From assembly GCA_964252035.1 (NCBI GenBank), contig CAXUOO010000048.1: 64,000 nucleotides of DNA; one strand, given 5' to 3'. The position numbers were made by a program, and so were the translations under genes. The DNA comes from Podarcis erhardii (lineage: Eukaryota). Shown in pieces: positions 1 to 64,000 of the stretch; within the stretch, counting starts at the first letter, position 1, and every line of letters starts with the position of its first letter. The notes under the pieces were generated by a model, which was given only the letters and a program-made list of their open reading frames with translations, was not told where the DNA came from and made no database searches.

Positions 1-780
1 GATCAGACAAATCTGCGCGGCACGCAGTTCGCGAGGAAATACAGCGCTGAAAAAGTCTCCCGTGTTTATACCTTTCCAAAGATAATCTGTGATTTTTTGT
101 ACAGCACAATTCTTTTTGTTTTCAATGTCATACACTTTCGTAACATTTTATCGAGATTTTTTTCTGTCTTGTTCGTGCATTTTTGAATCTTGTGGGTCTC
201 GTTTTCTGCCGTCTGTCTTCCGGACTTGTAGCACCGCTTCTGAATCTTCTTTTTTTGGAATCTATTAGTAGTTGTTTTACTCCTTGAAGTAATTACGGTA
301 GCGAGTCAGGTGTCATGTTCTAGCATACAGCAAATCTATCGTCAAAGTCCCTGGTATGTATTCTGTATTCTTCGTAACGGGTTTTCTGCTATTCCAAACC
401 TTCGCACCCCGTTTTTATTCTCATCATTCAATTCCTCGGAAAATCCTAGTATTCTCGTAAAGATATTTGGGTCAATACATCACTGTGTTAGTGTGCGGTC
501 TATACGGCTTTATCATCGCTCTGCTTTATTCTGCATATCCTGCTACTCATGTAGATTCGCAACAACTGTTTTGAACAAAATCAGTCCTGCTTCTTCAATT
601 AGATATGAGTTTTGAATATACATTGGTGCAGCTGTACAGCAAAGTTTACTTTTCTTAATGGTTCCGTTCTCACGTATTATCTTCGTTTTCAAACCGTAGA
701 GTTTCACAAACACATCCACAAAACATCGCAGATCATTTGAGGATATTCTTCAAGCGGAGAAATATAGATACTTTCCAAAA

Positions 781-1343
781 ATGCAGATTTCGATTACAGA
801 CGAGGGTAAGATTGCTAACTACGGTTCGCTGATTTCGTGGAAACCGGTATACTTTGATGTGTTTGTATGCAATCGTGTACGCACTTGCCTATGTGTGTAT
901 GATAGTGTTTGTGTTAGAGCTCGCCTCTAGTGGTCCACACGTATGATATATTTCCCTCCGTAACATAAATGGCTGTGAGCGGCGACACGTGTATATATTT
1001 ATATGCATCAGAGAGCGATTTTTTATCTCGATTCTCATTATACTGGTCTAAAGACAAATTCTTGATTTTGGATACAATTAGGTACATTTCGCAAAGTGTA
1101 TTTCTACTTATGTACATGCATATTATACACCGGCGGATATCCCCCCCCAGTATGTACTGTTGCATGGTTGATACTAGAGCTACTGAAGAGATGATTTCAC
1201 AAACTGATATGTAAGCGTCTGCGCAGCAACTCGCCTTAGAGCATATTTTTTTTTTTTAGAAATTCAATGCGCCTGTGGCTTCACCCATATAGTATTTGAA
1301 AGATATCAACTATTGAAAACTTCAACAAAATAACCTTTTCATA

Positions 1344-1405
<62 letters not shown>

Positions 1406-1862
1406 GGTCTATGTTGACAAGTGCTTTGGCAGATTCTTTGATAGTATATTTGAGAACATATGTGAAAAATTTCGTATATACATGTATATGTAGAGGTCGA
1501 CAAACAGATTCAGAATCAAGTTTCATAGGATGAGCTTTCAAAAAGTCATTCACTCGTATGACTTTCTCTCAAGGATGCTCAAATTAATTCCTTCAAGTTG
1601 TAGTGATATGCAGCTGCACTTCTTGACATATGATGTAGGGGAACTTATGTACGTGCAATTTCGTGTATGAGCTCTTGCTCAGAGTTACCTCCAGGTCACT
1701 TTATTTCATTTTCTTTCGGTAATCTCTCAATTTCAAACTAGTAGGATTGTGCACTCGTCTACATACATGCACAATTATATATATATATATATACATGCGC
1801 ACTGTAACGCATCGTTTTGCTTCTGTATCGGATGCTATCAGCATTTTTCAATCTGCATGCTA

Positions 1863-1902
<40 letters not shown>

Positions 1903-4900
1903 CTATTCATACATGCTCATATGCTTTCATCTCCCTATGTTCTCCACGTTTCGACAACTTTTCTGATGATGGATCTGCAGACGGTTTACCTTTTGAAGCT
2001 CATTCTCTGAAAGGCAATTGCGCACGAAATATTTCCTATATATATATATATTATATATTTCTTATACATATACATATAATTTTGAAACTCTATAGAGTGA
2101 TTTGCGTGGTTTGCAGCCCAAGCGTAGTGATTTTACGAGTAGACTGCTGCCTCATTCTACTCAGAGTACCTTTTTATCCTAATATGCTTATGACCTACTT
2201 GATCTCACTTGTATTTGCTCAAGCAGCCTTTGGATTAGTAGAATTGTCTCATCCAGATAACTCGTTACCTATAAATCGATTTGCAAAGCTCAATTTTTCT
2301 TAGAATTCAGAGCTGCATCACATACACCTTTCGTTTGAAGTAAGCGGTTGTAAGACACATAAGCTCAGCATCTGTTTTCTCGAGAGTTTCTCCGACTTCT
2401 CTACTAAAAAATATTATACAGAAAAGAAACACACATGTATTTGTATCCATGCTTATATGAGTTTACGAGATGTCTGAAATTTTCGATGCAGAGATACATA
2501 TATTATGTCACAAAATAGAAAGAGTTGTCCAGTATCAGTAATGTGCGCCAGTTGCAACCCGCACGTAGTAGTCTGATTTATTATCAAATAATCATCGAAG
2601 GTTCAGGCACTGATATTCATTGGCATTGGAAAAGCTTTAGCAAACTATACATATATGTAAGTAAATATATAAAATTTATATCTATATATATTGGAACGCC
2701 TAGTATGTGTGTACAAACATAGTAGTATTTAATTATACAAGAGATTGAGTCGCTCTTTCATGCCTCACTTCAATATACAGATGGGGGATTGACATTCCCA
2801 CTGGAAGTTGACGAAGAATCGCGCGTAGATACATTGCGAGCTCTTATAGAGATAGAGACTGGGATTTCGGCTGCGGAGCAATGCCTCCTTGTAGACATGA
2901 AAGCCATCAGGTAGAGCCTTTTACGCTTTTCCCTACACTACATGCTCGCACCTTCTTCTCTCTTCCTCTCTCTCTCATTCTCTCTCTTATAAATAACTAC
3001 AATCAAGCTATGTACATACGCATAAACATGTATGTACCTGACTGTCGAGAAAAGTATTCATTTCGCTAGGTTTACGTCTACAATATAGACGGAGATGTAT
3101 ATGCTGTTCGTTACTATGTATCGGTGTTTATATTGATGAATAATTATCTCCGGAGCCACTAGGAGTTATGTGAACACGATTTACGTGTTGTAGTGAGTAG
3201 CTCAGTTTCCCGTAAGCTCAAGTTTTTCGCATAAAGTTTGACTTGCTCTGCAGCTGGTGCTATACCCTACCTCCTTCTTCGATATGTATTCGTCTTTGAG
3301 TATGCGACCGAAACAGAGAGGATGCAAGAGAGAAAAAAGAAGAGCATGCGATGCAGAAGAGAAAAGATCAAAAGTAACTTCTTCTGATGGCTCTGATGTA
3401 CACTCGCCCTTTTTCTTGTGATTTTCTTCGTAGACTCCTAGCTGTTTTTTCTGATAACTCTCTTTCTTTCATTACACCTGTGCATGTGTGGACACTTAGT
3501 AAAGGTAAGTATTTGGCTGGCATGGAAAAAAGCATGCATCGGTTTGCTTGACTCATTAGAAACTCAAAAAGGCACGAAAATTCGGCAGTCTCCGCCTCCT
3601 ACTGATGCTGTTATTGTATACATTGCGCCAACCGCTCATTATCAAATGCAATATTGACGTTGACGGTGAAGAATACTCGGTGCAATAGTGGCAACAAGGA
3701 GGCCCGTGAAACTCACAGCAGCTGACCGTTCGAGCCCTGCTCAGTGTATTCGTAAAACGTAGTCTTTCTCGAATCACTAGGAAGAGCAGAACACGTCTAA
3801 AAAAATTATTGGCCTTGCAGTTTGTGCGCTGTTGATAGTCCTACAGCAGAAACTGTCAAAGCGGCAGGCATATCAGAGGGGTGCCTGCTCTTTGTGGCTC
3901 GCTCGCCGTCTGCTTTCAACGGCAGCAGCACAAGCAGTAGAAGACGAGATGCTTCTACTGCTGCTGCTATTGGCTCTATTGGTCTAGTTGATGCTTTAGC
4001 CGATAGAGGCGGCGCATCAAGCACAAACACTAACACTAGCAATAGCAACAGAGCTACTAGAACGGAGAGACCAGCCGATTCTCGAGCCTTTTTCGACTTC
4101 TCAAGTGAGTCAAGCACGCATGTTTGTTCTAATGTCTGGAAGCATTTCTGCTGCGATTTTAGCTTCTTCACATACATAAATACTTCGAAGGGAAACGCGC
4201 GATTCACATATAAATATATATATATATATTTAAGGCGGAAGCTTGTTGTCTCTTGCTTTGCTGTTGTGTGCCTGTTAGATAGCTGACGCAGCGGTTTGAA
4301 GCTGTATACATATCCTAGTCTGCCTGTTAGGTTGTCTTTGTCGAAAGCACGAAATTTATCTTTTTAAGTCTCAAACCAAAGTACGTATAGCGTAGATGCA
4401 TGTGCTTTGTATATTTTGAGCGTACTCGTACGTACGTGAGAGAAATTGCAGACTTGTGTGGGGGGCAACAGATGATGAGGGATGGTGCGGGTGCTGGTCC
4501 GCGGTGCCGCTCAATGTGTCGCTTGGGGGCTACTATTTACAAACAAATGTTAACGTGTATATTTGCAGACACACTCCATTGTGGTCAAGTTCTTCTTTCT
4601 TCAGATTTATACGCTTTTCTGGTATTCTAGATATCGTATACTTCAGTATACTCATTTGAGGATACATTTGAAGCGCGAGTATGCTCCCTCCGGAATCTCA
4701 AGGCAGACGCATCGTGGAAAAGAATGGTCTTCAACAACTCGGCTCTCTCTATATAACCATCGTGGTGCTGTAAAAATACACACAAGTTCTTGTGTGTCAA
4801 GTGCACATTCAGGAAGACATCTCTAGAGCTTTTTCAACTCAAGAGCCGTGACTCAGTCGTTCTTCCCATCATCTATACGTACATATACATTTTGAAGAGG

Positions 4901-6832
4901 TGTGTCTGTGTTTGACGCGTAGTATATATGCTTTCTCGGCAGTTTCAACTCGAAACATGCATAAGTACTCTTTTTCAAGGCGTATGTCTCTTGCAGGTAT
5001 CGTGGTGAAAGACGGACGGGTGGCGGCGCCGGTTCCAGTTCGCAACAAAGCAGCAAAAAGCACCGCCTCTTCTTCTTCAACTGGAGCAGCAGCCTCAAAT
5101 CATCTCTCAAATTTCACAGCAGGAACGACAGCAGAAGCCAACTCGAGAGGACAGTCAAGGCAGCAGCAGCAGCAGATTGGAGAGGTGGGTGGGCCTTCAC
5201 GGAGAGGAGGCGGCGCAGTAGCCGACGAAGAGTATTTGAAGAAACAAGCGGAAACTCTGGTGAATGTTTGCGCTGCTGATAGCAGCACAATGGCTGTTTT
5301 GGTGTCTGAAAATGAAGCTCTTGCTGCGTTGCTGCCTGAAGCAGTGGAAGAAGCCAGGCGGCTGCCTGCGCACGAGGGCGGCGCAGACTCTGCATTTGTC
5401 AGGTTGAAAGACTATTTGCGCAAGCAGTTGATGGAGCGCAGGAAGGTAGGGGGTCTTCCATTCTGTGCGTAAAAGTATGCATATCTCATAAACTCTTCCG
5501 AATTCGTCTCCGTTTGTCGAATTAGTATCTCTCTCTCTCTCACGTTTGACATGGGCTCAGACGGGACAATTTCATCGTTGAGATTGTCTAAAACCCCAAT
5601 CCTCCTTTCTGACTTGTTAGCCCCAATTATCCTGGGGACATCATGTCTCATGATAGCTTCTTTTTTTGCCAGTGCACAATTGAAAGGCCATCCTACTACG
5701 CATCAAATGTGTATACGTTTTCATGCATCATGTGGGGTCTCCTATGCATTTCATTTTTTCGTATTGTGTTGCTGGATCCTTTCTCTCAGTTTGTGTGTGC
5801 TCTTATCTCTGAGTTGCTACATTGTCTGTCGGTTTCGTCAAATATGACGTGGCTGCTGCTACTTTTTTGACCACTGTCAATCGAAATAGAGCTAGTGATT
5901 TTTCAAAAATGTCAACATACATGTACGGTCATACTGTTCAGGTTGGGTTTCCTTCCGCCATCTGCCTTCTTGTGATCAGAAGTTAGCATTGTCTATCTCT
6001 TGACTGACTTCAATATTCACGCTTTCAGTACATTTCCTTTATAGGAGTGACAGGCGTGCTGATCCTGATCACTTTTTCCTGAGTGGACCTGCAGTGTCTG
6101 TGTGTTGCATCTTGCTGAAGTGAAATATAGTTTTTTTGGACTGCCGATTTTACCAGAAGTTAAAATCACTACTTCTAAGGGTCTGATATGAAAAACAGGT
6201 TATTGTACTTGATTATTCGTGCTCAGCTATCGCCTTGAAATCTCTCCCCTTCTTCCTGTATTCCACTCTCATCTGTCTATCTATTTTATAACAACTTTCT
6301 CTGTCTCTATCCCTCACTCTCTCTCTCTCTCTCTCTCTTTATATATATATATATATAATTGTATATGTATCAGGACTTCCACAATTGAGTACACATGCTG
6401 CTATGGCTTCCGAGTAGTGGTAGCTTCCACATGTGACTGTCAGCGGTGTGGTATTTTATGTGCGAATCTACCTCGTCTGTCATTTGAGTAGACTTCCCTA
6501 ACAAAATACGCCATGCTCTTCCACGTAAGGAAACGATCAATGTGATTGAATACGACTTTGATGTTTACCTCACTGTTACCGGATTTTTAGCGTACTACGT
6601 TATTTGGGCTTCCCATTTGAGCAGAACCCCCATTCTTTTCTCTCATGTTGGCACCTTTCCTACATCAATTTTCCAATACCACATATATGTATATGTATAC
6701 ACTACGCAGTATAGCTTTCTGTTGCGATTTATGCACCTCAGCTGACTCTTTATGAAGCTGCAGGCATTTCAAGTATGTAGGCAGCTGCTCAAAGAAATTT
6801 CAAATCAGGCGGATTTACTTATGAACTGCCGT

Positions 6833-6882
<50 letters not shown>

Positions 6883-9800
6883 CATATGCATACTTTATGT
6901 ACACGAGTTCATTTATTATTTGACAGATTCTTAAACCCATTGCGCAGGCAGCAGCTTTGCGTTTTGTTCGTGATGGACAGATTTTTAGTGTGAAAATTCT
7001 ATTTGGTAGTGCAGCGGCTTTGGCATGTGATACTAGTGCCTCCGTTTTTGCTGTGAAAAATAAGTGATTTGCCGTCTTCATCCAGAGAAGAGCTTCTAGT
7101 TTTATTAGTACAAACCACATCCGAAAAATTGTGTTTGAAATATTACGCAAGCTTGATAGAGCAATCTTGAACACTCGTGCAAATCGTATATAAGCGCTGG
7201 GTTACTCGACAACCAGCTGGATGTTCCCTCAATCGTTCGCCCCGCTTCTTGCAGCTACTTGGGAAGCTTACAGGCTTTATTTTTCTCTAAGTGCTTCCTC
7301 CCGTAATATATGCATAGAAAAATTCAATATATACACGAATCTGCATGTCCGCATTTATATATATATATATATATATTTACATAGTGTTACATTGTGTTTG
7401 ATACTATTTCTGTGTGCTGATCCTTTTCCCTCACATCGAGTTGTTTATTTTTCATGAAACTGCTCCTAACGCGTCTTCAGATAGATGCTTCTACGCCATA
7501 CGTACGAAAACATACACAAATACTTCTACACTCTATTTCCACTTTATCGTAGCCTTCAATTAGATGCTAGTGTTTGGGTTGGGATTTCTGACATATTTCT
7601 TCTCATTGTTGTTATGACGCGGCCACTTTTTCTTTATCGGTAATTTTGTTGTAACTGTTTGTCAATAGTACCTGTTCTGCTGTGCTGATGGTTTTTTGTT
7701 TTCACGGCTGCTCTATGTCTACATCCATTGCTGCGACCTATGTACCTCTCGACCGCTCTTTCTCAGTAAAAATCTGCTGTTGCTGCCGCGTTCCTTACTG
7801 AAACTCTGTTCCCCTGCCTCACTTCATGTTCTTTTTCTACTGCTGCAGCAGTTGCACTACGAGGCTTCTCGAATTTTATTTTTCTTTACTGCTGCAGCAG
7901 TTGCACTACTAGGCTTCTCGAATTTTATTTTCCTACATTCCTCAACGCATCTCCTTTACGCTTTTACCTTTTTCATTTCTAGTTTATGTTCCGTTTTGCC
8001 AAAATTTGGGTCCGAGCTATTCGTACTTTCATCCATTCTTCCTCTTTTCCTTTGATCCTGGCGCCATTTCTGCCTTTGTTTGCATTTTCCATGGCTCGAG
8101 ACTTTGGAAGACAAAGGCCGGGGTTGCTTCGCTGACTTTTCCTTCGTCTGATCGTTTCCCTCTATCGCTCTCTTTCCTGTTTTTTTTCTTTCCTACTTTT
8201 CGTGACCGTGTTTCAGAAGTCAGTCTTCTTTGTTATCTCTCTCATGCTCGTTCTGTGGGTAGTGTGTGTCTACTGTTCGCTGTAACTTGCTTTCCTTTCC
8301 TTTTTCCGGTACGCCGTGTTTTCACCACTTCCACACAAACTGTTTCGACCGTCTCTTTTCTTCGAGACCCTTATTCCCACTCTTCCCATCTTTTCTCATT
8401 TTCAATCTTCTCTGCACTTTCCTGGATGTCCTTGTGAGTGTCTCTCAACTCATGACTTTGCTGCGCAGTCCCATAATCTCCACGCTTCCCCCCGACCTTC
8501 TGCAAACTATGTCTCTTTTCTATCCTGCGCTTTTCCTTCTTTTCCACTTGTCACTAGTCTCCTCCCTTCAAACTGGAGACTTTCCCCACTACCTGTGGCT
8601 GACTGTCTGTCTCTCGGCTTCTCTATCTGCCTCCCTCGAGTCTGCGTACTCCCGCTGTGTGTCTTCGTATATGCATGAAATAGAGTGCATCCCATCTTTC
8701 CACTCGTCTTTTCTGTCCTGAAAATACTGTTTTCTCTGTCTCCTTTTCTTTTTTCGCCCAAGCGCATGCACGTCTCGTGTCCTCTGTCTCTGTCTCCTCG
8801 AGGTTTCTGAGAGTCACCGCGTGTGTGTACGTGGGCCTGGTGATTTTCTGACCCCTGCTTGACACCCTCCACGTCAATTATATGCATCTCTCCGTATCAA
8901 TAAATACAAGTCACTGGAAAAGTGGATATTCTTGCTGGCGCCTCTGCCCCTTGGGGGCTTCATTCTTGCTAAACTGCTGCGGGCTCTCCACGTCTGCCTG
9001 TTTTTTTTTTTGGTGCCAAACTTGGGCAGGCGGAAGAAGCTCGACTGCAAGAAATGACTGCCGCATTGGCAGACCCTCTTTCAGCGCGTGCTCAGTCTTT
9101 CGTGATGCGACAAATCCAGGCGGAACAAGTGGAAGATAATTACTTGCTAGCGCAGGAGCATTTACCCGAAGCTTTCGGGCACGTGTTTATGCTGTACGTC
9201 TCCATTGAAGTGAACGGAGTGGCGATCAAGGCCTTTGTAGACAGCGGTGCTCAGGGCACCTTCATGTCTGAAAAGTGCGCGGAAAGATGCAATTTGATGC
9301 GGTTGCTGGACAAACGCTACCAGGGCACTGCCTTGGGTGTGGGCCACGCGCAGATTCTAGGGAGAATTCACCTGGCCACGCTGAAAATCGGGTCCAAGTT
9401 CTATCCTTCCAGTTTCACTGTGCTTCAAGACGAGAAAATCCCGTTTCTGCTCGGACTGGATTTGCTGAGGCGGTATCAGTGTGCCATTGATCTGAAGAAG
9501 AACGTGCTGCGCATTGAAGGTGAGAAAAGAAGCGTCAACGCTGAAGGGAAGGCGTGGTGGTGAAAGTAAGGTAGTCTGACGCTGGAGAAGACGGACGAGA
9601 GATGTAGAATGGTCGGTAAGAAGTTGGATAGGACGTTGCTGAGTTTCTGCCGGGGCTGGAGTTGTAGTGCTGTGCAATGCTCGTGGAAGTCATATAGAGG
9701 GGAGATGATAGTGAGACGACTGTGGTGGTTTGGAGAGCACTGGTACGGGAAAATGGCGTCGCGGGGATGTCCATTGTGTGGGCAGGGTGCTATATATATA

Positions 9801-10566
9801 TATATATATATATATTTAGATATATATATGCATATATATATATATGTGTATGGCGGTCGCAGAGTTTGTCTTCTCTTGTCGGTGGCGACAGCAGGTGATT
9901 CATGACTGTCGCGGCGGTAAGTGGTGGTTTTATGATCTAGATGGTTTGTGCGGCCGATAGTAGAGAACGCGAGAATATGATGACGGGACCTCAGGTGACG
10001 TTGAAAGGTGGTGGGGCCATTTGCAAAATATCTCCTCTTCAGCAATATCTTTTTTTTAGCAGTTAGGCTGGGGTTGATGAGGATGATGGGATTGTTATTC
10101 AGTGACAACGGTGGTAAGGGTTGATTCCTTTCTCTGAGCTGGCGGTGGGAGGGCATTGTCGCATCAAAACTGGCGGTGGTGTTGTTAACTGGTAATAGAA
10201 TTTGTTGGCGGTAAGGCTGTCGCGAAGATATGGGGTGGTTGTGCGCCCTTCTAGCGTGGATCCGGCTGTTCTGAAGGTAATAGTGGCATACTGAAGCAAG
10301 TGCTGATATGGTGGGATGGCTGTAGTACAATTGTTTAAAGTGGGATGATCGTTTTCCTGCGGCTGTGCGAGACAGTGAGTCAGGGAGAGCACTGTCTTTG
10401 TTGATGGTTAAAGGAAGGGCGGGAGCGGATGTCGTGCTTATCTAGGAAGAAAAAATGCTGTGTTCTTACTTCTATATGGGAACGAATAAATCCGTTGTTG
10501 GCGATGGAAACAAAACTTGAGAAAAAACACATTAGGATACTGTTGTTGGGATGCGCTACGGTGATT

Positions 10567-10610
<44 letters not shown>

Positions 10611-11715
10611 ACATGAACACACTTACATGTATATCTATATATATATCGATACTGGGAAGAGAAGAATGCTCTTACACTAGCATATGTGCAGCGGCAGGAA
10701 AAAATGGACTTAGTAATCCGTGGCGCTGTCACAGCAACAGCGACAGCGGTCGCACCAACAGCAACAGTGCCTTGGAAGAACAGCAGCAGGAAGGAACATC
10801 GAAGTGTGGCTTGCGAAGAGAAGGAGATGAAAATGTAACAAACGCGCGTGAACGGCGCTAGGCAAGTATACCGAAGAGTGTAAAAGAGAGAAAAAAACCC
10901 AGTAGCTAACCATACCAGGAAACAGTGGAGGGCGGGGCACTTGGATACTGCGGTACAGCAGTCTGAATGGGGGAAGAAAGGGACGAGATAAAATTTTGTG
11001 GCGTTTATGAGACAGTACGTGGCTGATGCACGTTATTTTATAGCTTCTGCTTTTTGCTATCTGCCATGCGTCCCTCTGTTCACCTCTGACAGACGAAGAA
11101 GTTCCTTTTCTAGGAGAAAAAGATATAGAAAAAGGAGTGTTTGGACGTCAGGGAAGTAGCTTTTCTTTCGACGAAGTGTCTTTCAAAACATTTGACGGAA
11201 ACTTCTCTTCTTCCAGCAGCGCGCAGCAGCAGGAGGAACAGCAGCAGCGTCGAAAAGGAGAGGGGGAATTTGGTATTCTTCCATCGGCTAGTTCTCAAAC
11301 CGGTTTAGAGCGCGAGGCTAGTACTACTGGCCTCACTTTTGCAGACGAAGCAAAGGTTCAACAGTGAGCGGCCACATAAGAGGTCGTGAGCTATATATGT
11401 ATATATATACATATTTATATATATATATATATATTTATAACTCAATAAATCTATATCTGTATATGTACATGTATACAAACTAGTATATGTATATATATGT
11501 AATTGGTATATATTTATTTATTTAAATAATGCCCATATGTGATATATACCAATATAAATCTATATCTGTAATTTCTTTATTTGATATATATTTATTTATT
11601 TATATAATGCCCATATGTGTTATATACCAACATATATCTATATCTGTATATGTACTGATATTTATATGTGAATATATATACAGATATTAATGTGCGTATA
11701 AACATTCATTAATTG

Positions 11716-11751
<36 letters not shown>

Positions 11752-11830
11752 ATAACACATGCTGATATATCTATGTAAAGTTGTGATGGAAAAGCATCTC
11801 CAGAATACTCGCGCATGTACAAAGTTATTG

Positions 11831-11865
<35 letters not shown>

Positions 11866-13120
11866 TCCCACATAGTAGAATGTTTTTTTCATAAATTATG
11901 CATTATTTCGACAAAACAGTCTCTTGATTATGTGGGATAGCGCTCTACCGTCCGGTGACTTCACATCATTAGCATATGAAAGAAGAATTTGGTCTGTGCT
12001 TGCTACTTCCACACGTTTTCTCAGTAAAAAGATCTTCAAGGCTGAAGAAAGATGCGCAGTTAGAAAAATTGAGAAGCTGAATAACACTAAGAGCGCCTTT
12101 AACAAAAAAACTAGTCAGAAATTTGCGCTATGTCTTTAGCTGCACAACTCGTGCTTTCTGACACTTTGATTAAGCGATTAATATAAACAGCGGCTAACCT
12201 CTCACAGAAGCTCATATTTGCGTGACGTCTTGAGTGGGCTTGCATATGAGGAAAATTGACGTTCACATATTTATTAAACTGGTTTAATATCACACCCGCA
12301 AACGAATGTCGTGGTCATTCACTCACACCCGCGCCGCACCTACAGAAAATTGCATACACAGTTCTATATATATCTCCACCAGATTTTATCAGCCCCAAAT
12401 ATAAAGATTTTGATGCGTTTGCTGTTGCTTTGTTTGGTCAACATGCGTAACAGATAATTCGACAGTAAAGTTGTACGCATTTTGGAGGGCTCTTGCGCTC
12501 TTTCTGTTATTCACATGGCCTACTACTAATATTCTGGTGCATCGCAACGTTCGTCGCGTTGTAATGTAAATGAAGGCAGAAAATTGTTTTTTCTTTCTCG
12601 CTTGCTGTGCGCAACAATGCAGCAGAATGATGTACAGGACCAAATGAGCAGCATTCGAACTCGTGCATTGACACTTGATTTTATAGCTATGCTCTTTCGC
12701 AAAAAAGTGAAGAAAGGGTGGAACGAATACTTCCTGACGTGCATTCGATGTACGGTGTATGTTACATGTTTGAACGTTGCAAGGGGCCCGCTCCGAGTAG
12801 CTCCATACGTTTCCAGAAGTGATGTTGCACATTTTCGGAATTAGGCAAGCATATGGGGAAAACTGAACCTGATTTCTTGTTTTCGGCGCAGTAGGGCTTC
12901 AGGATCTATCCCTATAGACGTATGTACAGACACGAGATTATTTTCCAGGTATAGACTCTCAGCTTTCATACCTTATATGTAAAATTTGGCGCCACTACAT
13001 CTGCGCATTTTTGGCACTCGATATTCATTCACATTTTTGGCACTAGAACTGTGACGTGGGTATTATGTTTTGAGACATTCCCATGAAGTTCCGACGTTAA
13101 AGAATTGGCAGAAATATTCG

Positions 13121-13165
<45 letters not shown>

Positions 13166-13329
13166 CTGTAGTCGTCGATTCTGCCTGTGCATGCTGGCTG
13201 CCTCAGATTGGTGGACCTTGGATTTTTCGCATTGACGCAGTGGATGCGTTGAAAAAGGCTGAGGGAAATGTTGAGGCAGCCGCATCATTTCTGCTACAGC
13301 AGCAGAGGGTGCACAGAAGGCCGCTATGA
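781..13329 (+). CDS. DDI1: DNA damage-inducible protein 1 (UBL + helical domain + retroviral-type aspartyl protease + UBA), 7 exons, ~590 aa
   Basis: Exons joined at GT-AG sites with consistent phases: 781-805, 2781-2910, 3821-4104, 4997-5445, 9030-9519, 11093-11363, 13207-13329. Translation gives the UBL (MQISITDEDGGLTFPLEVDEESRVDTLRALIEIETGISAAEQCLL), FFDFSSIVV, the protease exon (PEAFGHVFMLYVSIEVNGVAIKAFVDSGAQ...FLLGLDLLRRYQCAIDLKKNVLRIE; catalytic Asp codon 9240-9242), EEVPFLGEKDI, and the UBA (EAKVQQLVDLGF..IDAVDALKKAEGNVEAAASFLL). The last exon needs +1 nt in the T-run at ~13223-13227. Confidence 0.95.
1347..1402. repeat. (AT)n microsatellite, DDI1 intron 1
   Basis: Perfect AT dinucleotide run. 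Similar runs at 6835-6879, ~10567-10606, ~11833-11860, 13124-13164 and 15154-15187. Confidence 0.97.
7835..7931. repeat. 49-bp direct tandem duplication in DDI1 intron 4
   Basis: tactgctgcagcagttgcactac(g/t)aggcttctcgaattttatttt at 7838 and 7887. Confidence 0.9.
9030..9519 (+). CDS. DDI1: DDI1 exon 5: aspartyl protease (RVP) domain
   Basis: ORF 9054-9563 carries the DSGAQ catalytic motif and the DDI1-typical flanks (HLPEAFGHVFMLYV, LLGLDLLRRYQCAIDL). Acceptor ggcag ends at 9029; donor gtgaga starts at 9520. Confidence 0.96.
11430..11660. repeat. AT-rich ~78-bp minisatellite (2-3 copies) in DDI1 intron 6
   Basis: ataatgcccatatgtg.tatataccaa..ta.atctatatctgta at 11526 and 11604, with a partial copy near 11447. 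Confidence 0.75.
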
Positions 13330-15152
13330 CTGGAGCTGTACAGGACTCGCTATTCTACCTCGCATGATTATAGTCTTGTTGCTGTATGTGATATATACGT
13401 AACGATACGCAGAAGGCGCTAAGAACGCACATATACGGACATATCGTTCAGTATTGTATACTCTTGATTATTAAGTTTTTCAATTTTGTTCTCTCATTTC
13501 TGCAACCGTTATAATATTACTGTAATGCTAATTGTCATGCCAGTATATACTCAAGTAGACATATGTGATGGGACGGCTACCGATGAGGGAGACGGTTATA
13601 TGGACAAAACGTACAGATTCTCCATTTACATGAATTATACATGCTTTGGTATAAATACTCAGTACTGCGAAAGAAAAAAAAGTCTTGTAAAGCACAACTG
13701 TACGAATACTCAGTTACTGCAACAAAGAGGCAAATGGAAATAAGGTAATAGCCTCCCGGATATAATCTTATAAGAGCATGCTATCACGATGTCTTCATGA
13801 GCCTTCCCGTGATAAAGCCTTATGTGCCGTCTGCATTCATGGAAACACTTCAAAGGTGCTTGCGAAGACAATAGCGGCTTCATAAGGCTACTGCTGTGAC
13901 TTGGCGGATGTTTTCTGAACTATAAGCTTGATGATGATAGATTTGTCAATCAGAACTGGCTACATCAGAAGAAAAGAACGGGACTGCTTGTATTTGGTAT
14001 CATTTTATGTGGACATGTCGAGTTCTGATCGGGCAGAAAAACATTTGGCTACATCTGCGAACGTACCTGATATCTTGACTGCGATGCCGCTTTTTCACAG
14101 CAACGTCAACACCTGTGCAGCTGAATAGACAGAAGGCAGGCCACCAAGATGCTGCATGCGCTTTATTATTCTTGTATGTTTGTTTATGTACATTAGCACA
14201 TTCATGCAAGAGAGAAACCTAACTCCTACACTAGGTTGAGACTGTTTACGCGGTTGCTGAGGTTCAGAACCTCATACGACCAGCGAGTTACTAAATAGCA
14301 CTGAGCAAGCCCTACCTTTCTTCCAACCCTCCTAATGACCTTTTCACAGCTGAAAAAACGCAATTAAGGTGGACTGAGTAGATATAGCTCTGGGTAGGGC
14401 AATGAGTAGAGTACATTGCAGTACACATAGATGTATTATTAGATAATTGCAGATAGCTTCTTGCTTTTGAGGCATCCTCCTTGTCAATTTACCCGATTTT
14501 GCTGAAGACGTCTACTGCTTTTTTAAAAGCGAATTGACTGTGTCTTCATCACTATATATCCTTCTTTTGCGTGAGAGAGCAGAAATTTAAGGCGAATGTG
14601 CCAGGTCAAATTTCTTGTGGGTGATGCTAAAGTTCAAGCTGTTACTTAGCGCTGTATTCCTCTTATCTACTGAAGTACTTTGAGGACTTTTCAAACACAT
14701 GGTTACTCTATTTTTTGGTGAAATAGCGTCATACTTCCTTTGTCACAAAAATAGTGGAAGGGCTTTTCTTCGAGGAGAGTTACAGGTACGCTTTACGGAT
14801 ACGGGTTAACACAACAGCCACTATAACTAAACTTTCATTGCGACGTTTACGGCCGACTTTTTAAAAAAAATTCGAGGTTCCTTAGCAATTTGCCGCGTTT
14901 TGTGTATGCGAGTATGCTGTCAACTTCACGAAATCAATAACTATTCATTGCTTCAAGAGTATCCGCTCTGCGGTAGCGGCTTCAAGGGTTTTCGCTCGGA
15001 ATGTTTGCACCGTCTCACCTTATGAAAAGTTGACGATATGTATTCATAACTGTACAGATTATTGAAAGTTCAGGTATAATTGCGAAATTCCACCTGAGCA
15101 GGGGGTTTCGATTCGTATTCACACTGCATATTCAACAACATATTTATAAATC

Positions 15153-15189
<37 letters not shown>

Positions 15190-15249
15190 AAGAGAATAGG
15201 GAGTGAGAAGAAATGGAATAGAGATAGAAGCGGTCAAGCCCCACCTCAT

Positions 15250-18200
15250 TTGTGAACTTTATTTTCTACGTCGTGATCGCACATTTCATCTATTTCAGCT
15301 GCAGACCGAATTCAATCTATTTTGCGAAACCACATTGCAGCATTACTTACATTCTGTGTGTGGCTCTTTTGTCAAGCTAGTGCTCTGTTCCACTTATATG
15401 ATCTCTAGGAAGAGGCGCAATAACAAAATATATAATTTCATCGATAATTCGGAATTTTTTTTCGGTAGCGTCAGATCCGGTCTAAAGAAATACCAGAGAG
15501 GCTCTTTACTATTCGTACCCACTTTAGTAAAATCGCCACTCAGAATTCTCTATGATTTCAGCAGTTACTCTCTCATGTTTACGGCTATTAGAATAGTCTA
15601 CAGATTATTCAGCTCTTTTCTTTTCAAATTTGTCTTGAAAATTGACGAAAAAGAAGTCATTACACCTTCTAGAGGGTCCTAATTACCACTGTCATCAAAT
15701 TTAAACTTTGCTTGAATACTTGTGGATCCAGTCTTTGACCGCTCTCTTTTTTTAGAATTGACCATTGTAAGTTGGCGAATATCGCCTCAATTTTGACTGC
15801 GTTTGCCATACGTGCTATAGAGTTCTTCGCGGTCAACTTACCTCTTTCGAATATCTGCATCGAGGCTGCAACAGCCTGTCATGAAGGCAGCTGACGCCAG
15901 CCTCCAATGCCCTTGCTTGGAGTCCTCGTATTTTTCTCACGGCTTTCGGTACAGGGCTCGCCTCAGCTGCCTTCATATAGTAGCGTATACACTAGCAAAG
16001 GCGAGAGAAAGTTGCCATCACACACGTCGTGTTCTTGGTTTGGGGCGAGGCTCAAAAAAAGTGTAAGACTTTATAGTTCCTTGAAAGCTATAATTTGATA
16101 GTCGTCGATGAATCTCTACAATTGAATGCAGAGAGTTAGTCTTCTTTGCGGCCTCACTTTTTTGAGAGGCAGCTTTTGAGGAAAAAACAACTATATTTCA
16201 GAAGGTTGTGGTGGGCAATCAATCTCACCTCGTAAAGTGCTCAAGAGGACCTGCAGCCCAGTCTTATCCGTTCATGTCAGAAGCCTTTGGACACCACTCC
16301 TTTCTGCTTAATGATCCCGATGTCGAAAACTACACTCTGCCATAGTTCGGTCAGGTTCATAATAGCGTATGTTTTCACCATGAGTCCAATAGTGTACAGT
16401 ATCGTATTAATCTTTCTCGCTTTTGCTACTACGTAATCGTAGCAGGTATCCTCATCCATATCCTGTATGATTAGAGATAGCGCTGATGTTGGTCGCTCCT
16501 TACTCTAAAGCATATCTGTCATCTCATTTGCGCGGCTGCCTCAAGCTGCTTCTGTCCCTCGCTGAGCCGCAGTTCTCCCAATAAGGGACAGTATTGCCGC
16601 TTAGTCTTCAGTCAGCTCATGCTGAGCGAGAGCTGCAAAATATTGCTTTGCTGTCGCTGAAGCACAGCTTGGCAAAGTTTTATTCGACAACGCACTGCTG
16701 TATAGATAATAAGAACGGCGTAGTTCAATTTGAGAAAAGCAAACTGACACTCAGAGTATTGAAGAAAGTGGGGAAGCAGACTGGAACAAACGTCTTCGAG
16801 GTTATCGGATGGCGTATATATAGTGCGTTTTGATTATTCATGGATGGTAGCGCTATGCAAAGACAGTGACCACTGTCATAAACGCTCAACTTCCAGAAGG
16901 TCGTCAGGATCACAACTCTCCGGTTCACATTGCCGTAGGACCGACTGTTTGAAAGCCGGAAGTCATTCTCTTCTGAAATGTATCCTCTCAGGCTTTACAG
17001 ATGATTTTGTGCACTAAATTGTAATCGACTCCGTACACCAATGAAGAGATGTCTCGATGAAGCCTATCAGCAACTGAAGGTCTCATACCGAGTCTGTTCT
17101 AGAAATGTCGCGAGTGCTACAGGCGAATGACAAAACATGCAACTTGGTTTGCGATAAAGCTCTCGAGCCGCATACCAGCAATATGTAACTACTACGGGTC
17201 CGACGAGTGTCCTGACCCCTTTAATGGCAAAATGGAGGAGCTCTCTATCAAAGCTTTCGTGCGGGACAAAGGTATAGCTTGTTTGTTTTTCCCTGACTGT
17301 ATAGGATGTCGAGATTCTTACCACTTCGCACAATTTTTGGGCCAGAATTCCGATATGCACGACATTTAGCATACATGAACTGCGCAGCTGGCAGTGTTCA
17401 AACAGTTTGTCAAGAACTGTAGCTGCAAATCCAGATCTAATACGTTAAACCAATTAGCGTCTTTGCGCAAAGGTCAACGAACGGCGGAAAAGAGTACACA
17501 GATAGCCCGGAAAGTATCGATTATCAAACGCATGTTTCACCCAGAAAAACACTTCAAAACTGCCATCGTATGGATCACCATTATTCTTATTATAAAGGAA
17601 TTTGCAATAGTCGCTCATGTATGTAGCTTCGGGTCCCGTTTCAGTTCTGTTTGGTGGATCTGTAATGAAGGAGGCTATGACACGGTTGTTCCATAAACTA
17701 AACATTCAGTTTTTATCAAATCATCTAAGCATCGTTAGTGTAGATTGAAACGCCTACAACGTCATCTTCGAAGCCTGCGGCACGACAGCAAGTCAAATAC
17801 GCGCATATACGAACACGACTTTGTATCATAACACAGGAGGGTCACAATTGGAGAGAAGGGATAGACCGCAATTTTTGCACGATATTCCGCAGCCTTGACA
17901 TGGCACTTAAACTCGCTCACGCAGAGATTCCTGCGACATTATTTACTGCGAGATGCGTAGGCTTAGCGTCGTCCACAAGTTTCACTACTTTATCATGCTG
18001 GGCACAGCAGCTGCCGTGTCGGTTTCGTACGAAAATAGCAGCGCGAACGCAGTGTGCAAGCCTTCCAAGCACGTAAAAACCATAACATTTTATCAAAAAC
18101 CGACTAAGCATGATGAGAACAAGCAATACCATGCTCTCTATGGCAGCGACCCGCTGCACGTCACACGAGTCCTGTACAACGTCCAGTAAAAAATGAAGGC
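15250..18200 (-). pseudogene. Possible decayed, unidentified protein-coding gene in block B (copies near 25.4-28.4 kb and 43.5-45.0 kb)
   Basis: Short minus-strand peptides keep their frame between copies: CMFCHSPVAL (both), Y(D/E)YVV(AK/PR)A(R/G)KINT, YY(MK/LN)AA, RHG(S/G)C...HD..VK. There is a gtaagt donor after ...RCRYSKE (~15840). No long ORF, many stops, family not recognised. Confidence 0.35.
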
Positions 18201-18749
18201 ATATCTGTTTGCCATGGCAGGGTAAACACTATCGGGGGAATTTTGAATATGATTGCTAGGTTGACTGCGATTACATTCTATCGTGATATAAGGTTTTGTT
18301 TGTAAGAGCTACAAAGAGTTCTGAACCTTGAAGACCAAGCTCTTGTGACCAAGCAATTGAGTAAATCTTTCAGGACATATCCATATTGTATAATCGTATA
18401 TAACGAACTGCATAGGTAGAAGAAAATCTGTTGAAACAGCAATCCATTTGATTGATTACAATCCAGTGCAATGCTCAACTCAGAGCTGTACCGCTGCACT
18501 TTGTTAAAAACCTGGGTAAATCATTTACAACAGCTGGCAGCTGCTAATATAGATTTTGAAAAGGAGGTGAATGAGGAGCTGAGGAGCAAGGCGTACGTTT
18601 ATGATAGTATAGCATCTGATGTTGAGACCGTTTTTATTTGTAACACAGTTGGCCGTAACGTATATCACCGCGCAGATCTGGCGTGACTGTGCTGGAACGC
18701 TGCTCTACAATTTCCGCTTTCACAAATTTGAATGGAAATCTGCATTACT

Positions 18750-20370
18750 TCATAGTAGCCTGCAGAAAAGATAAACGTATTGAAACTTGAAAAGGTATAC
18801 TCCCTACTTAGTTCTGATGCTGTGTTGACTTGTAAGCACAACCAAGGAATCGTGAACGAGTTTTTATGAAAGTTCTGGCTCCCATGTAACACGGTACACC
18901 CACTTTGCAGCTTTGAATTCTTTTTAGAAAAGCAAAGCTTAGAAGTGTGCTGCACAACTCACATGTATACACGTAGTATCAGCCCTTCAGTCTGCAACGG
19001 AACTATTGTTGCTCCAAAAGATTTAACCCGACTTCAGTCTTATGCATTGTTTACTTATAATCACAGTCAGGCACTAAGAACACTCGCTCTTATAGAAATT
19101 CGGGCTTCCAAATAGCACAGTATATGTAGTTTACAATGTGAACTTCTGAAACTGCTGCTGTGCAACAGTGCAAAGAAACTCAGTAATTCGAAATCTGCTG
19201 CACGGCTCACCATCTGATAACTTACGTTGGACTGCTCAGCTCGCGAAATTGTTTTGCAACTTGAAGAGATTTATTCCTACTTCATTGTTATGCTGCAGTA
19301 ATATGTAAGCACAGTCGAGCAGGCAAACGGCGCGCTGCTATGCTCTGGTTTCCACGTAGCACATGTAGCAAACTGTATCTGGTTGCAATGCAAGTGTTCG
19401 AAATGGCTTCTGCGCAGCTTTTCATAAAGGCTATGGTGTTTGAGAAAGTATTGCACCCTTATATGCTAAAGAGCCTCATTCGGACGCGCAGTCTGATGTG
19501 GGGGTTATTTGGCTTGATGAGAAATACTTTTAATTTTTTTATTATTTTATTTGCTTTTGCAAATATACGAACACTCAAATCGTGCGCTGCAAACACTGCA
19601 AGTCTTTTTTGCTGCAGCCCTCCAGAGCTGCTGTGATGTTAGAAAATGTGCTCCACGCACATAGTATAAAATATGCCTTCGGCGGCGCAACCTGCAGTAG
19701 AGGTAATTCGGCTTGACAGGACACACTTCTACTAATTCTCATGTTGTGTGCTCCTGTGAACACCATCAAATAGTCAAAGCACGAACTGCTCTGAAATTAT
19801 AACTTTCATGTTTCAAAGAGTATCTAATTTTTGGATCTGCTGTGCAGACCTTAGACACCGAAAAATTTGAACATGTGCTGCAGGGCTCACTTTCTAAAAT
19901 GTTCATTTCGACGCGCTGCTTGCTGAAGAACGTGATCCAACTTTAAAGAAAAATCTTCTATACCAGTGCAGTGTTATGAATTCATTTTAAAAAAGTTATC
20001 AAACAGCGCTGCTCTGAAGATGCTGCTTTTCAGGTAGCACCATTTATCTAGTTTGCAATACCAACTGCTGTCATGATCTCTTTATTGAGAGTGCGAAGTT
20101 CGAAGGTTTGCTGCACGGCTCATAAGCTGAAAATTTATTTTTGACCGCACAGCCTGTACGAGGTATAACATGCCTTAGAAATACACTCTCACTCATTCTT
20201 TTGATATCGAAGTATCGACAGGCACACGTTCGCGTAACAAGATATAAAATGCTATCTACTCTGAACTAAAAGCCACCGAGACTTCTACATTTTTGTTGTG
20301 CAAGATTTCACAAATACCGCGAACACCGAAAGCCTGCTGCACGGCTCGCTATTTGAAAATCTATGGTCGA
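18750..20370. repeat. Seven-unit patch of the same ~240-bp repeat family
   Basis: Anchor at ~18949, 19197, 19451, 19649, 19887, 20111 and 20336. Also tctggctcccatgtaac (~18874), gaggtaattcggcttg (~19701) and tctagtttgcaat (~20048). Orientation matches the 54-64 kb array. Confidence 0.85.
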
Positions 20371-22221
20371 CGGCGCAGCTTCCAAGAAACTTATGGGAAC
20401 TGGAAAGAAAACACTTCTAATTCTTTCATATGCTGTGATTATGTGTAAGCACAATCAAGCAGTCAAACACGCGCACCCATTATATCTGTATATACACACA
20501 GACCAGTTTAGTTATATACATATATATATATACAAGATAGACTTATATACGTGTTGCTCATAGATTACATGTATCAAGTAAAGAAGATATATTCATACAA
20601 ATGTTAATGTGCGAATAAACAGATAGTCATAGCATCTACGTGCCTACTTGATAAGTATACATGCAGATGAATTTTATACGCATATAATATACATGTAAAT
20701 AAATGATGAAGATATACTTCCAGAATGCTCACGCGTGAAAAGAGTGTCACAAATATATCTATCGCCACAGAAAAATACAATTCTAATTAAAAGCTATGCA
20801 CTATTTCGACAAAACACTCTTCAGTTGTGTGCGTTTGTGCTCGAAGGACTAGGAACTACAAGTCAATAGTAAATTAGAAAAGGTTGTTATATTTCCTTAT
20901 TTATTGCAATTATTTTCTAGTAGAAAGGGGGCGCACAATATAAAAAAGTTGCTGAGTGAGACAAATGGCAAGTGTAATCTCTTAATGCGATTATAACAGG
21001 AAAACCAGTCGAATATTTGCACCAGATCTTCAGCTTCAGAAGTCTTTCTTCATATCTCCGAACTGGCTTCTAACCAAACTGCTAATATTAAGAATGTATA
21101 GAAAATGACGCTTTCTTACAAAATTTCAAATTTGCATGAAGCCATACTTTGGATTTTTCCATAGAAGGCGAAGACGAAAGACCAAATGATTAGCACATCC
21201 CCAAACGAGTGTAGTGGTCATTACCTGATACTCACGCAGAAGCAGTAAACTGCGTATGCCGCTACTTTTCGAATACCACGTGCCTCTCACAGTATTATTT
21301 TATCAGTCGCAAGGAATGGCAAATCCGCCGCTGCTCTCTTTCGTGTCAGCGCACCGTAATAGCTCAATTTGCCAGTAGATTTGCGCGTATATTGGAGTCT
21401 ATGTGCTCTCTTCACCAAATCACATGGCCCATGTACTAGTCTCTGATGCATTGCACCATTTGGCGCGTTGTAATGTACACAAGGCAACTAGCTGTCTTTT
21501 TGTCGATGCAGCATGAAAACGCACAAGACGAAATGAGCAACATTCGACCTGCTGCGCCTACACGTGACTTCGATGACCAGCATCCGTCCTTCTCACCTTT
21601 TTTCGTTCCCCAAATCCAATCTTTTTCCAAGCATTTTTCTGCCTCTTTGCAAAGAACAGGAAAAGGATTTTATACACGTATACAGTTTGCTTACCACGTT
21701 ATGAGTATAATGTGCTCATTATGTGAAGGTCGAGCGCCGGATTTACGCCGAGTACCCCCATAGGTATTTGCAAAAGTATTGTTGCAGACTTCCAAAGAAA
21801 AGTGAAAAAAGGGAGAATCAATTTGAATATGTCTACTGCGCGGTAGGGCGTCAGGGTTTACCCCTAGACATGAATGTGCAGCCTAGAGGTAAATTGTTCA
21901 CCAACAGACTCTCAACTTTCCTGCCATATGTGGTAAATCTGGCAAAACTACACTGGTGCAGCCTAATGCATTGATTCATATTCCAGTTTCCGCGTTAGTG
22001 CTGCGACGTCAAAGTAATCTCTTCAGAGATTTGAACCTTGTAGAGTTGGCAGTATATTCGCATACTATAACAGTGTCATCATGTCTTTCGTGCCACTGTT
22101 TAACCTATATATATAGCGCTGCTCGAGCGAGGAAACTTGATATCGAAGGTTTTCATCAGATATATCGAATTTAGTAGGAAATTGAGTCGTCGGTCCTGCG
22201 TGTGAATGACGGCTGCCTTAG

Positions 22222-22438
22222 ATTAGTGAACCTCGGTTTTTTTTGCATTAACGGGGCGGATGCTCTGAAAAAGGCTGAGGCAGCGGCATCTTTCCTGCTA
22301 CAACAGCAGCGGCGGTGCACGGGAGACTCACTGGATGGAAAGTTGAAGAAGGTTCGTTGTACTATCTCGCGTGCGTATATTGCCGCTCAACCTCAATGCG
22401 CAGAAGGTTTTACAAAGAGGCTTTGTTTACTATTGTAG
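22222..22438 (+). pseudogene. DDI1: Duplicated DDI1 terminal (UBA) exon
   Basis: After acceptor cttag (ends 22221) it reads LVNLGFFCINGADALKKAEAAASFLLQQQR, versus LVDLGF.RIDAVDALKKAEGNVEAAASFLLQQQR at 13207. A 12-nt in-frame deletion removes GNVE. It is preceded by a copy of DDI1 intron 6. Confidence 0.85.
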
Positions 22439-25400
22439 ATCTCTTGACTGTTCACTTTTACATTCTCGTCCGCCTGTTCTTGCAACTGTTTCGTGTATAC
22501 CGCTAAAGCGAATTGTTATGCGAACCTATAAGTATGTTGAAAAATGTTGATAGCTGCCGATTATGAATAAGAATTATATTTCAAGGTGCAGATTCTCCCT
22601 TGTTGCGCCATTGATCTCAATTTCATATAGATCTTCATGTGTTTGAATACTCTGTAACTGCCAAACAACCAATTGTATAACTTATAACAGCTTCAGCTGA
22701 GATTTTTGTGGTTACGGCATGGCTCCTGTGCTTCTCTTTGTCCAGAACTCACTCTTATACAAAGTCTTTTCAATGCTTTGCAATGTAGAAGCTAGTTGAG
22801 CGCACGATACAGAAATTTCTTGAGATCATCTGTTGAGGATGAATAAAGCACACTTTTTCGAGATCTCCATGAGCCCTGGAGAAGACGAGCATCTGTACCT
22901 TCAGCATTGATGGAAAATACATCAGAAAAAGATGCTTGCAAAGGATAGTCGCTTTATGGGAATAGTGCTGTGACCTGGCGGATGTTTCTGTTCTCATTTG
23001 AATGAACTCTAAACTTGATGATATGATTTTTTGTTTAGTACTAGCAACATCAGTGGGAAGAAACGAGTCCTCTAGAAAATTGGTACATTATGGCCTGTGG
23101 ACGTGTCAAATCTTGATTCGGCATAAATCCAGACCATTTGGCTAAATTCGCGAACGAAACTGAAAACCTTAACAAGCTGTGAACACTGCGCGACGCCGTT
23201 GTTTCACAGCAACGACGTAATACGTGTGCAAAGGCAAGGACAGAATGCAGGTTGATGAGATATTTCATAAGCTCAAACGCTTCTATTCAAGTACACACAT
23301 GCGTTATTACACAGCACCCGACAAGCTCGGAAACAATACAGGCTATATTCAAGCCTACTAATAATCTTTCATACTTGGAAAAACGAGATTAGGGTGAATT
23401 GGATACATGGAATTGCTGAGTAAGGCGCTGAGTCGAGTGCATTGCCGGGCATAAAAATCACTTGGTTTTGCTAAACATGTCAACTTCTGCGTAATTCAAA
23501 GGCAAATCGACTGTGCCGTTATCTTTAAATAGGCTGTTTATCCATGAGACGTCCAAATTTTGAGCGGAGGTTCCTATTGCGACGTATCTTGTGGGTAATG
23601 TTAAAGTTGACGGAGGAACAAATGCACTTGCCTAGCTAATTAGCTTTGACTTCCGTGTTCCAGTTGTTTGAGAAGTCTTTTGAAAAATTGCTTATTACTT
23701 TTGTTACGTGCCTTTTATTGAGTGTAAGAGTTTGTGCGGGCTTTTTGGCACTTGGCAAGCTACAGGTACAACTCAGAGAAAGAACTCCTGGCCGTGCGAA
23801 GATGGCTTAGCACAGCAAATACTATAGCTATACTTTCACTCCGAAGTTAAACGCAAACGTTTTTCCAAATTTGAGACTGTGTTAGTCAGCATTCGCCGCT
23901 TTTTCCGAATGCAAGTGTGGTGTCGAACTTACGGGATCAGCAGACATTCACTGCACCAGGAATATTCGCTACTTGATGAAAGCTCGAAGAATACTGGTTT
24001 GAAATATCTGTACCATACTATCTGATGAGGCTTCTATATGTATTCAGAACTCTTTAAATTTCTGAAACGACGAATAATCCGTGAATTTGAAAAGATTAAC
24101 TTTACATCATGGACTCGCTTGTTTTTACGGGTTGCATCATTCAACTGAATAAACGGCTGAGCCGACACGTTCCTACTATCATGTTAATCCAACAGTTGCT
24201 TTGCTTTCAGTAGACAATGGAAGTATTCAGGGCTTGTGCACACATCAAAGCATTCACCTACAAATAAGTTTGCTAATTGAATACTGAAGGAAGCAAGTAT
24301 AACATCGACTGTATACTAACAGTTCAAAGACCTCCCAAATCGTCGTGGATCAATAACAAATCTTGTGAACGGTGTTAGCGAGATTTTAGTCAATACTCCA
24401 TCCGTGGCGTCAAAATTATCAAGTCATAATTTTGAACACATTTGTAAGCGTGAGCAGCTGAGGAGGTTTATGCGTTTTATGCATCTAGCTTTCCAATGGT
24501 ATTATGAGGAAGCAAATGAAATATATACATATGTATTAGTATATATTTCATCATTTTTGCTTCCTTATAATATACCTTTCTATACCTCTGCAAAATACTT
24601 TATAATTGTCGTTTCTTGACAAAAGTATACAAATAATACCACCACTTTTGTTTGTTCAACAATAGCTTCAGGTAATTGTTGTATAATATTTTCACACCAT
24701 TGTTGCAGTGACACGGACCATCAAACACCATGATATGTCATAGCAACAATATTGTTCTAAAAAGGCCTCTTCACAACGTCACATTAGATAACTTTTCTCT
24801 ATCAACGTTTTCAGGAAATAAATAATGAAATCTACGCCGTCTATATATGACACACATGAATCTGTGTCCTGATTAGTTTTTCCATAACGCAACTTTACAT
24901 TTACACAATTTCAAACTCCACGCATACGCTGGCTCTGTTGTCTTGTGTTTTTCGCTTTTCTCACTGTCTTGGCGCTTTCAAAAAGCAGTTTCACGCAATT
25001 ATGCAATCCTATCGTACTTCGACACTTTTTTCCACAATATGCAACTGATGCAACATAAGGTCAGTTGTAAAGATTGAACTGATTAAAATCGGAATTAGAC
25101 GGGCAAATGAAACAAAAATACTTGTGGAGCCGCTGCAACCCATTGTCATTCCGACTCTGCACAGTTGAAGTAGGTAAAGATTTTATTTGAAGGCTGCCGA
25201 CGCTACTTGGATGCCCAGGTTGTTGACGCTTCTGCCTTTGCACAATCTCTCCCTATCTTTACCTTTTTGAGACGAATATGTATTTACAAATATATCCATG
25301 TATGTACGTATATCTGATTTACCCTGATGATCCCCAGTAAACTTCGAGACGAATCAAGGTGCTCTGCGCAGCCACACTTCAGCATTGCTTTTATTCTGCT

Positions 25401-25619
25401 TCTACATCAATAGCGTTTATTCTGATTCGTTAGCCTCTGACCCACTCAAAAAGCAACACATTTGTGACTATAAGAGCCCCCACCAATGATTTTTCGAATA
25501 TGAGCAGGTTTTGGCCTCTTGTACTTCTATATTAAACAACAATTCACCAGCTCCCTATTTTTTTCCATTCGGTCTGTCTATAACATGTTGAGTAAGCAGT
25601 GAGTACATCATCAAGACAT

Positions 25620-25960
25620 TTGTCAACACTATGGTTGACTAAACTCTGCATGAATGCATTTGGAGCCAGCTTTTGACAACCCTCTTTATTTTTCCCTTTG
25701 CCCTGGGCAAACGTTGAGATCAAATTCGAGTGCGTTTGTCAGTAGTTAAACTCTCATGAAGACCTTATTTCTGACAACTCTTTTCATCTTTCTTTTTATT
25801 TGAGCAACATGAATCCATAACCTGACCTCAACTTCGAGTGCGTTTGCCATCAGTTTAACCCTGTTTGAATCTGCTTGGAGTTAATTCTTGACACCTGTAT
25901 TCCTCCTTCCTTTATCTTTAGCCTTGAGCAACGTAACGAAAATAACGTCACCTGCATTCT
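25620..25960. repeat. Degenerate ~108-bp repeat, ~3 units
   Basis: ttcgagtgcgtttg at 25725 and 25833 (108 bp apart). tgaca(a/c)c and tgagcaac also recur. The paralogous block shows only one such unit (~15791). Confidence 0.6.
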
Positions 25961-28900
25961 GACAATGTTTGTCACACTAGATGTGAACCAGTTTTTTTCG
26001 TAATTCAGCGCGCATTCCCTGCGACAGCCTGCCATGATGTCCTCTTGGTCTGTGAGGCATTAAAGGCCCACATCCAGTGTCCTCTCTGACAGGTGACCGC
26101 GCATGATTCTTTCGTAATTCTAATGCTTTCGCTATAGCGCTCGAGCCAATCTCACTCATTAGAAGAGCAGCCTCAGCTTTGTCAGCAGCATTCAAATAGT
26201 ACGTATGAACCAGCAGAGACAGAAGAGAGCTTCCTACACACGCATCGAGTTCTTGCTGTGAAGTACTGTGGAGAGGCTAAATAAAATACGAGCTACATAT
26301 ATAGGTCTACTTGAAGAGGAAGAATCAGTAAAAATGAATTTTAATTCATACGCTATGCAGCCTCACCTTTTTTGTAAAAAATTTAGTATACAAACAAGCT
26401 GATTATGGAAACAAGCTGCATCGGTAACTACCAGGATTACCTCGGGGCGTCCCTTCCCTAAACTATTCTAGGAGACTTGCAGTCAAATTTTCGCGTTTCA
26501 GGTCAAAAGGTTTCGGACAATGTACCTATTTGCTTCAAGAACTCGATGAGGAAAGCTACTCCTGCTGTGGTTAGGTCACGTTGTCGAGTTCATGCTTAGC
26601 ATTATGTCCATTTGTATTAATCTTTCCCGCCCTTGGTACAACGTATTCGTACCATATGATAGACAAGCATGTGCGGCATATGTAGCTTTGCCCATATCTG
26701 GCAAAGTTGGAAATAGTGTTAATGTAAGCCGCTCCGCACTGCCCTGTATATCTGTCATCTTGTTTGATTGGCTGCCTAGCGCTGCTTGTAACCTGCGTTG
26801 AGCCGCATATTCTGAAAGTTCTTCAATGTGACACGACTGCCGGTGTGTCTTCAGTTAGCGCATGCTAAACCAGATCTGCAATCTTGTTATGAGTATAGGC
26901 ACCTATCGTCGAAGCTCAATTTGGGTGAAATACATCCGAAAAAACAATGCAGTATAGATGAAAGGGACACTGTAGTCATTTTGCGTAGATCTGACAGAGT
27001 ATTCGAGGAAAAGGGAGAGCAGAAGAAAATAAATGTCATTTTTTGAAAGAGTATATATAGTGTAATTTGATGATTCGTGTATGGCAGCGCTTTGCAGTTA
27101 CAGTGACCTTCAGTATCGAATGATGAATTGTGCCTCACACTGTAACCAATTGCGTGCAGAAGAAGTCTTGATGGAGCGGATCAGCATCTGAAGATTCCAT
27201 AACGACTGTCTTTTTTAGGATATTACTTAGCAAAAGATTCGTTAGTGCTACAGGCGAATGGCAAAACATGCAGCGTGTTTTGCAACAGCTCTCGATCTGC
27301 ACAATATTTATATGTGGGTGCCTTGACACCTTTCAGCTCCAGCAGTGCAAAAAAGAAAGAGAAATACATTAAAATTTTTGCGCGCTACATAGGGATAGAA
27401 TCTTTTCCTTCTTAAAACCGCTGACTCTGTAAAATGCTGAAATTTTCCATACACTTTTCATACTTTCTGAGCTCAGACGCCGTGAGGCACCATGCAAAAC
27501 AAACCTATCTTATGGTTCATAACGACCGTTCAGCGTACATGAACAGCGCAGCTGGTAGCGTAGAACATTTGCTGAAAACCGTACAGCTAGTATGCCGTAC
27601 AGCGTTTTGCTAAGAGTTTAACGCAAGGCGGGAACGAGTACACAATCACTAAGCCCAGAAAGTTACAGTTAGTGAACGCGTATCGTTTTATAAAATCTTT
27701 CATGCTTCAAGCGAAAAGACAATTTTAAATTGCGTAACACCCATGTAGCATACGAGTCAACGTGTGGAAATGAAGATTGCAAGAGGAGCTATGTATCGAC
27801 TTCCAGTTTCAGACGACCTGCAATTGGTAGCTTTTTTTTCTGATTGATGCCTTTTCAGCTGGTTGATATATAATGAAGGAAACTATGACTCGATTCAAAA
27901 ATAAATTTTTTGATCCTGTAAAACAATTAATGACACAGTATTGTGAATCAAATTTTGTACACCATCATCAGCGTGAGACATAAACAAGCAAGACAATGGA
28001 TACTACCGCAAGAAATTCTAAATCAAGGGTTGAGGAAAACCGCAATTGACTCACGATACCTTTCACCCTTGGTGCATAACTTAGATTCGGCGCGCAGCTA
28101 CTTCCCTGCGACATTCTCTGTAACGAGGTGCATAAACTCAGCTCAGATATCGTTTCACCTCTCTATCATGTGCGACAAAGCATCCGCCGTGTCGGCGTCG
28201 CTGTGTCAGTATGCACACCGTGCAAGTAATCACGAAAATATGTTGGACAAGAATCAAGGAAGCATCATGACAGCTAGCAACACCGTGCTCCTTGTGACCG
28301 CAGCTCACTACAAGGTACACAAATCCCGTACCAGTACAACATCCAGTGAAAAAAAAATACGTGTTTGGCCAGCAATATTGCTACTTAATGCTTGCTACTT
28401 GACGGTGATGTAAGGTGGCGCTTGGAGGGGAAGCTGCGAAGAGTTTACATACTGGAAGACCACGTTGTTTTAACTATCATTTACGCTTTTGCGCAAACGA
28501 ACTAGATCATATATACATAGTACATAGTCGTAATCAACTCACAGCATAGGTAATAGAAGATTCTGTGGAGACTAGAATTCACTCTGCTCGAATACAATGC
28601 ATTGCCTCGCTTATCTCAGCACTGTACCGCTGAGAGTGCTAAACAACCGTGAGACTTTTTCCAAGAACTGCTAGTTGCTGCTATATTTTTCGATAAAAAA
28701 ATGAATATGATGCAACTGCGCAACAATGTATGTCTACTATAATAGAGGAGCTGATGGCGAAAGTATTCCAGTTTGCAACCCGGTTGGCCGTTCACGTGTG
28801 AAAGCCGACGGCTCTGATGTGTGAATCCCTGCACTCCACCTTTCGCTGCCTCAAAATGTGAATGGAATACTGCATTACCCCGAGCCCGCCTTCGTCAAAA

Positions 28901-30446
28901 TACAGGAGTGCAAACTTTCAAAAGACGCAGTAACCAAAAACGTTCATTCGTTGTTCGATTGCATCTGAAATTACACGACTCAGCAGCGGAAGAGGTGCCT
29001 GGCGAGTACAAAAGCCGTCATTGTTTCAACAGTCTTTCAGGCTGCTATTACGTGACAATACAGATTTGTCACCAACAGGATAGTACAGTGCTAGAAGCAC
29101 CGCATTTTGCCAGTGTAATCTGCTCTCCAGCTCCACATCAAACAACACAAATGTCGTTGCATGCTGCAGCGCAAAAATGTAGTGTCCTCCTTGACCGCAG
29201 TCTTTATCTACTAGTTCCCACGTCGACACTAGCGCACTTGGTAGATTATAAACCAGTAATACGTATTTTTATAGAAGAAAATTATGATTTCGAGATGCTT
29301 CTTCCAAATATGCATATACAGATTGCCAGGATTTCACTCACTCTCACGACGACTACTACGCTAGCATTCGCATGCAGCTTCAAATGGTTCTTGCTCCTCT
29401 TATACTGCCGTCATAGCATTCGCATCTTTTTCAATTCCAAAGTTTAACCCGCGAGCTGCTCACTTGCAATCAAGGTTTAAGCGCGAAAAAGAACGGCATA
29501 TGCTGACACCTGCTGCCCTTCCGCAATGTGTGCTACCGTGTCACATCTGTAATAAATTCATATTTGCTGCTGCCGAATCGGCGTTGCCGTAGATTTTTCA
29601 AAACTGTCCAAACTGCTAACTTTATTTTGTTATTCATCACTTGCGCTTCTCTATCTCATGGCCGTGTTGCCACTTCTTACGCGTAAACTGTGTGCCACTG
29701 GATGCTTTTTTCCATACTGGATAACAGTTGGACGTATATACATTGTGGAAAGTAAGTACATCGCTGATCGTTCATGGTAGATAAACGTTGCTTCATCTAC
29801 ACTTCCGGTTTTTCAAACGAGTATTTATCAATGCTAGAGAATGGCAAACACGGGTAGAGTCACCGACTGTTTGATTGACATTCTAATGCGGTAAATGCTT
29901 AGATTATTTCAAAGGTTTCAATTGCTTTGGTCAATCCCGAATTAGAGAACAAATTTACGAAGCTTTTCAAAACCGCATCGATTCCAGTAAAGCCAAATGC
30001 GTCTGCGGAGATCAAATTTGATAGCCGAAAGCGCAAATGTAGATGAAAAACTTTTAGCAAGAGTTTAGCGATCCCCCCGCCACCACAGCAAATATTCTCT
30101 ACCAATTCTTTGTCAATAGCTTTTTTGCATGTAACTATTGCAGCGGATGTGGCGCAGTGTGAAGCTTGTGTCCGCGACAGTGTTCAAAATATATATGCTT
30201 GTTCTATATCATAATTTCTCTATTGTATATCAGCTGTGTCAATATAAGTGCGGGTGGTAGCTGAAGATTGAAATGCTCAACCACTCTATCCGTAGGATGC
30301 ACTGTAAATTCGAACCTAATAGTGTGTACACTCGGTCTTATAAGAAGGTCTAGTATTATGTTTTTTTGAACGTACAGAATGATGCGACAGTGCGTACAAA
30401 ATCCGATGTTTTGGCCCTTCTATGAACCTTCGGTTAAAGCATAAGC

Positions 30447-33400
30447 ATGCTGGGAGACCGTGATAGTGGAGGAGGACTACCTTCTAGTCCTTTCTCCTCC
30501 AGCAGCACGTCTGACTGGCAATGTATCGACAGCGTGTGGTATCGCAAGCTACACGTTTACGATATGCTATGGGACAAGGAGCGATTACGATTTAAATTTT
30601 TTCTTGTTGCAGCAGCTCCTTTTGGTGGACCCATAGCTTGTGTGAGAAACGAGAAGGTATTTCAGCCCGCGCGGAAAAGTTTGAAGCCTGAACTGCAGGT
30701 GCGCTGCACTGTTCTGTGTCTCGGAAGATTCTGACTATCATGTCCGTGATCTAGGCTGTTATACTGTTTTTTTACTTGATTAGACAGCTAACGGTGTACT
30801 CTACATGGGTGACGAGCGCATTTGACTGCCTTTGCTCAGATATATACTGCACGCGGAAGGCTTATTGCCAAAACAGTCTGGACTTACAGTCGCCTCATAT
30901 GTATGGACTGGAACGCGGAAGAGGTACGCTTGACACTCAGTTGTATTCAGAGCTCACAGTAACTTTCCTAGAATGGTAGCTTTGAGTTTCCACAATGGAG
31001 TTTCTTCCCTAGCACAATGATTTTTCACAAACGTAGGTTCGACGCTGCAACGGCAACCAGTAGCGGATACTCCGAAGCAGCATAGGATGTGCTAATCTGA
31101 TATATATTTAGCTGAACAGTTCCAGTTGGAAGAAGTATGGTAATGAAACTGGGTTTGAGTTCAAAATTATAAGACTCTTGCTGCAATGTTTGCAATGACG
31201 TCTTCAAAATCCACACGTATCGCATAGGAGTTCTGTATTGCTTTGTCTTTCTTTCTGGCGTTCTCAGGTTTTAGTATGTGTTTTTCAAGATGGCGTTGTA
31301 AGAACATTTTCTCCACACTGCGAGAAGTTGCATTTTTTCCTGATGGATGAACGAATTAGAGTTGATGGCGGAATAATCCAAGCTTACATTGCTGACTGCG
31401 GTATCATCGCTGTCACTGCAGCGCTAAAAATTTACGTAAATCAAGCATTTGACTGCGCGCAAGTAATTCTCCTCCCTGAAGCTGGTAAAATATTCACGTC
31501 GAATGCAAGCACTACCGAGTTTTCTTATGAAAACACTACACGTTTTTTCCAAACCCGTTTAATACGTATATGCTGTAATGTGAAGGCATCATCATACAAT
31601 TTCAGTTTGATATATGTGGTTACATCCTAACTTGACCTCAACTAATTCCGCTCTGTTTTGATCTTGATAAATTTCCGATCTACTGCATGCGCAGGCCTGC
31701 GAGGACCTCCTTATTCACTTTGTCCTCTGCTCTCGCGCGGCCCTTCTTTTTTCACGATGAACAGCTTTACTTCAACGTCTTCATATGCAGTGAAACTCCC
31801 GGATCCGCGCTTACTAGTTGGATCGGAGAATGGTTCTTTGTTGCTAGTTGATAAGACGAGGTGTATCGACTTGGAGTACGTGCTGTACCAAATTGTCTTC
31901 TTTTGTTGCCTACTCGCCTTTACAGCGCAATTTGGTTTGTGGCTGATGCCGAGAGAGCTGTTTTGTGTTTCCACATATCACATTTCAAATTTTGTTCCCC
32001 GATGCGCATCTTTGTCTCGGCAACGGATGGAGAACCGAAAAAAAACTGGATGCTGTCAACGTTTGCGGCTTTTCGTTATATGTCTTTCCTTTCTGGAGAC
32101 CTGCACAACAATATGAACTATATATATATTCAGCTGGTATATTGCAATCTATATTGCATCCTATGCTTTTTTTTCCAGAGTGGGTGACGGACCGTACGCC
32201 GTTTTGTCTCTTTCCCGATCTGGACATTTGCTTGCCTGTTTGTCAACTGCAGGGTAAGCTGAGCTGCGGAAAACGAGAAGCAAATGTGGCTTCTTTCTCC
32301 TGAGTCCTCATTTTTACTCATGATAGCTTTGTATATTGTATAGTTAGTGGAAAGAGAATATAGGTGTGATATTACGGTGGGAAACACGCTGCTGTGTGTG
32401 TTTCTTGGTAGAATTCTGAAGGTTTTTTCTGCTGACTCTACACCTCGCTGCATTGTATCTCTTTGCTTGGAGAGGCAACGGCGCCCTAGGCAAGTGATGT
32501 GGTGCGGGGACGACTGCATAGCGTTGAATATACCTATGCGTACTCCCTCAGGAGACACTCAGGTTGGTTTTTTTCTGGCATTCTATCTGGCAGCTTGTTC
32601 AAAAGAACATTAGATTCGCGTGATCTGTGCACTGGCACTTTCAGCTTGTCATCTACAAATGTATGTGTGCTTGTAGGTATGTATGCTTATAGGTATTCGT
32701 ACGTACATCCACATATAGATACAGATTCATGTAGGTATTCTGTGCAAACGTACACTTGACCATCACATCTGCTTCATGATGCAAGTAGAGTATATTACTT
32801 CTAGATCTGGTTCTTCCGTTTGTGTAGTACTTTCCTAGATTGTGATTATTTTTTTTTTCGTTCGTGTAAATCGAGATTTAATAGGTATAGTTCATGATTC
32901 GGCGCTAAAATTCTTCTCTTACATTTAACCAGCACGTGCTCCTTCTAGGAGGTCCGAAAAATGAATGGCTCCCCTACCAGTACGGCAGTGAAAGCCACGG
33001 CAGCGACGGCATTTTCCTTGTACCTGAAGTGGATGGGTTAAGAATTTTGACTGCCACACAGACTGAATTTCTTCACCGTGTTGCACCTAGCACTGATGCA
33101 ATTTACGCGATCGGAAGTTGTGAACCAGCAGCTATGCTATGTTATGCCGTGGAGAAATTTAAAGGAGCTGACCCTGCTGCAGACGAAAGTTTGAGATCGA
33201 TCAAAGAAGATCTGGGTAAGAGCACAACGGCTTGTACCTCTTGAATAAAATGACAAACATATCTACTAGAGATATAGCGACATCATGAGATTGATTTTGT
33301 TGTTCCGTATTCATGCACGGTTGCTTGCTGGAGCTTCAAGCTGCAGGTATATCCGGCTGCGCATGTGGCATGAAAGCCCTCAAATCCTTTTCGCTGCCGC

Positions 33401-36400
33401 TATCCACTTAGTGTGAAGACGTGAAAGAAATATGTTTTTGATAATTTAATTGAACGTTACACACATTTGACTTGTAACAATACATGCACTAGACAGTGAT
33501 ATGTAACAAATATAGTACTTTTTACTGCAAGGACGAAAAATAATTTGATTGGTTCTTTTATGATGGATAGGCATTGTTGCGTTTCGTGATGTTTCAGCAG
33601 AAGTTAAGGCAAATAAAACTTTCATGCCCTTCCACTATTCAGCTGGCTTTCCGGTGGCATTTTTTCTTTTTTACTACGGGCATCACATCAAACACTATTT
33701 TCTTTGTAATGAATTTGTAATTTAGCGCTAGATTGTTTTCTACAGAATAGAGTGACTCTGGTTGTACTTTATTTTTTATCTCTGCAAGGAACTGCGACGG
33801 AGGTGTGCATTGATGCTTCTATATACGAATGGAAGTTTGAGCAAGCAGCGCTCCTGTTGCAAGCGGCTGCCTTTGGTCGTCAATTTCTCAATGAAGCAAA
33901 ACAACAAACGTGTCATCGATTTGTCCGGGCCTGTAGAGATCTGAGGTAAATGAGTGTCATGACGAGCTCGATCTGAAACGTAGTTTTTCATGCAGGTCCA
34001 GAGATCAGTGGGGCTTTAAGCCGACGATGCAATGAAAGTAAAGTAAGTATCGCTTTCACATCATTCCGCAGCGATGACGGCAGAGGCTGGCGCCATTTTA
34101 TTGTCACGCCTTGGCATCGGGTCTGTTGTTTTGCTTTTCTTCTAGAATATTATATGCTGTAAGACAGCGGCCGCTAGATATGGCATTGTCAGTTGCTCAG
34201 CTGCGCCACCTCACAATTTCTGCACTAGTCCGTCGGATTGCCAGGTGAGAAGATTTAACAATTAGGTAAGAGTTTCCTCATATGTGCAAACTCGATTTCA
34301 CCACTTGTTCTCTCGTGTGAACGAAAAGTGTACTACGACATATCCTCGCATGCGCCTGAGAGATTCATTCTCTGCAATTTAAAAGGAATGGTGTGCATGT
34401 ACACTTGTGTAATTCCACGCGCTTGCGCCCATATAGCAGTTTTCCTTACCTATATAAAGCTCCCTTATCAAATCAACGGCGCGCATCTCTTCATCCATAA
34501 GCAGGCAGATCGTTTCGTCTATATAATGTATTTGTGCATTCCGAAGATCAAGAAAGTGATGGCATTGCTTTGTTTCAGCAAGTTTTCGAGGTAGGCCGAT
34601 TTTGCGAATGCGTGTGAGTGGCACGTGAAAAGTATTGTCCTGTCATAACTTGGTATGAGTGTGTGTGCGTGTGTATTTGTGAGCGCTCCGGAAGTTTGAG
34701 AAGTATTTTCACTGTTTTGTCAAAGGTATCAAACGTAACTTGTAATTCATTGGGTATAGACTTGACGGCTTTTTTTTCCCTTTTTCGCAGTCGACGCGAA
34801 CACCTACTCGCATATCGCATATGTCAGTACGTGGGTTTGCCGCCTCACACCGTGCTTGCGTCGTGGGCTTTGGAGAAGATAACTCACAGCATAAGTCTGA
34901 CGGATGAGGAGCTTTCCAAAGTTGTTTGTCAGCGGCTCTTAGGCGTATCACACGGCATTTATGGGTCTCCACCGCAAGATGGCGTTTTGTCAGGGCCATC
35001 TGGGAAAGCTGCCGCTTTACCTTTTGCACGTGTGTGGCTTTGCGCTGCTCAAGCTGGCAGGCCTGTACTGGCCACACGTTTGGTAGAATTTGAAACACTT
35101 ACAAAGGTAAGCACTGACACGCGGAACGCGGATTTTTATACATTGTTGGAGTTTGAATATAGTGAGAATAGAGTAATGACGGAGGAAAGCGTGAGGGTCG
35201 AATCGTCACAGGAGAAGACGTGGCGGTTTATGAAAGTTGTGGAAGTAGAATCGCTAAAAAGGGAGGCGGCGGCGATTGAGAATCTAGCAGAAATTTGTTG
35301 ACATCGAAATGAGGCGCGTCCAAAGACAACGTGCGGACGCTAGCTTACGCGGACTAGTCAAGGATACTTATCGAATTGTACCTAGGAGATATCCAACGCA
35401 ATTGCGTCGTTTTGCAACACCGACATGGGGTGATTTCAAGACAAGGGTAAAGCGATTCTGGTGAATCTGCAACACTGGCAGCAGTGGAGGTGCAGTGTCT
35501 GAAGCAGTCACGCTCGATATTTATGAAATGTAGTGGACAGTTATTGTTCTTTGCAACATTGATGTGGGGAAGCGGCTAAGAATCATATCGTTTGACTGAG
35601 CGGTCGTACTGAAAGCAGGTGCTGTTCCCTGAGAAATACGTTTCTGTCTTCATTTACATTTGCTTAGACAGGTTACTTTGACAGTGCATACTGCACTTCC
35701 TGTGTTGTGTTAGTCCGCCGAGTCAATGTTGATAAGAGTTTCTTGCTTGGAGCGGTTTGAAAAGTTGTTATGTGCAAATGCGGTTTTCTCATTTCATTCT
35801 TGTGCTGCAACCGATTTCGCTTTTGGCAGACTTCCTTCCTTTCACATTCCTATCAAAACAGATACCCTCCGTATATGGCGCATGAAGTGACACTCCTCCT
35901 AGGTCTTGCTGTGTCAAATATCATCTTAAGACCTTAGTTTTTATATTCAGCGGTTATCCGCCCCTCATCAGGAGATTAAGGGACTTTGCCACATATGAAG
36001 GCTATTTATCTCGTTGGTTTGTGTGATCGTCAATCTTTCTGTCCACGCATAGTGCGTCTTCTATGTTCATTCTCTTATGGCTTTTTACTTAGGAGCAAGT
36101 ACGAATGCTTTTGAAATTGGCGGAACTTGATATCGCTACAGATAAAGCTGTCGCGTCAGGGAATTTTGATCTTATAATGGCTTGCATCTCAACTGCTCTT
36201 GCTCATGAGCATGGCGCACGAATCGGCGAGTGAGTTATTTTCTGTTAGCGCTCCTATGACAATAAGAAACGAAGAATGCGTAGATCGTGCCAGATATCTC
36301 GGTAGTTGCAGATGTGTATGCGTCAGACTGTTGCATCGATCTGCTTGACGTCAAAGTCTGTAATGTTGCTCTGAATTTGGTGTGCTATCCAGACCAGATT

Positions 36401-36584
36401 TGTGTCTTCTTGGAGAAGTTCTAGATAAACGACCCCTAGCTCACGCTCTTTTTGTCCTGTATTGCAAAGAAACATCTCAAAGAATGCTGGTATGTAATAC
36501 ATCTGCTTCACTGCTCTTGCAGGAAACCATGCGTTTGTGTGCAAATCTTTATTCAAGTCGTGTACACACAGAGAGGTATATAGT

Positions 36585-36628
<44 letters not shown>

Positions 36629-37993
36629 TTTTTTTATTTTGCTGATGATCCATTTGTTATCTGCTTCATTTGATGTGTGCTTAGCTCCAACAACACTACG
36701 AGCGTAGCACCTGGTCAAATTCCGCAGGCTGGACTGCAGTCAGCATTGCCAATAGGGAGAAGACCTTAGAAGGCAAGAAAAGCTGGCTGAATTATGCTGC
36801 CGAATTATTCAGTACATGCGCTCCTACGGACATGGCAGCATGGGCTCATACAAGTTGTCTGGATGAGATTTCCTATGTGACTTTTATGGTGAGGCCCATC
36901 CGTTGACAAAGCCGTGCGTTACGGTATAGGTTCGGTAGTTGAACAAGAATGGATTTTTTTGCGCAGTGAATCGGCCGAAGCTGTGCGTCCAAGACGTTCG
37001 TTTCCTAAGCTGATTTTCATTTAAGAAAGTTGGTGCTGCTTGGCGATCTTATCCTTATTCAATTTCAATGCAGTTGGAGCGTGCGGCTGCATCTCACGGC
37101 CTGGGTGGTAAAATCATTTCAGGAGATTCTTTCAATGCGCCGTTGATGTCTTACATTAGGGAGCTCATTCTCAGGTAGGGGTAGGTGGCTGCAAAATATT
37201 GTGGGTATTGTCACGCACATATAAGTGCATAGTATGTGTCGGGTCACAGCAAACTTCCGCATACACTTATGAAAGCTCAGTATAAGTGAAATAAATACAT
37301 TAGCCATTCTCCCCATTACAACTTCTGCTTATGTCTGGTTTCAGGATGAAATTAAAAGAAGCCGACGTGTTTCAAAAGTGCTTCAGATCCCTGATAAGCG
37401 GTATTGGAAGTGCAAAATTGATGCGCTTGCGGATGGGTACTTCAAACACTCTTATTGTTGACAGATTGCGAAGTTTTGTTTAAAAACATGTTGTAATGAG
37501 TTCTTGAACGAGTTACTAAACTTTACTTTTTCTCTGCTTCTCTCAACAGGTGTCATTTTGATGAGCTCCTTCGATTTGCTGATCATTCAAACTCTTACGT
37601 AGACCACGAGCCTTTCATAATGGCTTGCGTAAGAAATGCCGCTTTGCCTATCGCAGGTGCGTGCACGCATCTGAGCATAGATCAAATCCTCCTTAAAAGA
37701 GCGCAACCCATTTGACACACGGTGCAGAACAGAATATTTTCTAGATTGCAAAGCTTTCTTGAGTTGTGCCACTGGCAACACTTACTAATTCGTTCTACGG
37801 CTGCGGAATTTATTCAACCAATGCACAAAAATATTTCGTTCATAAAAATCGATGTGTTGTTTACTATATGTAATTCATTTGAGCAGTGCAATTTGTTCAA
37901 AAGTTAAATAATCCCTCACGACAAGCTTTGTGGTACACTTTCTTCGGGATGAAAAATGAAGCTGAAATGGCAGCAGAACGAGCGACACACCAG
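30447..37993 (+). CDS. VPS16: Vacuolar protein sorting 16 (HOPS/CORVET core subunit), at least 17 exons, >887 aa
   Basis: Phase-consistent GT-AG exons: 30447-30698, 30840-30923, 31268-31484, 31695-31875, 32179-32253, 32412-32562, 32933-33215, 33789-33945, 34146-34244, 34791-35106, 36093-36229, 36393-36489, 36685-36888, 37074-37174, 37345-37436, 37550-37656, 37887-37993. Vps16 motifs seen: WYRKLHVYDMLW, AAAPFGGPIA, EVDGLRILT, RREHLLAYRIC, IPDKRYWKCKIDAL, EPFIMAC. One 1-nt frameshift at ~37385. The terminal exon is uncertain (candidate 38611-38676, ending in TGA). Confidence 0.93.
36588..36625. repeat. (AT)n microsatellite, VPS16 intron 12
   Basis: Perfect AT run following cacagagaggtata. Confidence 0.97.
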
Positions 37994-40900
37994 GTAATTC
38001 CCATTTACATGATAGACGCCACGCGGCTTCATGATAGTATCGAGCGAAGCCATCTAGCTTCCAGATATGATCTTTGGATGACTGCGGTTAGCCGACTTTA
38101 CAGGTGTCTCTTCTGCCCTCTGTCGCTGGCTGCGACAGTCTCTCAGATATGTTCGATGGAGCGCATTGTGAGTATTCCAACCATCCGTTGTGTTGATGGT
38201 CGTTTTGGTATATGTGCGAATTCGTTTGTTTCTCGCAGTTGAGCAAAGTGAGCCTTTTTCAAACATTGACGGATGTTTGGAAAGGGCGGCGGTAGGCAAC
38301 ATCGTAAAAAAATGGCAAATATGGTATATGTAAGCTGAGTACCTCCAAGGCGTGCAGCTCAGCGCATGGTTAGATGCAGTTTATAAAGTGTGAGCACGGG
38401 ATAGGGAGTAAACGAAATCTGACACCACAGGATTTCAAATAAACAGATGCGGTCGTACATTTGAGTATAGACTGTGGGGTTGCTTGTTTCAAAAGTGACG
38501 AATATGCGTTGGTATTTTACGAGTAGATTGTACTACGTTTGTACCATGCGCTGTATTATGGCATGGTAGAGGGTTTGTCATTTGTCGCGTGACTCTTCTT
38601 TTTCGGTTAGCCAGAAAAATTGGGTAACTTGACCGCTTTCGTGGGAGGAAAGTCAACCATTACAGACCTTCACTGAAAAAACAAAGAAGTTGATGTAATG
38701 AGTGGCCTTGCTAGATTTTTGCACACAAAACATAGGTGTCCGTCTGATGCATGGCCGATTTAAGCTGAATATTTGTGTTCTCTTGCTCATGAATTATAAC
38801 AAGAACAGGCGTCGGTGTTGATCTGACTGAACGCTGTGAATAAAAAGGGCTGCCACATTTTACTTGAGTTCAAAAGATTAGTTATGCCTTTTTGAGCATT
38901 GCGAGGTAAATGCAGCTTGCACGTTAGTGACAAGGATAACTTTGATTAGTATACCAGGAGGCTTACATGTAGTTTGTCGGATCTGAAACCAACTGGCTTT
39001 GTAGTAAAGCGGTTGTCGTTCACCAGAAGGTAGAGTGTCTGGTTTTCTGATGTGCAGTCGGATATGTGGCTATATCTATATATATGTATATATCTATATA
39101 TATATATATATATATAGTATACGTGTACTTCACACACGTATACGTAAACTTGATGAATGAAGATGGCCATCGCGGCGACAAAAAAACATTTGCGTGAGAC
39201 CTCATGGTTTTTTTCACAAGGCTAAACGTATCACTGGAAAGATTGTTAGGGTATCCGTTACAAATTGCAGACGTCTGTAGGCAAGAGGTACAAACGCTTG
39301 TTGCGGCAACTCTATCTAGAACAACTATATATACGCACACGCATAAGAGGTTCTATAGCGACTTTCGATATAATTTGCAAGCTTCTTACTCAAACAAGCG
39401 TAAAAGAAGTTGAAATTGTCCCAGGTTTGTTCAAGCATCTATCGCTCAAGGCAGACAGCACTTAAAATGCGGGGTTGAGCACAACGGAGCCACCAAGCTG
39501 AAGGGTAGTATCCACTTATGGAACGAGCGTAAATATACGCTCAAATTCGACTGTAGACGCTGCATTATGAATGCTTAATATCTCCCAAGAAGTGGGTCAA
39601 AGCAGCAATGCAATTTATTAGAGGGGGTAACAAACACATTTCTATATTCCCACACACACTTAGACAAATTACTCGTGCGATACTCAAGCTTTGAAGTTTG
39701 CTCAAGAGATTGAAATCGAGAAATATAAGAGACCTCATATTCGAATAAGCGCGTTCATTTCGAGAAGACGAAAACGCTCGACATGTTTTTGATGCAAAGC
39801 ACTTTACAATTTCATGTAAGGCAACATATTTTACGGGCACGCTTTGACTGGTTGAAAGCTACGCAGTCTATGAACAAGGTGGCTGTAATTATACACTGTT
39901 GAAATGTAGGTAGTAAGTAGATTTATAGTAGTGGCTGAAGCCCTGCTTATGCCTACAACTAAAATCAAATCACAACACACTTTAAAGAGAGCGTAACGCA
40001 AACACTACAAAAAATACAAATCAGCTCTATTCGGAGGTGCTTTTCACGATGGGAATCATATTATGCTCCAATTTACAAGTACCTCCAATTCCGAAAAATG
40101 CTTGAAAGAGATAGGTACATATGTCTTGTGATGACATACATAAAAGAAAAATAGCATGATGAAACTCCCTTCGTCTACAGACACTACATATATCCCTCTG
40201 AGAAAGATCTCAAAATGAGAAAAAGAGACCATTAAATTCCGTAGGTTGCAGTCATGATGTTGTAGAAGTTTGCACTCAACGATCAGGCTTGTGCGTGGAA
40301 AGAATCAGCAGAGTAGATATTAGACCTTTCAATAGGCAGTTCTCCCTCGCATGGTCGTACGTTATACGCAGGTACCGAAAGGGTAGACCACGGAAACTGC
40401 CGCATCCCTGCCTTAAAACAGAAGACATCAACAACTGCAATTTGCATGGAGGCTGCATGAGGAAGGAGCTCGTACATTTGCACATATTGTAGCAAATATC
40501 CCATATCCTGCATATATCACGATTGGAAAATTTTCAAGCGAAATCATGAAGAGCTCCTAGTTCGATAGAACATTCGCGCGCAGTACAATGAGCACTATAG
40601 AATAAACAGCGTATTTGATACGCAGAAGGTTTATCTCCTAGCTGCCTCAGCTTGCGGTAGTTGATATTTGTTTTAAATGTCTCCCAATTATGCTCTATGC
40701 TATTCAGTTTTACAGTAAGCCGTGAGCACATTGCATTCTATAAGTACGCCTGACGAAAATCATGAACATTCACAGCAAGAAACCGAGAAGATTGAACCTC
40801 ACGAGAGTTTCGTATTTTTTAGTGAGGATTACTGGCCTTTCCTCTTGCAGTTTGTTTATTTCGAAGGTACACACAGATTCCAAGCTCGACAGCACGCTTG

Positions 40901-42380
40901 AAAGCTTTGCGACAGCCGAGAACACACCGACATACAAATTCTCAGAAAGAGAATGTTGCAAGTATGTACAATAATCACTCCTTTTTTTTTATTAGTGCCT
41001 CAATACTGATTTTTTCTGGATTTAGAGACGCATTCGTCAAAGAAATTTGTTTCGCCGCTGACATGCATACGATTTCAATGGGGCGGTCAAAATGAGATTG
41101 ACTTCTAAAATGCTTGGAACTTCACGGAACGTATTAATAGTGGTAAATCGCAGAAGTAACTCGAAGAATCCTTGAGATATGGGCCAGATCTGGTACCAGA
41201 CTGGGTTTATCAGTCAAGGTACGGGCAGGGGCATCTTCACAAATGGTACTCTGGAATTTCAGGAGACGCACACGAACCTGCTTAAATGAGTCGACGTAAA
41301 TTGGACTGACAAAGTTTTGAGGACTCGTTTAAGCTCTTTAGATCAGAGACATTTCTCCGTGCATAACGATAAATATGGCCCTGGCTTTCAGTGCCTCTTT
41401 GTAGCAAAGTTCGATCACACATTCAAATGAGAGGCCCCACTCAAGCCCGAACCATTAAACTGACCTTGATTCGCTAAAGCAACCTTCCCTGTGTTTTTTA
41501 CAGCCTATGATAAGGTGGAATACAATGAGTTAAAAAATGGTGCACATAAAAGGCGCAAAACTTTGCATGACGCAATGTGTGCTGGTGACATAAGCAATTA
41601 TAGACGAGGGGCCGGGGTCTAATTATTATCTCAAAGAGTCAAATAGATCTTTAACCATTTGGCTCTCGTTGCAGCTAAGAATATTTCATAGAATCTGGGA
41701 GCCGTGAAGTTCGTCGTCTGTGCTGTATCGGAAATGCCTTGGAGTCAGAACTGTTTGCAGTTGTCTGGAGGAATGTGTGGGAAGTGCAAAAACCTCTTCC
41801 ACTTTCCCATCCGTGTCAGACTCGAGAAGGAAAAAAATATGACAAGCTGTTGTACTGATTGTAGACCGTGAACCTCCTTTCACTGTACAACAACAGTAGA
41901 GCTAATCCAGTCTGATTTCGATCAATCAGATAGCCCGTCATTACACGAAGTAGTAGTACCAGAGTACCGGTGATCTAGCAACTGTAGTACTAATCCAGAT
42001 ACGTATACTGCAGGAGATCAGACAGCGGTGAAGATAGGAGTTATCTTACTCACGGCAAAAAGCGTAATCTGATAACAGAGACTAGCACGCTACTTTCAAA
42101 AAAGAGTCGACGTCTGTATTAGTGACTGAGTACTTGAGAACGGTTCGAAAAACTTTTGGTAAGTCCTTCACTTCCAGATACTTCATCTCTATGCTTAGGG
42201 TGATTGGTGGAGGCGTGCAACTTTTTTCTTGTTACAGTTTTTTCGTGGGTGTGCTGCACGCTCGACTGCAGTTATGCAATCTGAATATTGTGCGGAGAAG
42301 GTTTGCGAGTATGTCGTCCTGTGTGTTTGCTTGTTGCGTCTTCGGAAACGCGTTCATTTGTTCCCCTTCAAGTTAAGTAA

Positions 42381-42638
42381 AGTGTATAATGTGACGACAC
42401 TTTTCATCTCTGGTTAGGTTCACGCATTGCCCCCACTCTCACGGAAGACAAAAAGCTGACAAATGGAAACAGCGTGTTATTGGAGCAATAGTACATGATA
42501 AGCTTACGAGTGTACAATGTGACGACACTTTTCATCTCTGGTTAGGACCGCGCATTGCCCCCACTCTCACGGGAGACAAAAAGCTGACAAATGGAAACAG
42601 CGTGTTATTGGAGAAATAGTACATAGTAAGCTTACGAG
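42381..42638. repeat. Near-perfect 128-bp direct tandem duplication (2 copies)
   Basis: agtgta(t/c)aatgtgacgacacttttcatctctggttagg...gctgacaaatggaaacagcgtgttattggag...aagcttacgag starts at 42381 and again at 42509, with only a few differences. Confidence 0.95.
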
Positions 42639-43044
42639 GTGATGAATTTTACTAAATGGTGAGATACAAAGCAAAAAATGTATATGTCTATGTCATTTTT
42701 ATGAGACAGATGACGAACGGTCCAAGAGTGAATCGTGATAACGCTTCGAATTTCAACAACGCGTTCACCAGATAGAACAAAAAAAAGCTAAAGGCGCAAA
42801 TTTACTAGCAGAAACAATCCCCTTTAGCAGCTATTATCTACTACACATCACAGAGAGAGGCGGGACAAAGTTGTACATCATTCTTCGAATAGCTCAAGCC
42901 GCCGATATACGTCACAAGATAGATCACTCCTGCCTTAAGAACTCAGTAGAACGATTGGTATAGTACAACGCAGAAGCTTATCCTCTGCTATTTCAAGTCT
43001 GCATTACCAGTCAGCAAGCCATTTAATTTGCTCGTCTGCGTCTG

Positions 43045-43080
<36 letters not shown>

Positions 43081-46000
43081 CATCAAGAATACATCGCACA
43101 CGTGAAACTTAATTTGTGAAGTCAGCGCATCACTCCAACAGAACACATGAAGCTCAAATGTGAGGATTCTGGAATGTTCTGCTGGGCGTAGGACGTGAGC
43201 ACCGTGACTGCTGTAAACATTCAAAAGAGGTAGCAGGCACGGCTGACGCTGTACTATACGTACGCGTATCTGTTCGAATGAGCAAAATGGAGTATTGGTG
43301 TGTAGTTTGTTGTTCTTTTTGCCGTACAAACGTATACAACGAGGACCTATACGTTTATTCCCGCCTTCGGTCATTTATGGAAGAAAATCAACTGCTGAGT
43401 AACCCAGACTCAATACAGATATTAGTTCTTGTTTGAAATCCTCTTTTCCTATACTTTTCGAAGTACTCTTTGTTGAAAACGTGTGAGACACGCTCGAGCA
43501 TGGCACCAGCACAAGGCAGATGCTCATAAAAAAATTAAGGTGTGTTATATTTCAAGATTAGTCTGCCACTGTGTTGAGTTGATTGCAACATGCACAAAAA
43601 AGTACGCCGTCATATTTCAGTGCAATTGGCAACATGTAGGGTTTAGTGTTTGAAACGTAGGGATCATAGATTTTGGCTTCTAGGTGCTTGAAATTCAGAA
43701 TTGTAGGGTCAGGAAGTAAGGTCTCGCGTTCAAGGATGACGGATCTCAAATTGTTCAGAAATTGCAATACGAAGCTCAGGGCAGAGGATGTAAAGTAAAC
43801 CGTTTCGAGATTTCAGAGTCCACGGTCCGTTGGGGTTCAAAGTTGTTTGAATACATATTATAACTGTAACAGAAGGTCAAGGCCGAATTTTTTTTGCTCT
43901 TACCAGCGTATTTGCAAAACGATACACGCAAAGGGAGAACGCGTACACAAACAGCGTAGAATGTCACGGTCATCGCCTGTTATATGTACTTTATCCTACT
44001 TTTGGAACCGATTAGACAATCTGAAAGTGCGTAGCAGCCATGCTATATATATATATATATAAACATATATTTTGAAAAGTAGATCGCAATGGAAGTTTCG
44101 ATGTCTGGCTTTCAAACCCCGCTGCCGGCTCCACGTCCTCGGTTTCTCAGTTCCGTACGAACACGCAGTACTTGACCTTCATTCCAAAGCGACCCTTTCT
44201 GGTGGAGTGTTTGATGATATTTTACGACCTTCTCGTAGTGAAAATCTCGGTTTTAACGAGCCATCTATGCACTATTTCTGATGATAAACACGCCTACATT
44301 GCCATCCAGAAGTATGGGGCTCAACAGCATTTTCGAATAGGCGCACAAACCAGCACAACGTCGTAGCACGAAAATATCAGATTCGAAAGGAAAGATTAAA
44401 TTGCGACTTATACACGGTGTCTCTTAGCCCTGGCGTGACACCTTCATTCAGTCGCGCATCCCTTCCTGCGAAATTATCAATTGTGAAGAACAGAGGCAAT
44501 GTTTCAAATGAAGGTTTCAAATTCTTCACTGTGTGCAACACGAATCTGCCCTGTCAACGCTTTACATAAGTATAAGAGTACACACGTCTCACCCATATGT
44601 TTATGTCAGCATGGTAGTAATGCGCATTCTACTTTTGTCAAAGGGTTTAGCCTGCTCCACCGCATTTGTTTTATTAGCGTGTTTTTCGAAATGGCGGTGC
44701 AGCATAGTGTGCAAAGCACATCATAAACAGGGTAATATATCGCAAAATAGACAACACCGTGCTCCTCACGGCATCAGCTGGCTGCGCTTTACACAATTCC
44801 CCCGAAAACAAAGCTTCAACCATCTGCCATGGCAGGGTAAACTAATCTATGAACCTGTAATAAAAAAAATATTGACTGTGACTAGACTAGGCGGTGATGT
44901 ACGGCCGTGTTCAGTACAGCTGCAGAGGACTCGGATCATTAAACGCCACGCTGTCGTGAAAACTACTTACTTTTTCATTTCCACGTATACACATTATATA
45001 GTCGTATTCAACTCATGGAAGTCGTAGTAGATGATGCGACTTACTTCGTTTCAATGGAGTTTACCGCTACACTCTGCTAAACAAGCTTGACGACCCTTAC
45101 CAATAAGTAACATCTGCTGCTAGAGCTGTTGAGAAGAGATGATTACGAAGCAAATGCGCAGCAGCTAAAGTTCATGACAATAGAGCTGCTGGTGCCGAAA
45201 CTATTTCAGCTTGCAACACAGCTGGCCGTTATTCGTAGTAACCGATCAATTTGCTGTAGCTGAGCAGGAATCTTTGTTCTCCAACTTCGCATGTCGGAGA
45301 ATGTGGATTAATACAGCATAACTTCAAGCACCAGCAACATCGCATAACTAAAGTAATGAGATTGCCCTTAAAGACGCAATTTTAATGCCGAAACTTGCGG
45401 TAGGTCAGGTGGCATTTGATAACGCCGCATACAGTTTCAGCCAAAAGGGTGCATATTGACCACAAAAGCTTAAATTCTGTACTTTCCGCGTTGCGTTGGG
45501 CAGGCATACAGAGGCGTCGCAAACAAAATAGCAGCGTTCTCCCCGCTCTTTGTCATAGTAATCAGCACTTCAACGATAAATCGAGTTAAAAGACTATAGT
45601 ATCTTGCTGCACCAAGTTTCAATGATTGCAGCCTTCTGGTTTGCGCTGATAATAGCGCACTCGGTAGAAGTTAAAATCAGTAAATAGATAAAAGATTACA
45701 GAGGGTTTGAGATGTTTCTTCTGAACAATCATATGCATACCTTAAGGGTATACTGAATTAAGTGAAAAAGACCTCATCAGGCTAGCATGCAGCTTCGAAG
45801 AACTCTTGCTCCTATACAGCTTTCTTTATCACGCATTCTCTTCTTTTTCTAGAGTCCAGATTGAACAATCAAATCCATGACTCACCTGCATGGTTAATAA
45901 CCTTATCTTTACAGAGGAAACCCTGCATCTGCTATCATATGATGCCTTTTAAATTATATACTTTATTGTGTGATATCTACTGCTGGACTGGTGTGGCCTC

Positions 46001-46777
46001 CCCTACTGGACTTTCTAACAAATTAGTAACTTAAAATTATCATTTCGTAACTCATTCTTTCCAGTTGTGTCCCTCCTCGATGAATTTGCAAATTCTTGCG
46101 TGTCAACTGTTTGCCAATAGATGCTGGTTCCCCCTTTGGCGTTCAGATGAATGTCTTCGACCTTTTTTTCTGAGTGGCATCGCCTGTAGGACTGGAAAAA
46201 AGCAACCTCGTCTTACCTACCTCTTTTGTCTTTCTCTCCCTGTACGTGTGTTCGCCTCTGCTCTAACTTTTGAATTCAACATTGAAGTCACTAGTTTCTC
46301 GCTTCGACAGCCCAGCGCGCTGGTTCCATAATATCTGCTGCTTCTGTACATCCCTATCTAGAGAATGAGCTTGTGCGTCTGTTTGATACCGCTTCGATAC
46401 CAGAGAAGCCGAATGCGTCCGCGAGAAGTGAAACTGATCGCTCAACGTGCGCAGGGAAGCCTTCACAACAAGCTCAAACCACAGCAAGTATCCTTAGTAA
46501 GCTCTGTACAAAAGCTGTCTTGCCTGCAGATACTCCATTGGGTATGGGCGCATTGTGAAGCCTGTGTCTGCGACTGCTGGAGACAGCACCTGCACTTTAT
46601 CAGATCATTCAAATTGCGTGTTAGCAAAGTGAACTTGACTGCAGATAATAATACAAGACACGCCTTTTATTTGTTACATGCTCTATAAATACGAGATTGG
46701 ATATGTGCTCAGCCGTACATGTATGTTGAATTTGGTTTGTCATGGCCCTTTGTGGAATTCCTAGTGGAGGCAGAACC

Positions 46778-49700
46778 ATGCTGGAAAAGCCATGGTAGTG
46801 CAGGCGGACTACATTCTTGTTTTTCTCCTCCAGCAGCACATTTGACTGACAATGTCTAGAAAGCGTGTGCTTGCGCAAGCCACGCGTGTACTATATGCTC
46901 TTCATAGCTGCTGCAGCTCCTTTCGGTGGTTCCCTAGCCGATGTGGGAAACGAAAAATATATGAGCCGACGTGGCAAAGTCGTAGTTTGAAATGGAGCTG
47001 TCCTTCACAGTTTATATTTTTGTGAACCCATAGCCTTTTTTACTTACAATAAAGTATTCAATCGGGCAGTATGATATAGTTTGAACTGTAGGTGTGCTGC
47101 AGTTGATGTTTTTCGATTATCGCATTCAATAGAAAAAGAGTACTATACATGGGTGGCGCGCTTATTAGACTGCTTGTGCTCAGATGTATACTGCTCAGGG
47201 ATGTTTATTCTCGAGACAGTCAACGCTTACAGTCTCGTACATATATGAGCTGGAACGTCGAGAAGGTATTTAACACTCAGTCATATTCATCGCTTAAGGT
47301 AACTTTTTCAGAATATAAACCCTGTGCTTGAACCGTGATGCCCCTTGCCTCACGCGAGAGCATTTCTCAAACGTCGCTTCCACAGGGCAACGGCAGCATT
47401 CCCATGGATCTGTATAAGCATGTGACAGTTCAGTGAAGTTTTAGTCGCACATTTCAAGGAGGAAGGAGACAGGCTCTTGCTAAAACTGGATTGGAAATAT
47501 AAAATCCACTTGACTCCTCAGCCGCATGCCGCATTGTTTGCAAAGAAACTAACCGATTTTTCATCTATTTGCATAACTCTGTCTCGTTGGGGCTCGCAGG
47601 TTTTGGTATGTTTTTCCATAACATAGCCTAGAAACATAGAAGTTAACGGCGGCGTATTTCAGGCGCACGTTGCTGACTGCGGCACCACCGCTCTCATATC
47701 AAGTCAAGGCATATGTAGATCAATCGTTTGACTGTGCGAATGTATGATGTACCGTAACAATTTTGGGACTGCCAGCGGCATCTCCTAAAAATTGATGTAT
47801 GTCTTTATAAGCTTACTTGACTGTAGTCTTCTCAGAATGTAGTATTATCTTGGTCTATCTGTCAAGGAGTTTTCTTCTGCCGCATTCGCAGGCGTGTGTT
47901 GATAGTCTTCTTGCTGCTATGGTCTCGCGCGGCCCTCCTTTCTCCACGTGGGTAAATAGCTTAACTTCGACAGAATTGACTGCAGTGAAAGTTCTGCATC
48001 CGCGCTCACTAATGCGGTCGGAAATGATACCTCGTTTATTGTTGATTAGGTACGCTGTCTCAGTATAGAGAGGAAGCTTCTTCACACAGTATATGTTACT
48101 TGTTGTCCGTCTGCCTGCACAACGGAAGCCGGTATGTTTTATCACTGCAAAATTCAGTGAATGTTGCACGTTGGATTTTTACTTATATAGAGTTCCTCTT
48201 CCTTTCAAACGGATGAAGAATTCGAATTACTTGGTGGTTCAAGCGTTTGCGACGCTCTGTTTTGTCTCTCTCACTCCGGAGTTGTTCGCTTGAAAATGAG
48301 CAGGTATGTATTTTATTTGCTGTTTAGCTAGTACAACTCGATACAAATATACATATACAAATTGCAACACGTGTCTCTGCAAAAGTGAAAGACGGGCCGT
48401 ACATCGCTTTGTCTCTTCTTCGATTTGGACGCTTGCCTACTTGTCTGTCGACTAGGGGGTAAGGTGAAATGCCAAAACTATCAAGCATAGTCGCGTGTTT
48501 CTCCTTAGTTCTCGTGAACTTCCCCAAAAACAGCTCTTCTTGTGGTGAGTTTTCCTGCTGGCCCTAAGCTGCTGTTTGTGTTTGTCCACAGATCCGGCAG
48601 GCGAGTTTGGAAGACTTTACTCCTTGCTGCAGTGAATTTCTTCGTTTAGAGACGTAACAGCGCACTAAGCGAGTGATGCTGTGCGGCGAGGCGATGATGG
48701 CCTAGCTTTAACTGTTCCCATGTACACTCCTTCGATGAACATTGAAGTTGCATTTTTTGGCAGTCTATCTAAAAAGATGCTCTTTCTAATTTGGCGAAAA
48801 GAAGCGTGTCTGAACACCCATCTTATTTGCATCAATCGAGACTCCCACTTTGTGATCATAAAGTATAACGGCGTGTGCGTTTGACTTTTCACATACAGAT
48901 GTGTATGCAATTGAGTATTTGCACATATGTGTGTATGTATGTATAGATCCCTGTATGTATTTCGAGCAAGTACACTTGACGAACCTGTTTCACGATATGA
49001 GAAGCTCAATGCTCTTTCATTTTCAGGTGGAGATGAGTTGTTTTTTGAAAGATCCATAGAAAGGGGGGGGCATTTGAAGGCGGTGGTCTTCGCTGAAATT
49101 CGATAAAAAAAGTGTATAGTTTCCTGGTAGTGAGTTGGAATATTTATACCTTAACGCACGCAGCACGTGCTGCTCCAAGAAGGCTCAAAAAACAAATAAC
49201 TTTCCTACCAGGAGGTGGCAGTGTAAAAATCGGCAACGGCTTCTTATCCTAAAGTGGATGACCTAAAAATTTATGCATCTAAAACAAAATTCTCTCACCG
49301 AGTGGACCAAGGCGATGAGGCAATCTAGCCAATTGGAAGTTTTGAGCGACAGCTTTGCTATTCTATGCCATGGACAAATTCGAAGGAACTGCCTCTGCTG
49401 CAAATGAAGGTTCAATAAAATCAGGGATAAGCTCGGTAAAGAGCACGCCGCCGAATTTCGCTTGAATAAAAGAGAAAAGTATGCCACCTACAATTATAGA
49501 TATAGGAGCAGAATAATTTGAATGGTATGCTGAACTTTTCCCCAAGCTGCACAATTCATTCATGGCGATCCAAAGTGCAATTCTTTCTCAGCTGCAATCG
49601 TGGTGGCATCAGACCCTGTCCGCTGGCGCGTTCTTTAGTGTGATTAGACTTGAACAAACAGAAAAATATTTTTCTCAAATGAGTCATACTGCTGCGGCAG

Positions 49701-52605
49701 CATATGTATGTAGATAATTAACCTGTATAGTTTGCCTTTGCTGCAGAAATAAGAATATCAAAATGGTGGAGCACTGTATGAAGAAGCGCCAGTGCTTTCC
49801 TGATGTTTCAGATTAAGTTTACGCAGGGTGAAACTTGCCCTCACTGGGTGTTGCTGGCCATCCATTTTGCATTCTTTTCTTTTTTCTACAGGAGATCACA
49901 TCATACATTTTCTTAACGAGAATGATTCTATGTTTTGTCCTTGACTACTTTTTTTTTGCATTTTAAATGTAAATTTCTTTATTTGTGCATGAAACTGCGA
50001 CAGAGATGTGCGTTGCTGCTGCTACATGCGACTAGACGTTCGAGCAAGCTGCGCTCCTGTTGCAAGCGGCAGTCATTGGTCGTCAACTCCTTGTGTAAAC
50101 AAAACAAAAAATCTGCCATTCGTGTGTGTGGCCCTGTAGAGACTTGATATAAACGCTTGGCATGACGAGCTCGGCGTGAGACGTAGCGGCTATTGCCAGC
50201 AATACAATAAAATAAGTTTATTTTTTCCGTTTCAGCGTTACCCGGGGACGAGGACAGAATCTGAGGCACTTTTTCATTGTCAACCCACATCAGCCTCTTC
50301 GTTTTTTAACTTTCTTTCAGAATTTGCAACGCTATCAAACAGCATTGACAACTTATGGCAATGTTAGCTGCTTGACTGCGCCACTCACGATTTTTGCATC
50401 AATTCGTCGGCATGCCAAGTGAAAAACTAGAACTTGTGTTGTCGGTATTGCACATGTGCAAGATTATTTTGTGCCAGATGTTCTTTCGCGTGGACAAGGA
50501 CGTAATAAGACGTATTGCTGCGTGCGCATGTAAGATTTATTCTCTGCAATGACGAAAGAATGGTGCTTATGTAGACTTTGCAGTGACAGGCGAATGCCAT
50601 CATAAACCCGTTTTACATATATATGTCTTATTTCTCTCTACAGAGCTCCACTGCCAATTACTGGTCGGTATTCCTTCATCTTTATTATGTTAGATCCATT
50701 CACTCTGACTAGTGTGTGTGCGCGCTCCGAAAGACAAAAAAATGTCGATTGCCATGTCGTTATGTACCGCAAGATATGAAAAGGTATTGCGAATGCCTGC
50801 ACGTGTTAAATCGAACTACGCTGTGTGTCAAAGCTGTGTTTAGCTGTGTATGCTTGTATATGTCTGTGCGAGCAGACTTCGTAAATCTACAGGCGGCGGC
50901 TATTTTTTTAGCTCTCAAAGTGGCGCCAACTCCTACTTGCATATCGCTCATGTCAGTACGTGGTTTGCGGCCTCATACCTGAGTGCTTCGTAGGCGCGGT
51001 AGAAGACAACTCACTGCATAAGTCTGACTGATGAGGAATTTTCCATACTAACTTGGCAGCATCTCGAGCATATTGCACGGCATCCTTCGCTCTGCCAGGG
51101 CCATCTGCAAAAGCTGCCGCTTTATCTTTTGCTCGCGTGTGCCTCTGCGTTGCAGACGCTGGCAGGCCTGTATTCGCCACATTTGGATACCGTGTGAACA
51201 CTGACAAAGGTAAGCATTGAAACACACAACACGCATTCCTATTCATTTGTAAATACTGAATACGGTGAGGATGACTGATGACGGAAGAGGGTGTGAGGGT
51301 CGAATCGTCAGAGAGGTGGCGTGGAGTTTACACGAATTGTGAAAATAACATCTTTTCGTAGGGAAGTGATGGCGACTGGGAAACTGGCTTTGTAATCAGC
51401 CGCGGACAACAATAGCGTGCTGACGGTAGAAACGTTCACGCGGACTAGTTATTGAGTAGTTATTAAACGTAACGGAAACACACGCACCGGAGAGCTCTGG
51501 AATGCCGACACTGGAAAGGTGTTTCAAGACAAGAGTGGACCGGAACTGGTGAATTTGCAACACTGACGGCACGGGAGGTGCAATGTATGAAGCATTCACG
51601 CTTTAGAGATATATTTAATAGAGTGAACAGTTGTTTTTGCAACATCGACATAGGGAAAGTGGCGGAGAATTACATTGTTTGACACATTGATTGTTCTGAA
51701 ATGAGGTGCGAGTACTGGGTCTTGTGAGGAGGCCAAGACTGACGATTCCGCTCGCAGCGTTTCGGGGGTTTACTTTGCGCAGACGAGATTTCTGCATCTC
51801 AGTTTCCGTGCTGCTGTCTTTCGCCACCGTCCTCGATATTGGCAGGCTTCCTTTTTTCTACAATCCTATTAAAACAGGTCCCCTCCCTTTATACTGCATG
51901 AAGCAACCCTCTTCCGCAGAGCGTCAAGCTTTTCTTTTCAGCGTAGGTACTTCTTACATCCGAAATTGACGTATTGTAGCTAAGGACTTCCACTGTCGTA
52001 TATATGATCATTCGGCTACCTATTCTATGTGAAAGCCAATATTTTGGTCACGCGGGCAGATGGGCGCCCCTTGTTATTCTTTGCTCTTACCTACTCTTTT
52101 CTCAGTACCAAGTACGAATGCTTTAAAACTAGCAAGACTTATTATCGCCACAGATATAGCTGTCGCCTCAGGCAATTTCGACAGTATAGTTGCCTGCGCC
52201 TCTACTGCATTTTCTCATCCACAATGCGCATGAAGCGGTGGGAGCGTTGTTCTCAATATGGTTGCTCATACTGCAAAGAGGAAAAAAATTTCTATAGTTT
52301 ACGCAAAGTATGTCGGAATTGGCAGATGTATCGTCAGACTGTTGAACTGATGTATATGAAGCTGAAATTGTTTAAACTGGTCCCAACCTGTTGTGTAAAC
52401 CAGATCATCTGACTCTCGTAAAACGAATACTAAGTAAGCAACCTGTAACGCCCTTTCATTCTGATCCGTATGCAAAAGAAAAACAACCCGAATGTACAAA
52501 GAATTTTAGATAGTGATGCTGCAAGACAGCATTGGTGGTATACCTTAGGTTTTGTACAGTTCGTCTTTCACACTGTGTATAATACACAGAGGTGAGCGTT
52601 TGAAC

Positions 52606-52680
<75 letters not shown>

Positions 52681-53800
52681 ATATATATATTATACATTTA
52701 TAAGTATATATAAGGAAATGTATTTACGTAGTAATTGCAAACACATTTATGCCGGTTATGCTGGTTAGTCGTTCGTTTTTTGCTTCATTTGATTTATTGT
52801 TTTACCGTCAACAGCGTTACAACTGCAGCAGTTGCTTCTACTCTGCCAGCTGGTTTGCAATCAGCATTGCAAACACTTGGAAGTAGAGAATGCTGTGCTA
52901 ATAACTTGTGCTGTCGAGATTCTCAGTACATGCATTTGAACGGACGTAGCGACACTTGCCCATGCAAGCTGTCTAGGTGAAATTTCGTGTTTTCTTTGAG
53001 CGTGACCTTGACAAAGCAGTGCTATGTGGTAGAGTTTGGCGAGCTTGAACGAACCTGTGTTATGCGCTGTGAGTGGTTTTAAGTTGTGCACGTCATTCTG
53101 TACGTTCGCTTGCTATGTAAATTTGTTTTTGAAGAACCTGAGGCTGTTTGACGCTTCCAGCTCTGTATAATTTGAAATGCAGCTGGGACGTGAGGCTGCG
53201 TCAAACCGCCTGAGTGGACATACGCTTCCAAAAGAACTTTGCAAAATACCATTTAAAATTCACATAGAAAAGCTCATTCTCAGGTATGTGGCCGTAGAAA
53301 AGTTGTGTAATGTAACGCACATATTGAAAGTGTGCACGAAACATGAATAGCCACTGTGTACGTGCGCATATATGTATGAAACCTCAGTGACAAGGATATC
53401 TAGACAATTTTTTTATCCTAATCGCGTTATCAGGGGCCGTTGCTAAATCCCGGGTTGATGTCTGGTTACTGGGTGAAATTGACAATACCGACGTTTCTGA
53501 GAAATGCAGGTCCTGAAAATCGGTATTGGACTTACCAACATTGATGCGCTTTTAAAATTGGCATGTTGGATTTTTCTTGCTGAAAAAGTCGCATTATCGA
53601 CTTTGTGACCGACTAAACATTCGCTTTACTTCTTCCTCTCAAAACAGATGTCATTTTAAAGGCTGCTTCGATTCGCTGGCCAAAGAAACTAGGTTGCCAA
53701 CGAGCCTGTATCAATGGCATATGTTGTCTTCGCGGTAATGGAAGTGTGGATGCTTTGTAAAGTACAGTAATATCTTGCATTTAACTGCTTGGGAAATTCA
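46778..53800 (+). pseudogene. VPS16: Unprocessed VPS16 pseudogene (exons and introns collinear with 30447-37700)
   Basis: Start ATGCTGGAAAAGCCATGGTAG hits a stop at codon 7, and exon 1 has a ~30-nt deletion. Decayed exon copies lie in order near 46.8, 47.2, 47.6, 47.9, 48.4, 48.6, 49.2-49.4, 50.0, 50.3, 50.9-51.2, 52.1, 52.4, 53.5 and 53.65 kb, with many stops and indels. Retained introns indicate a DNA-level duplication. Confidence 0.9.
52607..52691. repeat. (AT)n microsatellite in the VPS16 pseudogene
   Basis: ~85-nt near-perfect AT run, the longest in the window, at the position paralogous to 36588-36625. Confidence 0.95.
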
Positions 53801-54339
53801 GCGCAAATCGTGTCTGCATACATCAAATCAATGCTGCTGGTAGCCTTATGAAAACAAAATTGTTCTTTGGAGCTCACTTGCTGTTTTTCTGCAGCTCGTT
53901 TTCCGGGTTGCTGCTGATGTGAAGTATATAAGTCAAGCTAGCGTGCCTATAACAAATGTAAACGACCCAGTGATTACAAGGCAAGGTGATTACTCCGTAT
54001 GGACTGTATATATGTGTTACGCAGCCTCTGGTTGAAATATAATCCATCATTTAGTTGAGCCTTACCGTTCGTCACCTGTAAAAGTTCAACAGTTCAAAGG
54101 TTCACTATAGAGAAGGATGGGGCTTCCACGTGATACAATGATTTTCATATGGGCTGTAATTCTAATTCCACCGAAATTCAAACATAAGGGAATGGCTTTG
54201 ATAATGGGAACGTGCTGGACGGTTCTTAGACTGAGATTTGGCTTCGAATCCGCGCTTTGCACTTAAGATCAGGCACCTATAGCGCCCAATATGAACAGCC
54301 GCTCTTTGACAGAAAAAATAAGGAAATACGCACAAAACT

Positions 54340-57300
54340 TTTATACAAGAGAATGCTGTGCTCACAAACGCCTCAATGTAAGCGGTTGAACGGTTCTTCG
54401 CAAATCGCATACTGACTTTTATGTCATGCTATCTAGTTCCTTTTTCAGCTATCACTCTCAAGTTCCGAAACGCAGACTACTAGATATTTCATTTGACATT
54501 CGAAATCCTGATCAATCGAGATCCCTTGTTCATCTGACTTCCACTGCAGACTGATTATTGAAGGTTGAACCATGCTCTGCAAATCGTGACCTTGCTTCCA
54601 TATGACAACACTGTATCTTTCTTGTCGCAGGCTAACTTTGGTGTATCACCAGACAACAACTTTACATGGGGGCGCAGATATCAAGAACGTATTTGATAAT
54701 TCACCTTCCGATACTTTTGCTTCAACTGCACGTCCTGCACTGCAGCTGAAGCTCCTTCACATTGTATATTTTAAGTCAGAATTAAGACTTTTGCGCAAAT
54801 TCACACAGTCTAGTTGAATCACGCACTGCTTCATGAGTCGCTCACGATGCAGTGGAGAACGTGCCGCTTGAGGTAGAGTACAAGCAGGATTTCTGTCGAC
54901 AGATAAACACGATCTGGTGATTGATTTTCCCAAGCCTCTCTATTAAATACGAGCTTTCATATAATTCAACTATTCAACTGTAAAAGCAAGCCTTGACACT
55001 TCTTTTCTGCACACACACACAGACACGACAGACATCGGGCACGTGCTGCAGCGGTCGCACTTTTTCATTATACGGCGTCAGCCGTGCATTCTGCAACGAA
55101 AATTAGTTAACGTGGAACAATATATTACCCCTTCTGCTTACAGCTGTGTTTTCAAATAAGGAAACCCAGTAGCTGAGATATGCACAACTGTGATCAATGT
55201 AGGCTTCCATGGAATACAATAGAGTTGCTTTCGTGCGAGCGCTTCTAATGGCAGCTGCGCGATCTTTGAAAAATCTCTTACTGTGTAGAAGCTGCTGCAC
55301 GGCTCATGTCCTAGAGATCTGGTTTTAGCCACATGCGCTGCACTGGATTTAAAATGCCGCAAGACAAAATATTATTAATACTGTCTAAGGCTGTGCTCAG
55401 ATGTAAACACAGTCTTATTTCCCAATCATGCAATATTATATAGATGCTGAAAATATTGTTATATAATTTCTGCAGCTTTCAATGCGAGCATCTGAAACCG
55501 TTATCATCCAAAAATTTACACAAATCTTCGACATCTGGATCTGCTGCACGGCTCACATTCCAATAAGTCTATTCTGGTATATACTGAGCCTACTAATAAT
55601 GCACGAGTAACCATATGACAAAAGCGAATTTTCAACCGCTCGGTCATCAATGTTTCTGCTATATACATTTACGGTTGCATGCTATGAACTCTATCAAGCT
55701 TCCATGCGGGTCTCTCTAAATATGTATCGTGCAACACTTCAAAGAATCCCCAGAGTTTGACTGTATGCTGCGCGACATACTCTCTGAAAAAAAATTCATT
55801 CGATTTCCAATCCTGCAATGCCGTAATGCTTGTAAAAGCAGGTTGTTTGTCAGAGATTGTGCTGCCATAAAAGGCCTGGTTTCGTTGCAATGCGATCCGT
55901 TCAACTGCTGCTGTGCAACCATTCGTAGTCGATGCGATGTTCGAAAATGTTTTGCACGCTGACCGTTCAAATACATACTTTCGGCCGCGCAGAGTGCAAG
56001 GGAGTTGATGCGATTTGATGAGAAGTACTTAGTTCATTCTAATACTGTGATCAATACTAGAAACATTCAAGTAGTCGAACCATACAATGCTATAAATTTT
56101 TTGGGGTTCCATGTAACCATATTTAGTTCTTAATGCGATCCTTTGAAGTAAGGCTGTGCAACGCTTTATAGATCCTGCGATGTCGAAAAGGTGATCCACG
56201 TTCACATTTTAAACATATAAATTCGATCGCGCAGGATGCAGTAGATCTTATTCGGCTTTCTGAGAAGTACTCTCAAGTACTCTCATTTTCTTAAAATTCT
56301 ATTCACTTGTAAAAACGTACAACCGATCATATTCTGTACTGCAATAATAAGTTTGGCATCCAAGTAGCACAGCATATCTAGTTTTCAGTACGACAAATTG
56401 CAGCTCTGTTGGGCAAGCCTTCAACTATACAGCGAAACTCAGAATGCGCTGCGCGGGTGACTACCTGAAAATATAATTTTGGCCGCGCAGGGGCGCAAAA
56501 GCAGGATGTGCGGCTTGAGAGGAATTCCCCCTCCATCAAACACAATCAAGAAATCGAAACGTGTATGTCAATGTAGCCTGCACTGCGAGCTTCTGCATTT
56601 ACTGCTGTGCAACCCTCCATAGATTCTGCGATACTAGAAAAATTTACGCTCATCTTCTGAAAGTATACATTCGGCCGCGCAGCCTGCAATGGATTTTATG
56701 CGGCATGATGGGTAGAACATTCAGTTTTTTCAAGTGTTGTTCTCACTTGGAAAACACGTATAATTAGTCACGCCACGCATTGCGGTAGAAATTCGTTCCT
56801 TCACGTGAAGCAGTAGATCTGGTTTGCAAAGCGACATTTAACAACTTCTATTGTGCAATCCTTCATACATATGGCAAAATCCAAAACCGCGCTGCACGAC
56901 TCACCATCTAAATATATACACTTGATCTCACAGTCTGCATTACATGTAACGGACTTTATGGAGAAAGGTTTTCCTACATATAGGTTTGACCGACATATCT
57001 CAGCTATTAAATGAAACACGCAATTATATAGGAAATGCTACTTTTTGTGATCTACAAGTGACATAGCTTTCTCCGCGAGTTTATACGACTGTTACTGTGC
57101 TAGGCTTTAAAGCTACCGTGAACAAGGAAAACTGAGTGCACGGCTCACTTCCTAGGATCTGGACGCAATCTTGCATCCTGCAGTAAAGGTCATCCGGCTT
57201 GAATAAACGTATCCAACTTCATTCTTATGCTGCTTTCCCTTGTCAAAACAATCAAATTCTCAAATCCTGTCCTGTAATGATATTACTGCCTTCTATACAC

Positions 57301-60300
57301 AACAGCATATCTTGTTTTCAGTTCGACATTCTGCACGTCCTGTTGTGCTATCCTACATAGAATTCCAAAAATGTGCAACACGGCGTTGAGTAAATATACT
57401 CGACCGCGCACTCTGCAATAGAGACAATGCAGCTTGAAAAAACTACTATAATTTTATTAAAATGCTGTGCTCACTTGTAAAAATAATTCAGTAGTCAAAC
57501 CATGCACTGCTACAACACATCTGGCTTTACCGTATGAAGATACATCTAATCTTCTGCTGCTTTCCAACCCTTCATTAATTCTGCAAAATCCAAAGGCATG
57601 CAAGGCGGCTCACGCTCTGGAAAGTATATTTGACGGTGCAGCCTGCAATGCAGGTTATGCGGATTGGAAAAATACTGCAGTCTTATTTAAATGTTGTGCT
57701 CACCTGTAAACATAATTAGTTTTCAAAGCATGCACTGGTAGACAACTGCTGCCTTCCGTGTAAGACAGTTTATCTAGTTTGCAATGCGACTTTTGAAAAC
57801 TGCTGCTGTGCAGCTCCTCATTAATACTGAAATCTGGGACAATGAGCTCTACGGCTCACTTCCTAAATGTAGAATTTTGATCGCGTATCTTGGAATGGAA
57901 GTAATGCGTTTGGTAGAAGGATAATATTATTTTTTTCTAGTGCTTTGCTCACTTTTGAACAGAATCCACTGGTCAAAATGCACTGCTCTTTTCTAAGTCC
58001 CTTGTACCACAGTATATTTAGTTTGAAATTCGATTCTTTAAAATCGCTGCTTCGCAGACCTTCATGAAAAAAGCGCAATGCACGTATGTGCTGCAAGTCT
58101 CACGCTCAACCTGTATTCAAGGGAATGCGGTCCGAAGACAAATACGCTCTTCTAGTCTTATGCTGTGCTCACTTTATTTGTAATTACAATCCAATTAGTC
58201 AACTCATGCGCTGTTACAGACATTCTGGTTCCACGTAACGTAAAATATGTAGTCTGAAATGCAAACCCTAAATCTGCTGCTGTGCACCCTTTCCTAGATA
58301 GCCCGAAGTCATAAATTTGCTGCACGTCTCAATTCCATATATGCATTCTACTGCACATCCTGCAAATGTTGCGTTCACGTGTAAGCACAATCGATCACTC
58401 AATCTATGTTGGTATATAAATGCTGGCTTCTAGGAAAGGCAATCTATCTACTTTGTTATAATAGTGTTGGAAATGCCGTTATGCGATTTCTCAAAGGTAA
58501 TGAAAAATATGAACCTGTGCTACAGGACCCACACTCTAAGGATATACATTCGACAGCGCAGGCTGCACTACCTGTAAAGCTCCCTAGAAAAACATCAAGT
58601 GTCGCTTTATTGTAATGCTGAGATTTCAAACAAACACAAGCTACGGACTGAATCACCTACTGATGTAACTTATGTTGTTTCCAATGAACAGAAAGCTACT
58701 TGTTTCTCAGAGTGAGTTTATAAGATGTTGTCGTTGCAACGCTTCACGATTTACCAAAGCTGGGCCACCTGCGGCATGGCGATTGCGCAGCCTGCAATGG
58801 AGGAAATGCAATGTTTGGAAAAAATTATACTTTTTCGGAATACTGTGCTCATTTGGGAAAACACCATAACGTTGTCAAACCTTGCACTGCCATAGAAAGT
58901 GTGGAATTCCATGTGACAAAATATATGCTAACTAGCAATGCGAGTCTTTGAGATGGCTGCTTTGCAATCCTTCATGGATACTTTGCAATGTTCGAGACGT
59001 CCTGCACGACTTACAAGCTGTAAAAAGTCCCACCCAATCCCCTTAATGGAGGCAACGGTAAGTGAAGAGAAATAAGGCTTCATCAGTCTAGTTTGCAAGC
59101 CGCTATAATTGCTACTCTGCAACATTTTATAGATTCTACGGAAGTCCAATACTTGCAATGCGGCTCGCTTTAAAAAAACGTTTGTTCGACCGCGCAGTCT
59201 GCAACTCAGATACTTCGGCTTAAAGTAAAATATTGCATGGGTCAAACCATTCACTGGTGTAAAAATTCTGGCTTCCATGTCAGACAGAAGATGTTGATTG
59301 CAATGTGAGTCTTGAGATTGCTGCTGTGCAGTTCCCCGTAGATAATGCAATGTTCGAACATGTGGTGCATTACTCACTTGCTGAAGATATACAATCGATC
59401 GCGCAGACTGCACTACGTGTAAAGCGCCCTTAAAAAAAAAACTCAACTGCCCCTCTAATCTAATGCTAAAAGTACAAACAAACACAAACTACCGGATGAA
59501 TCACGTACTGATGTAACAAGTGCTAAAATCCGCGATCCACAAGCTACAGAGCTTTCAACGCGAGTTTATAAGCTGTTATTACTATGCAAAGCTGCACGAT
59601 CTAACAATATGGGCCGCTTGCGGCACCGCAGAGTTTCTGAAGACATGATTTCGATTGCACAGACTGTAATGGAAGAAATGCAACTTTTTGCCTAAAGTCG
59701 TATTTTTTCGATTGTTGTGCTCACTTGAAAACACTAGCAGGTAGCGAAACCATGACTGGTATTGCATTTCGGCTTCCAGGTGACTGAAGGTTAGCTAGTA
59801 TGGAATGCGAGCCTCCGAAACGGCTGCTATGCAAACCTTCACAGATACTCAGAGATGTTTGAAAACTTGCAGCAAGACTCACAAGCTGAAAATTTATCTT
59901 TAACGGCGCAGCCCGCAATTGAGATAATGCGGAGAGGTAAAAGATACTTTTATGGTCTATGATGCTGTATGCACGTTTATAGTCAATCTCGTGGTAAAAT
60001 TATGCACTGCTATACTATTGCTGGCTTCTATGTAGCACAATACTCTACTTTTCACTTTAGGTTGCTGCTGTGCAGCCCTTCAGATTTACTAGAATGCTTG
60101 CTGCATGCCTCCCTATCTGAGCAGATAAGTTTGATTTCCTAGCCTGGAATGATGATTATTCAGCCGAACATATGGAAGTTTTACTTTAGTAAAGTGATGT
60201 GTGAACACACGATTTCCTGCTTAAATCATGCACTGCTATAGAACGTTTGCTTCAATACAACACAGACAGTCTACTTTGCAGTAAGAATCTTCATAGTTGT

Positions 60301-63300
60301 CGCTCTTCAAATTTCCGGAAGTACTGCGGAATTGTTCGGCGTGGCTCACCACCTGAACATATTTCTTAATGTAAAAACCGTCAAGCACAAACAAACCTTC
60401 GAGCGCTACGCTTTTGTGGCTCTCGTATAACACAGTATAACTAGCCTGCAGCGCGAGCGTTTGAGAGTCCTGCTGTGCAACGCTGTGTAGGTCTGAATTT
60501 TTTGAAAATGGGCTGCACGACTCACAAGCTTTCATTCAATCGAGCGGCCTGCAGCGAAGGTAATGCGGCCAGCAGAAAATCATTTTTGCTTAATTCGAAT
60601 GCTGCCTTCTGTTATAAACACATCCTATTGGTCACATCACACACTGCTCTAAAGCGTCTGGCTTCATAAAACTTCATATATCAGGTCTGCAGTGCGACCC
60701 TTCAAAACTGCTGCTGTGAAAAAAACCGCTTCACTAACATCGCAACATCCGGAAACGTAATGCAAGACTCACGTCCTAAATATATAATGTCGACTGAAAA
60801 TATTGCAATTGAGCGAATGCGGCCTGAGGAATAGTACTGCTTCTTTTTTTGAATGCTGTGTATGCGTGTGAAAAGGTCAGGTACTTACTTCAAGCGCTGC
60901 TATAATAATTCTGGCTTTCATGTAACACATTATGGTTTCGAATGCGAGTTTCGAACTCTGTTGTGCAACCTTTCATAGCTACTAATATGCTCGGAATTGT
61001 GCAGCACGCCTTTTTGTTTTTGGTTTTGAAGGCGCACCCTGTCATGGACCGAATGCGACCACAAGAATAATCCTTCGCCTTTATCCCAGTGCTGTGTTTC
61101 CGTGTAAAAGCATACAAGTAGTCGTAATAAAAAGTTTGCCTTCCATAACACTCAATACAGTCAATCTGGTGGCCTCGGAAAATGGTGCTGTGCGACACTT
61201 TCTATATACTGAATGTTTGAGCACGTGCTGCATGGCTCACCGGCTAAGGATGTGCATTCGACGGCGCCGCCCGAAAGGCAAAAAATTCTGCATTAAAGGA
61301 AACTCCTATACTTTCTTCGAATGTTGTATTCATTAGTTTGAAAAGGTAAATATTTAGATTTTCAGGTGTTATAAAACTTCTTAATTTAAGATTGGAAATC
61401 TAGTCTGCAACGGGGGGTCCTGTGCTATTGCTGCTGTGTATTCGTGTAGATGTACTGCGAAGGTCGAAAATGAGTTTGCACGGCTCACCGTCTAAAAACC
61501 AAATTTTCGACCACGCAGCCTAGACTAACGCACTGCACAGGCAAACATTTTTTTATTACGTTGATGCCGTATTTGAGAACAAACATACACTTATATGTGA
61601 GATCCTTACTGATACGTCATATGCCATTTTCAGAGTAGTAAGAGGTATACTTTTTCAAAATGAGCAATTACAATTCGTGCTCTGCAGCACTTCAAAGACA
61701 CCGCGAATATCGCACACATGCTGCAACGTCTCAGGTTCTGGAATGACAATTCGAACGCACAACCCGGAATGAAAATACTGCGGCGTGAAGAATACTTTTA
61801 CATCCTTTCACTGCTGTGGTTGCTTGAAAAACAATCGAGTACGCAAACCTTGCACTGCTATGGATTCCACTTCATACAGTATGCCCAGTACGAAACTGTA
61901 AACTGACGCTATGAAACACTTCATAGGTGATACAAAGTTCGGAAATGCGCTGCACGCTTCACTTCCTAAAACCATACATTCAGCCGCCCAGCTTGCAGTA
62001 CGTGTAATGCGCTGTAGGAAAAACATACGAATTTTATGCATGCAAACAACTGAGTGAAACACAGACTGATGAATCAAATGCGATTTCTTATAAAAGAAGA
62101 AGAGTTAGTTTCCAACTCAAGCCTAAGCGGTAGGTGTGCAAACCATCACACTTACCGCAAAATCGCACACCTTCTGCACAACTCACTTCTCAAATATATA
62201 ACCTCGTTCGTGCGGTCTGAAGCGGTGAAAATGCGTTTTACAAAACGACACTTCTTTGGTATTTTAATGCTATGTATACTTGTGTGTAGCAGCCTGCAAT
62301 TGAAATAATGCAACTTGAAACGATAAACACCAATGTCAATTCACTGCTCTGTTCTCCCGTAACCAAGACCAAATGTCAAACCATGCGCTGCGATAGAAAG
62401 TGTGGCTTCCATGTAACATGTTGTGTCTAGTTTGCAACGCGAGCTTCTAGAAATAACGGCTGGCTGCTCTTTGGAAATAGTGGGATGGTCGAAGTAGGTT
62501 TCAAGCTCACCTCCTAGAATCACACATTCGGCCGCGCAGCCTGCAATGAAGGCAATGTGGCTTGAAGGGAAGCTTCCCTACTTTATGGAAATGCTATGTA
62601 CACATGTAAACACGGTTACATAATCAAAGCTTGTCCTGCGATAAAACTCGTTGCCTCCGTGTAATCGATTCTACTTAGTCTGCGTGAATCTGGAAATGGC
62701 TGCTGGGCAACCGTTCACGGATACTGCCGAATTTGAAAATATGCTGCAAGGCTCACTTTCTGGAATTATACATTCGACCGCGCGCGCAGCCTGCACTAAG
62801 TGTGTCACCTCGTTAGAATTAATAATATGTCTTTGTCTCTTCCTGTGTTTGAGAACACAAAACAGAGGTAAATTGAAACAGAAAAACTTAGGTTAGATGC
62901 TACCTTTCATCAACTACTAGCTACATGAAATTCAGCACGAGTTTACACAATCTACGTCGCGCAACGCTGCACATAAACCGAGAACGGCAAAGATCTCCTA
63001 CCCAGCTCACAAGATGGTGATATAGTCTCGATCTCCCGGCCTACAATGAAAGGAATGCGGGACCGAAATATTTCTACTTTGTTTTAATGCTGTATTCAGT
63101 TGCACCATGCATTGATATAGAGATGGGGGCTTTCATCAACTATGTTATATCCAGTCTGCAATGCGAAACTTTTTATGCTGCTATGCACCCACACTAGATA
63201 TTCCAAAGATTAAAATTGTGCTGTTCTGCTTACTGTCTGCGTATACTCGCTCGATGGTGCAGGCTGCAATGAGTATAAGGCTCCGTAGAGATAACTACAT

Positions 63301-64000
63301 ATTCTTCAATCGAATGCACTGTCTGCAAACAAGCAAAATGTAGTATAGAAATCTAATGATATATCAAGTGTCAATTACCATAATTACAACGCATATACTG
63401 TCTAGCTTGCTCCTATAGAATATTTGTTGTGCAACACGTCATATATACCGCGAATATCAAAAAGAAATCTGCAGCGCTCACTTCCTGGAATCGTTATGAC
63501 GACCAGGGAGTCTTGAGGAAAAATATGCGGCCTTACGAGAAATCCTCTTAGTCTTTCTCACAATCTCAGTACTTCTCCGGAACAGACAAATAGTCGATTC
63601 CGGCACTCTGCTAATTTCTCTGGTTTTCGTGAAGCATACGATTTCTAGATTGCAATACGAGTTTCTGAGGTTGCTGTTGTGCAATCCTTTTAAGATTAGA
63701 TTGACATTGTGCTTCCTGGCTCACTTTCTAATGTTTATACAGCTGATTTTGCAGCCTGGAAACGAGGTAAAGCAACTTCAGAAGAAGTGTTCTCTACGTT
63801 ACTTCAATGGTGTGTGCACTCCTAGAAACAAATTAGTGATTAAATCACGCATTGTCATACAAATTCTGCCTTTCAAATTACTATACACTATAGAATGTGC
63901 AATATGCGTTTTTGACTTTGATGCTGTGCTGCCCTTCACGGATATCTTGCAATGTCCGAAAACGCGCTGCACGGCCTACAAGCTGAAACGGTAAATTCAA
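54340..64000. repeat. Degenerate ~240-bp tandem array (~38-40 units, continues past the window end)
   Basis: The anchor GCTGCACGGCTCAC or a variant recurs at ~55294, 55543, 55953, 56196, 56448, 56891, 57137, 57371, 57599, 57849, 58090, 58319, 60511, 60761, 61228, 61476, 61718, 61949, 62741, 63468, 63710 and 63965, mostly 225-255 bp apart. Other blocks recur in fixed order: CGACCGCGCAGCCTGCAAT, GAGGTAATGCGGCTTG, ATGCTGTGCTCACTTG, ATGCACTGC, CTGGCTTCCATGTAAC, TCTAGTTTGCAATGCG, CTGCTGTGCA. Confidence 0.9.

What the first reader, a model, noticed from the sequence alone, without database searches (positions are those of the whole stretch)
54340..64000. Large, highly diverged ~240-bp tandem array with block-wise conservation
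About 38-40 head-to-tail units cover at least 9.6 kb. By-eye consensus: GCTGCACGGCTCACTTCCTAAAATATACATTCGACCGCGCAGCCTGCAATGGAGGTAATGCGGCTTGAAAAATACT..TTTTT..AAATGCTGTGCTCACTTGTAAACACAATTAGTAGTCAAACCATGCACTGCTATAGAC..TCTGGCTTCCATGTAACA.AATATATCTAGTTTGCAATGCGACCTTT.GAAACTGCTGCTGTGCAACCCTTCATAGATACTGCGAAGTTCGAAAATGT. Units are too diverged to look like a homogenised satellite, yet period and 8-16-nt GC-rich blocks (about five TGCA cores per unit) persist while spacers drift. I do not recognise it as a described element. Candidate roles (all inference): ancient centromeric or subtelomeric satellite, cluster of structured ncRNA genes, array of DNA-binding-protein sites (TGCATGCA is a known over-represented motif in coccidian genomes), or a fossil gene built of tandem exon-intron repeats.
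Basis: partly seen in the sequence, partly recalled or inferred. Interest (0 to 1): 0.8.

Follow-up and report, generated by a model that had tools for sequence, protein, structure and literature searches.

The report
Old decayed 246-bp satellite array
The window really does end in about 40 head-to-tail copies of a 246-bp non-coding unit, but it is best read as a very old satellite array of a lizard-borne coccidian parasite that stopped being homogenised and has decayed almost neutrally, so it is an ordinary kind of element rather than a new one.

Summary
The array is real. An iterated profile finds about 43 same-strand units (modal period 246 bp) from ~54.2/54.66 kb to the window end, plus a second 8-unit array at 18.7-20.5 kb. 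Units share only ~50% pairwise identity, the tree is 92% terminal branches (~0.37 substitutions/site per unit), and Tandem Repeats Finder misses it.

The "block-wise conservation" holds only weakly. Rate variation among columns is real but mild (gamma alpha 7.4, against 18-999 in uniform-rate simulations). It is not organised into blocks longer than simulations give. Its clearest part, slow decay of GCA/TGC words, also appears in unrelated old duplicated DNA in the same window, so it is not specific to the array.

There is no coding signal, consensus RNA structure, Rfam match, sub-repeat or enrichment of the full TGCATGCA motif. Differences between parasite isolates (about 1.1%) do not avoid the conserved columns.

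Flanking genes (a DDI1 exon closest to Toxoplasma Ddi1, VPS16 and a VPS16 pseudogene) place the window in a coccidian genome.

The closest described thing is the heterogeneous subtelomeric sat240/sat350 DNA of Toxoplasma gondii; homology could not be tested.

This scan had already noted ~240-bp-monomer satellites elsewhere in this genome.

The parts
54657..64000 (+). Array B, main body: about 40 head-to-tail units of the 246-bp family, running off the window end. The best-preserved units lie at 55.9-58.0 and 59.8-61.0 kb, and the left edge (54.66-55.9 kb) is more degenerate.
   Evidence: nhmmer profile hits with E down to 1e-45, and a lag peak at 246.
54205..54436 (+). Very degenerate remnants of units at the left edge of array B.
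   Evidence: Weak nhmmer hits at 54205-54279 (E 6.5e-6 and 0.0065 with the two profiles) and at 54346-54436 (E 0.7).
18756..20481 (+). Array A: 8 units of the same family in the same orientation. It lies between the two copies of an old segmental duplication.
   Evidence: nhmmer E from 1e-21 to 1e-41. Identity between A and B units (0.504) equals that within each array (0.507 and 0.503). No multi-unit match to array B in register.
58495..59892 (+). The only internal higher-order event: an old duplication of about 3.5 units, 58495-59024 matching 59340-59892 at a shift of 845 bp.
   Evidence: blastn gives 67.5% identity over 560 bp. Unit pairs 58476/59321 and 58729/59579 are each other's best partners.
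46770..52254 (+). Flank: a decayed copy (pseudogene) of the VPS16 gene, about 2.4 kb upstream of the first clear unit of array B (54657).
   Evidence: 66-80% DNA identity to 30439-36242. There are in-frame stops where the other copy has open exons.
30439..36242 (+). Context: an apparently intact VPS16 gene, the parent or paralogue of the pseudogene.
   Evidence: Pfam Vps16_N hits for the exons at 30447-30734 (E 2.5e-9) and 32936-33244 (E 1.2e-18).
12446..18496 (+). Context: the left copy of the second old duplication. Its partner is 21355-28632, and array A lies between the two copies.
   Evidence: blastn patches at 64-74% identity and tblastx.
9054..9563 (+). Context: the DDI1 retropepsin-domain exon, which marks the window as coccidian rather than host.
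   Evidence: Pfam Asp_protease E 1.6e-46. The best solved relative is 7D66 (E 6e-53), ahead of human DDI2. 7D66 is the Toxoplasma Ddi1 protease domain (PMC9168383).

Best explanation
This is a relic satellite array. A ~246-bp non-coding monomer was amplified into homogeneous tandem arrays, by unequal crossing-over or a similar process, in the genome of a coccidian parasite that was co-assembled with a wall lizard. Homogenisation then stopped. Every unit has since drifted on its own by about 0.37 substitutions per site plus small indels. The period survives only because the indels are short.

The slightly better-kept GC-rich words are mostly CTG/TGC/GCT/GCA words, the class that decays most slowly in all old DNA of this window. 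They reflect a genome-wide sequence-context bias rather than a job done by the array.

Shown:
- the anatomy of the array
- the star-like deep genealogy
- the absence of coding and RNA-structure signals
- the mild rate heterogeneity
- the same word bias outside the array

Inferred:
- the mode of amplification
- that the array now sits as gene-poor, probably heterochromatic filler, by analogy with the sat240/sat350 subtelomeric satellites of Toxoplasma gondii. Those are heterogeneous, their subtelomeric regions are enriched in H3K9me3, and sat350 gives rise to small RNAs.
For: - Periodicity and units.
- Divergence: mean pairwise identity 0.50, with no difference between arrays A and B and no dependence on distance.
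- Maximum-likelihood tree: 92% terminal branch length, total length 16-17 over 43 tips, which is about 0.37 substitutions/site per unit.
- Rate variation: gamma alpha is 7.4, so it is mild. Autocorrelation of conservation is not above the neutral simulations.
- Word bias outside the array: GCA/TGC is the best-retained trinucleotide in both non-array duplicate pairs (0.60 against 0.39 overall), followed by AGC/GCT and CAG/CTG.
- Isolate differences: 26 differences fall on columns of average or higher conservation (0.698 against 0.66).
- No coding signal.
- No consensus RNA structure, and no Rfam or tRNA match.
- No sub-repeat within the unit.
- No terminal inverted repeats around either array.
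- Neighbourhood: old duplications and a VPS16 pseudogene.
- Same locus in other samples: it is seen at about 1.1% divergence in runs of another host label from three other studies.
- Literature: T. gondii subtelomeres carry a 240-bp and a 350-bp satellite with heterogeneous monomers (PMC9498087). Sat350 is heterochromatic and yields small RNAs (PMC2877743).
Against: - Column heterogeneity is significantly above the uniform-decay simulations (z about 5-7). CAG-class words plus local indel load explain only R2 = 0.12 of it, so some weak constraint is not excluded.
- With 26 differences, the isolate test has little power.
- Chromosomal position, chromatin state and transcription are all untested. 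No RNA run is on record among the holders.
- Genome-wide copy number and the link to the younger ~240-bp-monomer satellites noted elsewhere in this genome rest on indirect evidence. That evidence is a high-depth pile-up of other contigs over 57455-57511 and unchecked earlier notes.
Confidence: 0.72

Rival explanations
1. The array is a functional platform of short DNA-binding sites, for example for an ApiAP2-type factor or a centromere or heterochromatin protein that recognises TGCA/CTGC-type words. Selection keeps the words while the spacers drift.
For: - TGCA columns are conserved at 0.78 against 0.61-0.68 in simulations.
- TGCA is 4x over mononucleotide expectation in the arrays, against 2x in the rest of the window.
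- Residual column heterogeneity is unexplained.
- Column conservation correlates between array A and array B (r = 0.32).
Against: - The same words decay most slowly in unrelated duplicated DNA.
- Rate variation is mild: alpha is 7.4, and TGCA columns evolve at about 0.75x the mean rate.
- There is no block-scale autocorrelation.
- Isolate differences are not depleted at conserved columns.
- The full TGCATGCA motif occurs only twice.
Confidence: 0.1
2. The arrays are the internal tandem region of a transposable element, or derive from one, rather than being a free-standing satellite.
For: - There are two separate arrays 34 kb apart in one orientation.
- Other contigs at high summed depth share only a ~55-nt piece (57455-57511) and then diverge.
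Against: - No terminal inverted repeats flank either array.
- There are no transposase or reverse-transcriptase ORFs next to them.
- There are no dispersed single units elsewhere in the window.
- Array B is at least 9.4 kb, which is long for an array carried by a transposable element.
Confidence: 0.07
3. The array is a cluster of small structured RNA genes, one per unit.
For: All units are on one strand with a regular period.
Against: - No Rfam match even at E <= 1, and no tRNA.
- RNAalifold gives zero consensus pairs on both strands, and the unit folding z-score is -0.4.
- Divergence runs across the whole unit.
Confidence: 0.03
4. The array is the fossil of a protein-coding tandem repeat or of an exon-intron repeat gene. 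The period of 246 equals 82 codons.
For: - The period is a multiple of three.
- There is one 185-aa open frame at 58928-59485 on the minus strand. It is longer than 98% of Markov shuffles.
Against: - There are stops in all six frames of the consensus.
- Column conservation has no 3-base periodicity.
- Control DNA of the same window has equally long or longer open frames.
- The ORF has no Pfam family.
Confidence: 0.02
5. The array is an assembly artefact or host (lizard) DNA wrongly joined to parasite sequence.
For: Depth is low in all runs (about 2 in X1).
Against: - X1 contigs tile 56000-61999 with no differences.
- Independent studies hold pieces at about 99% identity.
- Array A, of the same family, lies between coccidian-type genes.
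Confidence: 0.03

Closest known systems
Toxoplasma gondii sat240, a subtelomeric 240-bp satellite (Contreras et al. 2022, PMC9498087)
   Same: - It is a coccidian genome with a monomer of about 240 bp.
- Arrays are a few kb long and lie between genes.
- The repeats are reported as not having high identities.
- They are associated with dynamic, duplication-prone, gene-poor regions.
   Different: - Sequence homology could not be tested, because no sat240 sequence is available in these tools.
- A subtelomeric position is not shown here; the window has no telomere repeat.
- Array B is longer than the blocks used as examples in the paper (0.6-2.4 kb).
Toxoplasma/Neospora Sat350 (ABGTg/TGR) family
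   Same: - It is a heterogeneous coccidian satellite with highly variable monomers.
- It is heterochromatic and a source of low-level small RNAs (PMC2877743; PMC9498087).
   Different: - Its monomer is 350 bp.
- It has more than 800 copies per genome and is still dynamic in copy number.
- Here the array shows no recent turnover, and neither chromatin nor RNA is tested.
Old diverged monomeric layers that flank homogeneous higher-order-repeat cores of primate alpha satellite
   Same: - The units are degenerate, no longer homogenised and in one orientation.
- Identity falls towards the array edge.
- Earlier notes of this scan describe a young ~240-bp-monomer higher-order core elsewhere in this genome.
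   Different: - No adjacent homogeneous core is visible in the window.
- A centromeric role is untested.
- Divergence here (50% pairwise) is far greater than in primate monomeric layers; that comparison is from my own knowledge.

Membership tests
Satellite DNA (non-coding tandem array) | Head-to-tail units of constant period on one strand over kilobases | tested here: met
   About 43 + 8 units, all on the + strand, with a modal spacing of 246 bp.
Satellite DNA (non-coding tandem array) | No coding capacity and no structured RNA | tested here: met
Satellite DNA (non-coding tandem array) | Concerted evolution or homogenisation of neighbouring units | tested here: not met
   The tree is star-like with 92% terminal length. 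Identity is 0.50 at every unit distance. There is only one old 845-bp internal duplication. Hence 'relic' satellite.
Satellite DNA (non-coding tandem array) | Many copies at several loci of the genome | tested here: inconclusive
   There are two arrays in the window. Other contigs pile up over 57455-57511 at summed depths of 198, 62, 21 and 60.
T. gondii sat240 | Monomer of about 240 bp with heterogeneous copies | tested here: met
   Modal 246 bp, 50% pairwise identity. The family description comes from PMC9498087.
T. gondii sat240 | Sequence similarity to the sat240 blocks of ME49 chromosomes Ia, III, V, X and XII | not testable with these tools
   No T. gondii genomic DNA or sat240 sequence is held. 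The paper's supplements contain none.
T. gondii sat240 | Location within subtelomeres | tested here: inconclusive
   There is no (TTTAGGG)n in the window. The array runs off the window end, and the contig beyond could not be fetched.
Centromeric higher-order-repeat satellite | Higher-order periodicity, with multimers far more alike than neighbouring monomers | tested here: not met
   Identity does not rise at any unit lag (0.49-0.525). The only long self-match is 67.5% identical.
Centromeric higher-order-repeat satellite | CenH3 occupancy | not testable with these tools
   No ChIP data are available.
ncRNA gene cluster | Conserved secondary structure or a match to a known family | tested here: not met
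TGCATGCA cis-element array | Enrichment and conservation of the full 8-mer | tested here: not met
   There are 2 copies in 9.4 kb of array B and 0 in array A. Only the TGCA/TGC/GCA sub-words are kept, as elsewhere in the window.
Coding tandem repeat or fossil gene | An open frame in the consensus, or 3-base periodicity of conservation | tested here: not met

The most novel reading that the evidence does not exclude
The slow decay of GCA/TGC (CAG-class) words, seen in the array and in all old paralogous DNA of the window, could reflect a genome-wide sequence-specific process in this coccidian. That process might be a pervasive DNA-binding or chromatin factor, or a repair bias. The 246-bp arrays would then be dense, still-used platforms for it, for example in heterochromatin nucleation or chromosome-end organisation, and the residual unexplained column heterogeneity would be real constraint.
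Probability: 0.07. Interest if true: 0.6.

Novelty: new member of a known kind. Interest (0 to 1): 0.22.

Why it matters
This is a clean example of what a satellite looks like long after homogenisation stops, at about 0.37 substitutions per site per unit. It sits in an uncharacterised lizard coccidian whose genome was only co-assembled with its host. It gives an internal neutral yardstick for that genome. It also parallels the unusually heterogeneous subtelomeric satellites reported in Toxoplasma.

The more useful by-product is the control result. GCA/TGC words are the slowest-decaying trinucleotides in old duplicated DNA, so 'conserved GC-rich blocks' in this genome should not be read as function without a context-aware null model.

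Tried and rejected
- Tandem Repeats Finder at score 30 found no ~240-bp array, because the units are too diverged.
- Rfam gave nothing at gathering score over the whole window or at E <= 1 over 55.9-60.3 kb. ARAGORN found nothing.
- RNAalifold on 43 aligned units gave 0 pairs on both strands.
- Coding tests were negative: six-frame stops, 3-periodicity and ORF length against shuffles and control DNA. Pfam found nothing on the 185-aa ORF.
- A sub-repeat of about 41 bp within the unit was tested and rejected. Autocorrelation peaks at 0.12, below the 0.21 permutation limit.
- Array A is not a copy of part of array B; there is no multi-unit match in register.
- No terminal inverted repeats lie around the arrays.
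- The profile finds no dispersed units elsewhere in the window, even with filters off.
- Two exact-pattern scans of metagenome contigs with paired conserved blocks gave 0 hits. These patterns match only 0-2 of the ~50 units in the window itself, so the blank means little.
- The look-up of encoding contigs with the array ORF and the DDI1 exon found nothing on record, so I could not extend beyond 64000.
- A full-text search for conserved 12-14-mers found only unrelated primers.
- The search of earlier findings by sequence was blank.
- The sat240 sequence was sought in PMC9498087 and its supplements and is not held there.
- The search for homologous proteins was not used. Its length window would exclude full-length DDI1 and VPS16, and the parasite's identity was not decisive.
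Full report
**Observation**

Tandem Repeats Finder reports no array with a period near 240 bp anywhere in 50000-64000. A 7-mer lag spectrum of 54340-64000 nevertheless has one dominant peak at 246 bp, 80 counts against a mean of 12.5 and sd of 7.5.

I seeded an iterated nhmmer profile with 55895-56145. It converges on 51 hits, all on the + strand.
- 43 hits run from weak remnants at 54205-54279, through clear units from 54657, to 63999, where the array runs off the window.
- 8 hits form a second array at 18756-20481.

Start-to-start spacing is mostly 224-258 bp, with a mode of 246.

**Divergence and genealogy**

I aligned 43 full-length units, 7 from array A and 36 from array B.
- The consensus base is held by 66% of units on average.
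- Mean pairwise identity is 0.50, with a range of 0.36-0.69.
- Identity does not depend on distance within the array: it is 0.49-0.525 at lags of 1-12 units.
- Identity is the same between arrays A and B (0.504) as within them (0.507 and 0.503).
- In the IQ-TREE tree, 92% of the length is in terminal branches. Total length is 16-17 over 43 tips, about 0.37 substitutions per site per unit.
- The only higher-order event is an old duplication of about 3.5 units, 58495-59024 against 59340-59892, at 67.5% identity.
- Array A does not match any part of array B in register over more than one unit.

This is the signature of a single old amplification followed by independent decay, with no concerted evolution since.

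**Is conservation block-wise?**

I simulated 43 independent descendants of the consensus. The simulation used the observed base-specific substitution matrix, uniform rates across columns and indels tuned to the observed length spread. Each replicate went through the same MAFFT and trimming pipeline (100 replicates each, and 80).

The two calibrated runs bracket the observed mean conservation (0.606 and 0.680, against 0.660 observed). Their tree lengths of 15.6-17.7 match the real one.

| Measure | Observed | Simulated |
|---|---|---|
| Column sd | 0.127 | 0.090-0.102 |
| Split-half correlation of column conservation | 0.51 | 0.19-0.25 |
| Conservation of TGCA columns | 0.78 | 0.61-0.68 |
| Gamma alpha | 7.4 | 18-999 (8 simulated alignments) |

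No replicate reaches the observed value for the first three rows. The gamma model improves lnL by 40 units. Rate heterogeneity is therefore real.

It is mild, however. The coefficient of variation of rates is about 0.37, and TGCA columns evolve at about 0.75x the mean rate. The autocorrelation of conservation at lags 1-3 is no higher than in the simulations (z < 1). The variation sits at the scale of single columns or 3-4-nt words, not 8-16-nt blocks.

**The key control**

The best-kept words in the unit are GCA, CTG, TGC, TGCA, TGCT and GCTG. These are CAG/CTG-class words.

The window also holds two old non-array segmental duplications: 12446-18496 against 21355-28632, and 30439-36242 against 46770-52254. 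Across 3.8 kb of their alignments, at 70% identity, GCA/TGC is again the best-retained trinucleotide. It scores 0.60 against 0.39 overall, independently in both pairs. AGC/GCT and CAG/CTG come next. Same-composition permutations (CGA, GAC, ACG) sit at 0.35-0.43.

TGCA and GCTGCA are also over-represented 2-4x in the non-array DNA. The persistence of these words is therefore a property of this genome segment, not of the array.

CAG-type words are known to be the dominant simple repeat in Eimeria genomes (PMC4199364). Any link to that is my inference.

Word class plus local indel load explains only 12% of the variance in column conservation, so part of the mild heterogeneity remains unexplained.

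**Present-day constraint**

The array is held almost completely (97% of sampled words) by one run, probably the source sample. It is held in pieces by runs labelled with another organism from three other studies.

Laid on 56000-61999, the source run tiles the stretch with no differences. The other runs give short contigs with 34 differences in 3107 bases (1.1%), plus a 10-bp and a 12-bp indel polymorphism.

The 26 listed differences fall on columns with a mean conservation of 0.698, against 0.66 for all columns. They are not depleted at the conserved columns. With 26 differences, the power of this test is low.

**Other readings tested**

- Coding: there are 11-12 stops per three consensus units in every frame, no 3-base periodicity, and the longest open frames are no longer than in control DNA.
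- RNA: there is no Rfam family at gathering score or at E <= 1, no tRNA, zero consensus pairs by RNAalifold on either strand, and a unit folding z-score of -0.4.
- Sub-repeats within the unit: none.
- TGCATGCA: two copies in array B and none in array A.
- Transposon features: no flanking inverted repeats, and no dispersed single units in the window.

**Context and organism**

The window is coccidian, not lizard.
- The exon at 9054-9563 encodes a DDI1 retropepsin domain. Its best solved relative is 7D66 (E 6e-53), ahead of human DDI2. 7D66 is the Toxoplasma Ddi1 protease domain (PMC9168383).
- 30439-36242 carries VPS16 exons (Pfam Vps16_N).
- Its duplicate at 46770-52254 has in-frame stops in the matching exons and is a pseudogene. 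The first clear unit of array B (54657) lies about 2.4 kb downstream of it.
- Array A lies exactly between the two copies of the other old duplication. This agrees with the scan's separate note s1-229735.
- There are no telomere repeats in the window.

The neighbourhood, with old duplications, a pseudogene and decayed arrays, looks like a slowly turning-over, gene-poor region. Whether it lies next to a telomere or a centromere cannot be told from the window.

**Comparison with what is known**

Toxoplasma gondii subtelomeres carry satellite blocks of a 350-bp family and of a 240-bp family (sat240).
- The authors stress that the repeats lack high identity and that sat350 monomers are highly variable.
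- Genes lie between the blocks, and synteny is low where satellites are present (PMC9498087).
- Sat350 carries silent chromatin marks and yields low-abundance small RNAs (PMC2877743).

The present array has the same kind of monomer length, heterogeneity and setting. I could not test sequence homology, because no sat240 sequence is available to the tools. Membership therefore stays open.

Earlier notes of this scan (s1-263147, s1-263164) describe a layered satellite and a 2.4-kb higher-order unit made of ~240-bp monomers on other pieces of the same genome. This scan has thus met the family, or a relative of it, before. I could not compare the sequences. The only indirect support is a pile-up of other contigs (summed depths of 198, 62, 21 and 60 in the four runs) that match only 57455-57511 at about 85%.

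**Verdict**

- The array is real.
- The 'block-wise conservation' is a mild, word-level effect largely shared with non-array DNA.
- The best reading is a relic, no-longer-homogenised satellite of a coccidian parasite: a new member of a known kind.
- Interest is low to moderate. The genome-wide slow decay of GCA/TGC words is the most useful lead to follow.

Noticed in passing
window 30439-36242 and 46770-52254: An old same-strand segmental duplication at 66-80% identity. The left copy carries open VPS16 exons (Pfam Vps16_N). The right copy has in-frame stops in the matching exons, so it is a VPS16 pseudogene.
   Followed up: partly
window 12446-18496 and 21355-28632: A second old duplication, with patches at 64-74% identity. 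Array A (18756-20481) lies exactly between the two copies. No array is seen outside the pair, so simple array-mediated unequal crossing-over is not obviously the cause. The gene content of this block was not identified.
   Followed up: partly
non-array duplicate alignments and arrays: GCA/TGC is the slowest-decaying trinucleotide in all old paralogous DNA of the window (retention 0.60 against 0.39 overall). AGC/GCT and CAG/CTG come next, and same-composition permutations do not share the effect. This points to a genome-wide context bias, or to pervasive use of these words.
   Followed up: partly
window 57455-57511: In all four runs laid, other contigs with a high summed depth (198, 62, 21 and 60) match only this ~55-nt piece of one unit at about 85%, and then continue with unrelated but mutually similar sequence. 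They may be a more abundant related repeat in the parasite or the host.
   Followed up: no
window 56265 and 61126: Indel polymorphisms between isolates. One copy of the 10-bp tandem AAGTACTCTC is missing in runs X2 and X5, and run X2 has a 12-bp insertion behind 61126.
   Followed up: no
window 9054-9563: An uninterrupted 169-aa exon encodes a DDI1 retropepsin domain. It is closest to the Toxoplasma Ddi1 structure 7D66, which is useful as a taxonomic marker for the co-assembled parasite.
   Followed up: partly
window 42381-42638; 7838-7931; 11503-11648; 52607-52712: Small young tandem repeats that are unrelated to the 246-bp family: 128 bp x2 (93%), 49 bp x1.9 (97%), 78 bp x1.9 (92%) and a (TA)54 microsatellite about 2 kb upstream of array B.
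   Followed up: no
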